Of a stretch of 64,000 nt of DNA, positions 1 through 64,000 are shown piece after piece. The stretch lies in IMG/VR virus record IMGVR_UViG_3300010430_000003, positions 62,001 through 126,000 of that record; one strand, written 5' to 3'. The position numbers and the translations under genes were made by a program. Numbering within the stretch: the first letter of the stretch is position 1; each line of letters starts with the position of its first letter. The notes beneath the pieces are model-generated. The model saw nothing but the letters and a program-made list of their open reading frames with translations, was not told where the DNA came from and did no database searches.

Positions 1-1
1 T

Positions 2-217
2 GAACCTAAAGATAATCTAATTCCTTTTATGGAGGGGATTGAATACCATCGTTCGGAAGGGGTGAGGATTTACAATACAAACGGAAACCGTTCTCAAACT
101 GAAGGTAACGAAGAGAACTATCATAGAAAGAAAATCAAAATTGAAAGATCGTTAGAAAAACTTCTTGAATGGGATCAGGGTGGATATTTCCACAAATACT
201 GTCATAGATATTTATGA
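2..217 (+). CDS. hypothetical protein, 5'-truncated by the window edge
   Basis: Frame is open from base 2 (EPKDNLIPF-MEGIEYH...) to TGA at 215-217. Confidence 0.5.
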   Translation, partial: EPKDNLIPFMEGIEYHRSEGVRIYNTNGNRSQTEGNEENYHRKKIKIERSLEKLLEWDQGGYFHKYCHRYL

Positions 218-423
218 ATTTATTGATTGCGCAATGTTATGTTAACTCTTGGATTGCATCATCTTTCGCGTGGCACACACCCGATCCGATGGTTTTTACT
301 CCAAAACAAAGAAAGACAGTGATGGGTTGGGGATATTTTCCCTTAAGAGCATATAAAGATATAAAACTCTCCATTAATATAATTTTGGAAAATATAAAAT
401 TCAATGACTTCTTTAAATGTTGA
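214..423 (+). CDS. small ORF of the dispersed hNxxh family
   Basis: Begins MNLLIAQCYV; ATGA overlap with the upstream stop; overlaps the gmk start. Confidence 0.6.
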   Translation: MNLLIAQCYVNSWIASSFAWHTPDPMVFTPKQRKTVMGWGYFPLRAYKDIKLSINIILENIKFNDFFKC

Positions 424-985
424 TATGAAAAAAGATATTAAACTAATTGTTATTTGTGGGCCTTCTGGTGTAGGGAAGACGTCAATTGCATCGTTTTTGG
501 TAAAGAGGATTTGGAATTCCTGTTTTTGTGTTTCTCATACAACTCGGAAATCTAGAATTACTGAAATGGATGGAATTGATTATTATTTTGTGTCTGAAGA
601 TAAGTTTGAACAAATGAAAAGCAATAATGAGTTTGCAGAACATGCCCATGTATATGGCCAACAATATGGAACATCATGGGATGTTGTTGAAGAAGACCTT
701 GAAGATGAAATCAAGATTCTTGATGTTGATTATAACGGCGCTGAAGCGATCTACAGTAGATATCCAGACAACACCATTGTCTTTTCTATATTACCACCTT
801 CAATCAAAGAACTCCAAACAAGGCTGAGGCTTCGTGGTACCGATTCTTTAGTTACAATACAGCAACGATTGTTGAGAATTGAAGAAGAGCTTGAATATGA
901 ATTGCAAGTTCCTCATGTGGAAATTATCAATTCAGATATGAGAGAAACCCAGAAAATGGTTATGAAATGTCTTCAACCTCAATAA
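404..985 (+). CDS. gmk: guanylate kinase
   Basis: P-loop GPSGVGKT, plus SHTTRKSR, DGIDYYFV and YGTS motifs. Confidence 0.95.
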   Translation: MTSLNVDMKKDIKLIVICGPSGVGKTSIASFLVKRIWNSCFCVSHTTRKSRITEMDGIDYYFVSEDKFEQMKSNNEFAEHAHVYGQQYGTSWDVVEEDLEDEIKILDVDYNGAEAIYSRYPDNTIVFSILPPSIKELQTRLRLRGTDSLVTIQQRLLRIEEELEYELQVPHVEIINSDMRETQKMVMKCLQPQ

Positions 986-1179
986 ATCTTGATGTGGTGC
1001 ATTCTTGGATATCTTCTAACTGGTATTGGTATGTTCAAACTCATCACTCTCGCGATCAGATAAATAAGAGGGAGAGTTTTATAGTAATACAAGACTATAT
1101 TGAGGTTGAGGAGATGATTGCTGAAGCTCTCCATGAAGGAATTCTTGATCTTTTTGAGAATGATTATTATGAATATTGA
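967..1179 (+). CDS. small ORF of the hNxxh family (tandem paralog A)
   Basis: SINLDVVHSWI; C-terminal EMIAEALHEGIL resembles the next ORF. Confidence 0.6.
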   Translation: MSSTSINLDVVHSWISSNWYWYVQTHHSRDQINKRESFIVIQDYIEVEEMIAEALHEGILDLFENDYYEY

Positions 1180-1354
1180 AATTGCACGTTTATGGTTCGT
1201 ATCATACTGGTGGGGATTTGTTGTTGATGATGCTTGTCATCATACTGTTGATGATAATTCAAGAACAAGTTATATGCATCTCACAATATGTGAAGACTAT
1301 TATGAAATGGTTGATGATGCTCTTTATTATGGAATTTTAAGTGTAGTTCAATAA
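1160..1354 (+). CDS. small ORF of the hNxxh family (tandem paralog B)
   Basis: MIIMNIEIARLWF...EMVDDALYYGIL; start at 1160 or 1169. Confidence 0.6.
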   Translation: MIIMNIEIARLWFVSYWWGFVVDDACHHTVDDNSRTSYMHLTICEDYYEMVDDALYYGILSVVQ

Positions 1355-1375
1355 TCATAAATCAAAATTTTAGAT

Positions 1376-1421
1376 AAAGCCTCTTGTTGTAGCTATTTAT
1401 TAGTGAATAACAAGAGGCTTT
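1376..1421 (+). promoter_or_regulatory. hairpin with late-promoter-like CTATTTAT in the loop and RBS in the 3' arm
   Basis: AAAGCCTCTTGTT (1376-1388) and AACAAGAGGCTTT (1409-1421) form a perfect inverted repeat; GAGG lies just before the TTG start at 1426. Confidence 0.75.
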
Positions 1422-1425
1422 TTCA

Positions 1426-2703
1426 TTGTCTGGAACATCACCTACATTACTGCCAGTTTCGTCAGTATCAAAGATTATCCTGCCGGCTACGGGTTCCACT
1501 CCCAATGTGACGGCTTCTATGCCTTTCGGTATTTATACTGATAGTGCATCTCCATTATATTCAACAGACTTCATTTCTGGCGCCGCCGATCAAGTTGCCT
1601 ATACCTATTGGAAAATGGTGGGTAATGGTCTTGATATTGAATTGTCTGAATATAATGTCTATGCTGCTTATGAAGAAGCAGTATTAGAGTATTCATATCA
1701 TCTAAATCTACATCAGGCCAAGAACTCTCTCGCAGACGTTCTAGGAGCCTCCACAGGGACTTTTGACCATGATGGAAACCTCAAGGACGGCGAACTTAGT
1801 TCATCGCTTGACGGCTCTCATGTGTCTCTTAAATACCCTAATTTTCAATTCTCTTATTCAAAGAAAGTTGGCATTGGAATTTCTCAAGAAGTTGGATTGA
1901 ATGGATATATTACTGAATACTCTGCTTCTGTCTCTACTACTGTAAATCAACAGGATTATGATCTTCAAGATCTTATTTCATCTCAAGCTGAGTTTTCGGG
2001 TGCAATTGGTGACAAGAGAATTATCATCAATAAGGTGTTTTATAAAGCTCCCCGTGCAGCTTGGAGGTTTTATGGATATTATGGTGGTTTGACAACTGTT
2101 GGCAACTTCCATAATTATGGACAGTGGGCTGATGATTCAATGTTTGAAATCATTCCTGTTTGGCACAACAAGTTGCAAGCAATGCAATATGAAAATGCAA
2201 TTTATACCCGTCTATCTCATTATTCTTATGAGCTTAAAAATAACAAGCTGAGAATTTATCCCGCACCCTCCCCAGTTGAGCCCGGAAGAATTTGGATTCG
2301 CTTTTATGTTCCAACGGATGCTTGGGAGGGAGATGGAATATCAGAAACTGGTATTAATGGAATTAATAACGTTAATACCCTTCCATATGGCAACCTTCCA
2401 TATGGGAATATTAATGCTATTGGTAAACAGTGGATTCGAGATTATGCTTTCTTTATCGCAATGGAGCAATTGGGATTTATCCGGTCAAAGTTCAATACGA
2501 TTCCAATTCCGGGTGAAAGTGTTACTCTTAATGGCACTGATTTAATTAACAGAGCAAAAGAAGAAAAAGATAGATTGCGAGATGAACTCAAAGATATTCT
2601 TGAAGACCTCACATATCAAAAGCTTGCAGAACGTGATGCTGATATAGCTGAGAATACAGAAAGAGTGTTATCTAAAGTTCCAATGGCCATTTATGTGGGA
2701 TAA
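1426..2703 (+). CDS. neck/head-tail adaptor protein (T4 gp13-like)
   Basis: N-terminal LDIELSE and C-terminal WIRDYA...GFIRSKFNTIPIPGESVTLNG...A.EE...L...L, typical of gp13-like neck proteins; first gene of the structural block. Confidence 0.8.
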   Translation: MSGTSPTLLPVSSVSKIILPATGSTPNVTASMPFGIYTDSASPLYSTDFISGAADQVAYTYWKMVGNGLDIELSEYNVYAAYEEAVLEYSYHLNLHQAKNSLADVLGASTGTFDHDGNLKDGELSSSLDGSHVSLKYPNFQFSYSKKVGIGISQEVGLNGYITEYSASVSTTVNQQDYDLQDLISSQAEFSGAIGDKRIIINKVFYKAPRAAWRFYGYYGGLTTVGNFHNYGQWADDSMFEIIPVWHNKLQAMQYENAIYTRLSHYSYELKNNKLRIYPAPSPVEPGRIWIRFYVPTDAWEGDGISETGINGINNVNTLPYGNLPYGNINAIGKQWIRDYAFFIAMEQLGFIRSKFNTIPIPGESVTLNGTDLINRAKEEKDRLRDELKDILEDLTYQKLAERDADIAENTERVLSKVPMAIYVG

Positions 2704-2705
2704 AT

Positions 2706-2993
2706 ATGAAAAAATTATTTGAAAGTTGGAGAGGGTTTTTAAAAGAATCTCAAATGCCATCAAACTTGCAAGCCGTTTTGAAGGGTGCTGAATACACTGT
2801 TTTGAACTTACATGACGCGGAAGGTGAATTGGCCCATGTAATAAAAGTAACTAAGGTGGGTGGCAGTGCTACAACTGTTGGGAATTGGTGGTACGATTCA
2901 GAGTGGCGCTTGCATAGATTAAATGGACCAGCCATTGACACACCACATCAAAAGGCATGGTTTTCACATGGCGAGAAGCAGGATAAGAGATAA
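2706..2993 (+). CDS. small protein with capsid-targeting-like N-terminus and an LHRxxGPA motif
   Basis: MKKLFESWRGFLKE; LHRLNGPAI. Confidence 0.65.
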   Translation: MKKLFESWRGFLKESQMPSNLQAVLKGAEYTVLNLHDAEGELAHVIKVTKVGGSATTVGNWWYDSEWRLHRLNGPAIDTPHQKAWFSHGEKQDKR

Positions 2994-3511
2994 TGTCTGA
3001 TTCTGATAATACAAATAAATGGAATGGTCTTGATGCTCCTCCCCCTCCAATGTTTCTTGGACAGAAGGAGAGAGACTTTCAAAAGCAAATTGCTGAAGAA
3101 CTTACTGAAAGAGTTATTGGGCAAGGACTTCTTTATTTTCCAATTGATATCGAGAGGACAAACTACCACCCCATCTATGGAGAAGCCCCAGTAAAAACAT
3201 TCCTTCATCCTATTCGTGCATATGCCCTTGTTTTATGGCAAGGTATGGAAACTACATATGAAAGCAATGTTGGAATTGACTCAAGGGCTTCTTTAGAGGT
3301 AAAGTTTCATAAAAGAAGAATATCAGAAGATCAGAATATTTTTGTTAGAGCGGGTGATTTCATTATGTGGGGTGATTCATATTATCGCATTAATAACGTT
3401 TCCCAACCTCGCCTTTTATGGGGTCAATCAGATCAACGTTTTGAAATAGTGGCAAAAGCAACAAAAGCCCGTCGCGGGCAGTTTAATCCATATGATGAGA
3501 CTAGGAAATGA
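2993..3511 (+). CDS. head closure/neck protein (T4 gp14-like)
   Basis: YFPID...HPIYGEAPVKTF, VRAGDFI; located after the gp13-like gene. Confidence 0.7.
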   Translation: MSDSDNTNKWNGLDAPPPPMFLGQKERDFQKQIAEELTERVIGQGLLYFPIDIERTNYHPIYGEAPVKTFLHPIRAYALVLWQGMETTYESNVGIDSRASLEVKFHKRRISEDQNIFVRAGDFIMWGDSYYRINNVSQPRLLWGQSDQRFEIVAKATKARRGQFNPYDETRK

Positions 3512-4470
3512 GACTACAAGAACGAGAAAAGGATCTTCGGGCCAATGACATTCTTGAAATCTTTATTCGTGAATTTTATAATATGCTTAATTTTAAAAAT
3601 TCTATTCTAGATCCTGTCATAACATGCATGGATTACAATAGGCCAAATAGAGTCTTCAGAGTTCGTGGTCATAACAATTATGAAGCTACTTTAGATAAGC
3701 TTCAAGGAAAATGGCCTGATATCAAAGATCATCAAATATTGCCAATTCATATGATGTTTGAATTGCACACTTTCATGAAGACACATGTTTCTAGTTACGA
3801 GGTTGGCGATGCATTTCCAAAAATGATAATTAGGTATGATCAAGATGATTTTTATTTTGCTTATGATTATGCAAATAAGACAGTTAGATTTGATTTGAAA
3901 GCTCAATTATATAAACAAAAGTTTGAAAAGTATAAACAAGGCTTAAAGAATTTTGATGATATTGAAACATTTTATGTGTTGGTTGAAAACACTCTCTTTA
4001 AAGGTGATATACCAAACACGACCCTTATTCATGAAATGAGCCATATGTTTGATGATCTTATGGAATTTGATTTATCGGTAGTTGGAACACCACAAGACAT
4101 TGATAGCGTTGATCCCAATCTCGAACCAGAAGAAGCAGAAAGGGAAAAGAAAAGAAGAATGAAAGTGTATCTTAATGATACAAGAGAAGTGGAAGCTTGG
4201 ATTAGACAAACAGTTTTCCCATATTACAAAGAAAACATCGGACTCTTCCAGTACGTTGCTGAAAGGTTAATTGCTGGTCAAGATGTCAATTTCTTAATTG
4301 GTGATATAATCAAAGATATGATTCAAGAATTTAAAGAAATGGAAACTTCACATGGAACATCTGTTTGGGATGAATATACAGAGAAAACTAAAACAAAAGT
4401 TTCTAAGAGAATGTTTCAAGCTATAAACTCTCTTTTGAGTCGTGAGGTAGATAAACTTGCCAATTACTGA
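3508..4470 (+). CDS. putative zinc metallopeptidase-like protein
   Basis: TLIHEMSHMFD (HExxH) with downstream YLND..EVEAW. Confidence 0.55.
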   Translation: MRLQEREKDLRANDILEIFIREFYNMLNFKNSILDPVITCMDYNRPNRVFRVRGHNNYEATLDKLQGKWPDIKDHQILPIHMMFELHTFMKTHVSSYEVGDAFPKMIIRYDQDDFYFAYDYANKTVRFDLKAQLYKQKFEKYKQGLKNFDDIETFYVLVENTLFKGDIPNTTLIHEMSHMFDDLMEFDLSVVGTPQDIDSVDPNLEPEEAEREKKRRMKVYLNDTREVEAWIRQTVFPYYKENIGLFQYVAERLIAGQDVNFLIGDIIKDMIQEFKEMETSHGTSVWDEYTEKTKTKVSKRMFQAINSLLSREVDKLANY

Positions 4471-5260
4471 ACATGATATAAAGTTTGAACCCTCAACGCT
4501 AGAAAACATCGATACTGCTTTTTATAAATACGTTGAGAATTTGAAGGTTGGTGTAACTACCAATGAAGGGTGGAAACTTGTGCCTGTTATTTGGCAGGGG
4601 GCTGAAAAAGCATTTCAAATTAAAAATGATAAAGAGATTCGTGATGATAACGATATGCTCATAATGCCGCAGATCACAGTTTTGAGAACATCGGCAGATA
4701 AGAAACTTGATCGAAAAGGAATTTTTCTAAATGATAGTGCTGTGCAAGATAAGTTGCAAGGTGGAGAAATCATTATATCTCAGAGGATCAATCAAGATAA
4801 GACTGCAGCCTTTGCAAACAGTAGAGCACTTGAAGTTACAAAAGGTAAGTTGAATTTCAAAACAGCGGCAAGAGAGAACGAAAGAGTTGTATATCAGTTT
4901 CTTTCTATTCCTACACCTGTGTATCTTGATTGTAATTATGATATTGTTGTCAGGACAGAATATCAGGTACATATGAATGATATTATGAGTGTGTTTTATT
5001 CAACAGTTGGATCGCTGAATTACTTTTTAATTGAAAATGCTGGATATCGCTATGAGTGTTTTTATGGACAAGAGTTTTCAAGTGATTCAAATATCTCTCA
5101 ATTTGATGAAGAAGAAAGAATGTTTAAGACCACCATCCCCGTAAATGTGTTGGGATATATTATTGGTTCTGATAAAAATGAAGATAGGCCCAAATTGACT
5201 ATTAAAGAGAACCGCGTCGATATCAAAATTAAAGAAACAATTATTGGTTCTGACGATTAA
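4457..5260 (+). CDS. tail terminator/sheath stabiliser (T4 gp15-like)
   Basis: VPVIW...LIMPQITV...PTPVYLDCNYDI...MNDIM pattern; neck-tail context. Confidence 0.7.
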   Translation: MPITEHDIKFEPSTLENIDTAFYKYVENLKVGVTTNEGWKLVPVIWQGAEKAFQIKNDKEIRDDNDMLIMPQITVLRTSADKKLDRKGIFLNDSAVQDKLQGGEIIISQRINQDKTAAFANSRALEVTKGKLNFKTAARENERVVYQFLSIPTPVYLDCNYDIVVRTEYQVHMNDIMSVFYSTVGSLNYFLIENAGYRYECFYGQEFSSDSNISQFDEEERMFKTTIPVNVLGYIIGSDKNEDRPKLTIKENRVDIKIKETIIGSDD

Positions 5261-5289
5261 ATATAATGTAATATATTATTGGGTGTCAC

Positions 5290-7734
5290 ATGTCCTTAAA
5301 AGACTTATTTGCAACAAATAAAACAAAAGCGTTTATAACATATGAAGCAAGAAGAGCATCTTCCGATGTAGAAGGTGAAATTCCTGCACTTGACCTTTAT
5401 GGTCAAATAGGATTATATGGTAGGATTGATTATGCCTTCAATGCCGTGTATCCATCCGAAGCTTTCTTAAAAGAAATTGAAGATGGAATGTTTGCTTTGA
5501 ATTTTGTCTCCGATGCCTATAAAGACTTTCAAGAACATTTTGTAAAGCTCCGACAACTAAATAAACTCGCAAGTAAAAACACAAACCTTAAGACTATTAA
5601 AGCAACTGCGAGTTGGAGAAGCCTCCCAGAAGCTCATCATAAATACACTAAGATAGTGTTTGATACATTCTTTCAAACTTATGGAAAGAATCTTGGCACT
5701 GTTAGCATTGAAGAGTTTATCAATGTATTTTATCGATTTTTGAAAGATTCTCGTGACTCTCTTGTTCTTACAAGAACTTCATTTATTGAATCATCAATGT
5801 ATGATCCTTTGATGTCAGCCCTAATGATTGAATTGGCTGAAGAAGATAAAGGTGATGATACAATTAAAAGAAAATATTATGAAGATCCTAATTTTGATAT
5901 TTATCAAAAGGTATTAAGAATTTATGGATTCAAGAATGATAAAAATCATCCTTGGAGAATAATTGCAGATATTGAATCTGCTCCAATGCTTCGATATATG
6001 GAAAAATATGGAGTTAATAATAAAACCATGTTTGATGAATTCTTTTATCGAAGTTATGAATTGGATATGGATATCATTCAAGAATATATTCGTGAATATT
6101 ATAACTATCATGATGTTGAAATGTCGAAGAGAAAGCCTGCAATTATAAAAGAAGAAAGGATTGCTCTCCCAAGTCCAAACTTTGAAGACGGGGCGATTCA
6201 ATTAACTGACATATCAAAATATTCCGATATATTGGAGACTAAAGAAGTCAAAACAAAACCAGTTTTGGTTATAAATCTTAAAAAAGAGCAAAAGCCAAAA
6301 TCATTAAGTTCAACCTCCTCTAAGTTTGGGGAGACAGCACCGGAACCTCCGCCGGAACCTCCGCCGGAACCACCACCACCAAGTCTCGATGACTTCCCTG
6401 AGCTTTTATATGGTTGGGAAAGCACTAGTGGGTTAGGGACTCCCGCTTTGGAGGACCAGATCCAAACATGGGAGCCCGTGGTGGGAACGGAAGATCTAAC
6501 CCAAGCAACTTTGGCCAAACGCCCAAGGTTTATTCCGGGTGCCTATACATCCAGTGGCAACCCGCTTGTTTGTTTTCTAAACAACTCGAATGCCGCCAGT
6601 ATGGAAACAGGCGCCATTACAACACTGCCCCAGCCTTACACAAAAATTGTAGTATTCATTGATCCCGCTCAAGACTCTCTTAACGGGGGGCTACACTCGT
6701 ATGTTTCGTCTCCCGGTAGTGGTCGTGGGTATTTGGGTAGGAATGGTAATGCCGCTGACAAATTTAGCTACAATATTAATGGCGGAAACACCGTGGATCC
6801 GGGTGTGGATACGGGACCCCTCCCAGACAACCGAGTTAGTGTTGCTTTTGCCCGTTTTGACGGCACAAGTTCTAGCGTGTGGTCAAATGGAACGCAGGGC
6901 TCCGATGTAGATGCTGGTACTAATTCTATTGTCCAGCTTAGGGTGTCAACCGGTCCTAGTGATATAGAAAGTGGCAACTGCTATATGATTGCACACTATA
7001 TATGGGACGGCTCTATCACGGCTGATAGACTGACGGATTTCGTAGCATATCTAGACTACTGGTTTCGACCATCGTGGTCGCAAGGTTCTACGTTTCCGAC
7101 ATTCACATCAACAGATGCATTCGAATTAGATGCCACAGACCTCACCGAAGGCGACGGCGTCACCATCACCTCGAACTGGGTCGATCGCGAGAATGGTTAT
7201 ATCTTCGCGCCCACAGGCGCACCAACAATGGATATAGATGGCGGTCCTCGTAAGCAAAAGGCAGTTGTATTTGACGGGACTGCGGGGGACTGGTTTCAGA
7301 ATACTGCGGATGTAACATGGTCACAACCCGGTACAATTATTGCGGAGTTTAAGTATGACGGAGCTGCGCCCGGCTTCCACATTACAGATGGAGTTAACGG
7401 AAGTCAAAGGTGGGCAGTCTGGGCAAGCGCACTCTCACCCGCAGCCTATGCTGGTGCAACAATTCAGAACGCAAATGTTCCTTTAGTGACAGGATTGGGC
7501 TGGAGGCATAATGCCTGCGTATTCGACGGCTCAAACAGTTCAGTGTTCGTTGACGGAATCCTTGAGTCCACTGGCAATGCTGGTACCCAGACACTAGGTG
7601 GCGGCTTACGCATAGGTAATAACTATCTTAATAGTGGTGCTGTTAAAGGGACTCTTAGCTGGATAGCTGGTTGGGATATTGCATTAACCCAGACGCAGGT
7701 TCTCGAAGTGTTGAAATACCGTGGCCTGATATGA
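5290..7734 (+). CDS. virion protein: phage N-terminal domain + Pro linker + two LamG/ConA-like domains
   Basis: PEPPPEPPPEPPPP linker; FDGTSSSVWSNG and WRHNACVFDGSNSSVFVDG...LRIG...GTLSWIAGWDIALTQTQV are LamG-like. Confidence 0.65.
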   Translation: MSLKDLFATNKTKAFITYEARRASSDVEGEIPALDLYGQIGLYGRIDYAFNAVYPSEAFLKEIEDGMFALNFVSDAYKDFQEHFVKLRQLNKLASKNTNLKTIKATASWRSLPEAHHKYTKIVFDTFFQTYGKNLGTVSIEEFINVFYRFLKDSRDSLVLTRTSFIESSMYDPLMSALMIELAEEDKGDDTIKRKYYEDPNFDIYQKVLRIYGFKNDKNHPWRIIADIESAPMLRYMEKYGVNNKTMFDEFFYRSYELDMDIIQEYIREYYNYHDVEMSKRKPAIIKEERIALPSPNFEDGAIQLTDISKYSDILETKEVKTKPVLVINLKKEQKPKSLSSTSSKFGETAPEPPPEPPPEPPPPSLDDFPELLYGWESTSGLGTPALEDQIQTWEPVVGTEDLTQATLAKRPRFIPGAYTSSGNPLVCFLNNSNAASMETGAITTLPQPYTKIVVFIDPAQDSLNGGLHSYVSSPGSGRGYLGRNGNAADKFSYNINGGNTVDPGVDTGPLPDNRVSVAFARFDGTSSSVWSNGTQGSDVDAGTNSIVQLRVSTGPSDIESGNCYMIAHYIWDGSITADRLTDFVAYLDYWFRPSWSQGSTFPTFTSTDAFELDATDLTEGDGVTITSNWVDRENGYIFAPTGAPTMDIDGGPRKQKAVVFDGTAGDWFQNTADVTWSQPGTIIAEFKYDGAAPGFHITDGVNGSQRWAVWASALSPAAYAGATIQNANVPLVTGLGWRHNACVFDGSNSSVFVDGILESTGNAGTQTLGGGLRIGNNYLNSGAVKGTLSWIAGWDIALTQTQVLEVLKYRGLI
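6340..6380 (+). repeat. 12-bp tandem repeat encoding a PEPP linker
   Basis: CCGGAACCTCCG x2 followed by CCGGAACCACCACCACC. Confidence 0.85.
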
Positions 7735-10577
7735 AGTATACGAAGAGACAATTTAAAAATAAATTCAAAAGTTCTTACTGGCTTAATTTGTATGCATCCA
7801 TTCGCAGCATTGAGAGTAGAACCCCGCTGAAACAAATTCGGTATCGTGGGAAGGCAACAGAAGACAAAGTTTTATTAGCAATTAATAATCTTTATAAACC
7901 ATTAATAACCATGCCTGTTTCAAATAATCAAGTAAGAGTTATTAATGATCAATTATCAAACACACCAAAATTTGAAACAGTTAAGCAAAGAATAGTTGGA
8001 ATTACAGAAGGACCGTCAAGATTTGTTTATGGAGCTTCTGATTTTATTGGTTCTGCTTATCTTTCCTTAACTGGTGGTGTTCTTACTTATGCTGATGGTG
8101 GAGCAGCAACATTTGAAGGAAGTGGAACATTAACTGCCGATGGTGGTAAATTTGTTTATGTTGGAGATAGTGCAACTTTTGAAGGAAGTGGAACATTAAC
8201 TGCTGATGGAGGCAAATTTGTTTATGTGAGTGGTGAAGCAGATATTTTAGGAACTGGCTCTCTTGTTGGAATTGGTGAAACCGTTATTTATGAGAGTAAC
8301 GATGTTTCGTTTGATGGTGCTGCAACAATGCAAGCGCAGGGCACCCAGATATCTACCACAACTGCAATCTTTACTGGAACCTCTGAAATGTCAGTAGACG
8401 GTGTTCCTATTTCTGTTGCTGCTGTTACATTTACCGGAACGAGCGATATGATAGTGGAGGGTGAAGCGTTCACCAACATCCCAACGTTTGTCCACTATGC
8501 TTGGGAAATTGATTTTGGAGTAACTACAAGTTCAAATGGTTATGTTACTCTCTGGGAAGATCAAAAGCAGGGTCTTAATTTTAGTGGAACTGATGGACAT
8601 GGTTATTTTGACTTCAATTATTCAGGGACATATATCCCCGCATTAATTTTTAGCAGATCTACTCATACATTTGATGCAACATTTCCTGATCCTTCTCCAA
8701 TATCTGGAGGATTCTCTTTTCTCGTTGTAGCCGATATTATTAGTGGGTCAGATGATAGTGATGCTTCTAATAATGAGTTTGCTATTTTGCAGCTTGACGA
8801 AGACGTGGGATACGGTTCCTCACAAGCTTGGGCCTTGGATATTGGTGTGAACGCCCCCGGAATCAACTATCGTTTATGGGAGGCTGCAAGTGGTATTGAG
8901 ACATATGATGGCAGATACTATGATCACCATAGACAAGATAGCTTTGTTGATATGCTAGTTAATTCTGCTCCAAGCGGTACATGGTCATCGGAAACAGACT
9001 TATATGTTGAAAGAGAATTATTTATTAATAATAAAGACTTAGATAATTATTATTATCCACATCGTCATGAGTATACAGAAATTAAATTGGGATTAGACGC
9101 TGGCCGAACTGATCGTTCTGCCTATATGGCTGTTAAGGCAGTTTATGCTGCAACTAGCTCATTGGGATCTACTGAGAGAACTGAGTTGTGGGATTATCTT
9201 GATTCTCGATGGAGATCACAATATATAGTGCCCGAAGTTCTTGATATTACAACAACAGGGTCTGCTGCGATAGGAACTCTACACGATGTTCCAATGCCTT
9301 CAACAGTTAATCGATCAGATTTATTGGTGGCAGTTTTTGCTGAAGATGGCGGCCATGATCTTACTGAACCTCTCGGTTGGTACGAAGTTGTTAGCGATGA
9401 ATATGGAGGTGCTGATGCTGGGATGAGTGTATACGCCAGATATGCAACTGGATCTGAAGGAGGCACAACTGTTCAATTCTCTTCAAGTGTGTCGAGGGAT
9501 TATGGTGTGGCAATTGCTCGAATTGCTTCTGGCACATGGCACGAGACTTCTAATTTAGCTGACGCAATTCAAAGTACAGGTATGAGTAGTTCCAATAATT
9601 CTTATGTTTCTGATCCACCACCAATTTCATCATCTTGGATGAGTCATAACTTACCACTAGCTGCAACTGCCGGATCAGCACTAATGAATGGATTTGATAC
9701 TGACGCTGGCTGGGAAGGTGGTGTTACGTCAACGCCTGCTGCGTCAGGAACTTACGTTTCTCTTGAATATTATCCTAGTGGCTCTGCAAGGCATATTACC
9801 GATACCTTGGGTGAGAACTTTTACGGGGTCAACACATCTTTTCAGGCTGCGAGCAACCATCTTGCTGCCATGATAGCTGTGAAACCTCATCCAAGATTCA
9901 GCGATTGGAAAGAACTTTTAGATTGGCATTCAAACAGGGGCGATTTTACAGGAAGTAGTTTGATTCAATTGGTTAAATCTGATGGTTCTACAGTTGCAGA
10001 TGTTTCGGGACAAAGTAATGAGCCAACTATATCAGGAACACTAACATTCGATTCTCAGCCGGTTACGTGGGGAGATAAATATCCAATTGAGTCTGATGCT
10101 TCTGGTGGCGATTATTTACATACAACGGGAATTTTGAACTTGTCAAGCTCGACTTCATGGACTTTTAGTTGTATTGCTGAAAATTCTCCATCACATCCTG
10201 ACGTCTTATTTGGTTTAGGTGATTCCGATTCGAATCAAATTGCGCTTTATAACAACAACGCGGCAGGTGGAACGCTATATCTTAGAGCAAAAGGGGGAAG
10301 CACTGTGTTTGATACAGTGGCGGTTCCCTTTGGTCAGATATTTGGCCTAACCATCAGAAGGGAAGTCGATGATTTAGATTGGTGGGTGGATGGCGTCTTC
10401 CAAGGAACTGTTGATTTAAGTGCCCAAAGTTTTACATCTGCCACAGATCTTTATTATCTTTATGGTATTGTAACTTCTGGACTTCAATGGGATGGAAGAT
10501 TTCAACATCGAGGGACATTTGATGATGCTCTTAGTGATGAACTGTGTGTAAAATTTAGCACCACATCTTATCCATGA
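7731..10577 (+). CDS. large tail-fibre/adhesin-like protein with a C-terminal LamG-like domain
   Basis: Gly/Ser/Thr-rich beta repeats (F.G.G.L/M); C-terminal WWVDGV...FDDALSDE; ATG 7731 overlaps the upstream stop (ORF track start 7671). Confidence 0.65.
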   Translation: MKYTKRQFKNKFKSSYWLNLYASIRSIESRTPLKQIRYRGKATEDKVLLAINNLYKPLITMPVSNNQVRVINDQLSNTPKFETVKQRIVGITEGPSRFVYGASDFIGSAYLSLTGGVLTYADGGAATFEGSGTLTADGGKFVYVGDSATFEGSGTLTADGGKFVYVSGEADILGTGSLVGIGETVIYESNDVSFDGAATMQAQGTQISTTTAIFTGTSEMSVDGVPISVAAVTFTGTSDMIVEGEAFTNIPTFVHYAWEIDFGVTTSSNGYVTLWEDQKQGLNFSGTDGHGYFDFNYSGTYIPALIFSRSTHTFDATFPDPSPISGGFSFLVVADIISGSDDSDASNNEFAILQLDEDVGYGSSQAWALDIGVNAPGINYRLWEAASGIETYDGRYYDHHRQDSFVDMLVNSAPSGTWSSETDLYVERELFINNKDLDNYYYPHRHEYTEIKLGLDAGRTDRSAYMAVKAVYAATSSLGSTERTELWDYLDSRWRSQYIVPEVLDITTTGSAAIGTLHDVPMPSTVNRSDLLVAVFAEDGGHDLTEPLGWYEVVSDEYGGADAGMSVYARYATGSEGGTTVQFSSSVSRDYGVAIARIASGTWHETSNLADAIQSTGMSSSNNSYVSDPPPISSSWMSHNLPLAATAGSALMNGFDTDAGWEGGVTSTPAASGTYVSLEYYPSGSARHITDTLGENFYGVNTSFQAASNHLAAMIAVKPHPRFSDWKELLDWHSNRGDFTGSSLIQLVKSDGSTVADVSGQSNEPTISGTLTFDSQPVTWGDKYPIESDASGGDYLHTTGILNLSSSTSWTFSCIAENSPSHPDVLFGLGDSDSNQIALYNNNAAGGTLYLRAKGGSTVFDTVAVPFGQIFGLTIRREVDDLDWWVDGVFQGTVDLSAQSFTSATDLYYLYGIVTSGLQWDGRFQHRGTFDDALSDELCVKFSTTSYP
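8106..8227 (+). repeat. 66-bp-period tandem duplication within the fibre-like gene
   Basis: ATFEGSGTLTADGGKFVYV encoded twice, starting at 8106 and 8172. Confidence 0.9.
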
Positions 10578-11203
10578 AAAAGAAAAGTAACATATTGTCT
10601 TCTTATCCAAGGTCCGGAAATACTTGGATTAGGTATTGTATGGAATTTCTGTCAGAGAGGCCAACCAGAGGGTATGGTCGCGTTAATTTAAGAGAGTGCC
10701 CCCTTGGAGAAACTTTCAATTTAGGGGTGGACTTAGAAAAAGATTATATTTTAATAAAAATTCATCTTGCTAACAAATACAGAAAAGATAGAACTAACAC
10801 AGTTATTCATTTAATTAGAGATCCATTATATAGTATTCCAAGACATACTGGTATGACAGATTTAATTGCAAACCGTGGTCCCTCCAAGTTTATCAAAATA
10901 TTGCAAGCATATCATGATTATGAAGGGAAAAAGCAAGTTTTCTATTATGAAGATTTTATGGAAGAAGAGAATCTATATCCTGTGTTGGAAGAGATGTGTG
11001 AGTTATTAGATGTCAATCCATCAAAAATTGAAAAGCTTAAAGAAGAATATAAAGTTCATGTTATTAAGAGTAGAATGTTGTATGATCATGTTAGAAAACG
11101 AGAGCCAGTCTTTAATCCTCAAATAGTTGATAAAGAAAAATGGGTTGAGTATTTTAAGAGTCATGAAGAATTATATGAATTATATTTGAAAAGATACTTT
11201 TGA
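10574..11203 (+). CDS. sulfotransferase-domain protein
   Basis: 5'-PSB loop SYPRSGNTW, then IKIH, 3'-PB motif LIRDP...S, and YED. Confidence 0.8.
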   Translation: MKKKSNILSSYPRSGNTWIRYCMEFLSERPTRGYGRVNLRECPLGETFNLGVDLEKDYILIKIHLANKYRKDRTNTVIHLIRDPLYSIPRHTGMTDLIANRGPSKFIKILQAYHDYEGKKQVFYYEDFMEEENLYPVLEEMCELLDVNPSKIEKLKEEYKVHVIKSRMLYDHVRKREPVFNPQIVDKEKWVEYFKSHEELYELYLKRYF

Positions 11204-11242
11204 AATAGTATTTATAGGGAATAGTGAAGGAGAACAATATTC

Positions 11243-11620
11243 ATGTCTGAAAAAAGCAACTGGTGGGAAACAGAGATGCTCAATCTTATGTTTCTCACGT
11301 ACGATCCAGTTTATGTAGCACTTTTTACAACTAATCCTGATGAAGATGCCTCTGGCACAGAAGCAACTGGTGGTTCATATGCAAGAGAATCTGTTGCAGC
11401 TTCTGTTTTTGTTGTTTTAACAGGATCTGCTGCTAATAATACAAATATTGAATTTACAGAAGCAACTGGCAACTGGGGCACTCTTTCTCATGCAGCCATC
11501 TTCACTTCTGCTTCTGGTGGAGATATGTTATATTACAGTCCGCTAGGAACATCAGTTGGAATTAACACAGGGCAAATCTTTAGAATTAACTCTGGCAGCT
11601 TGATTATATCGGAGGATTAA
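11243..11620 (+). CDS. small virion protein (tail-fibre-associated family), paralog 1
   Basis: YVALFTTNP...E.TGGSYAR...F.EATGNWGT.SH.AI...SGG.ML. Confidence 0.7.
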   Translation: MSEKSNWWETEMLNLMFLTYDPVYVALFTTNPDEDASGTEATGGSYARESVAASVFVVLTGSAANNTNIEFTEATGNWGTLSHAAIFTSASGGDMLYYSPLGTSVGINTGQIFRINSGSLIISED

Positions 11621-11622
11621 TT

Positions 11623-12000
11623 ATGAGTGAAAAGGGTGATTATTTAGAAAATTGGGTTTTGTTACAAGTTCTTAGTTCTTTTGATCCATTGTATATTGCA
11701 CTCTTTTCAGATAACCCTGATGAAGACGGATCAGGTACTGAATTTACTGGCGATAATTATGATCGAGCAACAGTTCCCTCTGGAACCCTTACAGTAACAA
11801 ACAATACAGCTTCTAATGCCGCAGTAATTCAGTTTTCAGAATCAACTGCAATTTGGGGCACAGCTTCCCATGTTGCAATTTATGATTCTTTGGCTGGTGG
11901 GAATCTTCTTTATTACAGTGCTCTTAATACCCCGGTAGAGATAGGTTTGTCGCAAGTTTTCCGCTTCGCGACATCTTCGTTAAATATCGTAGAAGATTAA
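11623..12000 (+). CDS. small virion protein, paralog 2
   Basis: Same length (125 aa) and colinear with 11243-11620. Confidence 0.7.
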   Translation: MSEKGDYLENWVLLQVLSSFDPLYIALFSDNPDEDGSGTEFTGDNYDRATVPSGTLTVTNNTASNAAVIQFSESTAIWGTASHVAIYDSLAGGNLLYYSALNTPVEIGLSQVFRFATSSLNIVED

Positions 12001-12087
12001 TTTTATAAATTAACAAAAAAGTGTTGTTGGATATTAAAGAATCTATTTAATATGAAAGTTTTTTCATTTTGAATGGAGATTATTTTA

Positions 12088-14955
12088 ATGCCTGCTGATA
12101 AGTTTAGTTTTGTTTCCCCCGGCGTCTATATTGACGAGATTGATAACACAGGAAGACAAGATCAGGGCGGCAACCCTGTTGGTCCTGTTGTTGTTGGTCG
12201 AACTCGTAAAGGCCCGTCCCGCCCCGTAACTGTTAAATCATTTTCGGAATATATTGAGATTTTTGGAGAGCCCGTTCCCGGCACATCTGTTGATGATGTT
12301 TGGAGAGAGGGGAATTATACATCTCCCATGTATGCATCATATGCAGCACAGGCATGGCTTGCAAATAAGTCTCCTCTAACTGTTGTTAGAGTGCTTGGTG
12401 AAGAATCAGATAATGCAGAAACTTCTGGGAAAGCTGGATGGCAAACTGATAATACTTTAAATGCAACCGAAGGGTCCAATGGTGGAGCGTTCGGTTTGTT
12501 TATGATTGATTCTGGTTCTGTTGCAGAAGCGTTTACTGGTACATTAGCAGCAGTATGGTATGTCCAAACTGGCTCTGTTGTGCTTTCTGGTACGATTAGG
12601 GATGGCAGCGAGCAGATCACAGGTTCGTCTGTATTTGTTTCTTCAACAGGCGCTGATAGAGAATTCAGGGCAGTTGTCCATGACGGCGATGGTAACATTG
12701 TTGAGGATACAGCGTTTAACTTCAACAAGTCTTCACAAAGATATATCCGAAAGGTATTTAATACTAATCCCATTCTTACAAATTCAGATATCGTCACTGC
12801 TACTGATGTTAAGAAGTATTGGCTAGGTGAGACTTACGATCGACACCTTACATCACATGTAACTAGCTCAAACGCAGGTGGGCAGTTTGGTGTGATTCTT
12901 GCATTAGAAGGCTCACACGCTGGTAACAATGGTGGTGGTCATTATCGATACGCAAACCAGCCCGCTAAATCTGGTTGGGTGTTCTCACAAGACGTTAGTG
13001 ATAATGCAACTTCATTCGAACCACGAGACATGACAAAACTCTTCCGCTTCCATGCACTTTATGGTGGTGAGTGGGATTCAAAGAATTTAAAGATATCAAT
13101 TCAAGATATTAAGATTTCAAATAGACAAAATTCTGATTATGGAACATTTACTATTGTTGTTCGACTTGCCACAGATAGTGACGCCGCTCCAAGAATAGTA
13201 GAGAGATTTAGTTCTGTAAATCTTAATCCAAATTCATCCAACTTCATTGGTAGGGTTGTTGGTAATAAGGAAATGATTTGGGACGATATTGAGAAGCGAT
13301 ATAAAGAGTATGGTATTTATACCAACAACTCGAAATATATCCGAGTCGAATTAACACCAGAAGTTATGAATGGCATGGTTAACACCACCCTCCTTCCTTT
13401 TGGTTTCTATGGTCCGCTTCGTCATAAAGGCTTCTCATTCATCTCAGGCTCTACTGCTGAAAGTGAGTTTGATGATATTTCAACTGATTTCACTGCTTCT
13501 CTTGTAAAGGGAACTACTGATCAACCAAGATCATTAATAGAAGGAACAGAGTTTGTTAATGTAGGTCCAGCAACTTTCACTGGTTCATTTGTGTTCCCAT
13601 CAATTCCACTGAGACAGTCAGGAACTGCAGGTAATCTTGCAAGTCCAAAGACTGCTTATTATGGTATTGATGTTGGACAAACTGCAGGTTCAACCTTATT
13701 TGATAAAGGATATATGGACTTGGTAAGACCTATGGCTGGTGATTATAATTCACTTACTGGTGAAGATGAATATATTGAATATTCATTTGTCTTTACTCTT
13801 GATGATCTTTCTGGTTCTGCGGCCGCGAATACTGTAACTGCTCCTGCGGTTTATGTATCTGGCTCTAGAATGGCCGGAACTTCAATCTCTGCCACAGAGT
13901 CAACTGGTTGGAAGTCTGTTCTAACCAATGATCATAATAGATTCACATTACCTCTTATTGGTGGTTTTGATGGATATGATATCACTGAGAAAGACCCCTT
14001 CCGAAATAGTGCTATTAATAGCAGCCCAACAGAGACAAATGATTATATCTACTACTCTCTTAAACGAGCAGTTGATAGCATTCAGGATAGAGAGGTTGTA
14101 GAGCATGACTTGGCAGTGATGCCCGGTATTACCAATGAAGGTCTTACTGGCCATCTTGTCGATGTATGTACTGCTCGGGGTGATTCATTAGGTATTATTG
14201 ATCCTCTTGGTGGATTTGTACCACAGCATGAAAACACGAGTGCATTTACTGATCGAGTTGGTAATGTTGAGACTATTGTTGCTAACATGCTTAATCGAGG
14301 GATTGATACCAGCTATGGTGCTGCTTATGACCCGTGGGTTCTGGTGAGAGATAGTCGCTCTGGACAGCAGTTCATGATGCCTCCGTCTGTTGTTGCACTT
14401 GGAACAATGGCCTCATCTGATAAAAAGGCAGATCTCTGGTTCGCGCCAGCAGGATTTACACGAGGTGGATTATCATTTGGTGCTTCTGGACTTAAAGTTG
14501 TCGGAGTTGAAAGAACTCTTTCAAAAGAAGACCGAGATAAACTTTATGAAGCGCATGTTAATCCAATTGCGAAATTCCCGGCGGAAGGCATTGTAATCTA
14601 CGGGCAGAAGACCTTGCAAAAGACTCCATCAGCCCTTGATAGAATTAACGTAAGACGACTTCTGAATTTCGTTAAACGAGAGATTGAATTGGTGGCTAAA
14701 ACTACTCTGTTTGAGCCAAATGTTCGTGCAACTTGGATTAACTTCTTGTCACGGGCAACACCGATTCTTGAAACAATTAAGAGCCGATTTGGTTTGCTTG
14801 ATTATCGTTTAGTTCTTGACGAAGAAACAACGACCCCTGATCTTATTGATAGAAACATCATGTATGCCAAGGTTCTGTTGAAGCCAACTCGCTCAATTGA
14901 ATTCATCGCTCTGGACTTTATTGTTGAGCCAACCGGCGCATCTTTTGGGGAATAA
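12088..14955 (+). CDS. contractile tail sheath protein
   Basis: FVSPGVYIDEID, WFAPAGFTRG, GQKTLQ, SALDRINVRRLL, LKPTRSIEFI; ATG 12088 follows GGAG. Confidence 0.97.
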   Translation: MPADKFSFVSPGVYIDEIDNTGRQDQGGNPVGPVVVGRTRKGPSRPVTVKSFSEYIEIFGEPVPGTSVDDVWREGNYTSPMYASYAAQAWLANKSPLTVVRVLGEESDNAETSGKAGWQTDNTLNATEGSNGGAFGLFMIDSGSVAEAFTGTLAAVWYVQTGSVVLSGTIRDGSEQITGSSVFVSSTGADREFRAVVHDGDGNIVEDTAFNFNKSSQRYIRKVFNTNPILTNSDIVTATDVKKYWLGETYDRHLTSHVTSSNAGGQFGVILALEGSHAGNNGGGHYRYANQPAKSGWVFSQDVSDNATSFEPRDMTKLFRFHALYGGEWDSKNLKISIQDIKISNRQNSDYGTFTIVVRLATDSDAAPRIVERFSSVNLNPNSSNFIGRVVGNKEMIWDDIEKRYKEYGIYTNNSKYIRVELTPEVMNGMVNTTLLPFGFYGPLRHKGFSFISGSTAESEFDDISTDFTASLVKGTTDQPRSLIEGTEFVNVGPATFTGSFVFPSIPLRQSGTAGNLASPKTAYYGIDVGQTAGSTLFDKGYMDLVRPMAGDYNSLTGEDEYIEYSFVFTLDDLSGSAAANTVTAPAVYVSGSRMAGTSISATESTGWKSVLTNDHNRFTLPLIGGFDGYDITEKDPFRNSAINSSPTETNDYIYYSLKRAVDSIQDREVVEHDLAVMPGITNEGLTGHLVDVCTARGDSLGIIDPLGGFVPQHENTSAFTDRVGNVETIVANMLNRGIDTSYGAAYDPWVLVRDSRSGQQFMMPPSVVALGTMASSDKKADLWFAPAGFTRGGLSFGASGLKVVGVERTLSKEDRDKLYEAHVNPIAKFPAEGIVIYGQKTLQKTPSALDRINVRRLLNFVKREIELVAKTTLFEPNVRATWINFLSRATPILETIKSRFGLLDYRLVLDEETTTPDLIDRNIMYAKVLLKPTRSIEFIALDFIVEPTGASFGE

Positions 14956-15009
14956 TTAATAAAAGATACTATTTAAAATAGTTAATCTTAATTTTGAGGA
15001 TTTAAATTA

Positions 15010-15570
15010 ATGGCAGACTTCTGGAATTCAGCGGCGTTGGAGCCAAAGCGTAACTTTAAGTTTCAGCTTTATATTAAAGGTGTTCCAACCTATATTATTA
15101 AAGTGGCGGGACGACCCAATTTTAAAGTTGGTGAAACTCCTCATAGGTATCTTGGAAAAGAGTTCTGGTTTCCGGGCACTGTATCATGGGAGCCTGTTAA
15201 TGTTACGCTTGTTGATCCCATTCAGATCAATTCGGTCGCAATCATGAGAGATATTATTGTCCAGTCTGGCTATGATTGGATTAAACCAAATACTCCAATT
15301 AATGCTAACATCTTGAGCACGATTTCGAAGAAGAATGCCGTTGAAGCGATGGGTCTCGTTCATTTGGTCCAGATTGATTCGGATGGAAATACTATTGATA
15401 GTTGGAAGTTGCAGAATGCATGGATTGCAAGCTTTACACCAACAGAACTGAGTTACGATTCGGACGAGCTTTCAGAAGTTCAATTAACACTTAGATATGA
15501 TTGGGCAATTGTTGAGACTCCTTCTGGAACAGGTCTTGATAATGCTCTCGGTAATCTCTCGCCATTCTAA
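15010..15570 (+). CDS. tail tube protein
   Basis: EPKRNFKF, W.PVNVTLVDP, W.LQNAWI, LSYDSDE...LTLRYDWA; follows the sheath gene. Confidence 0.92.
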   Translation: MADFWNSAALEPKRNFKFQLYIKGVPTYIIKVAGRPNFKVGETPHRYLGKEFWFPGTVSWEPVNVTLVDPIQINSVAIMRDIIVQSGYDWIKPNTPINANILSTISKKNAVEAMGLVHLVQIDSDGNTIDSWKLQNAWIASFTPTELSYDSDELSEVQLTLRYDWAIVETPSGTGLDNALGNLSPF

Positions 15571-15597
15571 TTAAATTTTAAATTCTCAACTTAGTGG

Positions 15598-15624
15598 AAG
15601 GGGCTGTTTATCAGCCCCTTTTTT
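15598..15624 (+). terminator. rho-independent terminator
   Basis: AAGGGGCTG-TTTAT-CAGCCCCTT-TTTT. Confidence 0.9.
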
Positions 15625-15670
15625 GTTGTTTAAGCCTAATTAAGTTGAATATTATCATAACGGAGTGTTT

Positions 15671-16507
15671 ATGACAGAAAGAAAGAATTCTGATTTGATT
15701 CCTCAAGCAGAAGAAAAAAGTGAAAATAAGGGTCTCGATTTTTTGAAATTTGAACATATGACCCTTTTTGTTTCTCTCCCTTCAGGTGGCCAAGTCTACT
15801 CTGAAGATTCATTGCTTAGAACGGGGAAAGTAGAAATCTCCCAGATGTTGGCCCCACATGAGGAAATTTTATCAAACACATCATATCTTAAAAATGGTGT
15901 TATGTTTGATAAGCTTGTTGATTCATTGCTGGTGGATAAGAATATTAGTTCGCAGGAATTAATATCAGGAGATAAAACAGCAATTCTTATCGCTGCCCGA
16001 AGAGATGCTTATGGGCCTAGTTATAAGGTTAACTTTATTTGTTCAAGTTGCACGTCTATGTATTCTGACGAAATTAGTCTTGACGAAAATATTGTGGAGT
16101 ATAGCGGTGAATCTAATGACGAGAATGTTGTTAGAGAGGGTGGATTAATTCATATTAAAGAATTGCCAAGATCAAAAGTATCTTTAAAACTTAAGATGCT
16201 AACAGGGGAAGAGGATAAGAGACTGTTTGATTATAATCGAGAGCTTAAAAAGGAAGGTAAGGAAGTTACCACTCTTGACCAATATAGATTGATGTTTAAA
16301 GAAGTGGCTGGTCAGACTGAAGTGTCGACAATCAATCAGTTTATTAATAAAATGCCGGCCATGGATTCGAAGTATGTAAAAAATGCATATAAGAGGATGG
16401 CCCCTGATGTTAAAATGATTAAAAAATCTACCTGTACAAAATGCGGAAATGTAGAGGAGAAGGAGGCGGTATTCAATACCGAGTTTTTTTGGCCTTCAGA
16501 TGAGTAA
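15671..16507 (+). CDS. baseplate hub assembly protein (T4 gp26-like)
   Basis: VSLPSGG..Y, EEIL, GDK.AILIAAR..AYG, two CxxC pairs, FFWP at the end. Confidence 0.8.
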   Translation: MTERKNSDLIPQAEEKSENKGLDFLKFEHMTLFVSLPSGGQVYSEDSLLRTGKVEISQMLAPHEEILSNTSYLKNGVMFDKLVDSLLVDKNISSQELISGDKTAILIAARRDAYGPSYKVNFICSSCTSMYSDEISLDENIVEYSGESNDENVVREGGLIHIKELPRSKVSLKLKMLTGEEDKRLFDYNRELKKEGKEVTTLDQYRLMFKEVAGQTEVSTINQFINKMPAMDSKYVKNAYKRMAPDVKMIKKSTCTKCGNVEEKEAVFNTEFFWPSDE

Positions 16508-16709
16508 CAATGTTATTCGAGATTTCTTCACTTTAAATAAAAGCGAGGTTTTTGTGGTTCATGAAGAGATAAATCACATGTTAACAGAAATTAATTCAGG
16601 TTGGACTTTCCGAGATTTATATTGTATGCCTGTTTCAATGAGAAAATGGTATCACGCAAAATATAATGAGCGTATTCAAAGGATGAATGATGATAACGAT
16701 GGAGAATAA
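16500..16709 (+). CDS. tail/baseplate assembly chaperone (gp51-like)
   Basis: GWTFRDLYCMPVSMRKWY directly after the gp26-like gene. Confidence 0.6.
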   Translation: MSNNVIRDFFTLNKSEVFVVHEEINHMLTEINSGWTFRDLYCMPVSMRKWYHAKYNERIQRMNDDNDGE

Positions 16710-16911
16710 TTCCCTGATTAATTATTTTGTAATGACAAGATATTTTCTTGATGCGCGAAGAATGTTGAAGAACCAACCACCATATGCTAACACCTTAACA
16801 TATATTTATACAAAGCGAATTACACTAAAACCGGATTATATAATTAAAAATTACATTGAAGACATGAGAGACATTGGAGGAGGAAAAATTGAATATTTTA
16901 GAATCTGGTGA
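16699..16911 (+). CDS. small ORF of the hNxxh family
   Basis: LINYFVMTRYFL; sits inside the tail operon and overlaps both neighbours. Confidence 0.55.
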   Translation: MENNSLINYFVMTRYFLDARRMLKNQPPYANTLTYIYTKRITLKPDYIIKNYIEDMRDIGGGKIEYFRIW

Positions 16912-17167
16912 TAAACAAGCTTTTGCGGAAAATGTTAAAGCGCTAATTATGGCATTATTTCACGGCGATAAACTCCCTGCAAAAATTAAAGGTAGTTCAT
17001 CACAAATTAAAGCCTTTACGCAAGCTGTGATGGCGGAGTGTGCTTATTTACGTCTCTCTATGCAGTTTGACAAAGAACACCCTCAAGTAGTTAAGCTTGA
17101 GGCACAGTTAGATGGTGCAATCCGTCGCTTTGAACGAATTACAGGGATAGAATGGCCTATTAGGTGA
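16874..17167 (+). CDS. hypothetical protein
   Basis: ORF preceding the tape measure gene; ends FERITGIEWPIR. Confidence 0.6.
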   Translation: MEEEKLNILESGDKQAFAENVKALIMALFHGDKLPAKIKGSSSQIKAFTQAVMAECAYLRLSMQFDKEHPQVVKLEAQLDGAIRRFERITGIEWPIR

Positions 17168-17178
17168 GATCTTATTAA

Positions 17179-19380
17179 ATGGCAACAAAAGAAGAAATTG
17201 CACAAATGGTTAATGAGGCGATTGCTGAGTCTCTAGAAGAGCAAAACCAATCCCTCAAAGAACAAAACGAAATTTATCAAGAGAAGCTCAATTCTATTGA
17301 TGAAATTGTTAAGGCTGAAGAACGTCGCCGTGAACTTCTTGAGAAAGAGTGGGAACTATCTGAAAAAATGGCTACTGCTTCTAAAAAGCAGAAAAGAACC
17401 ATTGATGAAAGGATAACTGCTCATAAAGAAGAACGAGAAGAAATAGAAAAAACTTATGGGGTAAGGCAAGATAAAGAGTATGAAGCTCTTAAGTCTTATC
17501 GAAAGTCAATTGAAGTTGGCAAGCGTTCGATGTCTGAACTTCTTGCGAAAATTGGCATTAATAACGAGTGGGATGATTCATTTTTTGGTAAGATGGAACA
17601 TGCCATGCGGCAGGGAAACCTAAGAGGACATCTAGCTGGATTTGGGGATGAGTTAGCAGAACTTCCACAGAAGGTTGGCGGCTCAATGATGATGAAAGCT
17701 TATCGAGAAACGATAAGTCTTGCTAAAGCTCAAGATACTGCCACATCAGCACTTTCAAAAGCAACAGGTGCCGGTGATAAATATGATCAAACAATTCAAG
17801 ATGTCTATATGTCAAATAGACGGTTTGGTGCCTCTTTTGATGATGCCAATAATGCAATATCATCAATGTATTCTCAAGTGCCAAAATTTGATACTATCTC
17901 ACAAGGCACAAGAGACAGTTTAGCTGAAACTTCAATTCTGCTCGAAAAGTTGGGGGTGTCAGGTGATACATCTGCTGGTATCGTATCTCACATGACGACG
18001 ACAATGGCACTCTCAGCAGACCAAGCCATTAAGTACACAAAGGAGCTTGCTGGGCTGTCTGGTGCTGGTATGGATCTCCAGAAGGTATATGGAGATTATA
18101 TGCAAGTTGCCAATCGTCTTGCAACATATACTGGTCCTAAATCAATTGAAGTCTTTCAAAAGTTGGGAAAGGTTGCTAAGGCCACAGCTAGTGATGTTAG
18201 TACATTGTTAGATGTTGCAGAACAATTTGATACTTTTGATCGAGCGGCGGAAGTGGCAGGTCGTTTTAATGCGCTTTTAGGTGGCAATTTCATTGATCCA
18301 ACAGCTTTAGTTAATATGGAAGATATGGGTGATCGCATCAACTATATTGTTGGGTTGAGGGACAAAGCTGGCGTGATGTGGGAGACACTCAGCCGCTATG
18401 AAAGGTTATCTCTTGCTAGTTCTCTTGGCATGGAAGTTGATCAGCTAGGAAAACTATGGACAATGTCTCGTGGTGAAATGGAGGCAAGTGCCGAAGCTGC
18501 TGAGAAACTTGAAAAGAGAGCGCAAGCTGCTGTATCTGTGCAAGAAAAATGGACATCGGTGCAACAGACATTTGCTATTGCAATGGGGCCTGCCATTGAT
18601 TTGCTTGCTAAGGCTTCTGAGTGGTATCTGCAATTAGATAAGGATACACAGGAGCTTATAGGAGGCACCACAGCGCTTGGTATTGGTATTGCTGCACTGG
18701 CAGCCCCGATTGTTAAGATGACCACCACATTGGCTGCTGTGGCTATTCAAGCGGGAGCAACAGTTACTGCCAATACTGCCATTGCTGCTTCTTCTGGGCC
18801 TGCTGCTGCTGGTATTACCACTATCGGCTCTGCCGCAAATAAAGCTGGTCCTGGGTTACTCAAATTAAGTGGTTTTGCATTAGCTCTTGGTGGTGCTTTT
18901 GGTTTGGCGGGTGCTGGTATGTATGGGTTTGGTACTGGTGTGTCCAAAATTTTCGATAGCTTGAATGAAGAAAAAGTAGACGCTTTAGGACAATTATTTT
19001 TGAATGTGTCTTCATTCGCCCCACTAGCTATGTTTGCAATTCCCGCTACAATTGGATTCACAGCGGCATTAGCAGGTATGTCAAAGGTGGTAGACGAATT
19101 TGATGCTGGTAAGTTAGCAAGTTTAGCAGAAATGACTTCAAACTTTTCAGATCTTAAGAAAGATAATGTGGAAATTTATACAAGAGCGGTAAGAGAAACA
19201 ACGCAGTTATATAAAGCCGCGAAGGATAGTGGAGTTTCAAATCCTATTCCAAACGTTCAACAACAAGCCTCCTCTCAAAATTATTCTGTTCCTTTTGTTA
19301 TTAAATTAAACGAAAGAGAGTTAAATAATTTTGTTGTGGAGATAGTTAAGGGTGAAGTTGGTATTCTTGCTCGGGATTAA
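17179..19380 (+). CDS. tape measure protein
   Basis: Coiled-coil N-terminus, Ala/Gly-rich helical body with hydrophobic stretches; lies between chaperones and baseplate genes. Confidence 0.75.
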   Translation: MATKEEIAQMVNEAIAESLEEQNQSLKEQNEIYQEKLNSIDEIVKAEERRRELLEKEWELSEKMATASKKQKRTIDERITAHKEEREEIEKTYGVRQDKEYEALKSYRKSIEVGKRSMSELLAKIGINNEWDDSFFGKMEHAMRQGNLRGHLAGFGDELAELPQKVGGSMMMKAYRETISLAKAQDTATSALSKATGAGDKYDQTIQDVYMSNRRFGASFDDANNAISSMYSQVPKFDTISQGTRDSLAETSILLEKLGVSGDTSAGIVSHMTTTMALSADQAIKYTKELAGLSGAGMDLQKVYGDYMQVANRLATYTGPKSIEVFQKLGKVAKATASDVSTLLDVAEQFDTFDRAAEVAGRFNALLGGNFIDPTALVNMEDMGDRINYIVGLRDKAGVMWETLSRYERLSLASSLGMEVDQLGKLWTMSRGEMEASAEAAEKLEKRAQAAVSVQEKWTSVQQTFAIAMGPAIDLLAKASEWYLQLDKDTQELIGGTTALGIGIAALAAPIVKMTTTLAAVAIQAGATVTANTAIAASSGPAAAGITTIGSAANKAGPGLLKLSGFALALGGAFGLAGAGMYGFGTGVSKIFDSLNEEKVDALGQLFLNVSSFAPLAMFAIPATIGFTAALAGMSKVVDEFDAGKLASLAEMTSNFSDLKKDNVEIYTRAVRETTQLYKAAKDSGVSNPIPNVQQQASSQNYSVPFVIKLNERELNNFVVEIVKGEVGILARD

Positions 19381-19382
19381 TA

Positions 19383-20270
19383 ATGGCTCAAAAATTTAAA
19401 AGCGTTGTAAGAGAAAGAGAAAGAGCTAAACAGTATTATGATAAAACAGATGAGCTTTTTAATGCTGGTCTTATTTTAGAGTTTTATCATATACCATCTG
19501 GCCAATCTGTTTCTTTTAAGGCATATATAACTAATCTAACCGATAATTTTAATCAATCATGGAATTCTGAAAAAGTTATCGGCCGTTCCGATCCGTTTCA
19601 TAACTATGAAAACACAGAGCGAGTCATTAACTTGGGATGGGAGATCATCGCCGCCTCGGATTTTGAAGCTCAGACAAACATGCAAGATATTTCACTGTTA
19701 GCAATGATGAATTATCCCAAATATGATCAAGGGATAGAACAAGCTTTAGCAGGTGTGCAAAGTGCTACCACCATAACTGAATCTCCTTTGTTTCGAGTCA
19801 AGTTAATGAATTTGATTACGTCAACAAAAGAATTAACTGCACAATCAGAAATTGGAAGGGCTAAACTGTCTGGCTTGCCGTGCAGAATTGACGGGTTTTC
19901 CTTTTCTCATGTAGTTGACGATGGGTATTTTTCTCATACAAATGAAAGCTTAACAGTTGATAATTCTGTTAATATTGTCAAGGTATATCCAAAGACAATT
20001 GAAGCCTCTTGTACATTATATGTAACTCATGATCATGCCCTTGGGTGGTCTTCTGAGGGGAAGTTTAGAGGTAGTGAATACTATCCTTATGATGAAGCTG
20101 CCCCGCTATTAGAAGAGTTTGTTGAAATAGAGGAAGATGTTAATAGTATTGATAGTGTATTAAACTCTTTAGATGAATCCATTGAACAAGAAGATACATT
20201 GGTAGAAAAAGCTCTTAAAAATATTGAATTAAACGAATCAATATTTAATTCAATAATGGAGGGAAGTTAA
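19383..20270 (+). CDS. baseplate/tail tube initiator protein
   Basis: FKAYIT...D.F...W....IGRSDP...Y..T.R.I motif. Confidence 0.7.
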   Translation: MAQKFKSVVRERERAKQYYDKTDELFNAGLILEFYHIPSGQSVSFKAYITNLTDNFNQSWNSEKVIGRSDPFHNYENTERVINLGWEIIAASDFEAQTNMQDISLLAMMNYPKYDQGIEQALAGVQSATTITESPLFRVKLMNLITSTKELTAQSEIGRAKLSGLPCRIDGFSFSHVVDDGYFSHTNESLTVDNSVNIVKVYPKTIEASCTLYVTHDHALGWSSEGKFRGSEYYPYDEAAPLLEEFVEIEEDVNSIDSVLNSLDESIEQEDTLVEKALKNIELNESIFNSIMEGS

Positions 20271-20608
20271 TGCCATCAAGATATAATAAAAAACAAACAT
20301 ATATTAATGATGATCCACGATATAAAGATTTTGTTAAAGAGCGCGGGATTAAGAAAGTTAATCAATATGCCTTTACAGATATGACATATCCAACGGCCTT
20401 ACAAATATCCCAGATGTCTGTTGTAAAGCACGTTTGGGGGGTTGGCTCAAAACTTTATAAGATTGCACACGAACATTATAATGATCCTACTTTATGGTGG
20501 ATTATAGCATGGTTCAACAAGAAGCCAACTGAAGCACATTTTGAAATTGGAGATTTGGTTAGTATTCCAATGCCGCTTGAGAAGATATATGAAATCTTGG
20601 ATATATAA
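20270..20608 (+). CDS. LysM-like baseplate wedge protein (gp53-like)
   Basis: LYKIAHEHYNDPTLWWIIAWFN...GD...IP. Confidence 0.8.
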   Translation: MPSRYNKKQTYINDDPRYKDFVKERGIKKVNQYAFTDMTYPTALQISQMSVVKHVWGVGSKLYKIAHEHYNDPTLWWIIAWFNKKPTEAHFEIGDLVSIPMPLEKIYEILDI

Positions 20609-23151
20609 TGTCAGATATTACAGATAAAATTGCTTCGTCTCTTAAAGAGAGTAATGATGAATTCTTCCGAGATACCGCTGAATTCTTCGGAGGTGAAGAG
20701 TTCGCCGAGCGTTTTGAGAGAGGTCAACGTCGGCGAGATGTGGTTGTGGATACTCTCTTGGAAGAGGGGATATCCCCTGCTTTTGAAAAAGCTAAAGAGT
20801 TTATTTTTGGGGAGGATAAAGAAGATGTTATCGAGAAAAATATTCAAGAGATTACCAAGAACGCGCAGACGTTATTAACATTAAATTATGATTATCTCAA
20901 GACCTTTCTTGATAAGCGTATAAAAGAAGAGAATCTTCCGTTTAAAAGCTTTGGTACGATTATCTCTGATCCAACAAAGGTAATGAATCATTTTGTCAGA
21001 CCAGATGATTTTAAAGACTTTCTTAATATTACTCCGAATACTTTAGCTAAATTAATTCCAACTGTTAGACTGTTTAAAACTACATATGATAATGTTGGAA
21101 ATGAGCAAAATAATTTTGAAATTAGATTTGATGAGTTTTTAAGTGATCCAACCTCCATTCTTGAAAATAAACTATCAAGGGGATCTGGTATTGGTTTGCA
21201 ATCATTTGACTGGTCCTATAAAGGGACAAATCCATTTGAATCAACAAATCTCATTGAGGCCAACCTTAAAATAAGACTTTCATCTGCGGAAGATTTAGAC
21301 CGTGAATATATCCTGTCTGCAAATGATGGAACAACCACTAGATTTAAACTTATTGATTTAGTAGTTCCCAAAGTTGTTAATGGCGAGGATGAGTATGAAC
21401 CTAACGCTTTAACCTATAAAGCTGTTGTTGGTTATTCTCCCAACTTTACAGTTGAAAGCAAAGAAGAAATAAAAATTAAAAGACAGCTTGAGATTTTAAG
21501 AAGAACATTGTTGCTAACGAGAACAACTCACGATCTTGAATTTCGACAAAATGGCACGGTTGTAGTAACTATAGGTTTTCAAGCTCGTATGGACACTGCT
21601 TTTAAAACACCCCAAAACGATATCTTAGGTTTATTCGGTACAAACATTAGAAAAATTGAGGGCATTATAGAAGAACTTAGCAAGGATCTTGAAAAATTAC
21701 GTTCTAGTTGTGGCGACGATGATATAACTGAATATGAGTCATTCAAGAAAATTTTTGAGGAGCAAGAAAAGAAACTTGAAAAGAGTAAAGAAATTACATA
21801 CAAGCGTTTGTTAGATGTATTGATGAGCACAAATAGAGTGTACACTGTCGACATATCTCTAGAATCGGTTGGAATTGAGAAGGATGGAAAAACTGGAAAC
21901 TACGAGTTTGTTAAAACAACAAAGCTTCAAGAGAGTTTAAACACCCTGATTGGCAATTTTGGAAACAACAATATTCAGGTTAGGCAATTCAGTGGCCCTG
22001 TTAGAAGAAGATTGGTGGGTCGGGGATCAAATGTCGAACAGAAAGCAGAATCATTAAAACAAGATCTTAACAAACAAATTTCACAATGCATTATTGAAGG
22101 AGGAGATACTTTTGAGGTTCCCTTCATTTTCTTTGGTGATTTAATAGAAGCTGCGATGATTCCTTTTACTTTGGATGAAAATCCTTATAATAAAGATTTA
22201 AGAGTTTTCCTTGGGACTGGAATTATTAAACAGCCCAATAAATCAAAAATTACTTACAATATGAGTCATGTTCCTATCTCTCTTGATTTGTTTATGGATT
22301 GGTTCATTGATACAATTTATAGACCTCAAAGAAGTTATTTCTTTTTGAAAGATTTTCTTGTATCTGCGTCAACTGGCTTGTTGGGGGAAGCTCTTAGAAC
22401 TGAACATCTTGGAATATTAGCACCTATCTTTTCAAGAAATATTATTACAACAACTCTCGAACTTCCAGCCGAGATTGCTAATAAGAGCAGAATTAACTTG
22501 GAACAGGAAAAGATTAGTATGCATTCTGCTGCGCTAATTAAAAACAATATATCTTGCTATCTTGTTAGTTCTCGAAATAACTTTGGAGTCTCTAAAAGAG
22601 AAGACGTACCAAATCTTAAAATAGGTGTTGATAGGGGTTTGGTTAAAAAGATCGATTATCAAAGAACTGAGCAGCCGTTCCTTCGAGAGATTGCAATGAA
22701 TCATACAGAATCTGATACATTTTCAAGAATCTCTGAGCCGTATAAAGCTACAATTACCATGATTGGAAACAACCTCTTTTATCCGGGGCAAACGGTTTAT
22801 TTGGAACCCACGCCTGCCTTTCCGGGTGGATTAATTAAAGGTAGTGCTGGCGCATGGTTGAAGATTCGAGGCATCTTCTTTATTATCAGTGTTAATAACT
22901 ACATTGAGCAGGGAAGGTTTGAAACTTCACTTATTGCCACTTGGATTGGTTGGGGTGACGAAACAAACAATAACATTCTAATTGGTTCCTCACAACCAGA
23001 GAATTGCAATAGCCAAAGATTAACAGATGAAATTCGCTCAAAGTTCAAACAACTAGATCCCGATATAGTTGTTGATGAAGGAATTGAGCAGACTCTAAGA
23101 ACAAAAGAGAGTATCGGAAGATCTGGAAGATCTGGTTACGGCAAAAGATAG
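20608..23151 (+). CDS. baseplate hub-like structural protein
   Basis: C-terminal ATITMIGNNLFYPGQ...G.F.I.SV.N.I..G.FET.L hub signature. Confidence 0.6.
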   Translation: MSDITDKIASSLKESNDEFFRDTAEFFGGEEFAERFERGQRRRDVVVDTLLEEGISPAFEKAKEFIFGEDKEDVIEKNIQEITKNAQTLLTLNYDYLKTFLDKRIKEENLPFKSFGTIISDPTKVMNHFVRPDDFKDFLNITPNTLAKLIPTVRLFKTTYDNVGNEQNNFEIRFDEFLSDPTSILENKLSRGSGIGLQSFDWSYKGTNPFESTNLIEANLKIRLSSAEDLDREYILSANDGTTTRFKLIDLVVPKVVNGEDEYEPNALTYKAVVGYSPNFTVESKEEIKIKRQLEILRRTLLLTRTTHDLEFRQNGTVVVTIGFQARMDTAFKTPQNDILGLFGTNIRKIEGIIEELSKDLEKLRSSCGDDDITEYESFKKIFEEQEKKLEKSKEITYKRLLDVLMSTNRVYTVDISLESVGIEKDGKTGNYEFVKTTKLQESLNTLIGNFGNNNIQVRQFSGPVRRRLVGRGSNVEQKAESLKQDLNKQISQCIIEGGDTFEVPFIFFGDLIEAAMIPFTLDENPYNKDLRVFLGTGIIKQPNKSKITYNMSHVPISLDLFMDWFIDTIYRPQRSYFFLKDFLVSASTGLLGEALRTEHLGILAPIFSRNIITTTLELPAEIANKSRINLEQEKISMHSAALIKNNISCYLVSSRNNFGVSKREDVPNLKIGVDRGLVKKIDYQRTEQPFLREIAMNHTESDTFSRISEPYKATITMIGNNLFYPGQTVYLEPTPAFPGGLIKGSAGAWLKIRGIFFIISVNNYIEQGRFETSLIATWIGWGDETNNNILIGSSQPENCNSQRLTDEIRSKFKQLDPDIVVDEGIEQTLRTKESIGRSGRSGYGKR

Positions 23152-23191
23152 CGCAAAATTCTGCACAGAAAACAAAAAAATAATTCACAAC

Positions 23192-23219
23192 TTGAAAAAG
23201 GGGATCTGTTATATATAAG
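23192..23219 (+). promoter_or_regulatory. sigma70-like early promoter of the replication block
   Basis: A-tract + TTGAAA-N16-TATAAG. Confidence 0.6.
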
Positions 23220-23249
23220 GCTGTTGTCACTTCTCGGCAGCCTCCCCAA

Positions 23250-24449
23250 ATGTATTTTGAAGTATTGGATCAAAAGCAGAATTGTATAGGATACTATGCC
23301 AACGGGGAAATTATAACTTCGTTGACAGACGAGCTTGGCATTACTTGGGGAATGCATGACTCATTATGGGAACGTGATGATGTTGTTATGTCTGCTGTCA
23401 TGGAAAGTTGGAAAATTGATCAAATCTGTCCCGAGAAATATAGGGAAGTTTGGTTATCCTTTAACAATAAATTTGAAGCCTTCAAGAAGTCCTTTAGGGA
23501 AGCAAAGATGGATATGGAAGAATTCTGTATCTGGGAATTGATTCCTGAACGATTTTTGATTGATTATTTTAGTTTAAAAACTGAGATTGTTAAAGAGCTT
23601 TATATTAATCCCAACAATGACATTCCCCTTTGTTATGACATCAACAAAAAGATCGTTGCTATATGCAACAACATTTCCGAAAGAAAGATAAAAGTAAATA
23701 AGAAAGCTCTATACCCATTTCTGGGAGAGCAAAAAGCAAAGAGTGTCTATAAGCTATTGCTTATGAGTGCCGGCCAATATATTCAATATGAGCCGTTTAA
23801 AACAATTACAAATAGACTGTCTATTAAAACAGGAAGTTTCCCAATTCTTAATTTGAAAAAAGAATATAGGAAGATGCTGATTCCAACAAATGAATATTTT
23901 GTTGAGTTTGACTTTAATGCAGCAGAAGTAAGAACTCTATTATCTCTGTGTGACCGAGAACAACCTAAAGAAGATGTCTATGACTGGATTGGTTCTAATA
24001 TCCTTGATCAAGAAGATAGGAACAGAACTAAAACAACAACGTTAGCATGGCTCTACAATCCAGATGCTACTAATAACAAGCTAGCTTCTTTTCTTTCAAG
24101 AGACAAGATGCTTTCATCATCTTATGATGGAGAAAAGGTTATTACTCCCTTTCATAGAGAGATTAAATCAGATGATTTTCACGCTCTGAATTATTTGATT
24201 CAAAGTTCATCATCTGACAATACTCTTGATAGAGTTTATGAGATCATTTCATTCTTGAAACAGAAAAATGCAAAGACCTTTGTATCTTTTGTTTTGCACG
24301 ACAGTGTTATCTTAGATTTTTCAGCTAAGGAGCTTTCTTATATGAAGGAGTTGATAACTTTATTTAAAAATACACAATTGGGAAAGTTTCCTGTTAATGT
24401 ATCAATTGGTGATAATTTTGGAGAACTAAAAAAGCAAGGAGTGTTTTGA
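23250..24449 (+). CDS. minimal family-A DNA polymerase domain protein
   Basis: Motif A EFDFNAAEVR, motif B R...KTTTLAWLY, NYLIQS, motif C VLHDSV. Confidence 0.8.
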   Translation: MYFEVLDQKQNCIGYYANGEIITSLTDELGITWGMHDSLWERDDVVMSAVMESWKIDQICPEKYREVWLSFNNKFEAFKKSFREAKMDMEEFCIWELIPERFLIDYFSLKTEIVKELYINPNNDIPLCYDINKKIVAICNNISERKIKVNKKALYPFLGEQKAKSVYKLLLMSAGQYIQYEPFKTITNRLSIKTGSFPILNLKKEYRKMLIPTNEYFVEFDFNAAEVRTLLSLCDREQPKEDVYDWIGSNILDQEDRNRTKTTTLAWLYNPDATNNKLASFLSRDKMLSSSYDGEKVITPFHREIKSDDFHALNYLIQSSSSDNTLDRVYEIISFLKQKNAKTFVSFVLHDSVILDFSAKELSYMKELITLFKNTQLGKFPVNVSIGDNFGELKKQGVF

Positions 24450-24706
24450 AAAAGTTAGTATCTGACGAGCGTATCAAAGAAATTATTGAGGAATTTAATG
24501 CTTTGCAAGTTGGTAACAACAATGATCTGTTTGCCTCTCTTTATGAGTTCGACAGAACAAGCAAGCAAGTATTTATTATAATAGAAGAACATCAAGACAT
24601 TTATGCTTTTGAAGAACTTGAGAAAATGTTGAAAGAAAAAGTTCATAAGAAGGTTCTCCTTGCTTATGTTAAGAATAATAAAATCTTTGATAATTACTTG
24701 GAGTAA
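24446..24706 (+). CDS. hypothetical protein
   Basis: Operonic ORF overlapping the upstream stop. Confidence 0.55.
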   Translation: MKKLVSDERIKEIIEEFNALQVGNNNDLFASLYEFDRTSKQVFIIIEEHQDIYAFEELEKMLKEKVHKKVLLAYVKNNKIFDNYLE

Positions 24707-24708
24707 AC

Positions 24709-25689
24709 ATGGGAATTCCGTTTTATAGAAAAGTATTGGTACCTGGCTGCATGAGTATTCAAAATACATTCTTTACTGTTGGCAAACATAGAAAAATTTA
24801 CTTAGAGGATGAGTTTAAGGATAAGATTAAAAAAGTTAAGTTCTCTTCTTTAGATACAAAAGAGATTCTTAAAAAATATAAAATTGAAAAACATGATGAA
24901 TGTTATTGTAAAATTAAGCTTGCAGAACTGCAATCCGATTTATTAGATGAGGTTTATGATACACCTATATTTGATGCCCCACAGTTTGGTGGGAATATAG
25001 CGGGTGGTATCTGTTCAAGGATTCTGTTTGATTCTCCACTTGATGTCAAGATTCCTACAAAAGTAGTTGAAGATATGTGGTGGACTCCATATTCATTAGA
25101 GAGTTTAATGACAGGTGATATTGATGTCTTCTTTAATAACGCAAAAAGAGCTAAAGAGTATATTCAATATTTGAATAATTATGCAAGTTTATGCGAAGTG
25201 GACGAAAAGGGATACGGCGGAAAATGGGGTATAAACTACACAGGTCAATTTCATAAGAGCGAAGATAAAAAATATAAGATTCAAGTAATCACACGAACAA
25301 AGAAAGAAGATGATTCACCAATCAAAGATGTAAGGGGATTTATGGATGTCTTTGATTTATCGGCTTCAAAAATGTTCATTGAGGATGATTATATCTATAT
25401 GCACAAGTTGGCATTCGCTGGCTTGCTGAAAAATAAGCTTATAGCTTCTAGTTTTAATTCTGTAAGTTCTTTTGCAAGGCGGGTGGTTAAATATATGGCT
25501 CTGTATGGGTACGATGAAGTTGACATCTCAGATATTCCTATGTTACTTGATGAACCTAACAACTTGACATTTTTGAAACTGCAAATGAAAAATATAGTTA
25601 ATCCAATGAATGAAGTCTTAAATGAAGTAATACGTCAAGATGAAGAAGGAGATATGGATGTTATTGATTGGTATGGGAGAGGTGGGTAA
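24709..25689 (+). CDS. nucleotidyltransferase-superfamily protein (poly(A) polymerase/CCA-enzyme-like head)
   Basis: IAGGICSR, GDIDVFF (DxD), IQVI, FDLSASKM. Confidence 0.55.
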   Translation: MGIPFYRKVLVPGCMSIQNTFFTVGKHRKIYLEDEFKDKIKKVKFSSLDTKEILKKYKIEKHDECYCKIKLAELQSDLLDEVYDTPIFDAPQFGGNIAGGICSRILFDSPLDVKIPTKVVEDMWWTPYSLESLMTGDIDVFFNNAKRAKEYIQYLNNYASLCEVDEKGYGGKWGINYTGQFHKSEDKKYKIQVITRTKKEDDSPIKDVRGFMDVFDLSASKMFIEDDYIYMHKLAFAGLLKNKLIASSFNSVSSFARRVVKYMALYGYDEVDISDIPMLLDEPNNLTFLKLQMKNIVNPMNEVLNEVIRQDEEGDMDVIDWYGRGG

Positions 25690-26503
25690 AAATATACTCT
25701 CTTCCCTTCAAGATAATGAAATTATTTTAATAGATGAAGTCCTTCACGAAGGATTTGAAACGATTATTGTTAAGCCCGGAAAAGAGGGTCAGTATAAACA
25801 CGAACAGTATGATCAAATAGATCTTACTGAGAGCGATTTAGAGCGATTTAGAGACCAGAGAAAGTATTTTGTGGTGTCAGGTGGCAGTGATATATCTGGT
25901 GCCTCTCTGAAGCTTCTGGAGGCTTTAGGAGGAGAGAATACATCTGTCATTTATATAAAACCAGAGAAGGATAGTTTAACCAATATTCAGGTAATGCAAG
26001 AGAGATTAACTTACGGGGTTTTGCAAGAATCTGCAAGATCTGGTATGTTGAAAGAGATCATATTATTTGACAATAATCATATTGCCTCTTTCTCTGGAAA
26101 AGTGTCGATTAAAAATTACTATCCGACAATTAACAACCATATAACCTATGCAATAAATGCACTAATATTTTGTGAAGAAAATTCACAAGTATTTGGGAAG
26201 AAAAGAGATTACGAAGAATTGAACAGAATTGTTACACTTGGACGCGTTCACGAAAATCAAGAAGTGCTCTTTTTTCCCTTGAGAAATGAGAAAAAAGAAA
26301 CACAATACCCACTGAGCAAGACGTATTGTTATCTGGTCGTTGCAGACCAACTAGAAGATGTCGAGCTTCTCTCATCAGTGAAACAAGAGATATCAACAAT
26401 TAATCTTGGAAACATTGATGAAGTGAATTTTGGAATTTATGAAACACCTTCCAACACAGAATATAAGATGGTAATAATTGAAACTTCGCTAGTTCAAGAA
26501 TGA
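25658..26503 (+). CDS. divergent tubulin/FtsZ-like protein
   Basis: LIGMGEVGKNI (T1-like), VVSGGSDISG (degenerate GGGTGSG), ILFDN, YYPTIN; RBS AAGGAG before ATG 25658. Confidence 0.55.
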   Translation: MLLIGMGEVGKNILSSLQDNEIILIDEVLHEGFETIIVKPGKEGQYKHEQYDQIDLTESDLERFRDQRKYFVVSGGSDISGASLKLLEALGGENTSVIYIKPEKDSLTNIQVMQERLTYGVLQESARSGMLKEIILFDNNHIASFSGKVSIKNYYPTINNHITYAINALIFCEENSQVFGKKRDYEELNRIVTLGRVHENQEVLFFPLRNEKKETQYPLSKTYCYLVVADQLEDVELLSSVKQEISTINLGNIDEVNFGIYETPSNTEYKMVIIETSLVQE

Positions 26504-26805
26504 ATTGTAATATTGTATTGGCGAACAAGATTCTGATGGGGAACTATTTTGATATGCGTGATTATCTATCGAGAGATAGTATCTCCGTAAGAAAGATCAT
26601 TTCTTTGGGGGCAAAAATAGTTCCTATCATTGGACCGGACAGGCACCCATGTTTATCAGACACAGTGTTCAAACCATCATCGAGATTAGATTTATTAAGG
26701 GCTGCCCTTTCCCTTACAACAAAGGAAGGGCTTGCAAGAACAAATACTGAACTTCTCATTCTTTATATGAGTTATAAGAATGTGCTTAGAAGAAACCTAT
26801 TTTAA
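26500..26805 (+). CDS. small ORF of the hNxxh family
   Basis: MNCNIVLANKIL; ATGA overlap. Confidence 0.55.
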   Translation: MNCNIVLANKILMGNYFDMRDYLSRDSISVRKIISLGAKIVPIIGPDRHPCLSDTVFKPSSRLDLLRAALSLTTKEGLARTNTELLILYMSYKNVLRRNLF

Positions 26806-26818
26806 AAAAGGAGAATAA

Positions 26819-27580
26819 ATGGGTATTAATTTAGACAAAATGAAAGAAAAGCTCAATGAGCTTGAAAGCAAAGGATCTGGGCTTAATTTTTATAAGCCAA
26901 CTGAAGGGCAACAAGACATGATTCGTCTTCTCCCCGCAGACGACGGAGATCCCTTTGTCCAGAAGTGGATGCACTACAATGTAGGTAAAGAGTCTTTTGA
27001 GTGCCCTCATAAGATGTATGGTGAGGACTGTCCAGTTTGCGGCTTCGTTAGCAAATTATGGGACGAATACAATCAGACTCAAGACGATGAGACTCGCAAG
27101 GCTGCGAATAATCTCAAGGCAAAGCCTCGTTATTACTCACTCGTTATGGATCGCGAAGATGAAGGTCGAGTAATGGTCTGGTCATACAGCAAAACTGTTT
27201 GTCAAGAGCTTGTTAATATCGTTCTTAATCCTGATTATGGTGATATTACCGATCCACAAACAGGTAATGATATGAGGATTTCATCGAGTAAGAAAGCTAA
27301 AGCTATCTATGCAACTGTTGATCTTCAACCACGACCGATCAAGACTGCCCTTCTGGAATCACAGGATGCTATTGATGATATGATGGCAACTGCCCCTGAT
27401 GTACATTCCATCACAACTCGCAAGTCTTTTGACGAGATTAAGGATGCCCTTCAGTCATACTTCAATCAGATTGATGTTGGCGAGCTTGAAACAAGCAACA
27501 CTGAAAAGTTCAAAGCCAATGAAGAAGTAGATATTGATAATATGTTCAATGAACTCAACGCAGAATTAAGTGATGGCTAA
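26819..27580 (+). CDS. single-stranded DNA-binding protein (gp32-like)
   Basis: IRLLP, H...C...CPVC zinc site, YGDITDP.TG.D, acidic tail; strong RBS. Confidence 0.85.
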   Translation: MGINLDKMKEKLNELESKGSGLNFYKPTEGQQDMIRLLPADDGDPFVQKWMHYNVGKESFECPHKMYGEDCPVCGFVSKLWDEYNQTQDDETRKAANNLKAKPRYYSLVMDREDEGRVMVWSYSKTVCQELVNIVLNPDYGDITDPQTGNDMRISSSKKAKAIYATVDLQPRPIKTALLESQDAIDDMMATAPDVHSITTRKSFDEIKDALQSYFNQIDVGELETSNTEKFKANEEVDIDNMFNELNAELSDG

Positions 27581-28718
27581 AAAAAAAGATGTAGCTGGTA
27601 AGATGTCTGCCAATGACATTCGTGATCTTATCAATAAGAAATACGGTAGAACTGTTGCTTATGATTTAAGAGAGGAAAGTCCGACAGATGTTCATGATTG
27701 GATTCCAACGGGTTCAAGGTGGCTAGATAGCATTATTTGCAAAGGAAAGAGGGCTGGGGTTCCAACAGGGAAAATTATTGGAATTGCAGGTCAAGAGAGT
27801 GCTGGAAAGTCTTACTTGGCGGCAATGATTGTTAAAAATGCACAAGATAAAGGTATACCTTGTGTTTATTTCGATTCTGAAAGCGCAATTAGCCCCTCCT
27901 TCTTTTCTGAGATTGGAATTAATTTAGCCGATCTGATTTATGTTCAAGCAAAAACTTGCGAGTTTGTGTTCGAAACAATGGAGGCTATCTTAAAAGAAGG
28001 GCAACAGTATCTTTTTGTTTGGGATTCTGTTCCTTTCACTCCAACAGCTTCTGAACTTGAAAAAGACTTCAACCCAAATTCAGAAGTTGGAAAGAAGGCT
28101 AGAGTTATTTCTGGCGGTGTTGCAAGAATGACTGATCCGATTGCCGATACGAAGTCGTGTTGGGTAATTCTTAATCAGTTAAAAACCAACATTACTAACG
28201 ATCATTATGAAAGATTAATGAATCCCTTTACAACTCCCGGCGGGAAAGCTCTTAAATACTCGTACTCTCTTGAAGTTTGGCTAACACGAAGAAAGTCAAA
28301 AAGTGGATATGAATATGATGACAGAGGGTTCCAAGTAGGTGGGGAAGTTAAGGCCACAATTAAGAAGTCTAGATTCGGTACTGAACGGAGACAATGCGCT
28401 TTTAGAATTCTGTGGGGCGATGAAGTTAAAATCATGGATGAAGAATCATGGTTTGAGGCTATCCGCAACTCTGAACATTTGAAAGTTGGAGCGTGGAATA
28501 AACTTCAGTATGAAGATGGAACTTGGACTGAGAGTTTCCGGAGCGCTGATTGGTTGGAAAAACTTAAAGATGATAAGTTCCGCCATCGTGTCCAAGATAT
28601 TATGGACGAAGAGATCATTCAGAAGTTTGATAAACGTGAAGGAAACGCTAATGACTTTTATGATATTGACGGAGAAGGAACTCCCGTTGATGTTCCCGAG
28701 GAAGAAGAGGAGAAGTAA
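27570..28718 (+). CDS. recA: RecA/UvsX recombinase
   Basis: IPTGS..LD, GQESAGKS, FDSE, VWDSV, LNQLK, PGGKALKY. Confidence 0.93.
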   Translation: MMAKKKDVAGKMSANDIRDLINKKYGRTVAYDLREESPTDVHDWIPTGSRWLDSIICKGKRAGVPTGKIIGIAGQESAGKSYLAAMIVKNAQDKGIPCVYFDSESAISPSFFSEIGINLADLIYVQAKTCEFVFETMEAILKEGQQYLFVWDSVPFTPTASELEKDFNPNSEVGKKARVISGGVARMTDPIADTKSCWVILNQLKTNITNDHYERLMNPFTTPGGKALKYSYSLEVWLTRRKSKSGYEYDDRGFQVGGEVKATIKKSRFGTERRQCAFRILWGDEVKIMDEESWFEAIRNSEHLKVGAWNKLQYEDGTWTESFRSADWLEKLKDDKFRHRVQDIMDEEIIQKFDKREGNANDFYDIDGEGTPVDVPEEEEEK

Positions 28719-28720
28719 TA

Positions 28721-29089
28721 ATGGCTTATCAAATTCTCATAGATTATGAAACGGGTGATTCGTTTAATAGTGAGCGGCGTGAGGGTATGTTAAATATTAC
28801 TTGGCAAAATGTTGATATTGCAAAAGAGAATCTTGTAAGAATTAAGGAACATTATGCTTGGTATGATTATATGAATGATAATTATGGACAATACAAATAC
28901 AAAAACAAAATCCCTCAAAGGCCAGCTTGGCATGATAATAAACATGACTTTTCAGTTAAACTGAAAATGGATAATGGGGGTGAGATGGATATGTCTGCTT
29001 TTTGGTGTGGCTACTTTGAAACATTATATGGTGCCTCTATTGTAGAGGAGAAGGATTCTGATATGTCTTTTACAACAGATAGGTGGTAA
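28721..29089 (+). CDS. hypothetical phage protein
   Basis: RBS; I.Y.TGDSF and FWCGYFE.L motifs. Confidence 0.7.
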   Translation: MAYQILIDYETGDSFNSERREGMLNITWQNVDIAKENLVRIKEHYAWYDYMNDNYGQYKYKNKIPQRPAWHDNKHDFSVKLKMDNGGEMDMSAFWCGYFETLYGASIVEEKDSDMSFTTDRW

Positions 29090-29725
29090 ATGTCTTTTGA
29101 AGTAAAGTTAATTTCTGTAACACCTGACGCGGAAGAAACAATGGCTTATTGCGCTCGCGTATCTTCTGATGATCAGGAAAATCCTAAATATGCTGGCTTG
29201 TTGCGATATTGCATTAGTCATGGACACTGGTCTGTATTTGAAATGGCAAATATGGTAGTTGAGATTAATACCACAAGGGCTATTAGCGCTCAAATCTTGA
29301 GACACAGAAGTTTCTCTTTCCAAGAATTCTCCCAGAGATATCAAAGCCTCGACGAGTCAGGATACGAAATCTATCCCGCTCGCCGACAAGATGAAAAGAA
29401 TAGGCAAAATTCTATTGATGACCTCTCTATTGAAGTTCAAGAAGAATGGAAAAAGCGACAGGAAGAGGTTTGGGATAAAAGCTATGAGCATTATAAGTGG
29501 GCTCTTGACAACGGGATAGCAAAAGAATGTTCTCGTTTTGTTCTTCCAATGGAATCTAAAACTAAGATGTATATGAATGGTACTGTTCGAAGTTGGATTC
29601 ATTATATTGATTTAAGAACTGCTAATGGCACACAGAAAGAGCATATGGAAATTGCTGAAGCAATCAAACAAATCTTTTGCGAGCAATTTCCAACCGTTGC
29701 AGAGGCAAAGGGATGGATAATTTAA
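29090..29725 (+). CDS. thyX: flavin-dependent thymidylate synthase
   Basis: HWSVFE, QILRHRSFSFQEFSQRY, RSWIHY, QKEH. Confidence 0.97.
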   Translation: MSFEVKLISVTPDAEETMAYCARVSSDDQENPKYAGLLRYCISHGHWSVFEMANMVVEINTTRAISAQILRHRSFSFQEFSQRYQSLDESGYEIYPARRQDEKNRQNSIDDLSIEVQEEWKKRQEEVWDKSYEHYKWALDNGIAKECSRFVLPMESKTKMYMNGTVRSWIHYIDLRTANGTQKEHMEIAEAIKQIFCEQFPTVAEAKGWII

Positions 29726-29946
29726 ATCTTTTAGTATCAAGCAAGATTTATTATGAATACCAACTCAATCCCTATCTCTATTCGGATCTACGACTCGAAA
29801 GGGGAATTGTGCACCCACTGAAGGGAGGTTTTTATGACTATAGTTATCCTCCCACGTCGCTCTCATCGATGATGGTAAGACCAAGTTATTTAGTTACAAG
29901 ATATATCTTAAATTTAAGAAGGTTGTGGAATGAAGGGGAAAATTAA
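29713..29946 (+). CDS. small ORF of the hNxxh family
   Basis: MDNLNLLVSSKIYY; overlaps both neighbours. Confidence 0.55.
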   Translation: MDNLNLLVSSKIYYEYQLNPYLYSDLRLERGIVHPLKGGFYDYSYPPTSLSSMMVRPSYLVTRYILNLRRLWNEGEN

Positions 29947-30322
29947 AGATGAATTAATACCCGGCTCATGGGTTGCAGTTTATAGAAATCTGCATCAAGA
30001 TTGTTTTTCGGTTCAAATAGATGGGAAAGTGGTTGCGCATGTTGAGCACATTATGCTTGATAATGTAAAATTTAGAGTTGGCAAGAAAGGCAGAGAAAGA
30101 GTTCTTAAAGAAAAGAGAAAGAACGTTCATGCTAAGATCTATGGAACTGTTAGAGAACAAACATTTGAGAATACACAGGTAGATTGGCCTAAAGCACATT
30201 ATAATCCATACAAGTATGAAACTTTTGTGGATGAACATCAAGAGCCTATTTATGAAGCGGAAAGTGTTTTTCTGAGTGACGGTAAATATATTCAATACAA
30301 GGAGTTAAATGAAAAAATATGA
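29930..30322 (+). CDS. conserved-looking hypothetical phage protein
   Basis: VYRNLH, GRERVLKEKRKNVHA, YNPYK. Confidence 0.75.
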   Translation: MKGKIKDELIPGSWVAVYRNLHQDCFSVQIDGKVVAHVEHIMLDNVKFRVGKKGRERVLKEKRKNVHAKIYGTVREQTFENTQVDWPKAHYNPYKYETFVDEHQEPIYEAESVFLSDGKYIQYKELNEKI

Positions 30323-30959
30323 TATCATTATTCTTTCGGGTGGATTTGATCCAATTCATGTTGGTCATTTGAGAATGATGCACATGGCCTCTAAGAAAGC
30401 AAAAAGTGTTCATGTTGGTGTTAATTCTGATGAATGGCTTATTAGAAAAAAGGGTTATGTCTTCATGCCGTTACAAGAACGATTGGAAATAATCAAAGCT
30501 TTTGATTGTGTAGATATAGCAACTTCGTTTAATGATAATTCTGACACCGCTAGTGACTTAATTGCCAAAATTAAAAAGGAATACCCGAGACGAGCAATTG
30601 CTTTTGGTAACGGTGGTGATAGGGGCAAAGGAAATACACCAGAACAAGTTGTCTGTGAAGATCTTGGTGTAGAAATGGTTTGGGGCTTGGGCGGAGAGGA
30701 TAAACCCCAATCAAGTTCATGGCTCGTAAACAATGCCATAGAACAGCTAGACCAACAAGATTCTACTGTAAACCACCCATCACATTATAATCAAGGGGGC
30801 ACTGAAGTGATCGATATTATAGCAGAACAGGGTCACGGTGAAAGCTTTTGTTATGGTAATGCGATGAAATATATTATGAGAGCCCCCCACAAAAACAATG
30901 AAAAGGAAGACCTTGAAAAAGCTATGTGGTATCTTAAGTGGTTAGTGGAAAATGTCTAA
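30309..30959 (+). CDS. cytidylyltransferase-like domain fused to a DUF3310-like domain
   Basis: SGGFDPIHVGH (HxGH), VNSDEWL, NGGDR, SSS; C-terminal VNHPSHY...GNAMKY..R...K...EDL.KA.WYL. Confidence 0.85.
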   Translation: MKKYDIIILSGGFDPIHVGHLRMMHMASKKAKSVHVGVNSDEWLIRKKGYVFMPLQERLEIIKAFDCVDIATSFNDNSDTASDLIAKIKKEYPRRAIAFGNGGDRGKGNTPEQVVCEDLGVEMVWGLGGEDKPQSSSWLVNNAIEQLDQQDSTVNHPSHYNQGGTEVIDIIAEQGHGESFCYGNAMKYIMRAPHKNNEKEDLEKAMWYLKWLVENV

Positions 30960-31266
30960 GCACAAGAAAATAATCGGAAAGCTCTTTGCCAATGATTTAG
31001 TGTCCGTGCAACCAATGGCGCAGCCCCTCGGCAACATTTTCTATACTTCGATTAAGTATTACTCTCTTTTCAAGAAAGAAGATGTTCTCGTTTACAAAGA
31101 ACAATTAAACCTTTTAATTGCTAAAAACACCATAAACGATGTTTTAATAAATAAAGCAGAAATACAAAAAAGTAGTGCTACCAAAAGATTTTTTGGAGGA
31201 GAAGCAAAAGTGCATTTAAAACAAATAAGGACGTTACTTGAAACACAAAAAATTATTGATAATTGA
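30952..31266 (+). CDS. small protein: capsid (gp23) Gol-like segment fused to an hNxxh module
   Basis: KKIIGKLFANDLVSVQPMAQPLGNIFY followed by QLNLLIAKNTI. Confidence 0.65.
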   Translation: MSKHKKIIGKLFANDLVSVQPMAQPLGNIFYTSIKYYSLFKKEDVLVYKEQLNLLIAKNTINDVLINKAEIQKSSATKRFFGGEAKVHLKQIRTLLETQKIIDN

Positions 31267-32224
31267 TGGACTTAATAGCTTCTATAGAAGTTATATTGTG
31301 GATCCATCTATTTCATCAAAAGGATTGCCAATTGGTGGATTAAAGGGGTTTCTCAAACAGATGCAGAAACATTGCAGGGAGATCCAACCAGATGAAGTAG
31401 TAGTGGTGTGGGATGGTGAAGGTGGCTCTTCACGTAGGAAAAAAGTCTTCTCTGGCTATAAAGAGGGTAGGAAGCCAATCAAACCGAAAAATCTTGAGAA
31501 GACTTTTGACTATTGGAGCGATGATGAAATGAATCGTAACAAGAGTTGGCAGCTTGGAAGGCTATTTGAGTATTTGAATTTCATGCCATTTAAGCAACTT
31601 TATTTTGATAATGTTGAAGCAGATGATATTATAGCAATTGCTTGTCACAGTCCTCTATATGCTGATTATAAAAAGATTATCATATCAAATGATAAAGATT
31701 TTTATCAACTGCTAAACAAAGATGTGATCATCTATAGGCCCGCAACAAAAAAGTTTGAAACAATGAGCACCATCATAAATGAATATAAGATTCACCCAAA
31801 CAACTTTGCTATAGCAAGAGCTATGGTTGGTGATAAATCTGATAATCTTGCTGGTGTTGAAAGAGTTGGTATTAAAACAGCAGTGAAGATATTTCCCGAA
31901 TTGTCAGGGTCCAGCCCTGTTAATGTTGATGACTTAATTGATAAGGTTAAGGCCAAAGAAGAGAAGTTGTTAGTGGCCGAGAAAAACATACTAGAATCTG
32001 AAGATATTGTTCTTAGAAATTACAGATTAATGCAATTATATTCACCGGTAGTTGCTCCAGATCTTGCAGATAAAATTCGCAATATAATTGCAGATAGTGA
32101 AATATCTTATGGGCTCACTGAAATTAAAAAAATGATGTTAATAGATGGGTTCGGTGAATACAATTGGGACTACTTAGAGATGTACTGTCGAAGGCTTGTT
32201 AAAAATTCCAAGGATGAAGAATGA
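31238..32224 (+). CDS. 5'-3' exonuclease/flap endonuclease (RNase H-like)
   Basis: LIIDG, VWDG, YKEGR, EADDII, SNDKDFYQL, GDKSDNL.GV..VGIKTA. Confidence 0.93.
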   Translation: MKHKKLLIIDGLNSFYRSYIVDPSISSKGLPIGGLKGFLKQMQKHCREIQPDEVVVVWDGEGGSSRRKKVFSGYKEGRKPIKPKNLEKTFDYWSDDEMNRNKSWQLGRLFEYLNFMPFKQLYFDNVEADDIIAIACHSPLYADYKKIIISNDKDFYQLLNKDVIIYRPATKKFETMSTIINEYKIHPNNFAIARAMVGDKSDNLAGVERVGIKTAVKIFPELSGSSPVNVDDLIDKVKAKEEKLLVAEKNILESEDIVLRNYRLMQLYSPVVAPDLADKIRNIIADSEISYGLTEIKKMMLIDGFGEYNWDYLEMYCRRLVKNSKDEE

Positions 32225-33591
32225 CATTAAAGAATAACTTTTCAGATTTCGGGCAAACCTTCCAAGAAAAGCTAGGCTGGTTAATTTTGCTAGATCGCCC
32301 ATTCTCAGAACAAATTGAAGAGGTATTGGAATTTGACTTTTTTGAACTTAAACACCTCCGTATCTTCGCAAAGTTGATTTTTGAACATAGGGCAAAATAT
32401 AAAGTTCATCCGAGCATTGAAACCATCATCATGCTCATCAAAACAGAATTAAAAGAAGAAGATGAACTTATTGTAGAAAAGCTAAATGATTTCATGAAAA
32501 GAATGCACGATGAAGAAATTATTGAAGCTGAATTCATTAAAGAAAATTCCTTAGATTTTTGTAAGAAGCAATCATTAAAAGCAGCTATGGTTAAGTCTAT
32601 TGATTTGCTGCAGAACTCAAAATTTCCAGAAGTTAAAGCTGTTATTGATCAAGCACTCAAGTTAGGCTCTGATACTAACTTTGGTCATGATTTTACAAAA
32701 GACTTTGAAGAAAGATACTTACCAAAGTTCAGAAACCCAACTTCAACAGGCTGGAAGGCCATCAATAAAATCACTGGTGGTGGTTTAGGTAAAAAAGAAC
32801 TGTCTGTGGTTATTGCCAGTTCTGGTGGTGGTAAGTCATGGTGTTTATGTCAGCATGGAGTAGCTGCTTTAAAAGAAGGTAAAACGGTTGTTCACTATAC
32901 CTTTGAACTGGCAGACTCTGTTATTGGCAGGCGATATGATTCTATGATTAGTAAGATCCCTCTTAATGAGCTTGTTGCTTCTAAAGATTATGTAAAAGAG
33001 AAAGTTTCTGAGGTCTCTGGTAATCTTATTATTAAGGAATACGCTAGCAATCAGGCTGATGTTAATACATTAAGAAACCATCTTTCTCGATTGAATAATA
33101 GACGAGAAAAACCTGTTGACCTAATTATTGTAGACTATGCAGATTTGCTCAAACCAATACGTCAATTTGAACAACGAAGAACAGAACTTGGAGCAGTATA
33201 TCAAGCGCTTAGAGATATGGCAAAGGAGTTTGATTGCCCCGTCGCCACAGCATCGCAGAGCAATAGAAACGGAGCTAAAGAATCTATTATCACAATGGAG
33301 GCAATTGCGGAAGCTTATGAAAAGTGTTTCGTCGCAGACTTCGTTTATACTGTATCTCGAACAATTGAAGATAGACAATTAAATCAAGGCAAGTTCTTTA
33401 TTGCTAAAAATAGAAATGGGCCAGATGGTCAGGTATTTCAAGCAAAAATTGATTTGTCGAGAGGCGACATAAAAGTTTATGAGAAAATGGATTGGGACGT
33501 TGCCTCTAAATCTGCCGATAAGAAACAGAAAGAGAATTTGCATAGATTAACTCAACAATACATGGAAAAGCTTCAAGACAAGGGAGAGTGA
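32221..33591 (+). CDS. dnaB: replicative DNA helicase (DnaB/gp41-like)
   Basis: Walker A ASSGGGKS, IIVDYAD, TASQ.NR, AKNRNGPDG. Confidence 0.92.
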   Translation: MTLKNNFSDFGQTFQEKLGWLILLDRPFSEQIEEVLEFDFFELKHLRIFAKLIFEHRAKYKVHPSIETIIMLIKTELKEEDELIVEKLNDFMKRMHDEEIIEAEFIKENSLDFCKKQSLKAAMVKSIDLLQNSKFPEVKAVIDQALKLGSDTNFGHDFTKDFEERYLPKFRNPTSTGWKAINKITGGGLGKKELSVVIASSGGGKSWCLCQHGVAALKEGKTVVHYTFELADSVIGRRYDSMISKIPLNELVASKDYVKEKVSEVSGNLIIKEYASNQADVNTLRNHLSRLNNRREKPVDLIIVDYADLLKPIRQFEQRRTELGAVYQALRDMAKEFDCPVATASQSNRNGAKESIITMEAIAEAYEKCFVADFVYTVSRTIEDRQLNQGKFFIAKNRNGPDGQVFQAKIDLSRGDIKVYEKMDWDVASKSADKKQKENLHRLTQQYMEKLQDKGE

Positions 33592-33596
33592 GATAA

Positions 33597-36026
33597 ATGA
33601 TATATGGTAGGGAAAAAGTTCAAGAAAAAACGCTGAAATATTTTAATGGCAATAAATTGGCCACTAATGTATTCTTCAAATACTGCCTTCGAGACAATGA
33701 TGGAAATGGCTTTCTTGAATTAACTCCTGATGATATGCATGATCGATTAGCTAGTGAATTTCATAGAATTGAAATGAAGTATCCTAATTCTCGCTCTTAC
33801 GAAGAGATTAGAGCCGCTCTTGATAAGTTTAAATACATTGTTCCACAAGGCTCTCCAATGTATGGAATTGGCAACCCCAAGATTGTCTCACTGAGCAATT
33901 GTATTGTCACAGAAAGTCCTGAAGATGATATGTCTTCTATTATGGACGCTGGCAAGAGGCTTGCTAATTTATTCAAGAGACGATGTGGTGTTGGTATTGA
34001 TATATCAAAACTTCGACCAGACGGTTCCTTGGTTAATAACAGCGCAGAGACCTCAACTGGCGCTTGGTCTTTTGCAGACCTATATTCATATATTTGTCGT
34101 ATGGTTGGACAGTCAGGTCGCCGTGGCGCTCTTATGATTTCTCTTGATGTGCGTCATCCTGACATTGATAAGTTTATCACCATGAAGAAAGACTTAAGTA
34201 AGGTTACTGGTGCCAATGTGTCAATTAAATTACGTGATGACTTCATGGAGGCTGTTGAGGCTAATGAAGAATATACACTGCAATGGCCAATCGAGTCAGA
34301 TACACCAAAAGTGACAAGGACTATTAAGGCTAAAGAGTTGTGGGACTTAATTACTGAAACTGCGACTCACACAGCAGAGCCGGGTTTGTTGATGTGGGAT
34401 AATATCCTTACAATGCTACCCGCCCACTGCTATAAGGATTTCGGGTTTGAAACAATTGGAGTCAATCCATGTGCTGAATTGTGCTTGGCTGCCGACGACA
34501 GTTGTCGATTGATCTCAATTTGTCTCAAGTGGTTTGTTAAGAAGGCATTTACAAAAGACGCTTATTTTGACTTTGATAAGTTCAAAGAGATGGTTAGATT
34601 GGGAATGAGGTTAAACGAAGACCTTGTTGATCTTGAGATTGAGAAATTAAAGAGCGTTATTGAAGCAACTGATTCACAAGAAGAAAAAGAGATGTTTGCA
34701 AGACTTGTTAAGAAAGCAGAAGATGGTCGAAGAACTGGTCTTGGCACTCATGGTCTAGCTGATGCTTTATGTCGACTTGGTATCAAGTATGCATCATCAG
34801 AATCATTAGAAATGATTGATAAGATCTATGAAACTTTAAAGCTTGAGGCGTACGACGAGAGCATCACTCTAGCAGAAGAAAGAGGTGCTTTCCCTGTGTT
34901 TAATTGGGAAGTAGAAAAAGACTGCGCGTTTTTCAAATCATTTCCAGAAAGAATTCTGAAGAGAATGAAAAAGCATGGAAGACGAAACATCTCCATTCTT
35001 ACTAATGCGCCAACAGGATCAGTTTCAATTGAGTCACAAGTGGATGGAAGTGGTATTGAACCCTTCTTTAGACTAATGATGACTAGAAGAAGAAAACTTG
35101 ATCACGATCAAACAGATATTGTGCCCGACTTTATTGATAAGACCGGGGACAAGTGGATTGAATTCACAGTCTATGCTAAGAATGTTGAAGAGTGGAAAGA
35201 AACTACAGGTTTAACAGATAATGATATTCCTGATTATTTTGTAACATCAGATCAAATTGGTTGGCTCTCACGAGTGCTAGTACAAGCTGCCATCCAAAAG
35301 CATATCGATCATTCGATATCAAGCACCATTAATTTACCTCGCGGAACATCTCCCGATATCGTGGGAGAGATCTATAAGCATGCATGGAAAAATGGTTGCA
35401 AAGGTGTGACAGTATATGTAGAGGGTTCTAGAGATGGTGTTTTGCTATCCAATACCGAGGTAGGTGACGACATGGGTACCGGGGTACTACGGTACCACGA
35501 TGCACCCACCCGCCCTGATGATTTGGAGTGTGATATTCATCAAGCAAAAGTAAAGGGAGAGGATTATACGATCATTATCTCTCTGCTTGGTGACAGACCA
35601 TATGAAGTATTGGGAGGAAAGTCTTCAAAGGTGCAGATTCCCAAAGAGCATAATAAAGGGACTGTTCTAAAAAGAAGAAATAAAACAGTCCCAAACAGGT
35701 ATGATTTAAAGGTTAACGGATTTAAGATAACAGATGTGGTATCAACTTTTGACAACCCTGATAACGCTGTTGTAACAAGAATGGTCTCAATGAACTTAAG
35801 GCATGGTGTAAAACCTTCTTTTATTGTTGAACAGCTATTAAAGGATACTGATGCTTCATTTGCGAGCTTTTCGAAAGTGCTTGCAAGAGTGTTGAAGAAG
35901 TATATCGAGGATGGGACGGCCGTTGCAGCCGGCAAGGAAGGGGTTTGCCCGGATGGTTCACTTCATGAATTGGTGTATCAAGAGGGGTGTGTTATTTGTG
36001 CTAAATGCGGATGGACTAAATGTTGA
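33597..36026 (+). CDS. nrdJ: class II (B12-dependent) ribonucleotide reductase
   Basis: SLSNC, RRGA, AEPG, NPCAE, APTGS, SSTINLP, KGVTVY, C-terminal Zn-ribbon; no beta-subunit gene nearby. Confidence 0.9.
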   Translation: MIYGREKVQEKTLKYFNGNKLATNVFFKYCLRDNDGNGFLELTPDDMHDRLASEFHRIEMKYPNSRSYEEIRAALDKFKYIVPQGSPMYGIGNPKIVSLSNCIVTESPEDDMSSIMDAGKRLANLFKRRCGVGIDISKLRPDGSLVNNSAETSTGAWSFADLYSYICRMVGQSGRRGALMISLDVRHPDIDKFITMKKDLSKVTGANVSIKLRDDFMEAVEANEEYTLQWPIESDTPKVTRTIKAKELWDLITETATHTAEPGLLMWDNILTMLPAHCYKDFGFETIGVNPCAELCLAADDSCRLISICLKWFVKKAFTKDAYFDFDKFKEMVRLGMRLNEDLVDLEIEKLKSVIEATDSQEEKEMFARLVKKAEDGRRTGLGTHGLADALCRLGIKYASSESLEMIDKIYETLKLEAYDESITLAEERGAFPVFNWEVEKDCAFFKSFPERILKRMKKHGRRNISILTNAPTGSVSIESQVDGSGIEPFFRLMMTRRRKLDHDQTDIVPDFIDKTGDKWIEFTVYAKNVEEWKETTGLTDNDIPDYFVTSDQIGWLSRVLVQAAIQKHIDHSISSTINLPRGTSPDIVGEIYKHAWKNGCKGVTVYVEGSRDGVLLSNTEVGDDMGTGVLRYHDAPTRPDDLECDIHQAKVKGEDYTIIISLLGDRPYEVLGGKSSKVQIPKEHNKGTVLKRRNKTVPNRYDLKVNGFKITDVVSTFDNPDNAVVTRMVSMNLRHGVKPSFIVEQLLKDTDASFASFSKVLARVLKKYIEDGTAVAAGKEGVCPDGSLHELVYQEGCVICAKCGWTKC

Positions 36027-36253
36027 ATAAATCTCAAATAAACATGTATGTGTGGTGCTCATATTATGAGCGTATAGAATCTTTCTATACGGGATATGTG
36101 AGAGATGATAGTTTTCCTGATGTGAATGTACCATCCCGAAGTTTCTGTCTCTTAGAGTCAAATACAATAAGTAATTATTCAAATTGTATTTGGGAAGATT
36201 TAGAAGTTTTAGAAAAAATCCATAAACAAAGGAGATTAAATGGATACTGTTAA
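36020..36253 (+). CDS. small ORF of the hNxxh family
   Basis: QINMYVWCSYY. Confidence 0.55.
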   Translation: MLNKSQINMYVWCSYYERIESFYTGYVRDDSFPDVNVPSRSFCLLESNTISNYSNCIWEDLEVLEKIHKQRRLNGYC

Positions 36254-36500
36254 AAAAGAGCATATCGTAAATTATATTAAGGCGCTTGCTGAAATTGAAA
36301 TGCAAATGGAACCATATGCACAGGCTAAACGTGATTTACGAACAAATTACATTGAGAATAATTTCCTCAGCAAAGATGAACTTTGGCAAGCTGTTAAGGC
36401 ATACCGATTCGTCCAGAAAGGAAAGGAAATTGACATTGATAATTTCAATGAAATGTATGAGCAGTTAATGAACTTTTTCGGGGAGAGCGCAATTGATTAA
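36240..36500 (+). CDS. small dsDNA-binding protein (T4 DsbA/DUF2312-like)
   Basis: Helical pattern YIKAL.EIE...Y...K.DL...Y; RBS AGGAG. Confidence 0.5.
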   Translation: MDTVKKEHIVNYIKALAEIEMQMEPYAQAKRDLRTNYIENNFLSKDELWQAVKAYRFVQKGKEIDIDNFNEMYEQLMNFFGESAID

Positions 36501-36780
36501 GCATTTGTTTGATGGTAATTATCTGGTTGAAAGAATTCAATTAGAGAAAAGCGATAATTTGACTGTTGCTATGCCATCGAAGAAGGGAAGGATCCCGTCA
36601 GGTGCTACTCACGTTAAGCTTATTAAAAAACCCGTATCTTTCAATGATAAAGAAAAATTTGATTTGATAGATATCGGAGATATTCTAATAGTCGACATAG
36701 CAAGACTTATGGATTTCGATGATAGCGGAGCGGAGATTATCAATGAAAGGTTTATTATGGGCCTATGGGAGCCTGATTGA
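36493..36780 (+). CDS. divergent GroES-like co-chaperonin
   Basis: 95 aa; YLVE, mobile-loop-like segment, IGDILIV, IINERFIMG; GroEL is present in the window. Confidence 0.5.
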   Translation: MIKHLFDGNYLVERIQLEKSDNLTVAMPSKKGRIPSGATHVKLIKKPVSFNDKEKFDLIDIGDILIVDIARLMDFDDSGAEIINERFIMGLWEPD

Positions 36781-37589
36781 GCGGTAGATTAAAAAAGGGA
36801 CATAATAGATGGAAGAAGTCTAAAACAACGACGAGGAAGAATTATCTTAAGAACATAACTCTTAAGTTTGATTTTTCAAATGTTGTTGTTGGTTCTGACA
36901 TCAACGCTGTTCTATATGCTTTCAAGAGAGATTTACCTCTTTTCATAGAAAAAGACCATTTCTCACTGGAAGAAGAAATACTCAGCAATGAGGACTTGAA
37001 GAAAAATATCCAATTCGAGGATTATGAAAACTTCAAGTCCTCATTGTTGTTTGTAATGAATTTAAACGGACTTGTGTTCGGTTTTGATAGTCTTGATATA
37101 GAAGAAAATATTATTAAAACTGAGTATGATAAGTTTTTCATCAATGAATGTTATTACAGTAAATTAGTAGACCCCTTTAAACCTGAACCTCTTATGTTGG
37201 TGATAGACAAGATCTCTGTAGAACTTCCTAAAACTAAGAAAACTTTATTCCGAAATTTTGAATATCATGGTAATGATAGATTTATCAATAAGATTGTATC
37301 ACACAAGGATGAATTGTATTGTATCTCTTATATGACAGAAAAAGAATTGAGTAATGAAGAGTATTTAATCTTCAATGTAAAATTCAAGGTTCAAGAGATT
37401 TTAGAAAATAATAAAATTAATTATTCTGTTTCAAGTGTTAAGAGATGTTTAGAACAACACAGATCTATGGAAATAGAGTTTGATAACTATTTCAATATAT
37501 CAAACATGTCAGTCTCAGAAATCTTAGAAACTGAAAAAGAAAGTAGAAACATGGAAATGTATGGCAAATTCGGACAAGACATATTCTGA
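36777..37589 (+). CDS. hypothetical protein, degenerate Rossmann-like N-terminus
   Basis: NVVVGSDINAVLYA. Confidence 0.55.
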   Translation: MSGRLKKGHNRWKKSKTTTRKNYLKNITLKFDFSNVVVGSDINAVLYAFKRDLPLFIEKDHFSLEEEILSNEDLKKNIQFEDYENFKSSLLFVMNLNGLVFGFDSLDIEENIIKTEYDKFFINECYYSKLVDPFKPEPLMLVIDKISVELPKTKKTLFRNFEYHGNDRFINKIVSHKDELYCISYMTEKELSNEEYLIFNVKFKVQEILENNKINYSVSSVKRCLEQHRSMEIEFDNYFNISNMSVSEILETEKESRNMEMYGKFGQDIF

Positions 37590-38508
37590 TAAAGATAATT
37601 TTCACTTAGCTGGGATTATTCCCATTCATGGGATGGATGTATGGTTTGGTATGCCTTGGCATTTCACTCTACAACCCATAGCAGAAAACTATACAATGAT
37701 AGAAAACGCAGTCATTGAATGTGCGGCTGCTGGTTGTGAAACCATATGGATTGTTGCTTCTGAGAAGACCTCTCCCATGATTAGGAGAAGGATAGGAGAG
37801 TACATTTTAGATCCCAGTTCATATTTTAGATTTAGAACAGATCTTAACAGGCGGTATGTGACAATTCATTATGTGCCGGTGAAACCAATCGATAGAGATA
37901 GAAGAGATTGCTTACCTTGGTCTACAGTATATGGGTGTTTAGCAGCAGACAAGGTCTGTAGATTTATTTCAAAGTGGACCGCCCCAGATAGATATTATAT
38001 TAGCTACCCATGGGGAGTTAAAAACTATTTTGAGATCATTAAAGACAGAAAGAAGATTTCAAGCCCATCAGTCAGGCGCTATTATACATCTTATGATGAT
38101 AAAGATATAACAAATGGATTGCCTCATTCATTTACTCTCTCGTTAGAAGAAGCAAGAGAGTATAAAGAGAAGATAAGAAAAGAAGGAACGGGAAGGTGGG
38201 ACTGGAGTATACCAAAAGACCAATGGAAAAATAAAACATCTCCCGGCATTGCTCTTCCGAAAGAAGAAGCCTATTCTGGTAGACATTTTACATTAGCGGA
38301 TATATTTTCTAATCTTGAAATTTCGGATGAAAAAGATTATAATAGAGAATTAGAGTGGTTCGAGGATATCGGTACTTGGGAAGGTTATTGTGCTTTCCTT
38401 GGAGATACCACAAAAGAAGTAGTGAAGCCTCACTATGCCCTAGCTCATTATAGAGAATGGAATTACTCCTCATTAAGAATTCAGGATTTCAATAAAGATG
38501 AGTCTTAA
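37561..38508 (+). CDS. GT-A/sugar-phosphate nucleotidyltransferase-like protein
   Basis: LAGIIP...LQPI...MIENAV.E...AGCETIWIV; C-terminal WFEDIGTWEGY. Confidence 0.65.
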   Translation: MANSDKTYSDKDNFHLAGIIPIHGMDVWFGMPWHFTLQPIAENYTMIENAVIECAAAGCETIWIVASEKTSPMIRRRIGEYILDPSSYFRFRTDLNRRYVTIHYVPVKPIDRDRRDCLPWSTVYGCLAADKVCRFISKWTAPDRYYISYPWGVKNYFEIIKDRKKISSPSVRRYYTSYDDKDITNGLPHSFTLSLEEAREYKEKIRKEGTGRWDWSIPKDQWKNKTSPGIALPKEEAYSGRHFTLADIFSNLEISDEKDYNRELEWFEDIGTWEGYCAFLGDTTKEVVKPHYALAHYREWNYSSLRIQDFNKDES

Positions 38509-38767
38509 AGAAGCTTTAAAAAAATATGATTGGATGGTTTCTCGTGAAATAAAAGAACCAAACTTAACGATAAGACAGCATTTTATTGATTCTGTTATCC
38601 CGCCACACGCATGGTTTCTTGGAAAGGGTTATAAGCTTCATGCTCGTCACTGCTACTTGTTCAAGTCTAAATTAAAAAAGCGACAATCTCTTAGTAACAC
38701 CACATCAGTATTAATGGTATGTAACCTTTATTCTTTTCGAACCTTGGTTGAAGAGATAAGAAAATGA
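38498..38767 (+). CDS. hNxxh family, tandem array member 1
   Basis: PNLTIRQHFIDSVIPPHAW. Confidence 0.65.
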   Translation: MSLKEALKKYDWMVSREIKEPNLTIRQHFIDSVIPPHAWFLGKGYKLHARHCYLFKSKLKKRQSLSNTTSVLMVCNLYSFRTLVEEIRK

Positions 38768-39024
38768 CGGAAATCAACCTTCTTATTAATAGACTTTATC
38801 TCGCATCAATTAAGGATATCTATAAATGGGTTTCTCCTGATGGAGCGTTTATTCTTGTTTTTTATGGTCATCTTAATCATAATATGAAAAACATTACAAT
38901 ATCCCAAGAATTATTTGCTGATAGGTTTCCTACTCACTTATTGAAATATATGCTTGAGACTGATCTTAAGCACAGCTTTCATATGCTAACCAACTCTTTA
39001 TTGGATGTAAATGAACACAATTAG
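38764..39024 (+). CDS. hNxxh family, tandem array member 2
   Basis: INLLINRLYLASIKDIYKW. Confidence 0.65.
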   Translation: MTEINLLINRLYLASIKDIYKWVSPDGAFILVFYGHLNHNMKNITISQELFADRFPTHLLKYMLETDLKHSFHMLTNSLLDVNEHN

Positions 39025-39190
39025 TTTAAATTGGTTTATTAGGAAATATTTTGTTGATTCTGTTGCTCCACCTCCTACGTGGGTAACTAACTGTCCTTTT
39101 AGACATAGAGTCTCCGCTTCAAGTCATAGAAGTGTAAGGGTTTATAAACCCCGTGTATTCAGGAGATTTATTCCATATGTTGACTTCTAA
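39011..39190 (+). CDS. hNxxh family, tandem array member 3 (59 aa, absent from the ORF track)
   Basis: Translated by hand: MNTISLNWFIRKYFVDSVAPPPTWVTNCPF...PYVDF*. Confidence 0.65.
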   Translation: MNTISLNWFIRKYFVDSVAPPPTWVTNCPFRHRVSASSHRSVRVYKPRVFRRFIPYVDF

Positions 39191-39446
39191 TATTAATAGA
39201 GAAGTTAAATTATACTTTTTAAGTAGTGTACAGCGTTCTACCACATGGATTAATGGATATAATAAATATTGGGGTTTAGATCATCCTAAAATTTATTATG
39301 TGAGTTATAAATTCTATAGAAGGAAAAGCTGGACGACTGATGAAATTAAAACATTCGACACAGTTAAATCTTTTAACTACACGATTAAAATGCTTGAGAG
39401 AGACAATGGTTCCCGAGATTACTGCAGAGAGACATACATATATTAA
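39177..39446 (+). CDS. hNxxh family, tandem array member 4
   Basis: INREVKLYFLSSVQRSTTW; AGGAG upstream. Confidence 0.65.
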   Translation: MLTSNINREVKLYFLSSVQRSTTWINGYNKYWGLDHPKIYYVSYKFYRRKSWTTDEIKTFDTVKSFNYTIKMLERDNGSRDYCRETYIY

Positions 39447-39660
39447 TTCCGTGGTTAAGACGCATTTTCTAGATTCAATAGAAAATCCATTCAGTTGGTT
39501 TGTGATAAAACCCCCCGGATTTAAGCGAAGATATAAATCCCTAGGGATTTTTCGTACAAGGAATAGCTTTATCATCAGAAAGGCAAGATATTTATTTAGA
39601 ACCTTTAAACCCTATGTTATTGATTCCTTGATTAAACATAAAAACATGGTAGTTCATTGA
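39406..39660 (+). CDS. hNxxh family, tandem array member 5
   Basis: INSVVKTHFLDSIENPFSW; stop overlaps the dnaE start. Confidence 0.6.
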   Translation: MVPEITAERHTYINSVVKTHFLDSIENPFSWFVIKPPGFKRRYKSLGIFRTRNSFIIRKARYLFRTFKPYVIDSLIKHKNMVVH

Positions 39661-42600
39661 AAGAAAAAGATATTAAATTTGTTGGATTGCACCAACATAG
39701 TCACTATAGTGTCTTTGATGGGTTTGGTGCTCCCAACGAAGCAATTGATTTTGCAATTAAAAACGGTTCGAGAGCGCTAGCCCTAACTGATCATGGAACA
39801 ATGGCAGGCTTGGCAGAACAAGTTCTTCATTCTAAAAAATTAGAACGGGAAGGGGTTGATTTTAAACCAATCTATGGCATTGAAGCTTACTATCACCCAT
39901 CCATTAATGATTGGCAAAACCAATACGAAGAGCATAATAGTAAAAGTGGTAAGAAGTCTAAAAAAGATAGAGATGCAGAACAAGGTTCTGTTGTTGTTGA
40001 AGACGAAGACTATGGAGAGGCTCCCGCAGAGGGTCTTAATTTAAATCATCGACGTCACATGGTTCTTTTAGCCAAGAATCAAACAGGATTGAATAATCTG
40101 TTTTCTATGATCTCAAAATCATATACTAGGCCCTATTATTATAGATACCCAAGAATTGATCTGGAACTCCTTAAACAACATCGTGAAGGCATTGTAGCAA
40201 CTTCTGCGTGCATTGGCGGGTTACTAGGGTTAGATTACTTCCTTAATAAAGAAGAAGGTGAGGAGGCTGTTAAGAAAGCCATGAGAGGCACTGTAGAATC
40301 CATGATGGATATTTATGGAAGTGACTTTTATGGTGAACTGCAATGGAATGCTCTTGATGCTCAACATGAGATTAACAAGCATATTATTGATCTACATCAT
40401 GAATATGGATTTGAACTAATATCAACAGCCGACGCACACTTTCCATCACCAGAGCATTGGCGAAACAGAGAGCTTTATAAAAGACTTGGTTGGATTGGTA
40501 AAAAGGATAAAGTATCTGACATTCCTGATTCTATAGAAGATATGGAATATCAATTGTATCCCAAAAACGGGAATCAAATGTGGGAATCATATAAGAAGTA
40601 TTCCGAAAAGTTTGGTCACTCTTATGATGATAAACTTATTCTTGACTCTATTGAGAGAACACACGATATCTCCTTTAACAAGGTCGAAAAGTTCTATCCA
40701 GATAATTCAATCAAGCTTCCCTCATTCATTTCGGATGTTGATGATTATGATGCAGAATTAAGAAAGATTGCCACTCAAGAATTAGTTAAGAGAGGATTAA
40801 GCAACAATAAAGAATATGTTGAACGAGTAGAAAAAGAGTTGGCTGTTATTATCAAGAAAGGATTCTCTAGATATTTCATTACCACAGAAACAATGGTGAA
40901 TATTGCAAGAGAGCTAATGCTTATTGGTGGTGGTCGAGGTTCTGGTGGTGGAAGTCTTGTAGCATATTTATTGGGAATCACAGAAATAGATCCGCTGAGA
41001 TGGAATCTCCAGTTTGAGAGGTTCTTAAGGGAAGATGATGATGCATACCCTGATATCGATGTAGATATTGAAGACCCTATGATTCTAAAAGAGCATCTTG
41101 CTGAATTGTGGGGAGAAGATTCAGTGGCCCCTGTATCAAATTGGGTTACAATGAAATTTAAGTCTGCCATTAAGGATGTTGCGAAGTTGTATGAAGTTCC
41201 TTATGGAGAAGTTAATGATGTCACAACCAAGATGATGGACGAAGCTATACCTAGAGCTAAGGCAGCAGCAGGTCAATCTTCTGGTGTTTATGATCCATCA
41301 TTTGATGAGTGCAAACAATATAGTCCTACATTTGCTGAATTCCTAGAAAAGTATCCAGATCTAGAGCATCCAATTAGATCTATGCAGGGAACAATTAAAT
41401 CCCTCTCTAGACATGCAGGGGGATTGATTGTTGCAGATAATCTAAGCTCTCAAATTCCACTGATAAGATCATCTGATATTATGCAAACCCCTTGGAAGAA
41501 AGATCTATTGGAACCAATGGGTTTTATCAAATTTGATTTGCTTGGCCTTGATACACTCAAAATGTTTCATGAGTGTATAGAAAGAATTTTGCGATTAGAG
41601 AAAGGTATTAAGAAGCCCACTTTCGAACAAATTAGAGGTTGGTATGAAGAAAATCTCTCCCCTGACAATATTAATCTACAGGACTCTAAGGTTTGGGAGG
41701 TCTTCAAAAAAGGTAATTGGCTAGGCACATTTCAATTTACTGGTAATGGTGCACAAAGATTCTGTAAGTCAATCGAGCCAGATGATTTGATTACACTAGC
41801 GATCATTACATCTATCTTTAGACCGGGTCCATTAGAAGCAGGTGTTCATAAAGATTACGTTGAAGCACTCAACAATCCCAACAGCATTCACTACTTGAAT
41901 GATATACATAGAGAGGTTGCTGGTTCAACGCTAGGCTTTCTCGTGTTTCAAGAGCAGATTGCAGAGCTTGCTCACAAGTTGGGGAAAAACATTTCCCTCG
42001 ATGAAGGAAACTATCTCCGAAAACTGCTAACAAAAAGAAACTCAAATAAAGAGAAAGTGGAAGTCTTTAGAGAAAAGTTTGTTGAGGGTTGTCTTGAGAA
42101 AGATATTTCGCAAGATGATGCTGAAGAACTCTTCCGCAAGTTTGAATACTTTTCAGGATATGGTTTTAACAAAAGCCATGCAGTGGCATATGGGATTATT
42201 TCATATCAATGCGCTTATTTGTGGACTTATTATCCTATTTATTGGGCCACGGCATTCTTGGAAACAACAGATAAGAAGAAGTTAGACGGGGCTATTGCAG
42301 AAGTGCGGTCATACGGCATTGAAATTGAAACCCCTAATATCAACAAGTCCTCGAAGAGATGGGAAGTGGGAGAAGATAAAAGATTATACCAACCACTAAC
42401 ATCAATTAATGGAATTGCCGATGCCTTTTATGCACAGGTTGAACCTCACAGGCCATTCTATTCAATCGAAGAAATGCTCTTTCACGAAGAAATGAAGACT
42501 CCTAATAAAAGTGCATTGTCTGCTCTTATTAGAGCACAGGCACTAAATGATTTAATGGATGAAAGGTTTACAGGTCTCAAGCACTTCTGGTCTGCAGTTG

Positions 42601-43064
42601 CGGTAGATAAGCCAAAAACAGAAGAGAAATTACTTGAAAATATTGAGAACCCTGTTTATAGAGAAGAAGGAGACTTCACAAGAGAGGAAAAGATAATACT
42701 TAAGGCAGATCTAACCAAAATGTTTCCACTCAGAGATATTGTCAGCCAGAAGGCAGAGAACATCATGAGGAAATATGATACATACCCAGTATCTGAATGG
42801 CAGGGCATGCAATACAAATATTGGTTCGTGGTTAGAAATTGTATTGAGAAAAAGGACAGACGAAAACGACCCTATTGGATTTTAGAAGTAATGGATTCAT
42901 CATTCAAGATGCAAAAAATTAAGTGTTGGGGTATAAAAGCACAAGAGGATATGATTATGAAAAATCGTCTATATGTAGCTGATCACATTGAATATGATGA
43001 GAAGTGGGGTTATTCGACAGGATGGAAGAATCCACCAAGGAAAAATTTCAAGTTGGTATCATGA
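39657..43064 (+). CDS. dnaE: DNA polymerase III alpha subunit
   Basis: PHP domain (LHQHSHYS..DG, LTDHG), GRGSGGGSL, PDIDVD, RHAGG, KFDLLGL, GFNKSHAVAY. Confidence 0.97.
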   Translation: MKEKDIKFVGLHQHSHYSVFDGFGAPNEAIDFAIKNGSRALALTDHGTMAGLAEQVLHSKKLEREGVDFKPIYGIEAYYHPSINDWQNQYEEHNSKSGKKSKKDRDAEQGSVVVEDEDYGEAPAEGLNLNHRRHMVLLAKNQTGLNNLFSMISKSYTRPYYYRYPRIDLELLKQHREGIVATSACIGGLLGLDYFLNKEEGEEAVKKAMRGTVESMMDIYGSDFYGELQWNALDAQHEINKHIIDLHHEYGFELISTADAHFPSPEHWRNRELYKRLGWIGKKDKVSDIPDSIEDMEYQLYPKNGNQMWESYKKYSEKFGHSYDDKLILDSIERTHDISFNKVEKFYPDNSIKLPSFISDVDDYDAELRKIATQELVKRGLSNNKEYVERVEKELAVIIKKGFSRYFITTETMVNIARELMLIGGGRGSGGGSLVAYLLGITEIDPLRWNLQFERFLREDDDAYPDIDVDIEDPMILKEHLAELWGEDSVAPVSNWVTMKFKSAIKDVAKLYEVPYGEVNDVTTKMMDEAIPRAKAAAGQSSGVYDPSFDECKQYSPTFAEFLEKYPDLEHPIRSMQGTIKSLSRHAGGLIVADNLSSQIPLIRSSDIMQTPWKKDLLEPMGFIKFDLLGLDTLKMFHECIERILRLEKGIKKPTFEQIRGWYEENLSPDNINLQDSKVWEVFKKGNWLGTFQFTGNGAQRFCKSIEPDDLITLAIITSIFRPGPLEAGVHKDYVEALNNPNSIHYLNDIHREVAGSTLGFLVFQEQIAELAHKLGKNISLDEGNYLRKLLTKRNSNKEKVEVFREKFVEGCLEKDISQDDAEELFRKFEYFSGYGFNKSHAVAYGIISYQCAYLWTYYPIYWATAFLETTDKKKLDGAIAEVRSYGIEIETPNINKSSKRWEVGEDKRLYQPLTSINGIADAFYAQVEPHRPFYSIEEMLFHEEMKTPNKSALSALIRAQALNDLMDERFTGLKHFWSAVAVDKPKTEEKLLENIENPVYREEGDFTREEKIILKADLTKMFPLRDIVSQKAENIMRKYDTYPVSEWQGMQYKYWFVVRNCIEKKDRRKRPYWILEVMDSSFKMQKIKCWGIKAQEDMIMKNRLYVADHIEYDEKWGYSTGWKNPPRKNFKLVS

Positions 43065-43261
43065 ATATAAATATAATTATAAGTAAAATGTATGTCTGTT
43101 GTTATGACAGCGGCGATGTCTTGACAATATCAAGAAATGGAATTGGGTACCGAGCATCTAATTATGGCTCTTGGTTTTCTGAAATTTTGAAAGACAACTA
43201 TATTGCTGTAATAGGGATGAGGAAAAAAGATTTTGAAATCAAAACAAAGTTTGAACTATAA
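43061..43261 (+). CDS. small ORF of the hNxxh family
   Basis: MNINIIISKMYV; ATGA overlap with dnaE. Confidence 0.6.
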   Translation: MNINIIISKMYVCCYDSGDVLTISRNGIGYRASNYGSWFSEILKDNYIAVIGMRKKDFEIKTKFEL

Positions 43262-43433
43262 AATAGCTTATACAGTATTAAACAGTATAACTTATCTCTG
43301 GTATGCTATCGATAATGATGACGATTTTACGAGGCGAACTTATTTGCTACATATCAGTACTAGCAACACAATTGTTCCCACGAGGATTTTTAATCAAGAA
43401 GAATTAGAAGTGTTATATTTTAAGGAGAATTAA
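43233..43433 (+). CDS. small ORF of the hNxxh family
   Basis: SLNYKIAYTVLNSI. Confidence 0.55.
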   Translation: MKSKQSLNYKIAYTVLNSITYLWYAIDNDDDFTRRTYLLHISTSNTIVPTRIFNQEELEVLYFKEN

Positions 43434-43888
43434 TGCATATTAAGTTTGCAAGAGTTTCAGAAAAAGCAAAATTACCAGATAGGGCACACCCAACGGATGC
43501 CGGCGCTGATGTCTTTGCCTGTATTGATAAAGAGAGGCAGATCTTTCCTTCTGAATCTGCTGTTATTCCAACGGGCTTAAAAGCAGAAGTGCCACCGGGG
43601 TACATGCTTGAGATTAAAAACAGGTCGTCAGTGGCAGTTAAGAAGGGTTTGATTGTTGGGGCTTGTGTTGTTGACAGTGGATATTCAGGGGAGATCTTTG
43701 TTAATCTTCACAATATTGGCGGTGTTCCGCAAACAATCAAGAACCTTGATAAAATTGCGCAGGCAGTGTTAATCCCCGTTGTTCACTTCCACCCTTTAGA
43801 ATGTGAAGAAGAAGAACTTTATGAGAACTTAATAGCTTCTTCTCGTGGAAGTGGTGCTTTGGGCTCAACAGACAAGGAAAAGAATTGA
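43433..43888 (+). CDS. dut: trimeric dUTPase
   Basis: DAGAD, RSS, VDSGYSGE, IAQ, RGSGALGST. Confidence 0.95.
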   Translation: MHIKFARVSEKAKLPDRAHPTDAGADVFACIDKERQIFPSESAVIPTGLKAEVPPGYMLEIKNRSSVAVKKGLIVGACVVDSGYSGEIFVNLHNIGGVPQTIKNLDKIAQAVLIPVVHFHPLECEEEELYENLIASSRGSGALGSTDKEKN

Positions 43889-44934
43889 AAAACAAGCTAT
43901 TTGATGAAAACTGTTCATTTTCATATGATGATTTGCTTTTAAAGCCTCAATTGTCTGATATTAAGTCAAGAAGTGAGATTGATATCAGCACACATCTTGG
44001 TTCTTTCAAAAAGAACATTGCTATGGGCATTCCTATTATTGCTTCTCCAATGCAAACAATTTGTGAAGAGGACATGCAAAATGCATTTGCAGAATTTAAT
44101 AGCTTTGGAATCATTCACAGATATTGCTCAATTCCTGAACAAGCGGCTACAATCAAAAAATGCGGCGGTGATAAAATTGCATTTGCAACAGGGGCTACTG
44201 GTGATTATATGGAAAGAGCGATTGAAGGAGTAAAAGCAGGGGCAAACATCATTTGTGTAGATGTTGCCAATGGTTATAATACAATGATCAAAGAAGCAAT
44301 CAGAAATATTAAGATTGAATTTGGAGATGATGTTTTTATAATTGGTGGCAATGTTGCTTGTTCTGATGGATTCAATTTCTTAGCAGATCTTGGATTATCA
44401 GGAATTAGAGTTGGTGTTGGCGGTGGAAGCATTTGTGCCACTCGCATCCAAACAGGTCATGGCATGGGGACAGCAGCATCTTTATATGATATTGCAAACA
44501 ACAAAAAAGGACATAGTTGTACTGTCATTGCTGATGGTGGAATTCGTTATTCCGGAGATATTGTGAAAGCGTTAGCTCTTGGGGCTGACTCTGTTATAGT
44601 TGGTTCTTTTATAGCAGGTACCATTGAAACTCCGGGTAGTATATTTGAGCATGAAGGAAGGAAGGTTAAAAAGTATGAGGGGATGGCTTCTAAGGCTGCC
44701 CAAGAGGGCTTTTTAGGATATTCTAAGTCAGTTGAGGGTGTCTCTACAGTGGTGGGCAGCAGAGGTAGCGTGATTGATACGTTAAACTTCACATCGATGG
44801 AGATTAAGTCAGGACTATCTTATACAGGAGCCAAGACGCTCTCCCAGTTGAGGTATAAAGCTAAATTTATGGTTCAAACAGAGGTATCGAGAGTTGAAAG
44901 TAGCCCTCACATTTATATGCAAGATAAACTATGA
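43885..44934 (+). CDS. guaB: IMP dehydrogenase/GMP reductase (no CBS domain)
   Basis: GVGGGSICATR, IADGGIRYSGDIVKAL, YEGMAS, SYTGA. Confidence 0.85.
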   Translation: MKNKLFDENCSFSYDDLLLKPQLSDIKSRSEIDISTHLGSFKKNIAMGIPIIASPMQTICEEDMQNAFAEFNSFGIIHRYCSIPEQAATIKKCGGDKIAFATGATGDYMERAIEGVKAGANIICVDVANGYNTMIKEAIRNIKIEFGDDVFIIGGNVACSDGFNFLADLGLSGIRVGVGGGSICATRIQTGHGMGTAASLYDIANNKKGHSCTVIADGGIRYSGDIVKALALGADSVIVGSFIAGTIETPGSIFEHEGRKVKKYEGMASKAAQEGFLGYSKSVEGVSTVVGSRGSVIDTLNFTSMEIKSGLSYTGAKTLSQLRYKAKFMVQTEVSRVESSPHIYMQDKL

Positions 44935-45119
44935 GCAGCAAATACATTAACTTTGTGTTAAGCAGGAATTATTGGTTAGGAACACCGTTTGCAGAACATC
45001 TTTGTACAGGGTGTAGGGTCATCGTAGTTAAAACTAGCATGAGTTCAGTGAGAGGTAATGTCTTTAAGATTAAATGGATTAAGGAAGACTTAAGTAGCAT
45101 GAGAAGACACAATGGATGA
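44931..45119 (+). CDS. small ORF of the hNxxh family
   Basis: YINFVLSRNYWL; ATGA overlap. Confidence 0.55.
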   Translation: MSSKYINFVLSRNYWLGTPFAEHLCTGCRVIVVKTSMSSVRGNVFKIKWIKEDLSSMRRHNG

Positions 45120-45462
45120 TGAATTTAATTTAGAAAAGCTTGAAAAAGAACTGGGTCCGATGAAGCATGTTATCTTTCGGGAAACTGATAAAAGACATGC
45201 AGACCTTAAGATTAAATTGGATTATGAAAAGTTAACACAATCTGATTTTTTTCGAATGATGGTTACTGGTTACCTTAATAACGATCCAAGAATTACAGAT
45301 TTCATTAAGGAGTGGAAGTTGAGCAACAAATCAGACTCACAGCGTTCTATTAAGATTATTGATGATGATAGGAAGAAGGCGCAGGATATCAATAAGTTGT
45401 TGGGTGTATCTGAAGATAGTGATACTTTGTTTGATATTATTGAAGATGATTTTGATATATGA
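45112..45462 (+). CDS. hypothetical protein (possible ribbon-helix-helix-like)
   Basis: HVIFRETDKRHADLKIKL....LTQSDFFR. Confidence 0.65.
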   Translation: MDDEFNLEKLEKELGPMKHVIFRETDKRHADLKIKLDYEKLTQSDFFRMMVTGYLNNDPRITDFIKEWKLSNKSDSQRSIKIIDDDRKKAQDINKLLGVSEDSDTLFDIIEDDFDI

Positions 45463-45623
45463 ATGTAAATTTACTAGTTCTTAATTCTGTGTTTGATTCA
45501 TCAACAAGTATGATTAATAAGACTTCGTTGCTAATAGATCTTAGAGGTTCATATTTTGGGAGAGACAAAGAGTATAATGTTGACATCAAGTTTTATTTGA
45601 GAATGTTGAAAGGTCTTAAATAA
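45459..45623 (+). CDS. small ORF of the hNxxh family (54 aa, absent from the ORF track)
   Basis: Translated by hand: MNVNLLVLNSVFDSS...YLRMLKGLK*; ATGA overlap. Confidence 0.55.
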   Translation: MNVNLLVLNSVFDSSTSMINKTSLLIDLRGSYFGRDKEYNVDIKFYLRMLKGLK

Positions 45624-45693
45624 AAGTTACTTTTGCACAGTGTTTTCCTAATTACTATGTAATCTTTGACTTTTATAAGTGGAGAAATATTTT

Positions 45694-46389
45694 ATGAAGA
45701 AGAAGCCTATTTTAGAAGAGTCCGTAACTCGGCGCATGATGAAGATGGCAGGGATCAGTAAACTTTCTGATAACTTCTTGACCGAATCAGAAGACCTTGA
45801 AGAGACTGAAGAGTTGGAAGAGACTGATGACCTTGAAGAGTCTGATTCCTTAGAAGAGGAAGAGGAGTCTCTTGAAGAGATGGAGAAAGTCGATCATTCT
45901 CACCCCGACCACAAAATGTCAAATAGTGTTGGTAAAGGTCCCGGCCCCGGTGGTCACACCCTTAAGAATGCTCCTGCCTCAAAACGCAATCATCTTGAGG
46001 AAGGTATGCCGCCTATGGAAGAGCCTACCGATGACCTCGGTATGGAAGATCCTGCAGCGGGTATGGATATGGCACCCGAAGAGCCTATGCTTGATGATGA
46101 GCCTGCCACTGTCGAGGGTTTAATTGACGCGATTGTTTCTGCAATCGAAGTAGAAGCCCCCGGATATCTTGAAGTAGCCTCGGAAGAGCCTATGGATATG
46201 GAAGCTCCCATGGATGCTCCTGATGATATGCCAATGGATGACGAAATTCCTGATGATATGGCAGAGGCTGGTCCTCGCCTTAAGGGAGCAACGCGAGAAG
46301 TTCCAATGGAAGAGTCTTACGACGAGAAAATTAACGAGATGGCAGCCTATATTGCCAGAAGCGTTACAGAGCGACTCAAGTCTAAATAA
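45694..46389 (+). CDS. acidic low-complexity protein, probably prohead core/internal protein
   Basis: RRMMKMAGI, repeated LEE motifs, CTAATTA late motif and GGAG upstream, terminator-like hairpin downstream. Confidence 0.6.
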   Translation: MKKKPILEESVTRRMMKMAGISKLSDNFLTESEDLEETEELEETDDLEESDSLEEEEESLEEMEKVDHSHPDHKMSNSVGKGPGPGGHTLKNAPASKRNHLEEGMPPMEEPTDDLGMEDPAAGMDMAPEEPMLDDEPATVEGLIDAIVSAIEVEAPGYLEVASEEPMDMEAPMDAPDDMPMDDEIPDDMAEAGPRLKGATREVPMEESYDEKINEMAAYIARSVTERLKSK

Positions 46390-46428
46390 TTAAACAGTCC
46401 TCTTTATAAACAAAGATTACCTAAGCAA

Positions 46429-46475
46429 ACCCACCCCGCCTCTCATATTGACGCGTTCTCAGGGTGGGTGTTTTT
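46429..46475 (+). terminator. possible terminator
   Basis: ACCCACCC...GGGTGGGT followed by GTTTTT; unusually long loop. Confidence 0.5.
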
Positions 46476-46517
46476 GTTTCAAAAATCTGTACTAAAAATC
46501 AAAAAATATTTAACAGC

Positions 46518-46545
46518 TTGAAAGTCTCTCACTTTTAGCAATAAT
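46518..46545 (+). promoter_or_regulatory. sigma70-like early promoter
   Basis: A-tract + TTGAAA-N16-AATAAT. Confidence 0.55.
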
Positions 46546-46576
46546 ATCGCTCGGCAAAAATCTAATAAGGAGCGAC

Positions 46577-48175
46577 ATGATTAGCAAAAAAGAGATGGAG
46601 TTTTGGATCGAAAACGATCTTAACGTTCTGTTTAAGGGTCGTCATGGTGTTGGCAAAACATCCATGATTATTGATGCTTTCGAGAAGGCAGGTCTTAAAT
46701 GGAAGTATTTTTCAGCATCTACCATGGACCCATGGGTTGATTTCATTGGAATCCCCAAAGAGAGAGTGGAAAGTGATGGCAGTTCTCATCTAGAACTTGT
46801 AAGACCAAAAGAGTTTTCAAATGACGATGTTGAGGCTCTGTTCTTTGACGAGTATAATCGCGCTCCAAAGAAAGTTCGCAACGCTGTTATGGAACTCATT
46901 CAATTTAAATCAATTAATGGGAAAAAGTTTAACAACCTCAAAATTGTGTGGGCTGCTGTTAATCCTGATGATGACGAAGATGAAGTTTATGATGTTGAAG
47001 TATTAGACCCCGCACAACTTGATAGATTTCAAGTCCATGTTGATATTCCATATAAACCGCAATATTCATACTTTGCAGATAAATACGGATCAGCAATCGC
47101 TAAGAAAGCCATCGAGTGGTGGAAATCCCAGTCTGCAGAGACTCAAAAGGATGTATCTCCCCGACGACTAGATTATCTTGTTGATATCTATGAGAAGGGT
47201 GGTAAGGTTGATTATGTCCTGCCAAAAAGCGCAAACAAAAAGTATTTCCATGAATTGATGGGGTCAGTTCAACTTGAGAAAGAGTATGAAAAGCTTAAGT
47301 CTTCCTCTGAAGAAGAAAAGAAAGCCCTGCTCTCCGAAGAGGGTTTTTATGCACGAATGCACCCATATTTGGAACAAGAGAATTATCTTGAAAAGTTTTT
47401 GAGATTCTATCCACAAGAGAAAATCGGCGTGTTGGCTTCTTCTGACAAGAACATTCTTTCTCTCTTGTTGGAACATGAAGCCACTGTTGATGCATATAAA
47501 GAAGTATTAAGCGGAATGGTTGAGGCTGATTTGAATCAAGATACTGCTAAGTTTATTACTACCGCAAGAGACAAAGGTCTCGAAGAGGCCAAAAAAGACT
47601 TAATGAGAGGTAGCTTCTTTAACTATGTTCTTACTAAAGAATGGTGGAAAAATAATAATCTCGTTAAGACTTGGGATGTTGAGAGCACAGAAGCGCATTT
47701 CAAGAAAAGAGAATCCGACGACTTTCAGCGTACAATGAATTGGGTAACCACCTATACTAGCGGATATATGCAACAATATACTGATGATAGGATTCTTATT
47801 AAGCGCTCTGAAAACACAAATGGGCGCAGGTCATGTCTCGAAAATGCTGCGATATATTTTTATCCCAATCAAACTCATGACAGTTTGAAAGCAACACTTA
47901 ACATGATTAGTAACTATCTCGTTGCTTCGCAAGCAAATACGATCAAAGAAGACATGAACTCATATACTTATAAACATACTCCGTTCATCTTCAACTATTG
48001 CATTGAAATTCTTGAGAAGGAAGATCCCACTTATTTTGATAATCTCCAAAATGCGAATCTTCCTTGGAACCATTCTCTCATGCCCTTTAAGGTTCTACTT
48101 GAAAGGTTAAATAAAAAGCAAAATATCTATAACGTTATGCGCAACTTTGGCTTTGGGTTAGTGAAAAAGACATGA
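46577..48175 (+). CDS. MoxR/AAA_5-type ATPase
   Basis: GRHGVGKT, FFDEYNRA, AAVNP, LDPAQLDRF, SPRRL. Confidence 0.9.
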   Translation: MISKKEMEFWIENDLNVLFKGRHGVGKTSMIIDAFEKAGLKWKYFSASTMDPWVDFIGIPKERVESDGSSHLELVRPKEFSNDDVEALFFDEYNRAPKKVRNAVMELIQFKSINGKKFNNLKIVWAAVNPDDDEDEVYDVEVLDPAQLDRFQVHVDIPYKPQYSYFADKYGSAIAKKAIEWWKSQSAETQKDVSPRRLDYLVDIYEKGGKVDYVLPKSANKKYFHELMGSVQLEKEYEKLKSSSEEEKKALLSEEGFYARMHPYLEQENYLEKFLRFYPQEKIGVLASSDKNILSLLLEHEATVDAYKEVLSGMVEADLNQDTAKFITTARDKGLEEAKKDLMRGSFFNYVLTKEWWKNNNLVKTWDVESTEAHFKKRESDDFQRTMNWVTTYTSGYMQQYTDDRILIKRSENTNGRRSCLENAAIYFYPNQTHDSLKATLNMISNYLVASQANTIKEDMNSYTYKHTPFIFNYCIEILEKEDPTYFDNLQNANLPWNHSLMPFKVLLERLNKKQNIYNVMRNFGFGLVKKT

Positions 48176-49467
48176 AAGAATATTGGGAAATAGCCTCTCT
48201 CTTGGAGAATCATAATGTTCTGTTTTCAGAATTTTGGGAAATGGGGGAACCTGTTTTTACAGATGAAATTGAAACAGCGGCAGTATGTTGGAATAAAGAA
48301 GGTCAAAGAATAAACTATCTTTTTAACGAGACGTTTTGGAACTCTTTGAATGCCTATCAAAAAAGCTTCGTTATCTCTCATGAAATTCTTCATGTGTTGT
48401 TCAAACACGGGAACCGTCTAAAGAGTATTATCGGAGACGCTCAAAGAATGCATATTGCAAATATTGCTGCTGATATCATTGTAAATGAATTTCTCTTTCA
48501 GAAGTTTAGATTCCAACCCCTTTTTATGGGAGACTTATATGATAAGTTAATAACTGAAAAGGGAGTCTTTGGGGAAAAAGGTGAATCTATCTTAACCTTT
48601 GAAAGATATTATGCTAAACTAATGAAAGAGGGTGATGAGTGCGAAGGAAAACAATCATTAGATGATCATGAAGTTAGTTTTGGAGATTCTGGTGAGGGAG
48701 ATGGCGGTTCTTCTTATGATGAAGGCAAAGAAGAAATCCCGGACATTGTCATTGAAGATATCATTGAACAAGCGATTGAGAAGTATGATGAGAAAACAGC
48801 TAAAGAAATGAAGAAGTTGTACACTTCTCAAGAATTTAGCGATGCTATGGGTCAAGTGGCTGGTTCAATGGCCGGTAATTGTGTCAAGACAATCCAGAAG
48901 TTTGCTAAGGTTCGTAAACAAAAGTGGATAACTTTAGTTAAGGATTGGACTCGTCGAAAAATTAAAGAGTCTGTTAATGAAACATGGATTTGGCCCAACC
49001 GTCGGTTAACTCTTTTTGAAGGTGGTGATTTCTTCTTACCCGCAGAATACATTGAAGAGAAAGAAGAGAAAGACAAAGTGAATGTGTGGTTGTTTATGGA
49101 TACAAGCGGCTCTTGTGTCTCTTTTGCTAAGAGATTCTTTAAGGCGGCAGAGTTTATCCCTGATGATTATTTCAATGTTAGATTGTTTTGTTTTGACACA
49201 AGAACATATGAAACAAACTTAGAATCAAGACAACTTTATGGATTTGGTGGCACAAGATTCAATATTATTGAGACCAGAATCCAACAAGAAATGAAGGTGT
49301 TGAAAACAAAGAAATATCCTGATTCTGTTTGGATATTGACAGACGGGTGGGGAAACGATGTCAAGCCTGAGAAACCTGAAAGGTGGAAATGGTTTATGAC
49401 TGATTATCATTCAACCAAGAATATACCCAAACAATCAGAGGTATATAAACTGTCTGATTACGAGTAA
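48172..49467 (+). CDS. metallopeptidase + VWA-like protein (DUF2201-like)
   Basis: ISHEILH, NIAADI, MIDAS DTSGS, GGT, LTDG. Confidence 0.88.
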   Translation: MKEYWEIASLLENHNVLFSEFWEMGEPVFTDEIETAAVCWNKEGQRINYLFNETFWNSLNAYQKSFVISHEILHVLFKHGNRLKSIIGDAQRMHIANIAADIIVNEFLFQKFRFQPLFMGDLYDKLITEKGVFGEKGESILTFERYYAKLMKEGDECEGKQSLDDHEVSFGDSGEGDGGSSYDEGKEEIPDIVIEDIIEQAIEKYDEKTAKEMKKLYTSQEFSDAMGQVAGSMAGNCVKTIQKFAKVRKQKWITLVKDWTRRKIKESVNETWIWPNRRLTLFEGGDFFLPAEYIEEKEEKDKVNVWLFMDTSGSCVSFAKRFFKAAEFIPDDYFNVRLFCFDTRTYETNLESRQLYGFGGTRFNIIETRIQQEMKVLKTKKYPDSVWILTDGWGNDVKPEKPERWKWFMTDYHSTKNIPKQSEVYKLSDYE

Positions 49468-49472
49468 AAAAC

Positions 49473-49512
49473 CGACCCTTCGTGCTATTTAATGTGATAA
49501 CACGGAGGGTCG
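49473..49512 (+). promoter_or_regulatory. RBS-sequestering hairpin with late-promoter-like CTATTTAA in the loop
   Basis: CGACCCTTCGTG / CACGGAGGGTCG 12-bp stem (one G-U) covers GGAGG. Confidence 0.8.
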
Positions 49513-49514
49513 TT

Positions 49515-50159
49515 ATGTTTAGATTATTTGATTTTATTTTACAATTTATCAAGCCCTTAAGGGTTGGATTAGAAGCAGCAGAAATTTCTGTTCCTGAAAA
49601 ACTTGCAAGAATCGCCGAAAAAGAATGGGAAAGAAACATTGAGGAAAAAACACATCAGATCAACCTTGAAATTACAGCCATGTTTGACAATAATGGATGG
49701 GGAAGCTGGCTGCGCTCTGTTGATGGTGGAGGTTGCCCTAACGGGTATCTAAGACCCCCAGACCCCGATTGGTGCGGACAAGCAGTTGCCCATTATGTTT
49801 TAAAGATGAGTCCTTCCCCAAATAAGAAAATGGCAAGAAAAGTGTTGGTCTCAACCTATAGACTCAATCAAAAGGATAAATGGTTACAGTGTGATGTTAG
49901 TTTTCCTTTGGTTGAAGATAGTGGTGATATACAAAGAGGCGACATCGTTGTAGTTCGTTGGGAAAATGGTAAAGAGTATGGAGATCACATTACTTTAGCT
50001 GTATCCGATCTAAAAGAAGATGGTACTTTTGACACAATTGAAGGAAATGCGAAAGGGGAGTTGCCAAATGGAAGTGGTAGAGGACTTGTTAAGCAGAATA
50101 GAAAAAAAGACCAAGTCGCAAGAGTGTATAGACTTACAAAAGAACACTTTAATCAATAA
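49515..50159 (+). CDS. CHAP-domain peptidoglycan hydrolase (putative endolysin)
   Basis: DWCG, GDIVV, DHITL, TIEGN; true start probably ATG 49515 after GGAGG. Confidence 0.8.
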   Translation: MFRLFDFILQFIKPLRVGLEAAEISVPEKLARIAEKEWERNIEEKTHQINLEITAMFDNNGWGSWLRSVDGGGCPNGYLRPPDPDWCGQAVAHYVLKMSPSPNKKMARKVLVSTYRLNQKDKWLQCDVSFPLVEDSGDIQRGDIVVVRWENGKEYGDHITLAVSDLKEDGTFDTIEGNAKGELPNGSGRGLVKQNRKKDQVARVYRLTKEHFNQ

Positions 50160-50322
50160 GATGGTTGTTGCCTATTTCTTAAATATGTATTCTCATTATA
50201 CAACAATGTATATTAGAGCTAACATTAGAAGAAATAATCCAAGATTTTCTAGAAGAACTAGAGCAATATTCTCGTATGAACACCATGACTTAATGATTAG
50301 CGACATGGATAGACATTTTTAA
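50146..50322 (+). CDS. hNxxh family module, start codon uncertain
   Basis: TLINKMVVAYFLNMY overlaps the CHAP stop; no start codon immediately before the motif. Confidence 0.4.
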   Translation, partial: TLINKMVVAYFLNMYSHYTTMYIRANIRRNNPRFSRRTRAIFSYEHHDLMISDMDRHF

Positions 50323-50334
50323 GAGGTTTATAAT

Positions 50335-51936
50335 TTGAATTGGAATGACAAAAAAATTGAGAAAGCAATAAATGTATTGCATGAAAGCGTTACTGTGGCA
50401 CAAGCCTGTAACGAAATCTCAGATTTGTTAGGCGATGATGTTACTCCTGACTCGCTAAGAAAAGCATTTCAAAGAAATGGTTATAATAGCCCTTCTAATT
50501 ATCTCACAGCAATTTCACCTGAAGAGTTATACGAAGAGTTATTCGATGAAGAATTAGAAGAAGAGGTTGATGAAGAGTTATATGATGAATACGAAGCAGA
50601 TGGAGATTATCACTATAATGAAATGACTGATCTTTATCTTGTGTATGTTCCTCACAAAAGAAAACCAATGCAAATTCCCGGTAAATTAATGAGGGAGTGG
50701 AATGAGGCATATTCAAATATGTCAGTTGGTGGTGCTGAAACCATCAACCAAATTTGTAAGACATGGAACATTTCTAGGAAAGACTTCGTCTCTATTAAGA
50801 AGGCTATGAGATGGACTCATGATCAAGACCCCTTTACTGATGAGGAGCACTTAACGAGTGATCCTGCTGATCTCGCTGAGAATCTTGTTCAAAAGAAGCG
50901 CCTTGCTTTTGAAAAACATTTCAGAAAAAAGGAATGGAAGGAGATTGAGAAAGACGCCATTAATTGGAGAGAGCTTTCTTACCATCTAGGAGCAACACCA
51001 AATCTTAAAGCAGTTAAGGAGACCATCGATGATATTAAAAATATTGAACGGTATTGTCAAAATATATCGATTGATAAGAAAGTTTCTAAAAAGGAAATAA
51101 AGGCTAAAAAGGGTAGCACCCTAATCATTCCAATTTCTGACCTTCATGTTGGCAAGAAGTTTACTACAAAGAGTGTGAAACATAAAAACTTTAATCTGTC
51201 TGAATTGAAGAAGAGACTGGCTAGGGCAATGGGATACATTACCATGGCTAAACCACAATTTGAAGACAGAGTGTCTCATATTGTCTATTCATCCCTTGGT
51301 GATAACTTTGAAGCTATCTTTGGGAATATGCGACCCGGCCAACACTTAACAATGGATCTGTTTGGCGCTGACCAATATAAAGAAGTGGTTGAATTTCATG
51401 TTGAGCTTATCTCTTTCATTAGAGAGGAGTTTCCAGATGTAACTATCACAGCAGTATTTCAAGGTGGTAATCATGATAGGATTTTTGGAGCTAAGCAGTG
51501 GGATTCAGAAGAAGTTCTAAACTATATAATGACAGATAGAATTGCTGCTGAATTTAAGGATGTGCCTGCAAAAGATCTTGAGGTTTTAGTTGGTGAGCCT
51601 GTGTCTTCTATTACTATGCCAAATGGTGTAAATTTAATTACACAACACGGTCACCTTAAGGGTTTGAAGAATCACAAGGATATCGCAAACTTCATTAATA
51701 TGCACGGAGACAAAAAAGCCCCTCGGTATTTGATTTCGCAAGGTCACTTTCATCATTGGGAAACAATCTCTGGCTTTAACTATAAGTTCTATATGAACTC
51801 ATCGTTCTGCGGAAACGATTCATATAATCTAGAGAAGATTGGGGTAGGTTCTCCCGCCGAATTCATGATGGTTGAATCTGCCGTTAATAACGACATATTC
51901 TATGGACCATATAATCTTGAAGAAGATGTTTTTTGA
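50335..51936 (+). CDS. calcineurin-like metallophosphoesterase with an N-terminal HTH-like region
   Basis: SDLHVG, LGD, GNHD, HGH, GHFH. Confidence 0.85.
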   Translation: MNWNDKKIEKAINVLHESVTVAQACNEISDLLGDDVTPDSLRKAFQRNGYNSPSNYLTAISPEELYEELFDEELEEEVDEELYDEYEADGDYHYNEMTDLYLVYVPHKRKPMQIPGKLMREWNEAYSNMSVGGAETINQICKTWNISRKDFVSIKKAMRWTHDQDPFTDEEHLTSDPADLAENLVQKKRLAFEKHFRKKEWKEIEKDAINWRELSYHLGATPNLKAVKETIDDIKNIERYCQNISIDKKVSKKEIKAKKGSTLIIPISDLHVGKKFTTKSVKHKNFNLSELKKRLARAMGYITMAKPQFEDRVSHIVYSSLGDNFEAIFGNMRPGQHLTMDLFGADQYKEVVEFHVELISFIREEFPDVTITAVFQGGNHDRIFGAKQWDSEEVLNYIMTDRIAAEFKDVPAKDLEVLVGEPVSSITMPNGVNLITQHGHLKGLKNHKDIANFINMHGDKKAPRYLISQGHFHHWETISGFNYKFYMNSSFCGNDSYNLEKIGVGSPAEFMMVESAVNNDIFYGPYNLEEDVF

Positions 51937-52127
51937 TGAATAAGATTATTAGTTATATGCTTTTGAGTGAAATTTATTCAAGTCAAGTTATACAACATTA
52001 TATAATGAGATTTAGAGCTACATTATCAAACGCTAAATGTAGAGAGCATCTTGGATTTTGGTGGGGACCACACAGATACACTAGAAACTATACCTATGTT
52101 GTGAGAATGAATAAAGAAAATCTATGA
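51933..52127 (+). CDS. small ORF of the hNxxh family
   Basis: MNKIISYMLL. Confidence 0.55.
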   Translation: MMNKIISYMLLSEIYSSQVIQHYIMRFRATLSNAKCREHLGFWWGPHRYTRNYTYVVRMNKENL

Positions 52128-52375
52128 ATTTAAACATAATGATAGCAAGAGGTATCATTCATGATAAAACCAAGAACTTGTTGGGCTCCGATCCGTTAAG
52201 CTTTGAACTGAGAACATCGCTGCACACCGCAAGGAGAATAAGAAGTATCAAGGATGGTTGGGAGGTTAGCAACCCTTTTCCTTTATTGATCGCCTTGGAA
52301 GAAATAGATGAAACTGGACTCTTGAAAGTAAGCATAACAACTTTTATTGATAGAAGGCTATATGAAGAAATATAA
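52124..52375 (+). CDS. small ORF of the hNxxh family
   Basis: MNLNIMIARGII; ATGA overlap. Confidence 0.6.
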   Translation: MNLNIMIARGIIHDKTKNLLGSDPLSFELRTSLHTARRIRSIKDGWEVSNPFPLLIALEEIDETGLLKVSITTFIDRRLYEEI

Positions 52376-53969
52376 AACAGGAAATGAATTACTATTATCT
52401 CTCTTGGAAGGTTCGAGGAAGCTTGAGGAGAATGTCGCTTGCACTCTTGGACCGAGAGGCAACAATGTCATTTTAAGACCCTTGGGTAGTAATCCAATTA
52501 TCACTAAGGATGGTGTTACTGTTGCTAAGTTCACTGATCTTGAGGATGAGATTGAAGACTTGGCTTGTCAAATTCTTAAACAAGCTTCAATTGAAACAGT
52601 TAAAGAAGCTGGAGACGGAACAACAACCTCCACAGTTTTGGCGAATGCTATATTTACAGAGTCCTCTAAGTATATTCTTAGCGGGGTTACTCCTATCTCT
52701 CTTAAGCGAGGGATGGATAAAGCGGTCCGGAGAATCAATTGCGAGATTGAAAAGAGAGCAACTCCGATATCAACAAAAGAAGATATAAAGAGTATTGCAA
52801 CAATATCATCTAATAACGATGCAGATATTGGTGATTTAATTGCTAATGCTGTGGATGGTATTGGCCGTGATGGTTCTATTGTGGTGGAAGATGGAAAGAG
52901 CACCCAAACAGTTCTTGAGTTTGTTGAAGGTTTAAGGCTACAGGGTGGTTTTCAATCACATCATTTTGCCAATGATAATATTAGAAATGTTGTATCATAC
53001 AAGGATCCTTATTTTCTGATTACAGACCATGTAATTGATGATTTGGAAGAACAACTGCTTCCCGTACTTCAACTTGTACTAAGAGATAAAAAGCCTCTAA
53101 TCATTATTGCTGATGGTTATGGCGAAGAAGTAAGTGCTGCTTGTATCTACAACGCTCTTCAGTCTAGAAAGAATTTGAATAACGCTGTAAAAGTAGCTTG
53201 CTTAAAGGCTCCATCTTTTGGAGAAGAGAGAACTAAGGTTCTTGAGGATGTTGCTATTTCTGTGGGAGCTAAGTTCTTCAGTATGTTTGCTGGTGATAAT
53301 ATTGCTGATGCTAAATTAATTGATTTGGGGGGTGCTGAAAAGCTTGAGGCTAATGGTTACTTCACAACTATTATTGGCGGTATGGGTGAACCAGAAAGGA
53401 TTGAAGAAAGGATTGATGCTCTAAAGGAAGAAATTGATAACGCCCCCGTTAACGAAGGGGCTAGAATTCAAGAAAGAATTACACGGCTTGGCTCTGTTGT
53501 TGCTATCATTAAGGTTGGTGGTCACACTGATGTAGAAGTCGGTGAGATTAAAGATAGAGTTAATGACGCGCTTGAAGCCGTCAATTCAGCTAGGATTGAA
53601 GGGGTGGTAGCAGGAGGAGGTAGCACTCTTCTTAATATTGCTCTTAGGCTCGAAGAAGAAAGATATGAAGAGTCTGATCTCTTTAATGAAGAAGAAAAGA
53701 TAGGGGTGAGAATTTTATTAGAGAGCATTAAGTCTCCGTTTAAAAGAATCGCTCTTAACTCTGGTTTTTCATGGGAGGTTCTAGTAAATAAAGTCAAAGA
53801 GCAAGAAGGAGAAATGGGTGTAGATTTCGTCACAGGAGAGCTTAAAGACTTAAAGGAAGAGGGAATTATTGACCCCGCTAAAGTCACTAGAGTTGCTCTG
53901 CAAAACGCGATATCAGCAGCCTCAACACTTATTACAACAAATAATGCTATTGTCGAAATTCCTCACTAA
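52362..53969 (+). CDS. groEL: chaperonin GroEL-like protein
   Basis: TLGPRG, ITKDGVTVA, AGDGTTTSTVLA, GVVAGGG, IIDPAKV. Confidence 0.96.
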   Translation: MKKYKTGNELLLSLLEGSRKLEENVACTLGPRGNNVILRPLGSNPIITKDGVTVAKFTDLEDEIEDLACQILKQASIETVKEAGDGTTTSTVLANAIFTESSKYILSGVTPISLKRGMDKAVRRINCEIEKRATPISTKEDIKSIATISSNNDADIGDLIANAVDGIGRDGSIVVEDGKSTQTVLEFVEGLRLQGGFQSHHFANDNIRNVVSYKDPYFLITDHVIDDLEEQLLPVLQLVLRDKKPLIIIADGYGEEVSAACIYNALQSRKNLNNAVKVACLKAPSFGEERTKVLEDVAISVGAKFFSMFAGDNIADAKLIDLGGAEKLEANGYFTTIIGGMGEPERIEERIDALKEEIDNAPVNEGARIQERITRLGSVVAIIKVGGHTDVEVGEIKDRVNDALEAVNSARIEGVVAGGGSTLLNIALRLEEERYEESDLFNEEEKIGVRILLESIKSPFKRIALNSGFSWEVLVNKVKEQEGEMGVDFVTGELKDLKEEGIIDPAKVTRVALQNAISAASTLITTNNAIVEIPH

Positions 53970-54006
53970 TTAATGATGTAACCCTATTAATAATGAGGAC
54001 CACTTC

Positions 54007-54267
54007 ATGGACGTGCAACAAGAGACTTACGAACTTGTCAAAAAATTGAATGATAAGGTCGATGGATTGGTCGAACGTGTGGTTAGAGTTGAGATTATTT
54101 TGGAAGGAAAAGAGAAAGCAGAGGAAGCTTTGAATAGCAGAATTGTCTCTCTTGAAACAAAAGTCACGCAACTTGAATACTTTAAATGGAAAATGTTTGG
54201 AGCCTTATCAGTTGTTACAATCATAGCCTCTGCCGCAATGAGTAAACTAATAAATTTATTAAATTAA
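54007..54267 (+). CDS. holin-like coiled-coil protein with a C-terminal TM segment
   Basis: Heptad region followed by WKMFGALSVVTIIASAAM; late motif and hairpin upstream. Confidence 0.5.
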   Translation: MDVQQETYELVKKLNDKVDGLVERVVRVEIILEGKEKAEEALNSRIVSLETKVTQLEYFKWKMFGALSVVTIIASAAMSKLINLLN

Positions 54268-54353
54268 TTATCCTTGAAAATAGAGAAAAAAACAATATCA
54301 CGCGCGCTCATCTATATGAAGCGCGTTTCGTGTTTTAGAAGGAATATTTATCA

Positions 54354-54382
54354 TTGAAAGCAGTGTAATATGTTCCTATAAT
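54354..54382 (+). promoter_or_regulatory. sigma70-like promoter
   Basis: TTGAAA-N17-TATAAT. Confidence 0.75.
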
Positions 54383-54402
54383 TTTATAGAGAAGTTAATA
54401 AG

Positions 54403-55290
54403 GTGAGTATGGATTTTGAGTTTGAAACTCTAAATTTAGAGAATACGGAATTACAAAAGATTAAGAAAATAGCTAATTGGTATCTTGATGAAAAATCATC
54501 AATCCACTTATTTGTTAAATTTCATGATACGGCTGCGAGGGAATATTTCTTAAAAAGAAAATACTTAAGTGATGCACAAGGGAATCTTTCCTTTAGGGGG
54601 AAGACACGACTAAAAATTCTAACTAAGAACGCAGTTCAGTTTGATGTTGAAGCTTTTAACTTATTTTTTAAAACCCGAATGAAGAAGGGGAGAGTATCTC
54701 CCAACAAAGCATCGCTTGTTGTTTCTTTATTGAAAGGTCACATTCTTTTAAGGAAAGTGCAAGATGCTTCCATCTTAAAAAACTTTTATTTTCTACTGTA
54801 CAACGGTTTTATAGAAAAGAATCAAACATACAAAATATATTATCCCACCAAGAAAGCGGAGAGCATTTTTGCTCTTCACAAACACTTAAATCACATATCA
54901 ACATTTGAAGATAAGAAACCTGAATCAGGCGAGCTTTTATATGGTCTTAAGGTTAGGTATGATTGGGTGATAGAAGAGAGGATATATAAAATCAGTGAAG
55001 TGAAGATCAAAAAGCGCTTCATTGTAGATCAAGATAGTCCCCCTTATTCATTATCAATAATTGATTTGGAAGGAGGTAAAAAGGTGCTTTTAAACCCTTC
55101 CGGCTCTGAAATTACTAAAAGTAGATATTTCCTACCCAAGTATCAAACCATAACATGGCTGGGAGACCCAACACCACTCTTATCAGATAAAAAGTATTTC
55201 GCTATACCTCAAGGTATCCTTGCTGACGGGGAAGGCTTAATTAAGATCCAAGAGTATCTAAACGAAAACCTCCCAGAGCTTTCTCTATAG
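54403..55290 (+). CDS. hypothetical basic protein
   Basis: 295-aa ORF directly after the promoter. Confidence 0.7.
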   Translation: MSMDFEFETLNLENTELQKIKKIANWYLDEKSSIHLFVKFHDTAAREYFLKRKYLSDAQGNLSFRGKTRLKILTKNAVQFDVEAFNLFFKTRMKKGRVSPNKASLVVSLLKGHILLRKVQDASILKNFYFLLYNGFIEKNQTYKIYYPTKKAESIFALHKHLNHISTFEDKKPESGELLYGLKVRYDWVIEERIYKISEVKIKKRFIVDQDSPPYSLSIIDLEGGKKVLLNPSGSEITKSRYFLPKYQTITWLGDPTPLLSDKKYFAIPQGILADGEGLIKIQEYLNENLPELSL

Positions 55291-55297
55291 GAGATTT

Positions 55298-55591
55298 ATG
55301 TCTGACACATCAATTAGAATTAAAGTGGGAATTACTATTGACTCTGATAATCTCAAGCCTTTCTCACAGAAGTTGCTTCAAGAGTTAGAAGAGAAAATCA
55401 ATAACATTATACGCAATATGTACATTCATTCAGGTAATCCTGAAGAGCTTATGCGGATTGTAAAACAACTGGAAACCTATAAACTTCAAATTGAAGATGT
55501 TGCTGTAGCTAATCATGAGTATCAACTCTATGTTAGTAATTCATTACCCCAACAAGAGGAAAATAACGGTGTTGAAGAAAATAATGATTAA
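55298..55591 (+). CDS. hypothetical protein
   Basis: RBS AGGAG. Confidence 0.65.
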   Translation: MSDTSIRIKVGITIDSDNLKPFSQKLLQELEEKINNIIRNMYIHSGNPEELMRIVKQLETYKLQIEDVAVANHEYQLYVSNSLPQQEENNGVEENND

Positions 55592-55898
55592 TATTCTCAA
55601 TAGGATCATGAAGTTCAGTATTGAAACTCTCAACCGAGTTGATCCAATTCCCGCACCTTCCGAAGAAGAACTTAATTCTATAGTGGAAGCTGTGACAGCA
55701 AATCAGGAGCAAGTCACCATTAATGGTATTCTCTCCATCAAGGAATTTAATGAAGAAGTCTTGGTGTGCACTGAAGAATATATGAAAGCGGTCCAAGAGA
55801 ATGATGAAAAATCAATTGCTGAGTCTGCAAAAGCAATTACCTATTTGAATGACTTGGCAAAAATGATTAATGATTTTGATGATTACGAACTCAACTGA
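55584..55898 (+). CDS. hypothetical acidic protein
   Basis: Start overlaps the end of the upstream gene. Confidence 0.6.
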   Translation: MINILNRIMKFSIETLNRVDPIPAPSEEELNSIVEAVTANQEQVTINGILSIKEFNEEVLVCTEEYMKAVQENDEKSIAESAKAITYLNDLAKMINDFDDYELN

Positions 55899-55899
55899 T

Positions 55900-55940
55900 T
55901 AAAAAATTTGCATAGAAAAACTGTGCAAAAAAACTATAAT
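55900..55940 (+). promoter_or_regulatory. early promoter, near-duplicate of 58214-58254
   Basis: TAAAAAATT-N4-TAGAAAAACTGTG-N5-AACTATAAT. Confidence 0.7.
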
Positions 55941-55991
55941 GAGGCTGTTCCAAATTTGTTCCATTAACAACAACAAAAGGATAAAAAACAA

Positions 55992-57188
55992 ATGGCAGAC
56001 CAAGTTTTTCATGAAATCTCTTTCTCGGAATTCACTCGCGTAGCACCGTACATTATTGACGCGGGTTATCCAATCATGCTTCGTGGGAAGCATGGAATTG
56101 GAAAATCAGAATTGGTTTATTGGCTTGCAGAACATCACTGCAAGCTTCCAATTGTTGAGCGGCGAGCTAGTCAAATGGATGTGGGTGACCTTGTTGGTCT
56201 ACCCGTTCTTAAAGATGGGAACACTGGCTTTGCTCCACCGGATTGGTTGGCACGAGCATGTAATGAGCCTGTTGCCCTTTTCCTTGACGAAGTGGATCGT
56301 GCTACATTGGAAGTAGCACAAGGTATTTTCGAACTTTGTGATTCTCGGAAGATCTACGGTAACACACTTCACCCCGGAACTAAGGTCTTTGCTGCTGTTA
56401 ACGGCGGCGCTTCTGGTTCACAATATCAAGTGCGCGAGATGGATCCTGCTGAGCTAGACCGGTGGTCAGTATTTGATGTTCGTCCATCTGTGGATGATTG
56501 GCTTGAGTGGGCTTCCAATTATGGAAAGGTTGAGAACATTGTTCTTGAGTTCCTTGCTGGTAATCGGGAGCATCTTGAGAATATCAACGAACATGACGCA
56601 AGCATTGTTTATCCCTCCCGTCGTTCTTGGGTGCGATTTGATCGCGTGCTTAAGCAGATTAATGATTCCGGGGGTGATTTCTATACCTTCAAGGGTTTGG
56701 AAAACATTGGATCATCCATCATTGGTCTTTCCGCTGCGGTAGCGTTCGGTGAGTTTGTTCGAACTTACAATACTGCTGTTACTTTCGAGGATGTCCTTAA
56801 AGGTAATAAAAAGAAGAAGTGGAAAGACTTGGATTTCGAGCAATACAACATGATTGGTCGTTACCTGAAACATCAAGCTCCGGAAAGCCCTGACTACTGG
56901 CGCACAAACGAAGTCGAACAACCAGAACCAACCTCCAGCGAAATGAACAATGTTCGTGAATTCCTGTTGGAGTGTCCTGACGAAATCCTGATTAACGTGA
57001 CGCGCCTCGCTCACCCAATGGTTTCATCAACCCTCACCTCTCCTCCCCGTACTCTTCGAAACAAAAAGCGCAAGAGTGCTAAGGACAAGAAATCTCTCAA
57101 GCTCATGGAGAGCCTTAAGACCAAAATGCGAGAGGCTTCTGTGTATATGGCCAATAAGGCTGACGAAGAAAAGGCTGAAAAAGAATAA
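55992..57188 (+). CDS. MoxR/AAA_5-type ATPase (second copy)
   Basis: GKHGIGKS, FLDEVDRA, AAVN, MDPAELDRW, PSRRSW. Confidence 0.9.
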   Translation: MADQVFHEISFSEFTRVAPYIIDAGYPIMLRGKHGIGKSELVYWLAEHHCKLPIVERRASQMDVGDLVGLPVLKDGNTGFAPPDWLARACNEPVALFLDEVDRATLEVAQGIFELCDSRKIYGNTLHPGTKVFAAVNGGASGSQYQVREMDPAELDRWSVFDVRPSVDDWLEWASNYGKVENIVLEFLAGNREHLENINEHDASIVYPSRRSWVRFDRVLKQINDSGGDFYTFKGLENIGSSIIGLSAAVAFGEFVRTYNTAVTFEDVLKGNKKKKWKDLDFEQYNMIGRYLKHQAPESPDYWRTNEVEQPEPTSSEMNNVREFLLECPDEILINVTRLAHPMVSSTLTSPPRTLRNKKRKSAKDKKSLKLMESLKTKMREASVYMANKADEEKAEKE

Positions 57189-57224
57189 GTTCGCGGAAGG
57201 TGAGGCCACCTATTTTAAGAGCCA

Positions 57225-57329
57225 TCGTGTGAGCTAGATCTGGGGTGCTTGTTCATTCATTGTACTTTGGGCGACATCTATTCGTTTCCTAAAGTCAGAA
57301 CAAGGCGGGGTTCAATTCCCCCACACGTA
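57225..57329 (+). ncRNA. tRNA-like RNA with an extended inner arm
   Basis: CGTGTG/CACACG acceptor-like stem, GGGG-TTCAATT-CCCC T-arm, CTTGTTC/GAACAAG and ACTTTGG/CTAAAGT inner stems. Confidence 0.6.
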
Positions 57330-57344
57330 CTTTAAGGAGGTTTA

Positions 57345-57689
57345 ATGAAGAAGTTAATTATTGTTGCATTGTTGTTATGTGGTTGTATAACAACCAAGAG
57401 TGTGGCAGATGAAAGAGCAGAAACAGTTGAGTATATCAATCAATCTTTAGAAGATGCTAAGGCAGAGAGATTCTTACTTGAAGTAATGTATCTGTGGGGA
57501 GAAGGTAAGCCCTTTTATGTTACGAGAGTTGATATTATCAATATAGCGCAAGATTCTGATGAGCAGCTTGCTTGGTTTTGTACCTTAACAACGATTGATA
57601 AATTATCAGGAGCAACAACATCTAAGAAGTTTTCTGTCCCTGTGGACCGTACATTTAGCGGACATAACTTTGTTATTAGTTGGTATTGA
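57345..57689 (+). CDS. putative lipoprotein
   Basis: MKKLIIVALLLCGC lipobox-like signal; RBS AAGGAGG. Confidence 0.7.
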   Translation: MKKLIIVALLLCGCITTKSVADERAETVEYINQSLEDAKAERFLLEVMYLWGEGKPFYVTRVDIINIAQDSDEQLAWFCTLTTIDKLSGATTSKKFSVPVDRTFSGHNFVISWY

Positions 57690-57694
57690 TCTTT

Positions 57695-57766
57695 TCGGAG
57701 ATCGTCTAACTGGCAAGACACAGGACTTTGAATCCTGCAATCTAGGTTCGAACCCTAGTCTCCGAA
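57695..57766 (+). tRNA. tRNA-Gln(TTG), CCA not encoded
   Basis: TCGGAGA/TCTCCGA acceptor, GTCT/AGAC D stem, CAGGA-CTTTGAA-TCCTG anticodon arm, CTAGG-TTCGAAC-CCTAG T arm. Confidence 0.95.
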
Positions 57767-57767
57767 T

Positions 57768-58022
57768 ATGAATGTGGAAAGAAATGTGCATATGGAAAAA
57801 GATATTAGAATAGCTCATTTTAAATATGATGTTAATTTGTATTTAGCTTCTCTTGTAATTTGGGAATATGGCATCTTCTACTACGGTCGCGTCCGCTCAC
57901 GACATCATAATTTATATACGAGTAGCATATTAGAAATTGACATCCCTAATATTTTAGGGACCCTTATGGTCATAGGGAAGTTCCCCAAGCCATTCAGAGA
58001 AATCAATAAATACTATGAATAG
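57768..58022 (+). CDS. small ORF with an hNxxh module
   Basis: DVNLYLASLVIW. Confidence 0.5.
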   Translation: MNVERNVHMEKDIRIAHFKYDVNLYLASLVIWEYGIFYYGRVRSRHHNLYTSSILEIDIPNILGTLMVIGKFPKPFREINKYYE

Positions 58023-58209
58023 AACTTTAGTATTAATTTTTGGTTTTGGTGTAGAGATTATATTAGTGCAGCTAATTCAATTAGCTTCTTACAAAGATAT
58101 GATTTGGTTATGCTATATTCTATTATTTGTAGTGCTGTTTGTTTGTATTTATTGGTGGTATAATTTCTGGCTATGTGTGGGATTTAATAAATGGCGAGAG
58201 AGAATCTAG
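58015..58209 (+). CDS. small membrane protein
   Basis: Two hydrophobic segments. Confidence 0.55.
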   Translation: MNRTLVLIFGFGVEIILVQLIQLASYKDMIWLCYILLFVVLFVCIYWWYNFWLCVGFNKWRERI

Positions 58210-58213
58210 TACA

Positions 58214-58254
58214 TAAAAAATTACTGTTGAAAAACTGTGATAGTTAACTATAAT
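58214..58254 (+). promoter_or_regulatory. early promoter
   Basis: TAAAAAATT-N4-TTGAAAAACTGTG-N5-AACTATAAT (TTGAAA-N16-TATAAT). Confidence 0.75.
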
Positions 58255-58290
58255 AGAAAAATGACAGGGTATTTTGAAAAGGAACTGTAA

Positions 58291-59778
58291 GTGAATAAAC
58301 CAGACGGTATTTCTAAAGAAGAATTCTTCAAGGAATTGGATAAGCTTGTTGAACTCGATAAGAAGGCTAAAAAGTATAGTCTTTCTAGAGATGTTCTTGC
58401 ATTGCTTAAGGATGAACCATTCTTTGCATGCGTATCTCGCTTTGTTACAAAAAGGCGAACAACCCAAATTCCAACTGCGGCGATTTATATCGACAAGAAG
58501 ACATTTCGCCCCGTGATGATTTACAACCCTCGCTTTATGGTTTCTTTGCCGATGGAACAACGCAAGGGAATTATTAAACATGAGTATTATCATCTGATTC
58601 TGAACCACATCACCCAGAATCGGATGGACTTCAATAAGAAGAACCAGAAGCTTTGGAATGTTGCAATGGATCTTGCAATCAACTCCTTTCTTATGGAAGA
58701 ACTCCCAGACTTTGCTCTATTTCCAACTAAGGGGATGTTTAAAGACATGCCAGCAGAGAAATCTTCTGAATGGTATAAACAAGCAATCCTTAACGACGAG
58801 GACGTGCTTGAGCAGTTAGGTTTAGATGAAAACGGTGAACCAAAGCCTTGTCCTAACTGTGGCGGGTCAGGTAATGTCTCATCTGATGAAGATGGTGAGC
58901 AACAAGGCCAAGGTAATGGTGGGGAGGAAGGACAAGAAGGACAAAGTCAAGGTGGGCATAGTCACGGTGATAGTGATCAAGAGTGTGACTGTGACAGTGG
59001 GCAGTGTTCTCATAACCCCGGAGAAGGTGGTGGAGGGGGAGGTAATGTAAAGCCATGCCCTTGTTGTAATAATCATGGCATTGATGATCATTCTTTGTGG
59101 GATGATTTGTCGGAAGAAGAAAGAAACATTGTAGAGAAAAAGATGCGGCGAGTTCTTTCTGATGCTGTCCATGAAGCAAAGCGGCAAAATAACTCCAAGG
59201 GTTGGGGTACTGTTTCTGTTCATGTTCAAGGGTATCTTGAAAAGCTTCTTAAGAATAGCCTTAATTGGAAAGGCATTCTGCGAATGTTTGTTCAAGCTTC
59301 TATCAAGGCTGAACGGTATTCTACCATTAAGAAAGTTAACAAGAGGTATCCATGGCTCCATCCGGGTAAGGCTCGTCGAAGGACAGCTAATATTGCTGTG
59401 GCTATTGATCAGTCAGGTTCAGTTGGTAATGTTCTCCTAACTAAGTTCTTTGCGGAATTGAACGCTCTAAGCAAAATTGTAACCTTTACTGTGATTCCTT
59501 TTGATCATGAGGTCTTTGAAGAAAAGGTCTATAAGTGGCAAAAAGGGCAAAAGTTTGAACCTCACAGGGTATTGTGTGGAGGTACTGATTTCTCTGCACC
59601 AACTAGGTATGCTAATGAAAACGGTCCGTTTGATGGTTTGATTATGCTTACCGATATGGAAGCCCCTGAACCTATTCCTGCTCGAATGCAGCGAATCTGG
59701 GTAACTTCTGAATCCTGTGCACGTAGTATGTACTACAAGCCCACCTCTGAAAGAGTTCTAGTGATTCCTGATGAGTGA
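58291..59778 (+). CDS. metallopeptidase + VWA-like protein (second copy) with a Cys/Gly-rich insert
   Basis: IKHEYYH, WNVAMDLAIN, DQSGS, GGTDF, LTD; insert CPNC...CDC...CPCC. Confidence 0.88.
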   Translation: MNKPDGISKEEFFKELDKLVELDKKAKKYSLSRDVLALLKDEPFFACVSRFVTKRRTTQIPTAAIYIDKKTFRPVMIYNPRFMVSLPMEQRKGIIKHEYYHLILNHITQNRMDFNKKNQKLWNVAMDLAINSFLMEELPDFALFPTKGMFKDMPAEKSSEWYKQAILNDEDVLEQLGLDENGEPKPCPNCGGSGNVSSDEDGEQQGQGNGGEEGQEGQSQGGHSHGDSDQECDCDSGQCSHNPGEGGGGGGNVKPCPCCNNHGIDDHSLWDDLSEEERNIVEKKMRRVLSDAVHEAKRQNNSKGWGTVSVHVQGYLEKLLKNSLNWKGILRMFVQASIKAERYSTIKKVNKRYPWLHPGKARRRTANIAVAIDQSGSVGNVLLTKFFAELNALSKIVTFTVIPFDHEVFEEKVYKWQKGQKFEPHRVLCGGTDFSAPTRYANENGPFDGLIMLTDMEAPEPIPARMQRIWVTSESCARSMYYKPTSERVLVIPDE

Positions 59779-60691
59779 TACTGTTGCATATGTTTCCTCG
59801 GTTATAAGAGCCTCCTCTTTTGATCGTTCTACTGGATATCTTTATAAGATTGATCTAGAAAGTGGTGAGATCTTAGAAAAATATGATTGGAATGGATCAT
59901 ATGAAGATTTCATGAATAACGAAAGAGGTGGCGAACGAGGCATAAGAGGGCTTGAGATTTATGACGGTAAACTCTATGCGGCAGTTAATAGAGGAATACT
60001 AGAATTTGATTTAGACCTTAATCTCATTCGCAAAGAAATCGATAGAAGATTCTTGGCAGGATTACATGAGATATGTGAATTTCAAGATAAACTATATGTA
60101 ACATCAACTGGCTATGATGGTATTGCAGAAGTAGACTTCAAAACTCTAAAAGTAGAGAAGATTTGGATCTTCAATAAGATTATGCAAAAATCAAGACTTC
60201 TATTGCATAATAGGCCCAAACTCAAGGACCAGTTTCATATTAATTCAATTTCTGCTTTTGCTGATAGGCTTGTTTATGGGAGTTCAAAGATGAAAGGTCA
60301 TTTAGATTTCTTTGAATTCAAAGAGATTCATCAACACCCAAAACCAAAAGGAACGTTTAAGCACAATACATATGAATATGAGGATTGTTATGTATCTTTG
60401 ATTACAAATAAAGAGGAGTTCTATTACTTCAATAAGAAGACTGGTAAACATAAATATATTCCTATCAAGTTTAGTGATCATGACACCTTCAAGACTAAAG
60501 AAAAAGAAGGGGTTGCTAAATACAATTGGCTAAGAGGTTTAGAGAGGTTAGATGAAGATAGGTTTGTTATTGGAAGTTCTCCAGCTAGGATTGGAATTTT
60601 CAATGTTAAAACAGAAGAATTGGAAAGAGAATTCTTCTTCTCTGATGATGTTAAAAATTGCATTCATGGTATAAAGCTCCTAACAGTATGA
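59771..60691 (+). CDS. beta-propeller-like hypothetical protein
   Basis: Repeated RG/HE/HIN/HN blade-like motifs (GIRGL, LHEI, HINSI, WLRGL). Confidence 0.65.
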   Translation: MSDTVAYVSSVIRASSFDRSTGYLYKIDLESGEILEKYDWNGSYEDFMNNERGGERGIRGLEIYDGKLYAAVNRGILEFDLDLNLIRKEIDRRFLAGLHEICEFQDKLYVTSTGYDGIAEVDFKTLKVEKIWIFNKIMQKSRLLLHNRPKLKDQFHINSISAFADRLVYGSSKMKGHLDFFEFKEIHQHPKPKGTFKHNTYEYEDCYVSLITNKEEFYYFNKKTGKHKYIPIKFSDHDTFKTKEKEGVAKYNWLRGLERLDEDRFVIGSSPARIGIFNVKTEELEREFFFSDDVKNCIHGIKLLTV

Positions 60692-60879
60692 ATATTAATC
60701 TTAAAATAGCTACTCACTTAACTCTCGAACAAGGTTTATCTCGTTCTAGTGCAGTGTCAGAGTGGATGAGGTTTTTTGAGTTGAGAGACTCTTATGTTAA
60801 GCCTACACATACAGGCGAGTGGGCACAGTTGATTGGGAGAAATAATTCACTAAGAATGTTACGTAAGGTGTTGAGGTAA
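60688..60879 (+). CDS. small ORF of the hNxxh family
   Basis: MNINLKIATHL; ATGA overlap. Confidence 0.6.
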   Translation: MNINLKIATHLTLEQGLSRSSAVSEWMRFFELRDSYVKPTHTGEWAQLIGRNNSLRMLRKVLR

Positions 60880-60881
60880 AA

Positions 60882-61205
60882 ATGATTTCTGAATTGAAAG
60901 GTCATGTACGCTATAAAGCAAGTTGGCTACTAGCGTTCGCCGTGGGTGATTTTCACTCACTTGTTAAAGATAACCGTTATGTTCTGCGGGATTGGCTTGG
61001 AACAGCAGACAGTACGTTAAACGATAAAGAGTGCTGGTTCATTAGAGATAAGTATCTTGGTAACATTACCATTGTCTCAGGACCAGAGGGTACATCCTAT
61101 AATCTTGCTTGGGATCATTATTCTGGAGATTATAGGGTTAACTTCAGAAACAAGAGTTGGTTTTATTTCTTTAAACGAATTCTTAAGAACATTGACAACA
61201 ACTAA
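60882..61205 (+). CDS. hypothetical protein
   Basis: RBS GAGGT. Confidence 0.6.
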   Translation: MISELKGHVRYKASWLLAFAVGDFHSLVKDNRYVLRDWLGTADSTLNDKECWFIRDKYLGNITIVSGPEGTSYNLAWDHYSGDYRVNFRNKSWFYFFKRILKNIDNN

Positions 61206-61227
61206 ATACTAACAAAGGAAAAGCAAA

Positions 61228-61878
61228 ATGTCAAACACCACTCCCCGCGAATTTACTCCTCGCACTGAAACTCTTCCTAACGGTGGCACTCGCACTGTTA
61301 CTGAAGATGGGTACATTCTTTACAAAGATTCCAAAGGTGAGTTGCATCGCGATCCTTCCGAGGGTCCGGCAGTAATTATTCCCGACATCTGTGTCGAGTT
61401 TCACATGAACAATAAGTTCCACCGATCGGTAGAAGATGGCCCTGCCGTTATTTGGTCCAATGGTGCTTATGAGTATCTTGAGGATAACAGTAGGCACAAT
61501 CCTAAAGGACCTGCCATCTGGACACCTTACAGCGAGAATGATCAGGTTGGCTATATCGTGAAGTTCATTCGCGATAAGAAAGTCATCAATGATGCTGAGG
61601 TTTGTGGCCCTTACTTCCTTGAGCCGGGAGATCAATACTTTGATCTCTTGAAAGAAGACCCTAATGATAATCACCTCTATCATGCTATTGAGGAGAAAGA
61701 GATTACTTACGAGGGTAAGAAAGTTAAGGACTTCTGGTTGGTGCAAACTCACGAGGAAGTTCGCTTGAGCCACCTTATCTTCATGACCAAGTGGGTTGAT
61801 TTGGATACTCACGAAGAGTATCGTCTTCCACAGGAAATGTACGATGCTATTGATTGGGAGCTTGACCGACTCAAGTAA
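61228..61878 (+). CDS. protein with HRxxxxGPA repeats
   Basis: LHRDPSEGPAVI, FHRSVEDGPAVI, RHNPKGPAIW. Confidence 0.8.
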   Translation: MSNTTPREFTPRTETLPNGGTRTVTEDGYILYKDSKGELHRDPSEGPAVIIPDICVEFHMNNKFHRSVEDGPAVIWSNGAYEYLEDNSRHNPKGPAIWTPYSENDQVGYIVKFIRDKKVINDAEVCGPYFLEPGDQYFDLLKEDPNDNHLYHAIEEKEITYEGKKVKDFWLVQTHEEVRLSHLIFMTKWVDLDTHEEYRLPQEMYDAIDWELDRLK

Positions 61879-61886
61879 TCGGTTAG

Positions 61887-61986
61887 ACTGGTAGGAAATA
61901 TGTTTAAGTTAGCTAAAACATGTTTGGCAGGCGTATATTATCAATGCATGGAATGATTATGCCGGGTTCGAATCCCACTACCAGTG
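61887..61986 (+). ncRNA. second tRNA-like RNA
   Basis: ACTGGTAG/CTACCAGT stem, GGG-TTCGAAT-CCC T-arm, AAATATGTTT/AAACATGTTT and GGCGTA/TATGCC inner hairpins. Confidence 0.55.
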
Positions 61987-62180
61987 TTGTTAATAAGAAA
62001 GTTGCAAAGTTGTACATGTTGCAATATTATTTTCAATATGTTGAAATTATCAAAAAATTTGATGGTGGCAGGGATTGTTATTTGGGGTATGCTAATAAAT
62101 TAAGTTATAAAGAATCTATCTCTTCTAAAATAATAAACATTGGACGATTAACACAAAAACAACAAAAGGAAAGAACATGA
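61986..62180 (+). CDS. hNxxh family module, start codon uncertain
   Basis: VVNKKVAKLYML begins immediately after the tRNA-like RNA. Confidence 0.4.
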   Translation, partial: VVNKKVAKLYMLQYYFQYVEIIKKFDGGRDCYLGYANKLSYKESISSKIINIGRLTQKQQKERT

Positions 62181-62530
62181 AATTTCGACACATTTACCTC
62201 TCTGATCATAATGAAAACCCAATGCCTGTTGCTACCATCTGTAGTGTTCAACATGAAGGTGCTGTAAGGTTTGCAATGGCAAGGTGCAACACACTAGACC
62301 AATTTGCAAAACGAACAGGTCGGAGAATCTCTCAAGGGCGGTTAGAAAAATGTAAGAGTCTTACAGGCTTCGCGTCACCCTTCACAGAAAGACTAGAGTC
62401 GCTCTTTAATAATGATTGCGCTCTCTTCACAAAAGAAGAAATCCCAGACCTGTTGAAAGCTCTTAAGAAGGAACTTTCTTTTAGGCACGACAAGACTTAT
62501 CGTGAGCTTGCACAGGAAAGGTCAATTTAG
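62177..62530 (+). CDS. hypothetical phage protein
   Basis: A.C...DQF.K..GR.I...R pattern; RBS. Confidence 0.7.
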   Translation: MKFRHIYLSDHNENPMPVATICSVQHEGAVRFAMARCNTLDQFAKRTGRRISQGRLEKCKSLTGFASPFTERLESLFNNDCALFTKEEIPDLLKALKKELSFRHDKTYRELAQERSI

Positions 62531-62571
62531 AACCACCCTTAATTTATTAATCTAGACAAACTCATAAGTGT

Positions 62572-62805
62572 ATGATGGAAGAAAAAAACAAAAGAGATCT
62601 TAAGAGAATTAGAGAAAAAGCTCTTAGAGATAGAGAAGTAGAAAAGGGTGTGCATGATGGGCGTATGTATACCAAAGTCCATAAAGTCAGAAAAGACAAG
62701 AACATTAACTATGAAGACGAAATGGATGAGTATTTTTGGGAAGAAGAGGAAATAGAAGAGCCTTCCGACGAAGAAGAAATTGAAGCATCACCTTGGAGAC
62801 GATAA
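62572..62805 (+). CDS. small basic/acidic hypothetical protein
   Basis: Basic N-half, acidic C-half. Confidence 0.55.
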   Translation: MMEEKNKRDLKRIREKALRDREVEKGVHDGRMYTKVHKVRKDKNINYEDEMDEYFWEEEEIEEPSDEEEIEASPWRR

Positions 62806-63008
62806 TGGATTCGTATATTAATATATTGATTCATTATCGTTTTTATGGAGACCTCCCAATGATACCTGAATTGCTGTATCAAAACTTTGAAATGGAACAA
62901 TATTCATCATCTATGTCTTCCTTTAATGAAAGCGAATATAAAGAAGACAACATATATTATGATTATGATCTTAACGGTTTAACTACATTACTGGAGACCA
63001 ATGCCTAG
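62805..63008 (+). CDS. small ORF of the hNxxh family
   Basis: MDSYINILIHYRFY; GGAG RBS; TAATG overlap. Confidence 0.6.
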   Translation: MDSYINILIHYRFYGDLPMIPELLYQNFEMEQYSSSMSSFNESEYKEDNIYYDYDLNGLTTLLETNA

Positions 63009-63582
63009 TCATTCATTTTGGTACACTGATACCAATGTTATTAAGAAAATATATGAGGTTTTTAACTATATTACTATCGATCCAACAACCTCCCCGGAAG
63101 CCAACAAGCGTGTCCGTGCTGAGTTCGTTTACACGATCGATGACTCATGCCTGACGACCCCGAAATGGCTTCCTGACGCCCCTGACGGCGCTGTGACGTG
63201 CTATATGAACCCCCCTTATTCTAAGGACTGTGATGGTACAAAACCCTATGTGGTTAAGCTATTAGAACAGCTAGATAAAGGTGTTGTTAACGCAGCTATC
63301 GTGCTTGTTAATTCATCTACTTCTTCAAGCTGGTTCCAGCTTTTAATGAAAAACAGTGAGCTTGTTTGTTTTCCATCAAAAAGGTTGTGTTTTGATGAAG
63401 ACCTTGATTACGTCAAGAAATATGTTGATCCCGAAGAGCCAGGGCATGGGCTAAAGACTGGCAAAGCTCCGAGATATGATAATGCTGTTTTTCTCTTAAT
63501 AAGTGACAGTTCATACAGTCATTATGCAGAGAACTTTATTGATTCTTTCTCCTCAATGGGTAGTGTATTAAAATTGGTATGA
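63001..63582 (+). CDS. phage N6-adenine DNA methyltransferase (Dam-like)
   Basis: WYT...IDP, YMNPPYS, WFQ, RLCF. Confidence 0.85.
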   Translation: MPSHSFWYTDTNVIKKIYEVFNYITIDPTTSPEANKRVRAEFVYTIDDSCLTTPKWLPDAPDGAVTCYMNPPYSKDCDGTKPYVVKLLEQLDKGVVNAAIVLVNSSTSSSWFQLLMKNSELVCFPSKRLCFDEDLDYVKKYVDPEEPGHGLKTGKAPRYDNAVFLLISDSSYSHYAENFIDSFSSMGSVLKLV

Positions 63583-63791
63583 ACTCTTCTACTATAAATA
63601 AATGGGTTGTAGAACGGTATGCTTCGTCATACACTTTTTGGCATGGCGCTATAATTGAAACAAACAAATTCACAAGTAGGGGCACTCGCACGAAAATTCG
63701 ATTTATTCAGATAGATGGAGAGTTGCGATATAAAGTTCTGAAGGCGTGGCTATCTTTATACAATCTTGTTGATGATAAATACAGAGATTAA
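63579..63791 (+). CDS. small ORF of the hNxxh family
   Basis: TINKWVVERYA; ATGA overlap. Confidence 0.6.
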   Translation: MNSSTINKWVVERYASSYTFWHGAIIETNKFTSRGTRTKIRFIQIDGELRYKVLKAWLSLYNLVDDKYRD

Positions 63792-63966
63792 TAGATTAAT
63801 AGTAGATAATTTGATTTGTGAATTATCAGGTTCGTGGAAAGTGTATGGATTTTGTAAATATAGTCGATTAACTTACACACAAATATTGGAGATACCATAC
63901 CCATACGTTATTATACATATTGGCAACATGAGAGAACTATATGAAAGACATGCTCATAACCGGTAG
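63772..63966 (+). CDS. small ORF of the hNxxh family
   Basis: EINRLIVDNLI. Confidence 0.6.
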   Translation: MINTEINRLIVDNLICELSGSWKVYGFCKYSRLTYTQILEIPYPYVIIHIGNMRELYERHAHNR

Positions 63967-64000
63967 CACCAAAGGTATTGGTTTAGCTACTGCAAAATTG
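63941..64000 (+). CDS. short-chain dehydrogenase/reductase, N-terminus only (runs off the window)
   Basis: MKDMLITGSTKGIGLATAKL contains the TGxxxGIG motif. Confidence 0.7.
   Translation, partial: MKDMLITGSTKGIGLATAKL

What the first reader, a model, noticed from the sequence alone, without database searches (positions are those of the whole stretch)
49473..49517. Endolysin RBS locked in a hairpin whose loop holds a late promoter
A 12-bp stem (CGACCCTTCGTG/CACGGAGGGTCG) buries the GGAGG RBS of the CHAP gene, and its 16-nt loop starts with CTATTTAA, the motif found before structural genes. Read-through from the early promoter at 46518 would be translationally silent. A late transcript starting in the loop would lack the 5' arm and be translatable. 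The same logic is established for T4 gene e (lysozyme) and soc; here it appears with a different promoter motif. It also corrects the start codon to 49515.
Basis: partly seen in the sequence, partly recalled or inferred. Interest (0 to 1): 0.6.

Follow-up and report, generated by a model that had tools for sequence, protein, structure and literature searches.

The report
Late promoter inside RBS-masking hairpin
A giant T4-like phage from marine sediment buries the ribosome-binding site of its cell-wall-cutting enzyme gene in an RNA hairpin whose loop carries the phage's late-gene promoter motif, so the enzyme is probably made only late in infection; this is the trick T4 uses for its lysozyme, rebuilt here from different sequences.

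Summary
The hairpin is real: 12 pairs (one G.U), 49473-49484 with 49501-49512, and a 16-nt loop that starts with CTATTTAA. GGAGG lies in the 3' arm and the ATG is at 49515 (-24 kcal/mol, z -6.8). It is the second most stable simple hairpin on the + strand of this 210-kb phage genome.

CTATTTA is the most enriched 7-mer upstream of genes. It precedes the terminase, prohead protease, neck, sheath, tube and baseplate genes. Its variant CTA[T/A/C]TTA lies 23-41 nt before the gp13-like gene in all 55 distinct relatives, often just after a terminator. The genome also encodes a gp55-like late sigma.

Relatives keep the hairpin. In an 85%-identical relative, four of the 12 pairs change, one of them on both sides, and all still pair, while the loop is unchanged. 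In a 65%-identical relative, an unrelated stem encloses a 16-nt loop that again starts with CTATTTAA.

Two more genes in this genome carry the same module, also with compensatory changes in relatives. A conserved sigma-70-like promoter at 46518 can read into the gene.

Transcript starts, timing and lytic activity are untested. I class it as a new member of a known kind.

The parts
46429..46479 (+). Terminator-like hairpin (ACCCACCC / GGGTGGGT, about 25-nt loop) followed by a T-run. It closes the preceding transcription unit.
   Evidence: Read from the sequence. L012 has a different hairpin plus T-run at the same place.
46518..46547 (+). Sigma-70-like promoter (TTGAAA, 16-18 nt, AATAAT/TAATAT) in front of the MoxR-like/DUF2201 operon. 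It is the likely source of read-through into the CHAP gene.
   Evidence: Consensus scan, 10 of 12 matches. Both hexamers and the A-rich upstream block are identical in L012 while the spacer differs. Activity not tested.
46577..48175 (+). MoxR-like AAA ATPase gene.
   Evidence: phrog_1297 ATPase E 2e-15; weak Pfam AAA_3.
48172..49467 (+). DUF2201_N (putative metallopeptidase) gene. Its stop codon lies 5 nt before the hairpin.
   Evidence: PF13203 E 6.6e-12. The gene order is kept in L012, L014 and the contig of P0003.
49473..49484 (+). 5' arm of the hairpin (anti-SD arm). It is present only in transcripts that start upstream.
   Evidence: Pairing-preserving substitutions in L012.
49485..49500 (+). 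16-nt loop. Its first 8 nt, CTATTTAA (49485-49492), are the late-gene promoter-like motif.
   Evidence: The loop is 16/16 identical in L012, where neighbouring genes are 76-82% identical at the DNA level. In L014 only the CTATTTAA part is fully kept. Motif enrichment.
49501..49512 (+). 3' arm of the hairpin. It holds the Shine-Dalgarno GGAGG (49504-49508), 6 nt before the ATG.
49515..50159 (+). Gene for a 214-aa CHAP-type cysteine peptidase/amidase, a probable endolysin.
   Evidence: Pfam CHAP 18-20 bits, below the 26-bit cut-off. phrog_21825 endolysin E 3e-4. Cys87, His158 and Glu176-Gly-Asn178 are invariant in 6 homologues. 27 of the 30 nearest ESM Atlas clusters share the set of Pfam families led by CHAP, top score 0.96. 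No Phage_lysozyme, Amidase_2 or SLT match elsewhere in the genome.
50161..50322 (+). Small conserved ORF (53 aa) directly after the CHAP gene. Function unknown.
   Evidence: In-frame counterparts ending RHY in L012 and L014. No PHROG hit.
1376..1421 (+). Second module of the same design: 15-bp stem and 16-nt loop with CTATTTAT (1393-1400). AAGAGG lies in the 3' arm, followed by a T-run and the TTG start at 1426 of the gp13-like neck protein gene (1426-2703).
   Evidence: -26.9 kcal/mol, z -7.3; the most stable simple hairpin in the genome. In L099 the inner stem is replaced by other paired bases. L098 keeps the outer 9 bp. L100 has an unrelated stem around CTAATTA. PF26809 Phage_T4_gp13.
12043..12050 (+). 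CTATTTAA motif without an enclosing strong hairpin, 45 nt before the tail sheath gene (12088-14955).
14969..14976 (+). CTATTTAA motif 41 nt before the tail tube gene (15010-15570).
11208..11215 (+). Motif variant GTATTTAT, 35 nt before a head protein gene (11243-11620).
20241..20248 (+). Motif variant ATATTTAA, 29 nt before a baseplate wedge gene (20270-20608).

Best explanation
This is a T4 gene e-type two-transcript switch. The CHAP peptidase gene sits at the end of an operon (MoxR-like ATPase, DUF2201 protein) that a sigma-70-like promoter at 46518 can transcribe. In those long RNAs, 49473-49484 pairs with 49501-49512 and locks the Shine-Dalgarno GGAGG in a 12-bp helix of about -24 kcal/mol, so 30S subunits cannot bind and the peptidase is not made.

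The 16-nt loop starts with CTATTTAA, the phage's late-promoter element. This element is of the -10 type and is presumably read by host core RNA polymerase carrying the phage's gp55-like sigma. A transcript started by it begins near 49497-49501, lacks the whole 5' arm, and has a free ribosome-binding site. The wall-degrading enzyme is therefore translated only late.

The same module insulates at least two other genes of this genome: the gp13-like neck protein and a 177-aa protein. There it is followed by a T-run and probably also terminates upstream transcription.

Shown: the structure, its significance, its conservation with compensatory changes, the motif's association with late genes, and the geometry. 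Inferred: promoter activity, start site, timing, translational block, and lytic function.
For: Structure:
- -24.2 kcal/mol, z -6.8. It is more stable than T4 e's own hairpin, which folds at -14.9.
- It is the second most stable simple hairpin in 210 kb. The first has the same design.

Conservation of the CHAP hairpin:
- L012 (85% protein identity) has 5 substitutions in the 24 stem bases. Pair 1 goes C-G to U-A, pair 8 U.G to C-G, pair 9 C-G to U.G, and pair 10 G-C to G.U.
- All 12 pairs are kept and the loop has 0 changes, although neighbouring genes are 76-82% identical.
- L014 (65%) has an unrelated stem (7 bp, a bulge, 4 bp). Its 16-nt loop again starts with CTATTTAA, the SD is in the 3' arm, and no T-run follows.

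Motif as late promoter:
- It is the top upstream 7-mer.
- It precedes the terminase, prohead protease, head protein, gp13-like, sheath, tube and baseplate wedge genes.
- CTA[T/A/C]TTA is present 23-41 nt before the start codon in 55 of 55 distinct gp13-like upstream regions at 52-84% protein identity. In 16 of these it follows a terminator-like hairpin within 12 nt, where only a promoter makes sense.
- A gp55-like sigma is encoded at genome 209187-209630 (phrog_234, E 5e-8 and 9e-7).
- The more distant CHAP homologue in L016 has a canonical terminator followed by CTATTTAT before the gene.

Recurrence:
- The hairpin at genome 38977-39010 is kept in L102 through wobble changes and in L103 through U-A to C-G.
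- The gp13 hairpins are described.

Read-through:
- The sigma-70-like promoter is conserved.
- No stable hairpin lies between it and 49473.

Other points:
- The predicted late leader (49497-49560) has no significant structure (z -0.5).
- Precedent: T4 e, soc, 49 and I-TevI (PMC3014915, PMC2988022).
- The T4 e fold shows TATAAATA in the loop and the SD in the 3' arm.
Against: - There is no transcript data of any kind. Only DNA runs hold the phage, and their contigs show no variants.
- The motif's promoter function and the start site are inferred by analogy.
- L014's fold is not significant against shuffles on its own (z -1.7).
- L015 (59%) shows no such hairpin or motif in the 75 nt available.
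- The upstream stop codon is only 5 nt from the stem, so a terminating ribosome could open it and allow coupling. T4 e has a 1-nt gap and is still repressed, so this is not decisive.
- In the other two modules the upstream genes look late as well, so early/late logic cannot be their whole purpose.
- The window hairpin is followed by UUAUGUUU, a weak U-tract, so partial termination is possible.
- The CHAP assignment is below Pfam's threshold, and no holin was identified beside the gene.
Confidence: 0.65

Rival explanations
1. The hairpin is first of all an intrinsic terminator or insulator at a transcription-unit boundary. It stops the MoxR/DUF2201 transcript, and the promoter in its loop restarts transcription. 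Masking of the RBS is a by-product of reusing the SD as the 3' arm.
For: - The two sister modules are followed by runs of 4-7 T that relatives keep.
- In many relatives a canonical terminator sits directly before the same motif, so a terminator-promoter junction is the ancestral layout.
- The window and L012 hairpins are followed by TTATGTTT.
Against: - L014 keeps the hairpin but has AGAAGCAT after it, with no U-tract.
- A 16-nt loop is well outside the 3-8 nt of the genome's own canonical terminators, which have loops of 3-4 nt, and the terminator scan did not call it.
- In all examples the 3' arm covers the SD, which a pure terminator does not need.
- The two roles are not exclusive.
Confidence: 0.15
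2. The hairpin regulates translation on a single class of transcript. Either it couples CHAP translation to termination of the DUF2201 gene, because the ribosome at the stop codon melts the stem. Or the AU-rich loop motif is an RNA cleavage or protein-binding site whose use frees the RBS.
For: - The stop codon lies 5 nt (window, L012) to 9 nt (L014) before the stem.
- The loop motif is single-stranded and A/U-rich, like endonuclease sites.
Against: - The same motif stands before many late genes with no hairpin, and directly after terminators where no upstream RNA would exist.
- T4 e has the same stop-to-stem geometry (1 nt) and is repressed about 100-fold (PMC3014915).
- The motif is strictly oriented and sits 23-45 nt before start codons, as a promoter would.
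Confidence: 0.1
3. The inverted repeat acts in DNA. An extruded hairpin or cruciform presents the -10-like element single-stranded to the late polymerase, making this a structure-dependent promoter.
For: - The 16-nt loop recurs in this genome, about the size of a transcription bubble.
- The motif's offset within the loop varies (0, 2, 4 nt), so a fixed start-to-stem distance does not explain the constant length.
Against: - Most motif sites have no inverted repeat.
- The stems hold G.U pairs that would be A.C mismatches on the other strand, and the + strand RNA is always the more stable one.
- Substitutions in L012 and L102 run through wobble pairs, as expected for RNA.
- Loops in relatives are 14 nt to about 33 nt.
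Confidence: 0.04

Closest known systems
Bacteriophage T4 gene e (lysozyme) translational control (McPheeters et al. 1986, from my own knowledge; reviewed in PMC3014915)
   Same: - A lysis-type enzyme gene lies downstream of earlier-class transcription.
- The SD is in the 3' arm of a hairpin.
- A -10-only late promoter lies in the loop, and in T4 also in the 5' arm, so late RNA lacks the 5' arm.
- The upstream gene's stop codon sits just before the stem.
- The phage is T4-like and has a gp55-like sigma.
   Different: - The promoter word is CTATTTAA, not TATAAATA.
- The stem is longer and stronger (12 bp, -24 against -15 kcal/mol), and the loop is 16 nt against 8.
- The enzyme is a CHAP peptidase, not a glycoside hydrolase.
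- The phage is only about 30-37% identical to cultured relatives in the terminase and gp13-like proteins.
- According to PMC3014915, even Aeh1, 44RR, 25 and 31 lack the structure at e, so this is most likely an independent build.
T4 soc, gene 49, I-TevI/II/III and segB, and Aeh1 mobE hairpins (PMC3014915, PMC2988022)
   Same: The same logic is applied to non-lysis genes. A late promoter is placed so that late RNA cannot form the RBS-sequestering helix. This matches the gp13-like and 177-aa gene modules here.
   Different: The genes served here are a neck protein and an unknown protein. Their modules carry a T-run and sit behind genes that look late, so termination or insulation is probably part of the role.
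Terminator-then-late-promoter junctions in the same uncultured marine clade
   Same: The same motif at the same distance to the start codon, and the same job of making a gene depend on its own promoter.
   Different: There the terminator (short loop, T-run) lies wholly upstream of the motif and does not involve the SD. Here the promoter sits inside the loop and the SD forms the 3' arm.
Phage N4 virion RNA polymerase hairpin promoters (from my own knowledge)
   Same: A promoter associated with an inverted repeat.
   Different: N4 promoters are DNA hairpins with a 5-7 bp stem and a 3-nt loop, read by a single-subunit polymerase. Here the loop is 16 nt, the motif works without a stem elsewhere, and the substitutions point to an RNA helix.

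Membership tests
T4 e-type two-transcript translational switch | The SD and/or start codon is paired in a stable helix in upstream-initiated RNA. | tested here: met
   GGAGG 49504-49508 lies inside a 12-bp stem; -24.2 kcal/mol, z -6.8.
T4 e-type two-transcript translational switch | A late promoter is placed within or after the 5' arm, so late RNA lacks that arm. | tested here: inconclusive
   The placement of the late-gene motif is met: it occupies loop positions 1-8, and the 5' arm lies wholly upstream. Promoter activity and the start site cannot be tested here.
T4 e-type two-transcript translational switch | The gene is reached by transcription of an earlier class with no terminator in between. 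| tested here: inconclusive
   A conserved sigma-70-like promoter lies at 46518, and no stable hairpin lies between it and 49473. The temporal class is not known.
T4 e-type two-transcript translational switch | The helix is maintained by selection (compensatory change). | tested here: met
   In L012, 4 changed pairs are all kept, one by a change on both sides. L014 has a new stem with the same layout. The sister modules covary.
T4 e-type two-transcript translational switch | T4-type late transcription apparatus (gp55-family sigma, -10-only promoters). | tested here: met
   phrog_234 'late sigma transcription factor' is the only PHROG hit of ORF L011:1480-2196 (E 9e-7, and 5e-8 in the genome scan). 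BLAST with T4 gp55 itself found nothing. gp33 and the clamp were not searched.
T4 e-type two-transcript translational switch | The protein is made late only, and long RNA is untranslatable. | not testable with these tools
   No RNA runs hold the phage.
Intrinsic (Rho-independent) terminator | G+C-rich stem with a short loop (about 3-8 nt). | tested here: not met
   The stem is G+C-rich but the loop is 16 nt. The terminator scan did not call it.
Intrinsic (Rho-independent) terminator | A U-tract directly after the stem, conserved in relatives. | tested here: inconclusive
   UUAUGUUU in the window and L012, and none in L014. The sister modules do have T5-T7.
CHAP-domain endolysin | CHAP fold with catalytic Cys and His. 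| tested here: inconclusive
   - Pfam gives 18-20 bits against a 26-bit cut-off.
- Cys87, His158 and E176-G-N178 are invariant.
- 27 of the 30 nearest Atlas clusters share the set of Pfam families led by CHAP.
- The AF2 model is poor (pLDDT 56).
- A PDB profile search found no hit.
CHAP-domain endolysin | Lysis role: lytic activity, holin or spanin partners. | not testable with these tools
   No other wall hydrolase of three common families is present in the genome. The neighbouring 53-aa ORF has no obvious membrane segment.
N4-type hairpin promoter | Short DNA hairpin (5-7 bp stem, 3-nt loop) required for recognition. | tested here: not met
   The loop is 16 nt, and the motif occurs without a stem at most sites.

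The most novel reading that the evidence does not exclude
The recurrent 16-nt loop is not an accident of RNA design. It occurs in the three most stable + strand hairpins of this genome plus a fourth, and in L012, L014, L024 and L066. On this reading the stem-loop also forms in DNA and presents the late -10-like element pre-melted, in a bubble-sized loop, to the gp55-like polymerase. One 45-nt element would then be a structure-dependent late promoter, a block to upstream transcripts, and an RBS mask all at once.
Probability: 0.06. Interest if true: 0.85.

Novelty: new member of a known kind. Interest (0 to 1): 0.45.

Why it matters
- It extends the T4 gene e paradigm, hitherto documented only in T-even phages and a few close kin (PMC3014915), to a very distant, uncultured marine T4-like lineage. 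That lineage uses another promoter word and another class of wall hydrolase, which argues for convergent re-invention of the design.
- It gives a testable late-promoter consensus, CTA[T/A/C]TTA about 29 nt before the start codon, for a clade with thousands of metagenomic members and no cultured one. This should help operon and timing annotation of such genomes.
- It flags the CHAP gene as the likely late lysis enzyme of this phage.
- It corrects the gene's start to 49515.

Tried and rejected
- **Relatives of the CHAP and DUF2201 genes:** DNA and protein searches of the public phage collection and IMG/VR found none, or only very distant ones. The metagenome scan returned only the same phage.
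- **Population variants:** four DNA runs laid on 48200-50800 gave only identical low-depth contig pieces, so there is no natural covariation data. No RNA run holds the phage.
- **Whole-window count of CTATTTAA:** 3 against 5.1 expected, so it is not enriched. I replaced this test with position-specific tests.
- **BLAST of T4 gp55 against the genome:** no hit. The PHROG profile was needed.
- **AlphaFold model of the CHAP protein:** pLDDT 56, too poor for a fold search, so none was run. A PDB sequence-profile search gave no hit.
- **Rfam:** only a chance-level match, RsaJ at 18 bits against a 100-bit cut-off.
- **Literature search for the motif:** nothing relevant.
- **Structure-aware alignment for pair counting:** MAFFT put L014 in a different register, so pairs were tabulated by script and by eye instead.
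- **Chance as an explanation:** rejected on the z-scores, the recurrence and the covariation.

Full report
**Context**

The window is bases 62001-126000 of a 210,326-bp virus record with a 123-bp terminal overlap and about 37% G+C. Near-identical DNA occurs only in marine-sediment metagenome runs.

The genome carries T4-type virion genes:
- a T4-type large terminase, a gp21-type prohead protease, tail sheath and a gp19-like tube;
- a gp13-like neck protein, and gp23 in close relatives;
- a protein whose only PHROG match is the gp55 'late sigma transcription factor' family.

Its closest cultured relatives are only about 30-37% identical in the terminase and gp13-like proteins. Around the finding lie a DnaE-type polymerase, a GMP-reductase-like gene, a MoxR-like ATPase, a DUF2201 protein, the CHAP gene, an SbcD-like exonuclease and a GroEL. 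This is a replication and metabolism neighbourhood, not a lysis or structural cassette.

**The observation**

The hairpin is exactly as described.
- The arms are 49473-49484 and 49501-49512, with 12 pairs of which one is U.G.
- The 16-nt loop is 49485-49500 and begins with CTATTTAA.
- GGAGG is at 49504-49508 inside the 3' arm, and the ATG is at 49515.
- The fold is -24.2 kcal/mol, z -6.8, with 0 of 200 shuffles as good. In a wider context z is -5.1.

In a scan of the whole genome for uninterrupted stems of at least 9 bp, it is the second most stable on the + strand. The most stable one (window 1376-1421) has the same design. No Rfam family matches.

**The motif**

CTATTTAA as a plain word is not over-represented in the window (3 against 5.1 expected), but its placement is far from random.
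- CTATTTA is the most enriched 7-mer in the 80 nt before genes (11 against 1.5 expected), ahead of every Shine-Dalgarno word.
- Sites of the form nTATTTA[A/T], 29-47 nt before start codons, precede the terminase, the prohead protease, a head protein, the gp13-like protein, the sheath, the tube and a baseplate wedge subunit.
- The gp13-like protein has thousands of metagenomic homologues. In 80 IMG/VR loci plus three closer contigs there are 55 distinct upstream regions. Every one has CTA[T/A/C]TTA (C 53/55; T, A, T, T, A invariant) 23-41 nt before the start, median 29.
- In 16 of these regions a terminator-like hairpin ends within 12 nt before the motif. RNA from upstream should be scarce there, which fits a promoter far better than an RNA signal.

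Together with the gp55-like sigma, this makes a T4-style, -10-only late promoter the best reading. I found no paper describing this word.

**Conservation of the CHAP hairpin**

A word-based protein search found five homologues at 85, 73, 65, 59 and 48% identity. DNA was available for four of them. The order MoxR, DUF2201, CHAP, exonuclease, GroEL is kept in L012, L014 and the contig of P0003.

- **L012 (85%).** The stem has five substitutions in 24 bases: pair 1 C-G to U-A, pair 8 U.G to C-G, pair 9 C-G to U.G, and pair 10 G-C to G.U. All 12 pairs survive. The 16-nt loop has no change, although the neighbouring genes are only 76-82% identical in DNA. The fold is -21.4 kcal/mol, z -6.0.
- **L014 (65%).** The stem sequence is unrelated (TCTCCCT-AGAA with TTCT-G-AGGGAGA). 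Yet it encloses a 16-nt loop that again begins with CTATTTAA, the SD is again in the 3' arm, and the rest of the loop differs at 5 of 8 positions. This fold alone is not significant against shuffles (z -1.7), and no U-tract follows it.
- **L015 (59%).** Only 75 nt of upstream sequence are available, and they show neither motif nor hairpin.
- **L016 (48%, different neighbours).** A canonical terminator is followed at once by CTATTTAT. A plausible SD and ATG lie about 55 nt further on. This is another way to make the gene depend on its own late promoter.

So pairing, rather than sequence, is conserved in the stem, and the conserved part of the loop is the motif shared with other late genes.

**The module recurs**

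- **Window 1376-1421.** A 15-bp stem and a 16-nt loop with CTATTTAT, with AAGAGG in the 3' arm, a T-run and then the TTG start of the gp13-like gene (-26.9 kcal/mol, z -7.3). In L099 (81%) the inner stem is replaced by different bases that still pair, giving 16 bp (z -7.1). L098 (84%) keeps the outer 9 bp only (z -3.4). L100 (65%) has an unrelated 12-13-bp stem around CTAATTA.
- **Across the 55 distinct gp13-like upstream regions.** A significant pairing between the sequence before the motif and the SD region (z below -2) is seen in 9. The design is therefore recurrent but not universal.
- **Genome 38977-39010.** A 9-bp stem and a 16-nt loop with CTATTTAA, with AGAGGA in the 3' arm, T5, then the ATG of a 177-aa protein. 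It is kept in L102 through two wobble changes and in L103 through a U-A to C-G change on both sides.
- **Weaker versions.** These occur at the prohead protease gene and at the sheath gene. At the sheath gene the motif itself pairs with the SD region.

**Read-through**

Before the MoxR-like gene there is a hairpin plus T-run (46429-46479). It is followed by TTGAAA, 16-18 nt, AATAAT/TAATAT at 46518-46547. In L012 both hexamers and an A-rich upstream block are identical while the spacer differs, which is the usual signature of a sigma-70-type promoter. No stable hairpin lies between it and 49473, and the DUF2201 stop is 5 nt before the stem. Transcripts from 46518 should therefore enter the CHAP gene with the hairpin intact. 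That this promoter is 'early' is an inference.

**Mechanism**

The 5' arm lies entirely upstream of the motif. Any RNA that the motif initiates must therefore lack it, whatever the exact start site. With a T4-like spacing the start would fall near 49497-49501, 3-7 nt before the SD. The predicted late leader has no significant structure (z -0.5).

T4 gene e, folded from the T4 record, has the same anatomy: TATAAATA in the loop and in the 5' arm, AGGAGG in the 3' arm, and the upstream stop 1 nt before the stem, at -14.9 kcal/mol. The review PMC3014915 reports about 100-fold repression of lysozyme synthesis from the long RNA. It lists e, soc, 49 and I-TevI as examples. PMC2988022 adds I-TevII/III, segB and Aeh1 mobE.

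I put 0.65 on the same switch operating here.

**Rivals**

- **Terminator or insulator as the main role (0.15).** This fits the two sister modules, which have T-runs and follow genes that look late. It fits the CHAP hairpin less well, because of the 16-nt loop, the weak U-tract, and the absence of a U-tract in L014. The two roles can coexist.
- **Translational coupling, or an RNA processing or binding site in the loop (0.10).** This is disfavoured by the motif's occurrence without hairpins and after terminators.
- **A DNA-level structure (0.04).** This is disfavoured by the G.U pairs and by the wobble route of substitutions. It would, however, explain the odd constancy of the 16-nt loop in this genome.

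**The gene product**

The CHAP call is below Pfam's threshold, but three lines support it:
- invariant Cys87 (PDPDWCG), His158 and Glu176-Gly-Asn178;
- 27 of the 30 nearest Atlas clusters sharing the set of Pfam families led by CHAP;
- a weak endolysin PHROG match.

No Phage_lysozyme, Amidase_2 or SLT domain was found elsewhere in the genome. 'Probable endolysin' is reasonable but untested. The start at 49515 is supported by the aligned N-termini and by a stop codon in L014's upstream frame.

**Verdict**

It is a new member of a known kind, the T4 e-type switch, probably built independently in an uncultured lineage with a different late-promoter word. Interest is moderate. The by-product, a clade-wide late-promoter consensus and a family of promoter-in-loop modules, may be the more useful result.

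Noticed in passing
L018-L100, upstream of the gp13-like gene; window 1393-1400: The word CTA[T/A/C]TTA is present 23-41 nt before the start codon in all 55 distinct upstream regions of gp13-like genes from marine and other metagenomes. In 16 of them it comes directly after a terminator-like hairpin. It is a candidate late-promoter consensus for a large uncultured T4-like clade.
   Followed up: yes
window 62794-62845: This is the third most stable + strand hairpin of the genome: an 18-bp stem and again a 16-nt loop (CGTATATTAATATATT). Its 5' arm holds GGAGA and an ATG at 62805 that overlaps the stop of ORF 62572-62805. A second TGGAGAC and an in-frame ATG at 62859 follow the 3' arm. It may be a switch between two starts.
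   Followed up: partly
window 50161-50322; L012 about 4650-4810; L014 1973-2188: A small ORF (53 aa) directly after the CHAP gene is conserved in frame in two relatives (C-termini RHF/RHY). It has no family match and no obvious membrane segment. It is absent from the contig of P0003, which has only a 36-nt gap there.
   Followed up: partly
window 1426; L098 10001; L099 4582: The gp13-like neck protein gene starts with TTG in this phage and in its two closest relatives with DNA available.
   Followed up: partly
window 12040-12090: At the tail sheath gene the motif CTATTTAA itself pairs with the SD region (TTGAATGGAG), at -13.5 kcal/mol. This variant resembles the distal late promoter in the 5' arm of T4 e.
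   Followed up: partly
window 45648-45654; L012 133-139: CTAATTA lies inside a conserved inverted repeat (ATAAAAGT / ACTTTTAT) just before the SD of the 236-aa ORF region 45679-46389. This is a possible further module in front of an unannotated gene, and a terminator-like hairpin follows that gene.
   Followed up: no
L016 3975-4070: In the 48% CHAP homologue a canonical terminator is followed by CTATTTAT only 1 nt before the annotated ATG. The real start may be the in-frame ATG about 21 codons downstream, which has an AAGAGA SD.
   Followed up: partly
L098 2455-2673: A close relative encodes a ribosomal protein S21 homologue (PF01165) between the prohead protease and capsid genes. I did not check whether the window's genome has one.
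   Followed up: no
window 39657-43064, 52347-53969, 46577-49467: The gene mix is unusual for a phage with T4-type virion genes: a DnaE-type Pol III alpha, a GroEL, and a MoxR-like ATPase paired with a DUF2201 protein.
   Followed up: no

What the first reader, a model, noticed from the sequence alone, without database searches (positions are those of the whole stretch)
57225..57329. tRNA-like RNA no. 1: intact acceptor/T-arm, anticodon arm replaced by a long compound hairpin
The intergenic DNA after the second AAA gene folds as an acceptor stem CGTGTG/CACACG, a T-arm GGGG-TTCAATT-CCCC and a GG-containing D-like loop. The anticodon position is a ~57-nt arm made of CTTGTTC/GAACAAG, ACTTTGG/CTAAAGT and GCGA/TCGT, with no canonical anticodon loop. 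It is too short for tmRNA. Inference: a tRNA mimic (decoy for anticodon nucleases or synthetases, or a Y-RNA-like molecule), an intron-containing tRNA, or an RNase P/Z processing signal.
Basis: partly seen in the sequence, partly recalled or inferred. Interest (0 to 1): 0.68.

Follow-up and report, generated by a model that had tools for sequence, protein, structure and literature searches.

The report
Conserved non-decoding tRNA-like phage RNA
A T4-like jumbo phage from marine sediment carries a small gene for an RNA that folds like a tRNA, but a long bulged rod replaces the anticodon arm; evolution has kept this shape, so it is probably a working tRNA mimic of unknown job, like the unexplained small RNAs in phage T4's tRNA cluster.

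Summary
Window 57226-57329 (+) folds into a cloverleaf:
- a 6-bp acceptor stem plus a U.U layer;
- a 3-bp D stem whose loop carries GG;
- a 4-bp T stem with a canonical UUCAAUU loop;
- in the anticodon position, a 57-nt arm (7 + 2 + 8 bp) with a 6-7 nt bulge, AUUCAU(U).

ARAGORN and Rfam do not call it a tRNA.

One related phage lineage (L045; flanking ATPase 87% identical) has the same element. All 30 modelled pairs are kept, 5 by changes on both sides, and one extra base pair is inserted. Four-fold degenerate sites in flanking genes are only about 50% identical, against 77% for the element. This indicates a selected RNA, not a decaying tRNA.

It is unlikely to be an intron-bearing tRNA:
- there is no bulge-helix-bulge motif;
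- none of 636 in-silico excisions per lineage gives an ARAGORN-recognisable tRNA;
- no splicing enzyme was found in the phage;
- the genome uses the standard code.

It is not tmRNA and not a YrlA-type Y RNA, although YrlA-like modules lie elsewhere in the genome.

The best reading is a stable, non-decoding tRNA mimic, released by the host's tRNA-processing enzymes. The closest analogue is T4 species 1 RNA (rnaC). Its function is inferred, because no RNA data exist.

The parts
57198..57216 (+). Small conserved hairpin (AGGUG-AGGC-CACCU) plus a U tract, directly after the stop codon of the MoxR-type ATPase gene. It looks like a weak terminator or a 3'-end stabiliser, and lies upstream of the RNA.
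   Evidence: Sequence. It is conserved in L045 with a single loop change. The strict terminator scan did not call it.
57217..57225 (+). 9-nt leader AAGAGCCAU, identical in both lineages. Presumed to be the 5' leader removed by RNase P (inference).
   Evidence: Alignments. A similar leader precedes the tRNA-Ile of the same genome.
57226..57231 (+). Acceptor stem, 5' strand (CGUGUG). It pairs with 57322-57327. The neighbouring U57225 and U57328 form a U.U layer.
   Evidence: 6 of 6 pairs, invariant in both lineages.
57233..57246 (+). D arm: a 3-bp stem (57233-57235 with 57244-57246) and an 8-nt loop, AGAUCUGG, carrying the GG.
   Evidence: GCU/GGU in the window becomes AUC/GAU in L045: one change on both sides and two on one side, all still paired.
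57248..57254 (+). Outer helix of the long arm, 5' strand (CUUGUUC). It pairs with 57298-57304 and stands in the anticodon-stem position.
   Evidence: One change on both sides (G-C to A-U), and one whole base pair inserted in L045.
57255..57261 (+). Strictly conserved unpaired AUUCAU(U), a bulge where an anticodon loop would sit. The opposite strand of the arm has no unpaired base.
   Evidence: identical in both lineages. The MFE fold leaves 57255-57260 unpaired and pairs U57261-A57297.
57261..57297 (+). Inner hairpin: UG/CA (2 bp), a 1-nt bulge, the 8-bp stem ACUUUGGG/CCUAAAGU, and a 16-nt apical loop (57272-57287) whose sequence varies between lineages.
   Evidence: Two changes on both sides in the 8-bp stem; the apical loop is poorly conserved.
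57298..57304 (+). Outer helix of the long arm, 3' strand (GAACAAG).
57307..57321 (+). T arm: a 4-bp stem GGGG/CCCC and the canonical T loop UUCAAUU.
   Evidence: GGGG/CCCC becomes GAGG/CCUC in L045 (a change on both sides).
57322..57329 (+). Acceptor stem, 3' strand (CACACG), then U and an A in the discriminator position. No CCA is encoded, as in the four other tRNA-type genes of this phage that were inspected (Gln, Ile, the His-like tRNA and element B).
57694..57767 (+). Neighbouring canonical tRNA-Gln(UUG). With the element it opens the phage's 22-kb region of scattered tRNA genes.

Best explanation
Window 57226-57329 encodes a small (about 104 nt before any CCA addition), selected, non-decoding tRNA-like RNA of a T4-like jumbo phage.

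Shown:
- It has a cloverleaf whose acceptor stem, D arm with GG, and T arm with UUCAAUU can form the tRNA 'elbow' and acceptor/T minihelix.
- Where the anticodon stem-loop would be, it has a 17-18 bp rod with an invariant AUUCAU(U) bulge on one strand only. It therefore has no usable anticodon loop.
- Two phage lineages keep the fold through compensatory changes.

Inferred:
- It is transcribed with, or just after, the upstream MoxR-type ATPase gene.
- Host tRNA-processing enzymes cut it out: RNase P at the 5' end of the acceptor stem, then 3' trimming and CCA addition.
- It accumulates as a stable RNA.
- It acts as a tRNA mimic that binds (titrates or recruits) a host or phage factor that recognises tRNA. 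The invariant acceptor stem and the invariant bulge would be the specific contacts. The covarying hairpin would be a strut that presents the bulge and keeps the RNA out of the ribosome.

It is the counterpart in kind, not in sequence, of the two odd stable RNAs (rnaC and rnaD) in phage T4's tRNA cluster.
For: - Fold: the MFE folds of both lineages and RNAalifold agree.
- Covariation: 30 of 30 pairs are standard in both lineages. Five have changes on both sides, spread over the D stem, outer helix, inner helix and T stem. One base pair is inserted. There are 0 such changes in all slid controls.
- Selection: the element is 77% identical, against 50-51% at four-fold degenerate sites of the ATPase, GroEL, 114-aa and DUF2201 genes.
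- Unpaired tRNA signature nucleotides (D-loop GG, T-loop UUCAAYU) and the bulge are invariant, while the apical loop is free to vary.
- It is not a decoding tRNA. ARAGORN and Rfam are negative. None of 636 single excisions per lineage gives an ARAGORN tRNA.
- Context: it sits 365 nt before tRNA-Gln, at the start of a region with 5 further tRNA genes and a second odd tRNA-like gene. A more distant relative has an ordinary tRNA-Ile(UAU) at the same spot after the ATPase gene.
- The phage is T4-like, with a gp23 capsid match at 3e-66.
- T4 rnaC read from its record has a canonical T arm, a mismatched 7-layer acceptor stem and long hairpins between them. It gives the same Rfam signature: only a sub-threshold tRNA-Sec hit, 17.5 bits against 15.2 bits here.
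- T4 RNAC and RNAD are reported as expressed, with function unknown (PMC3014915; PMC9697503).
Against: - No transcript data exist. Only DNA runs from marine sediment hold this phage. Expression, the RNA ends, CCA addition and stability are all inferred.
- Only two sequence variants could be read, so the covariation rests on one pairwise comparison. The shuffle controls are only moderately extreme (14 of 500).
- The acceptor/T stack has 10 Watson-Crick layers plus a U.U, not the canonical 12. There is only 1 nt between the acceptor and D stems, and 2 nt of variable region. Recognition by RNase P and the CCA-adding enzyme is plausible but untested.
- No binding partner is identified. The phage encodes no Ro60, RtcB, CCA-adding enzyme or RNase III.
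- The z-scores of the single-sequence folds are modest: -2.06 and -0.89.
Confidence: 0.55

Rival explanations
1. It is a tRNA gene interrupted by a short intron-like insertion of about 35-37 nt beside the anticodon loop, like the 'enigmatic introns' reported in tRNAs of huge phages. The insertion would be removed to give a decoding tRNA, for example with loop AUUCAUA/AUUCAUU and anticodon UCA.
For: - The 7 nt AUUCAUU follow a 5-7 bp stem exactly where an anticodon loop sits, with U in the position of U33. The hairpin is inserted just 3' of it.
- With thresholds lowered to 70%, ARAGORN forces a 'tRNA-Arg(tct) + 36-nt intron'.
- Lak megaphage tRNAs with unexplained introns are on record (10.1101/356790).
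- A second gene of this genome, 137408-137533, is accepted by Rfam tRNA (37.9 bits) with 69 nt in place of the anticodon arm.
Against: - There is no bulge-helix-bulge. The 3' strand of the arm is fully paired and both bulges lie on the 5' strand.
- None of 636 excisions in either lineage is recognised by ARAGORN at default settings.
- Position 37 would be U or C, not a purine.
- No EndA, RtcB or T4-type RNA ligase 1 was detected in the phage (the Rnl1 search had no positive control).
- Bacteria have no known tRNA-splicing endonuclease (general knowledge).
- The insertion is far too short for a group I intron.
- An opal-suppressor reading is not supported. Code 11 gives 91% coding density, and TGA ends 118 of 275 ORFs.
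Confidence: 0.12
2. It has no function as a free RNA. It is a tRNA-shaped processing signal ('punctuation'). RNase P and 3' enzymes cut there to separate the ATPase mRNA from the downstream mRNA, or to set their stabilities.
For: - It lies between two same-strand ORFs. It starts 37 nt after one stop codon, and its 3' end lies 5 nt before the Shine-Dalgarno sequence and 15 nt before the start codon of the next ORF.
- No sigma-70-like promoter was found directly upstream.
- Leader and trailer are invariant.
Against: A processing signal needs only the acceptor/T minihelix. That does not explain the invariant 6-7 nt bulge, or the compensatory maintenance of 17-18 bp of arm and of the D stem. Ordinary tRNA genes already serve this purpose nearby.
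Confidence: 0.12
3. It is an RNase P-matured antisense regulator, as I recall for P1/P7 C4 RNA and P4 CI RNA (from memory, not checked). The exposed UUCAUU would pair with AAUGAA at translation start sites, first of all that of the ORF immediately downstream.
For: UUCAUU is complementary to AAUGAA at the start codon of the next ORF in both lineages, although those ORFs are different genes. Only 10 of 113 (9%) SD-preceded ATG starts in the genome carry AAUGAA.
Against: The match is only 6 AU-rich base pairs and was noticed post hoc. Exact 9-mer targets elsewhere in the genome (6) are about what chance gives. No second complementary segment was found.
Confidence: 0.08
4. It is a decaying tRNA pseudogene hit by an insertion, with no function.
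For: tRNA detectors reject it. The acceptor, T and D stems are shorter than canonical. A relative has a normal tRNA at this site.
Against: It is 77% identical where neutral sites are about 50% identical. All 30 pairs are preserved, five by double changes, and one indel is compensated. Ten window-type copies and three L045-type copies from different samples are each identical.
Confidence: 0.03

Closest known systems
Phage T4 species 1 RNA (rnaC), with its neighbour species 2 RNA (rnaD)
   Same: - Small RNA genes inside the tRNA region of a T4-type phage.
- rnaC has a canonical T arm (CCGGG-UUCGAAU-CCCGG) followed by an acceptor-like 3' strand that pairs with the 5' end, with U.U mismatches. Long hairpins stand where tRNA arms would be.
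- Rfam has no family for it and gives only a weak tRNA-Sec hit, as for this element.
- Function unknown (PMC3014915; PMC9697503).
   Different: - There is no sequence or model-level homology: model R2 finds nothing in the T4 locus.
- In rnaC the long hairpin sits in the D-arm position, and a second hairpin precedes the T arm. Here a real 3-bp D arm is kept, and the single long arm replaces the anticodon arm.
- rnaC has a 7/5-layer stack; this RNA has 6(+U.U)/4.
tRNAs with 'enigmatic introns' in Lak megaphages and other huge phages (10.1101/356790)
   Same: Oversized tRNA-like genes in large phage genomes, with insertions in the anticodon region. They are conserved, and no splicing mechanism is known.
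   Different: The Lak genes are recognisable tRNAs once the insertion is removed (eukaryotic tRNAscan mode assigns a type and an anticodon). Here no excision gives a recognisable tRNA, and the body is itself non-canonical. The host here is unknown; the Lak phages use an alternative genetic code, whereas this phage uses code 11.
Bacterial Y RNAs with a tRNA-like domain (YrlA, Rfam RF02553; D. radiodurans Yrn1)
   Same: Non-decoding RNAs that mimic the tRNA elbow (T arm, D arm, acceptor-like stem). tRNA enzymes accept them: TruB, DusA, and RNase P with CCA addition for M. smegmatis YrlA (PMC4201824). The same phage genome carries YrlA-like modules elsewhere.
   Different: - YrlA is circularly permuted: the acceptor is closed by a loop, and the ends lie in a Ro60-binding stem. 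This element has normal tRNA topology.
- The RF02553 model does not hit it.
- There is no Ro60/TROVE gene in the phage.
- No Ro-binding helix was identified.
tRNA-like domain of tmRNA
   Same: Acceptor stem, a GG-bearing D loop, a T arm, and a long helix leaving from the anticodon-stem position.
   Different: - About 105 nt, against 260-420 nt.
- No G3.U70.
- No pseudoknots.
- The only frame ending in a stop inside the arm is not conserved in L045 (read by eye from the sequences).
- ARAGORN tmRNA mode is negative even at 50% threshold.
- No tmRNA hit in Rfam at E up to 10.
tRNA-Pyl and mitochondrial tRNA-Ser(UCN) type compact tRNAs
   Same: One nucleotide between the acceptor and D stems, a lengthened anticodon stem and a very short variable region (PMC7609411).
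   Different: Those have a normal 7-nt anticodon loop closing the stem, and they decode. This RNA has a 35-nt hairpin inserted after the loop-like heptamer.

Membership tests
Canonical tRNA (Rfam RF00005 / ARAGORN) | Scores above the curated threshold of a tRNA model | tested here: not met
   No RF00005 hit at gathering score, nor at E up to 10 on the local 351 nt. Overlapping matches within one clan are collapsed to the best, so a weaker RF00005 match under the tRNA-Sec hit cannot be excluded. ARAGORN default is negative.
Canonical tRNA (Rfam RF00005 / ARAGORN) | 5-bp anticodon stem closed by a 7-nt loop with U33 and a purine at position 37 | tested here: not met
   A 7-8 bp stem is followed by AUUCAUU and then a 35-nt hairpin before the 3' strand. 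No closed 7-nt loop exists.
Canonical tRNA (Rfam RF00005 / ARAGORN) | 12-layer acceptor/T stack (7 + 5 bp) | tested here: not met
   6 Watson-Crick pairs plus a U.U layer, and a 4-bp T stem flanked by a conserved C.C.
Canonical tRNA (Rfam RF00005 / ARAGORN) | T loop UUCRANY and D-loop GG, for the elbow | tested here: met
   UUCAAUU / UUCAACU and GAUCUGG are conserved in both lineages.
Intron-containing tRNA (endonuclease-spliced) | Bulge-helix-bulge motif at the splice sites (or a relaxed form of it) | tested here: not met
   Both bulges are on the 5' strand. The 3' strand 57288-57304 is continuously paired in the MFE and consensus folds.
Intron-containing tRNA (endonuclease-spliced) | Excision yields a recognisable tRNA | tested here: not met
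   636 deletion variants in each of two lineages gave 0 ARAGORN calls.
Intron-containing tRNA (endonuclease-spliced) | Splicing endonuclease and ligase available | tested here: inconclusive
   No PF01974, PF01139 or PF09511 match in the phage. The PF09511 search had no positive control. The host is unknown.
Group I intron in a tRNA anticodon loop | A catalytic core of roughly 200 nt or more | tested here: not met
   The insertion is 35-43 nt. No intron or ribozyme family appears in Rfam at E up to 10.
tmRNA | G3.U70, a tag reading frame with a resume codon, pseudoknots, and a length over 250 nt | tested here: not met
   Acceptor pairs are C-G, G-C, U-A and so on. ARAGORN -m is negative. No conserved frame between lineages (sequence).
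YrlA / bacterial Y RNA (RF02553) | Permuted tRNA-like domain (T arm, closed acceptor hairpin, D arm) inside a terminal Ro-binding stem | tested here: not met
   The order here is acceptor-5', D, long arm, T, acceptor-3'. There is no RF02553 hit. The same model does hit genome 157473-157587 (-) over its full length at 24.2 bits.
YrlA / bacterial Y RNA (RF02553) | A Ro60 (TROVE) gene nearby | tested here: not met
   No PF05731 match in the 210-kb genome; the controls were positive.
tRNA-Sec (RF01852) | Score at or above the gathering score; 8/5 or 9/4 stack; UCA anticodon loop | tested here: not met
   15.2 bits against 47, with an alignment that starts inside the D loop. TGA is an ordinary stop in the genome.
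T4-type odd stable RNAs of the tRNA region (rnaC/rnaD kind) | Encoded among the tRNA genes of a T4-like phage | tested here: met
   gp23 capsid match at 3e-66. tRNA-Gln lies 365 nt downstream, and 5 more tRNA genes follow within 22 kb on the same strand.
T4-type odd stable RNAs of the tRNA region (rnaC/rnaD kind) | tRNA-like T arm and acceptor stem combined with non-tRNA arms | tested here: met
   for this RNA; for T4 rnaC.
T4-type odd stable RNAs of the tRNA region (rnaC/rnaD kind) | Sequence or model homology to T4 rnaC or rnaD | tested here: not met
   Model R2 has no match in the T4 locus L153. So this is a likeness of kind, not shown common descent.
T4-type odd stable RNAs of the tRNA region (rnaC/rnaD kind) | Accumulates as a discrete stable RNA during infection | not testable with these tools
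   No RNA run holds the phage.

The most novel reading that the evidence does not exclude
The RNA is a new class of phage counter-defence or takeover RNA. It would be matured like a tRNA, with a 'pseudo-anticodon' heptamer displayed as a one-sided bulge on a continuous helix. A host factor that targets the anticodon loop or the acceptor end (an anticodon nuclease, a toxin, or a modification or charging enzyme) would bind it. The factor could not disable it, because a cut in the bulge leaves the two halves held together by 17-18 bp. The RNA also could not enter the ribosome. Together with the second odd tRNA-like gene and the YrlA-like modules of the same genome, it would be part of a set of tRNA mimics.
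Probability: 0.2. Interest if true: 0.8.

Novelty: new variant of a known kind. Interest (0 to 1): 0.52.

Why it matters
Phages are known to carry tRNAs that replace or shield host tRNAs attacked by defence nucleases. Phage T4 has carried two unexplained tRNA-cluster RNAs for fifty years. Huge phages carry tRNAs with unexplained insertions.

This element is a clean, evolutionarily supported example of a tRNA body whose decoding end has been swapped for a different, conserved structure. The design gives two obvious handles for experiment: an invariant bulge and an invariant acceptor stem.

If it proves to be a decoy or adaptor for a tRNA-binding factor, it would suggest a function to test for a neglected class of phage RNAs. 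It would also give a search pattern for finding more of them, since standard tRNA finders and Rfam miss it.

Tried and rejected
Searches for more homologues of the element:
- GenBank phages, near and distant BLAST: no match.
- IMG/VR pattern scans with three different patterns: no match.
- JGI metagenome pattern scan: 90 hits, but only two are the element (L100, L126), both identical to the window. The rest are ordinary tRNAs or chance matches.
- GTDB genome scan: 61 hits, none matched by model R2.
- Model R1 over 41 related IMG/VR phage records: no match.
- Flanks of 43 ATPase homologues: no tRNA at all.
- Protein-guided contig look-ups gave just two variants: ten identical window-type copies (window included) and three identical L045-type copies.

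Other tests:
- Sequencing runs: only marine-sediment DNA. No RNA, no variants, no joints.
- Paralogues in the genome: none for the whole element within the window and genome 126-186 kb, and none for the inner hairpin genome-wide, so it is not a repeated palindromic element.
- Promoter idea for the conserved leader motif TATTTTAAGA: its occurrences show no consistent gene context.
- Antisense targets of the bulge and D loop: about chance numbers.
- UGA recoding or suppressor reading: rejected.
- Homology of the element's body to the tRNA-Ile genes: the alignment is uninformative.
- tmRNA-like tag frame: not conserved.

Full report
**What is there.**
The window is bases 62001-126000 of a 210,326-bp virus record with direct terminal repeats, estimated complete. 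The phage has a T4 gp23-type major capsid protein (3e-66) and a GroEL gene. It also has a MoxR-type AAA_5 ATPase (55992-57188) and a DUF2201 VWA/metallopeptidase protein (58291-59778). The only public runs that hold it are marine-sediment DNA metagenomes. The genome reads well under the standard bacterial code: 91% coding density, with TGA ending 118 of 275 long ORFs.

The finding lies in the 156-nt gap between the ATPase gene and a 114-aa ORF (57345-57689). A canonical tRNA-Gln(UUG) follows at 57694-57767.

**Check of the observation.**
The MFE fold of 57225-57329 gives these parts:
- a 6-bp acceptor stem;
- a 4-bp T stem with the loop UUCAAUU;
- a long arm in which the 3' strand (57288-57304) is continuously paired, while the 5' strand carries a 6-nt bulge AUUCAU and a 1-nt bulge.

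The energy is only moderately better than shuffles (z = -2.06). ARAGORN, Rfam at gathering scores, and Rfam at E up to 10 do not recognise a tRNA, tmRNA or Y RNA here. The best hit is tRNA-Sec at 15.2 bits against a threshold of 47. ARAGORN draws a tRNA only when its threshold is lowered to 70%: 'Arg(tct)' with a 36-nt intron at a non-canonical place and a two-pair D stem.

**Comparative evidence.**
The ATPase has thousands of homologues, but only four closer than 60% identity.
- The 87% relative (Logan contig, locus L045) has the same element at L045:5239-5346.
- The 76% relative (L046) has no RNA there, and its ATPase and DUF2201 genes are nearly adjacent.
- The 63% relative (L047) has an ordinary tRNA-Ile(UAU) at the same place.

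A covariance model built from the window's structure finds the L045 copy at 82-84 bits and aligns every pair as a standard pair. Counting gives 30 of 30 pairs kept, 5 with changes on both sides:
- D stem: C-G to U-A;
- outer helix: G-C to A-U;
- inner helix: A-U to U-A, and C-G to A-U;
- T stem: G-C to A-U.

There are also four G-U/A-U-type single changes, and one whole base pair inserted in the outer helix. When the partners are slid by 1-3 columns, no pair shows a change on both sides, and pairing drops to 30-62%.

Four-fold degenerate sites of four flanking genes are 50-51% identical between the two phages. The element is 77% identical, and the identity is concentrated in these parts:
- the acceptor stem (12 of 12);
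- the 9-nt leader;
- the D loop;
- the bulge plus its two following bases;
- the T loop.

The apical loop of the inner hairpin is largely free to vary. This is the signature of a selected structured RNA. The limitation is that only two variants exist in the accessible data. Ten window-type copies (the window included) and three L045-type copies from different samples are each identical, and a third lineage could not be read.

**What it is not.**
- *Canonical tRNA.* The stack is 6 pairs plus a U.U on a 4-bp T stem. A single nucleotide separates the acceptor and D stems, the variable region is 2 nt, and there is no closed anticodon loop.
- *Endonuclease-spliced tRNA.* There is no bulge-helix-bulge. 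I deleted every segment of at least 20 nt inside the arm, 636 variants in each lineage, and ARAGORN at default settings recognised none. The phage has no detectable splicing endonuclease, RtcB, T4-type RNA ligase 1, RNase III or CCA-adding enzyme.
- *Group I intron.* The insertion is far too short.
- *Opal suppressor or Sec tRNA.* Nothing in the genome's stop-codon use supports this.
- *tmRNA.* It lacks G3.U70, pseudoknots and a conserved tag frame, and ARAGORN's tmRNA mode is negative.
- *YrlA-type Y RNA.* Its topology is not permuted, the YrlA model does not hit it, and no Ro60 gene is present.
- *Mobile palindrome.* The hairpin has no other copy in the genome.

**What it most likely is.**
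The element opens a 22-kb stretch in which tRNA genes are scattered among same-strand ORFs: Gln, Ile, Arg, Met and Leu. That stretch also holds a second oversized tRNA-like gene at genome 137408-137533. This gene has a perfect 8-bp acceptor stem, a D arm and a T arm, with 69 nt in place of the anticodon arm, and it scores 37.9 bits with Rfam tRNA.

That layout recalls phage T4, whose tRNA cluster holds eight tRNAs plus two 'small, stable' RNAs, rnaC and rnaD. Their roles remain unknown (PMC3014915; PMC9697503). Read from the T4 record, rnaC has a canonical T arm, an acceptor-like stem with two U.U mismatches, and long hairpins in between. Like the present element, it draws only a sub-threshold tRNA-Sec hit from Rfam (17.5 bits).

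I therefore file the element as a new variant of this kind: a phage-encoded, non-decoding tRNA-like RNA. There is no sequence homology to T4 rnaC, so the likeness is of kind, not of demonstrated descent.

**How it probably works (inferred).**
- No sigma-70-like promoter lies directly upstream. The nearest is before the ATPase gene.
- A small conserved hairpin with a U tract (57198-57216) follows the ATPase stop codon.
- The RNA is therefore probably made by read-through. It would be cut out by the host's RNase P and 3'-end enzymes and given CCA, like the phage's own tRNAs, none of which, among those inspected, encodes CCA.
- Bacterial tRNA mimics of this sort are known to be accepted by TruB, DusA, RNase P and the CCA-adding enzyme (YrlA; PMC4201824).

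The parts that are invariant despite saturated neutral divergence are the natural candidates for specific contacts with a partner: the acceptor stem and the one-sided AUUCAU(U) bulge, which sits where an anticodon loop would be. The covarying hairpin behind the bulge looks like a structural strut.

My preferred reading is a mimic that titrates or recruits a tRNA-recognising factor. I cannot name the factor.

One lead: UUCAUU is complementary to AAUGAA at the start codon of the next ORF in both lineages, although those ORFs differ. About 9% of starts in this genome have that hexamer. This is post hoc and only six AU-rich pairs, so I keep it as a minor rival (a cis or trans antisense role).

**Novelty and interest.**
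The RNA family itself is new. Nothing matched it in Rfam, GenBank phages, the IMG/VR and GTDB pattern scans, or 41 related phage records beyond the two lineages. But the kind is known from T4 rnaC/rnaD, the Lak-phage 'enigmatic introns' and bacterial Y RNAs: tRNA-derived RNAs in phage tRNA regions with a non-decoding middle.

It is a well-supported structure with an unknown function, of moderate interest. That interest would rise sharply if the bulge proves to be bait for a defence nuclease or another tRNA-binding factor.

Noticed in passing
L138:11408-11533 (+) = genome 137408-137533, outside the window: A second oversized tRNA-like gene. It has a perfect 8-bp acceptor stem, a D arm and a T arm, but 69 nt where the 15-nt anticodon arm should be. 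Rfam tRNA scores it 37.9 bits; ARAGORN -i calls it 'tRNA-Ser(act)' with a 50-nt intron and a poor anticodon stem. Model R1/R2 does not match it.
   Followed up: partly
L139:11473-11587 (-) = genome 157473-157587, outside the window: A full-length match (positions 1-114) to Rfam YrlA (Y RNA-like) at 24.2 bits, local E 0.0099, below the gathering score of 69. It consists of a T arm, an acceptor hairpin TCCGCCC/GGGCGGG and a D arm, enclosed by a terminal stem. The phage has no Ro60/TROVE and no RtcB gene.
   Followed up: partly
L139:about 11330-11405 (-) = genome about 157330-157405: Directly downstream of the YrlA-like RNA lies a second permuted module, seen by eye and in the MFE fold. It has a T arm GUGGG-UUCGAAU-CCCAC, then a 7-bp hairpin CGGGAAC/GUUCCUG, then a D-arm-like GUC..GG..GAC. 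The YrlA model did not call it.
   Followed up: no
L139:11176-11244 (-) = genome 157176-157244: A tRNA (Rfam 41.4 bits; anticodon loop UGUGAUG, probably GUG/His) that ARAGORN misses at default settings.
   Followed up: no
window 57198-57225, and genome 129468-129489 (L138:3468-3489): The leader of the element (GGCCACC-TATTTT-AAGAG) resembles the leader of the genome's tRNA-Ile(UAU) (TGGCACT-TATTTATT-AAGAG). In relative L047 a tRNA-Ile(UAU) sits exactly where the element sits here. This hints that the element took over a former tRNA-Ile site. Alignment of the RNA bodies was uninformative.
   Followed up: partly
window 57345-57689 (+): The 114-aa ORF after the element starts MKKLIIVALLLCGC, a lipoprotein-type signal with a lipobox-like LCGC. 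It has no Pfam or PHROG match. Only three lineages carry it in 5.8 billion proteins.
   Followed up: no
window 55992-59778; L046:4001-7015: The MoxR-type AAA_5 ATPase and the DUF2201 VWA/metallopeptidase gene form a pair that is nearly adjacent in L046. In this phage and in L045 the pair is split by about 1.1-1.5 kb holding the tRNA-like RNA, small ORFs and tRNA-Gln, so this spot is an insertion hotspot.
   Followed up: no
window 52347-53969 (+): A phage-encoded GroEL-type chaperonin (Pfam Cpn60_TCP1 1.5e-56; PHROG 5725 4.5e-126). It is at most about 39% identical to any GenBank phage or bacterial GroEL in the phage collection.
   Followed up: no
window 57344-57349; L045:5361-5366: AAUGAA at the start codon of the ORF following the element is complementary to the conserved bulge UUCAUU in both lineages, though the ORFs are different genes. 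10 of 113 SD-preceded starts in the genome have this hexamer.
   Followed up: partly
L153:2909-3047 (-) (phage T4 rnaC): T4 species 1 RNA gives only a sub-threshold tRNA-Sec hit in Rfam (17.5 bits), and no curated family covers it. A covariance model for this class of phage tRNA-like RNAs seems to be missing from Rfam.
   Followed up: no

What the first reader, a model, noticed from the sequence alone, without database searches (positions are those of the whole stretch)
61887..61986. tRNA-like RNA no. 2 with both inner arms rebuilt
It starts just after the stop codon of 61228-61878. It has an 8-bp stem ACTGGTAG/CTACCAGT closing a canonical T-loop (GGG-TTCGAAT-CCC), a 10-bp hairpin in the D position and a GGCGTA/TATGCC-based long arm in the anticodon position. 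It shares no primary sequence with element 1 but keeps the same logic (top half retained, bottom half altered), which suggests a recurrent class of tRNA mimics. An hNxxh module with no obvious start codon follows directly.
Basis: partly seen in the sequence, partly recalled or inferred. Interest (0 to 1): 0.62.

Follow-up and report, generated by a model that had tools for sequence, protein, structure and literature searches.

The report
Conserved tRNA-like punctuation element in phage
A 100-base RNA element in a 210-kb marine-sediment phage keeps the acceptor/T-arm half of a tRNA but has two long hairpins in place of the D and anticodon arms; relatives conserve it with compensating base changes, and it most likely marks a cutting site in a long phage transcript rather than decoding codons.

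Summary
It has an 8-bp closing stem, a GGG/TTCGAAT/CCC T arm, a 10-bp hairpin and a roughly 12-bp hairpin, and starts 8 nt after the stop of the 216-aa gene. ARAGORN and Rfam do not call it a tRNA. It is not chance: 0 of 300 shuffles gave the T-arm motif plus a 7-bp Watson-Crick acceptor. Homologous versions occupy the same gene slot in three other phage lineages. The top half is 32/32 identical in one lineage, where neighbouring genes are 59-71% identical. Across the four versions, 7 of 11 top-half pairs show changes on both sides. The inner hairpins keep their form but not their sequence. True tRNAs of this genome sit in the same context, 4-14 nt after a stop codon, with no encoded CCA. Other relatives carry terminator hairpins in this slot. 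The ORF from 61920 is not coding-like inside the element. The part after it looks like a real gene of about 56 codons, with a start codon exactly 23 nt past the element in all three long versions. Best reading: a tRNA-derived, t-element-like RNase P/RNase Z processing signal. Transcription and cleavage are untested. A second such element lies at 57226-57328.

The parts
61228..61878 (+). Upstream gene (216 aa, no Pfam/PHROG family). Its stop is 8 nt before the element.
   Evidence: ORF list; no family; homologues at 89, 80 and 61% identity led to the related loci.
61887..61986 (+). The whole tRNA-like element (100 nt, including discriminator G 61986).
   Evidence: MFE fold is a four-way cloverleaf-like junction. 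Missed by ARAGORN and Rfam. CM R1 finds homologues in L010, L006 and L014.
61887..61894 (+). 5' acceptor strand ACTGGTAG, pairing with 61978-61985.
   Evidence: Identical in L010; ATCGGTA/TACCGAT in L006, with two both-side changes.
61896..61925 (+). Hairpin 1 in the D-arm position (10-bp stem, 10-nt loop).
   Evidence: Only 41% identical to L010, yet L010 and L006 each also form a 10-bp stem at this position.
61926..61929 (+). Linker GGCA between the hairpins (GGUA in L010, GGUG in L006).
   Evidence: Alignments.
61930..61963 (+). Hairpin 2 in the anticodon-arm position (about 12 bp with two 1-nt bulges). The apical loop AATGCATG (61943-61950) contains the palindrome ATGCAT.
   Evidence: The loop and its closing pair are identical in L010; GTGCAC sits at the apex in L006.
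61964..61976 (+). T arm: GGG / TTCGAAT / CCC.
   Evidence: Becomes GAG/CTC in L006 and CAGG/CCTG in L014, both compensatory.
61978..61985 (+). 3' acceptor strand CTACCAGT. 12 nt lie between the T loop and the end of the acceptor, as in tRNA. No CCA is encoded.
   Evidence: The genome's true tRNAs also lack an encoded CCA.
62010..62180 (+). Probable small gene (TTG start, 56 codons plus stop). Its TGA overlaps the ATG of the next gene (ATGA).
   Evidence: Codon-usage score is 0.18-0.22 per codon, like real genes. The frame is open by chance with P about 0.001-0.003 in each of three genomes. BLASTP against L010 gives 33% identity, E 4e-8. An in-frame start lies 23 nt after the element in window, L010 and L006.
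62177..62530 (+). Downstream gene (117 aa, family without a name).
57226..57328 (+). It has a CGTGTG/CACACG closing stem, an inner long hairpin and a GGGG/TTCAATT/CCCC T arm. It ends 16 nt before the ATG of ORF 57345.
   Evidence: L010 carries the homologue with T stem GAGG/CCTC.
57694..57767 (+). True tRNA-Gln(UUG), shown for context. It lies 4 nt after the upstream stop, and the next ORF's ATG follows directly.

Best explanation
The element descends from a tRNA gene and no longer decodes. Selection keeps the acceptor/T-arm 'top half', the part read by RNase P, RNase Z and the CCA-adding enzyme. The D and anticodon arms are replaced by two long hairpins. It lies inside a co-directional gene array, in the same kind of slot as the phage's true tRNAs. 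I infer that it is co-transcribed with its neighbours and cut out by the host tRNA-processing enzymes. RNase P would cut at 61886/61887, ending the upstream message 8 nt after its stop codon. RNase Z or an equivalent would cut after G61986. That second cut would create the 5' end of the downstream message, 23 nt before the start of a small gene of about 56 codons that is translationally coupled to the 117-aa gene. This is the logic of a plant-mitochondrial t-element, or of tRNA punctuation. Shown here: the structure, its conservation and covariation, its genomic context, and the non-coding character of its interior. Inferred: transcription, cleavage by RNase P and RNase Z, and any fate or role of the excised RNA.
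For: 1. All four homologous versions fold, unconstrained, into acceptor plus two hairpins plus T arm.
2. The top half is 32/32 nt identical between window and L010, while flanking genes are 59-71% identical and hairpin 1 is 41%.
3. Seven of 11 top-half pairs carry changes on both sides. 0 of 500 shuffles reach this, and slid controls drop from 89% to 30-50% paired.
4. The 12-nt distance from T loop to acceptor end is kept in window, L010 and L006. L014's acceptor register is ambiguous, at 11-12 nt.
5. Five of the genome's six true tRNAs lie on the gene strand between co-directional ORFs. Four of them sit 4-14 nt after a stop codon, tRNA-Gln abuts the next ATG, and none encodes CCA. The element's gap is 8 nt.
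6. An in-frame start codon lies exactly 23 nt past the discriminator in three diverged genomes.
7. In other relatives the same slot holds intrinsic-terminator-type hairpins (L005, L008/L009) or a roughly 50-bp hairpin (L026). The slot is therefore a place where transcript ends or structures are made.
8. The T-arm motif fits GGTTCRANYCC, which was used to find t-elements that are RNase P/Z substrates (PMC1920247).
9. A second element with the same architecture sits 16 nt before another ORF start and is also conserved.
Against: There is no RNA evidence at all. Only DNA runs hold the sequence. The T stem is weak, at 3-4 pairs. Nucleotide -1 is G in the window, whereas bacterial RNase P prefers U (U in the three other versions). 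The MFE z-score is only -2.0. The closest relative by the upstream protein (L005, 89% identity) lacks the T arm, so the element is dispensable. Only four independent sequences support the covariation, and the alignment was fitted to the structure. The processing model does not explain the conserved palindromic apex of hairpin 2 or the constant 10-bp length of hairpin 1. No protective hairpin is detectable upstream of the presumed RNase P site. A sigma-70-like promoter match at 62002-62030 could supply the downstream 5' end instead (promoter-like matches in the scanned region are no more frequent than in shuffles).
Confidence: 0.5

Rival explanations
1. A decaying tRNA pseudogene with no present function. 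The top half merely looks conserved because it is the last part to erode.
For: ARAGORN and Rfam reject it. The T stem is reduced to 3 pairs. It is lost in L005 and absent from L008/L009 and L026. The genome holds several other aberrant tRNA-like sequences.
Against: 32/32 identity of the top half against 59-71% in neighbouring genes. Both-side compensatory changes occur in acceptor and T stems. The hairpins keep their form (10-bp stem, apical palindrome) while their sequence turns over. The 23-nt spacing to the next start codon is fixed.
Confidence: 0.15
2. A trans-acting tRNA mimic. The excised 100-nt RNA, perhaps after CCA addition, is the functional product. It could be a decoy or sponge for a host enzyme or defence nuclease that recognises tRNA shape. 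It could also be an RNA that dimerises or binds a protein through the palindromic apical loop.
For: The apical loop AAUGCAUG with its closing C-G is identical in window and L010. In L006 it changes to GUGCAC, keeping the palindrome. Hairpin 1 keeps a 10-bp length in three lineages. A pure cutting signal needs none of this. Precedents for tRNA-like non-coding RNAs that are handled by tRNA enzymes include bacterial and phage YrlA (PMC4201824).
Against: No partner protein is evident: no TROVE/Ro, RtcB or CCA-adding enzyme gene in the phage. The short version L014 lacks both long hairpins yet occupies the same slot. There are no expression data.
Confidence: 0.2
3. The element is protein-coding. 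The ORF starts at ATG 61920 or at the ATG in the hairpin-2 apex (61944), and the T arm encodes part of a protein of 78-86 aa.
For: The frame is open from 61917 to 62180. In L010 a 78-aa gene was called from the equivalent apex ATG, with AGGAG 10 nt upstream. In L006 the apex holds an in-frame GTG-CAC (Val/Met-His) where the window has ATG-CAT, a synonymous-looking change.
Against: The codon-usage score inside the element is -0.08 per codon, and another frame scores better, against +0.22 after the element. Paired changes 90 nt apart (acceptor) cannot be explained by coding. In L014 the same frame is open for only 21 codons and holds no ATG, GTG or TTG; L005 has no T arm. That the T loop shares a frame with the downstream ORF follows simply from the fixed 23-nt spacing.
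Confidence: 0.1
4. A working but unusual tRNA (with introns, selenocysteine-like 8-bp acceptor, or suppressor), or an attP site copied from a host tRNA gene.
For: It has an 8-bp acceptor stem as in bacterial tRNA-Sec. Its 29 top-half nucleotides are identical to a true phage tRNA-Leu(UAA) in IMG/VR contig L002.
Against: No 7-nt anticodon loop with U33 is present; the loops are 8 and 10 nt. ARAGORN with introns allowed predicts nothing at this locus. Rfam tRNA, tRNA-Sec and tmRNA models give no hit even at E<=10. By inspection the hairpins have no bulge-helix-bulge motif. The phage has no tyrosine or serine integrase. The 22-mer of T arm plus 3' acceptor has 0 exact matches in one genome of each of 185,579 prokaryote species.
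Confidence: 0.05

Closest known systems
t-elements of plant mitochondria (tRNA-like processing signals; Forner et al. 2007, PMC1920247)
   Same: Both have a non-canonical cloverleaf with an intact acceptor stem and a T arm carrying GGTTCRANYCC. Both are embedded in longer transcripts next to protein genes. The proposed role is the same: directing RNase P and RNase Z cuts that make mRNA 3' and 5' ends.
   Different: This one is in a bacteriophage genome, not an organelle. Here the D and anticodon positions hold long, form-conserved hairpins. Cleavage has not been shown. There is no sequence relationship.
tRNA punctuation (true tRNAs between genes acting as processing sites, as in animal mitochondria)
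   Same: In this phage, five true tRNAs lie between co-directional ORFs. Four sit 4-14 nt after a stop codon, one abuts the next ATG, and none encodes CCA. The element occupies the same kind of slot.
   Different: The element is not a decoding tRNA.
YrlA / bacterial and phage Y RNAs with a tRNA-like domain (Chen et al. 2014, PMC4201824)
   Same: Both are tRNA-derived non-coding RNAs with a T arm and acceptor-like stem. Some are cut by RNase P and receive CCA.
   Different: In YrlA the 5'/3' ends form the Ro-binding stem and the 'acceptor' is a closed stem-loop. YrlA is encoded next to a Ro60 (TROVE) gene. Here the ends lie in the acceptor stem, the phage has no TROVE gene, and Rfam gives no hit.
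tRNA-like domain of tmRNA
   Same: The acceptor stem and T arm are kept, and the anticodon arm is replaced.
   Different: tmRNA is about 350 nt, with pseudoknots and a tag ORF between the two halves, and has G3:U70 alanine identity. Here the ORF lies 3' of the whole element, pair 3:70 is U-A, and ARAGORN and Rfam find no tmRNA.
Phage tRNA-Leu(UAA), e.g. L002:1128-1206(-)
   Same: The 7-nt 5' acceptor strand and the 22 nt of T arm plus 3' acceptor are identical. This is the likely kind of ancestor.
   Different: That gene is a normal 79-nt cloverleaf with an encoded CCA. The element has no D arm or anticodon loop.
Non-tRNA RNase P substrates of phages (phi80 M3 RNA) and the stable T4 'species 1/2' RNAs of the tRNA cluster (from memory; not checked here)
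   Same: They are phage-encoded small RNAs with tRNA-like ends, handled by tRNA-processing enzymes.
   Different: No sequence or structure comparison was possible with the tools at hand. This is a lead only.

Membership tests
Canonical tRNA (Rfam RF00005 / ARAGORN) | Scores above threshold with a tRNA covariance model or tRNA finder | tested here: not met
   Not reported by ARAGORN in default mode, nor with introns allowed at 90% threshold. No RF00005 hit at gathering score, at E<=1 on the window, or at E<=10 on 61700-62250.
Canonical tRNA (Rfam RF00005 / ARAGORN) | 7-bp acceptor stem and T loop T-T-C-R-A-N-Y, with 12 nt from T loop to acceptor end | tested here: met
   ACTGGTA/TACCAGT, TTCGAAT, then CCCAC plus TACCAGT.
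Canonical tRNA (Rfam RF00005 / ARAGORN) | 5-bp T stem, 3-4-bp D stem with a G18G19 loop, and 5-bp anticodon stem with a 7-nt loop and U33 | tested here: not met
   The T stem has 3 pairs. The D position holds a 10-bp hairpin whose loop has no GG. The anticodon position holds a roughly 12-bp hairpin with an 8-nt loop AAUGCAUG.
t-element (tRNA-like mRNA processing signal) | T-arm motif GGTTCRANYCC within a non-canonical cloverleaf | tested here: met
   GGTTCGAATCC at 61965-61975; fold; definition from PMC1920247.
t-element (tRNA-like mRNA processing signal) | Ends of the element coincide with mapped mRNA termini, and RNase P/RNase Z cut it | not testable with these tools
   Only DNA runs hold the sequence.
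tmRNA | tRNA-like domain formed by the 5' and 3' ends around an internal tag ORF and pseudoknots, with G3:U70 | tested here: not met
   No tmRNA by ARAGORN or Rfam. The element is 100 nt, pair 3:70 is U-A, and the ORF lies downstream of the complete element.
YrlA / Y RNA | Encoded beside a Ro60 (TROVE) gene, with a Ro-binding stem formed by the RNA ends | tested here: not met
   No TROVE match in the 210-kb genome. No Rfam hit. The ends lie in the acceptor stem.
tRNA-Sec (bacterial 8/5 type) | 8-bp acceptor, 5-bp T stem, 6-bp D stem, long variable arm and UCA anticodon | tested here: not met
   Only the 8-bp acceptor fits. There is no UCA in a 7-nt loop and no clan CL00001 hit.
Phage attP copied from a host tRNA gene | An integrase in the phage and an identical 3' tRNA segment in a host genome | tested here: not met
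   No Phage_integrase or Resolvase match. The 22-mer has 0 exact matches in genome contigs. Only species representatives and exact matches were tested.
Intron-containing tRNA | Removing an intron restores a canonical cloverleaf (group I intron, or a bulge-helix-bulge motif) | tested here: not met
   ARAGORN -i gives nothing at this locus. The inserts are 30-34 nt, too short for group I. The hairpins have no 3-nt bulge / 4-bp / 3-nt bulge motif (inspection). Cutting out hairpin 2 restores a 5-bp T stem in L010 and L006 but still leaves no anticodon arm.

The most novel reading that the evidence does not exclude
This jumbo phage and its relatives carry a family of exapted tRNA genes ('phage t-elements'). 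The preserved top half recruits host RNase P and RNase Z to cut long transcripts at fixed distances from start codons (23 nt here, 16 nt for the element at 57226-57328, 0 nt for tRNA-Gln). This would couple mRNA 5'-end formation to translation of small genes that lack a clear Shine-Dalgarno sequence. The excised RNA, with form-conserved 10-bp and palindrome-tipped hairpins, would have a second, trans-acting role such as dimerisation or acting as a decoy.
Probability: 0.25. Interest if true: 0.7.

Novelty: new variant of a known kind. Interest (0 to 1): 0.5.

Why it matters
Phage tRNA genes are usually discussed only as codon-usage helpers or as counter-measures to host tRNA cleavage. If this element and its siblings are processing signals, large phages would use tRNA shape to punctuate long transcripts, as organelles do. 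Genes that tRNA finders discard as junk would then be functional RNA. It would also give a compact, testable substrate for asking what bacterial RNase P and RNase Z need beyond the acceptor/T-arm helix. Finally, it would flag a small unannotated gene whose translation start sits at a fixed distance from an RNA cut site.

Tried and rejected
1. Blastn of 60500-63500 against 50,697 phage records found no match.
2. IMG/VR word searches with the 216-aa protein and with the 117-aa family found no syntenic relative. The DUF2201 protein gave two loci, L003 and L004, neither syntenic downstream.
3. The JGI metagenome scan returned only an identical copy, L015.
4. Reads: only DNA contigs, identical to the window. 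There were no variants to use for covariation and no RNA.
5. CM R1 on the whole genome and all loci found only the four homologues, then true tRNAs weakly (27 bits and below) and chance hits without a T loop. The model is dominated by the interior sequence and is not a detector of the wider class.
6. A protective hairpin upstream of the presumed RNase P site was sought and not supported. The z-scores are unremarkable and no different from those upstream of true tRNAs.
7. A promoter driving the element itself was considered. The only match (61862-61889) would start transcription inside the element, and the count of promoter-like sites is not above shuffles.
8. The Y-RNA, tmRNA, tRNA-Sec, attP and intron readings were each tested and not met (see the membership tests).
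9. A CCA-adding enzyme, RtcB or Ro gene in the phage that might point to a dedicated pathway was sought and none was found.
10. Literature searches for phage tRNA punctuation or phage t-elements found nothing specific.

Full report
Setting. The window is bases 62001-126000 of a complete 210,326-bp virus record with direct terminal repeats, 36.7% G+C. Near-identical DNA is present in several marine-sediment metagenomes. No RNA run holds it.

Observation.
- An 8-bp Watson-Crick stem (61887-61894 with 61978-61985) closes a four-way junction.
- The junction holds a 10-bp hairpin (61896-61925), a 4-nt linker GGCA and a hairpin of about 12 bp (61930-63, apical loop AATGCATG).
- It also holds a T arm, GGG/TTCGAAT/CCC (61964-61976).
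- The discriminator is G61986, and no CCA is encoded.
- The element begins 8 nt after the TAA of the 216-aa gene.
- The unconstrained MFE fold is exactly this structure, at -31.2 kcal/mol. The energy z-score is only -2.0.

The composite is far from chance. The T-arm motif GGTTCRANYCC occurs 3 times in the window against 0.2 expected. The motif with a canonically placed 7-bp Watson-Crick acceptor occurs twice (tRNA-Gln and this element), against none in 300 shuffles. ARAGORN and Rfam report only tRNA-Gln at 57694-57767, even at permissive thresholds.

Relatives. DNA and word-based searches of phage and IMG/VR collections gave no syntenic relative. Homologues of the two flanking proteins in the large protein collection led to contigs that share the gene order. 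The slot between the 216-aa and 117-aa gene families holds different things in different lineages:
- L010/L012/L013: a 120-nt version with the same acceptor and T arm.
- L006/L007: a 116-nt version with acceptor ATCGGTA/TACCGAT and T arm TGAG/TTCAAAT/CTCA.
- L014: a 66-nt version with acceptor CTCCCG/CGGGAG, a normal-looking D arm, a 4-bp mini-hairpin and T arm GCAGG/TTCGAAT/CCTGT.
- L005: a remnant of the 5' part followed by a terminator-type hairpin.
- L008/L009: a strong terminator-type hairpin (11-bp stem followed by T6).
- L026: a hairpin of about 50 bp.

All four tRNA-like versions fold, unconstrained, into acceptor plus two hairpins plus T arm.

Selection on the RNA.
- Between window and L010 the top half (9 + 23 nt) is 32/32 identical. 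The 117-aa gene is 71% identical, the end of the 216-aa gene 59%, and hairpin 1 only 41%.
- On a model-fitted alignment of the four versions, 7 of 11 acceptor and T-stem pairs show changes on both sides and 89% of cells are paired. None of 500 shuffles reaches these values, and sliding the partners drops pairing to 30-50%. The caveats are that there are four sequences and that the alignment was fitted to the structure.
- Hairpin 1 keeps a 10-bp stem in all three long versions although the sequence is replaced. L010 and L006 differ there by further both-side changes (by inspection).
- The apex of hairpin 2 keeps a palindromic hexamer: AUGCAU in window and L010, GUGCAC in L006.
- The 12-nt distance from T loop to acceptor end, the measure used by tRNA-end-processing enzymes, is kept in window, L010 and L006. 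In L014 the acceptor register is ambiguous (11-12 nt).

Coding or not. The frame 61917-62180 is open and ends in an ATGA overlap with the 117-aa gene.
- A codon-usage model trained on 104 long ORFs of the genome scores the part inside the element at -0.08 per codon, and another frame scores better.
- The part after the element scores +0.22, within the range of the neighbouring genes (0.17-0.33).
- The post-element frame stays open in window, L010 and L006, each with a chance probability of about 0.001-0.003.
- The window and L010 products align at 33% identity (E 4e-8).
- In all three long versions an in-frame start codon lies exactly 23 nt after the discriminator: TTG 62010, ATG in L010, ATG in L006.
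- The short version L014 has no ORF. The same frame is open there for only 21 codons and holds no ATG, GTG or TTG, and L005 has none either.

A small gene of about 56 codons (62010-62180) probably follows the element.

Context. The genome has six ARAGORN tRNAs. Five lie on the gene strand between co-directional ORFs. Four of these sit 4-14 nt after a stop codon, tRNA-Gln is followed at once by the next ATG, and none encodes CCA. The element sits in the same kind of slot.

A second element of the same logic lies at 57226-57328. It has a CGTGTG/CACACG closing stem, an inner long hairpin and a GGGG/TTCAATT/CCCC T arm, and it ends 16 nt before the ATG of ORF 57345. L010 conserves it with T stem GAGG/CCTC. 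Further aberrant tRNA-like sequences lie outside the window. My covariance model, dominated by interior sequence, does not link the elements.

Origin. The 7-nt 5' acceptor strand and the 22 nt of T arm plus 3' acceptor are identical to a normal tRNA-Leu(UAA) on an unrelated IMG/VR contig, L002. The 22-mer has no exact match in one genome of each of 185,579 prokaryote species. The phage has no integrase. A tRNA-gene ancestor is likely, and an attP reading is not.

Mechanism. The conserved part is the part that RNase P, RNase Z and the CCA-adding enzyme recognise. It is established knowledge that acceptor/T-arm minihelices are substrates of all three. The slot is one where relatives place terminators or large hairpins. 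The distance to the next start codon is fixed.

I therefore favour a cis-acting processing signal of the t-element type (PMC1920247). RNase P would cut at 61886/61887 and a 3' endonuclease would cut after 61986. These cuts would end the upstream message and create a 23-nt leader for the small gene. This step is inferred, not shown.

The form-conserved hairpins and the palindromic apex are not needed for that role. They leave room for a trans-acting function of the excised RNA. No Ro, RtcB or CCA-enzyme gene in the phage points to a partner. Tests of membership in tRNA, tmRNA, tRNA-Sec, YrlA, intron-containing tRNA and attP all fail on at least one defining feature.

Limits. There are no expression data. 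Only four independent homologues were found. The host is unknown. The comparison with T4 species 1/2 RNAs and phi80 M3 RNA rests on memory only.

Noticed in passing
It has a 6-bp closing stem CGTGTG/CACACG, an inner long hairpin and a T arm GGGG/TTCAATT/CCCC. A terminator-like hairpin (57198-57210, then TATTTT) precedes it, and it ends 16 nt before the SD and ATG of ORF 57345. L010 (about 725-836) has the homologue with T stem GAGG/CCTC.
   Followed up: partly
window 62010-62180 (+): A probable unannotated small gene (TTG start, 56 codons) with coding-like codon usage, an ATGA overlap with the 117-aa gene and no clear Shine-Dalgarno sequence. Its start codon lies exactly 23 nt after the tRNA-like element in three genomes.
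   Followed up: partly
window 61943-61950; L010 5767-5774; L006 about 5770-5777: The apex of hairpin 2 carries a palindromic hexamer: ATGCAT, ATGCAT and GTGCAC respectively. The change keeps both the palindrome and a 'start codon plus His codon' reading in the ORF frame. Its meaning is unresolved.
   Followed up: partly
L021:11608-11733 and L021:11745-11848 (genome 137408-137533 and 137545-137648, outside the window): Two adjacent long tRNA-like sequences (126 and 104 nt) with good acceptor stems and T arms (GCAGG/TTCGAAT/CCTGT and GGGG/TTCGAAC/CACC) but oversized interiors. The first keeps a normal D arm. The T arm of the first equals that of the short element in L014.
   Followed up: no
L022:11576-11645 (-) and L022:11780-11894 (-) (genome 157176-157245 and 157380-157494): A 70-nt degenerate tRNA (relaxed ARAGORN calls a 2-base anticodon) and a 115-nt sequence with T arm GTGGG/TTCGAAT/CCCAC. 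Relaxed ARAGORN reads the second as the 3' part of a tRNA-Asp with a 574-nt insert, so it may be an intron-bearing tRNA.
   Followed up: no
L023:14173-14256 (-) (genome 179573-179656): An 84-nt tRNA with a long variable arm and a CAT anticodon, which is an unusual combination. It is the only tRNA on the minus strand.
   Followed up: no
window 57694-57767 and genome-wide: True tRNAs are dispersed singly between co-directional ORFs, 4-14 nt after stop codons, and tRNA-Gln abuts the next ATG. None encodes CCA, and the phage has no CCA-adding enzyme gene.
   Followed up: yes
L026:508-671; L008:2818-2930; L005:3092-3199: In more distant relatives the same intergenic slot holds a hairpin of about 50 bp (-58.7 kcal/mol over 167 nt) or intrinsic-terminator-type hairpins instead of the tRNA-like element.
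   Followed up: partly
window 55992-57188 and 58291-59778: A MoxR-type AAA_5 ATPase gene and a DUF2201 (metallopeptidase-like plus VWA-like) gene form a conserved pair, also present in all related loci.
   Followed up: no
window 61228-61878: The 216-aa protein contains repeated (D/E)GPA(V/I)(I/W) motifs reminiscent of MORN-type repeats. It has no Pfam or PHROG hit, and only three homologue clusters were found among 5.8 billion.
   Followed up: no
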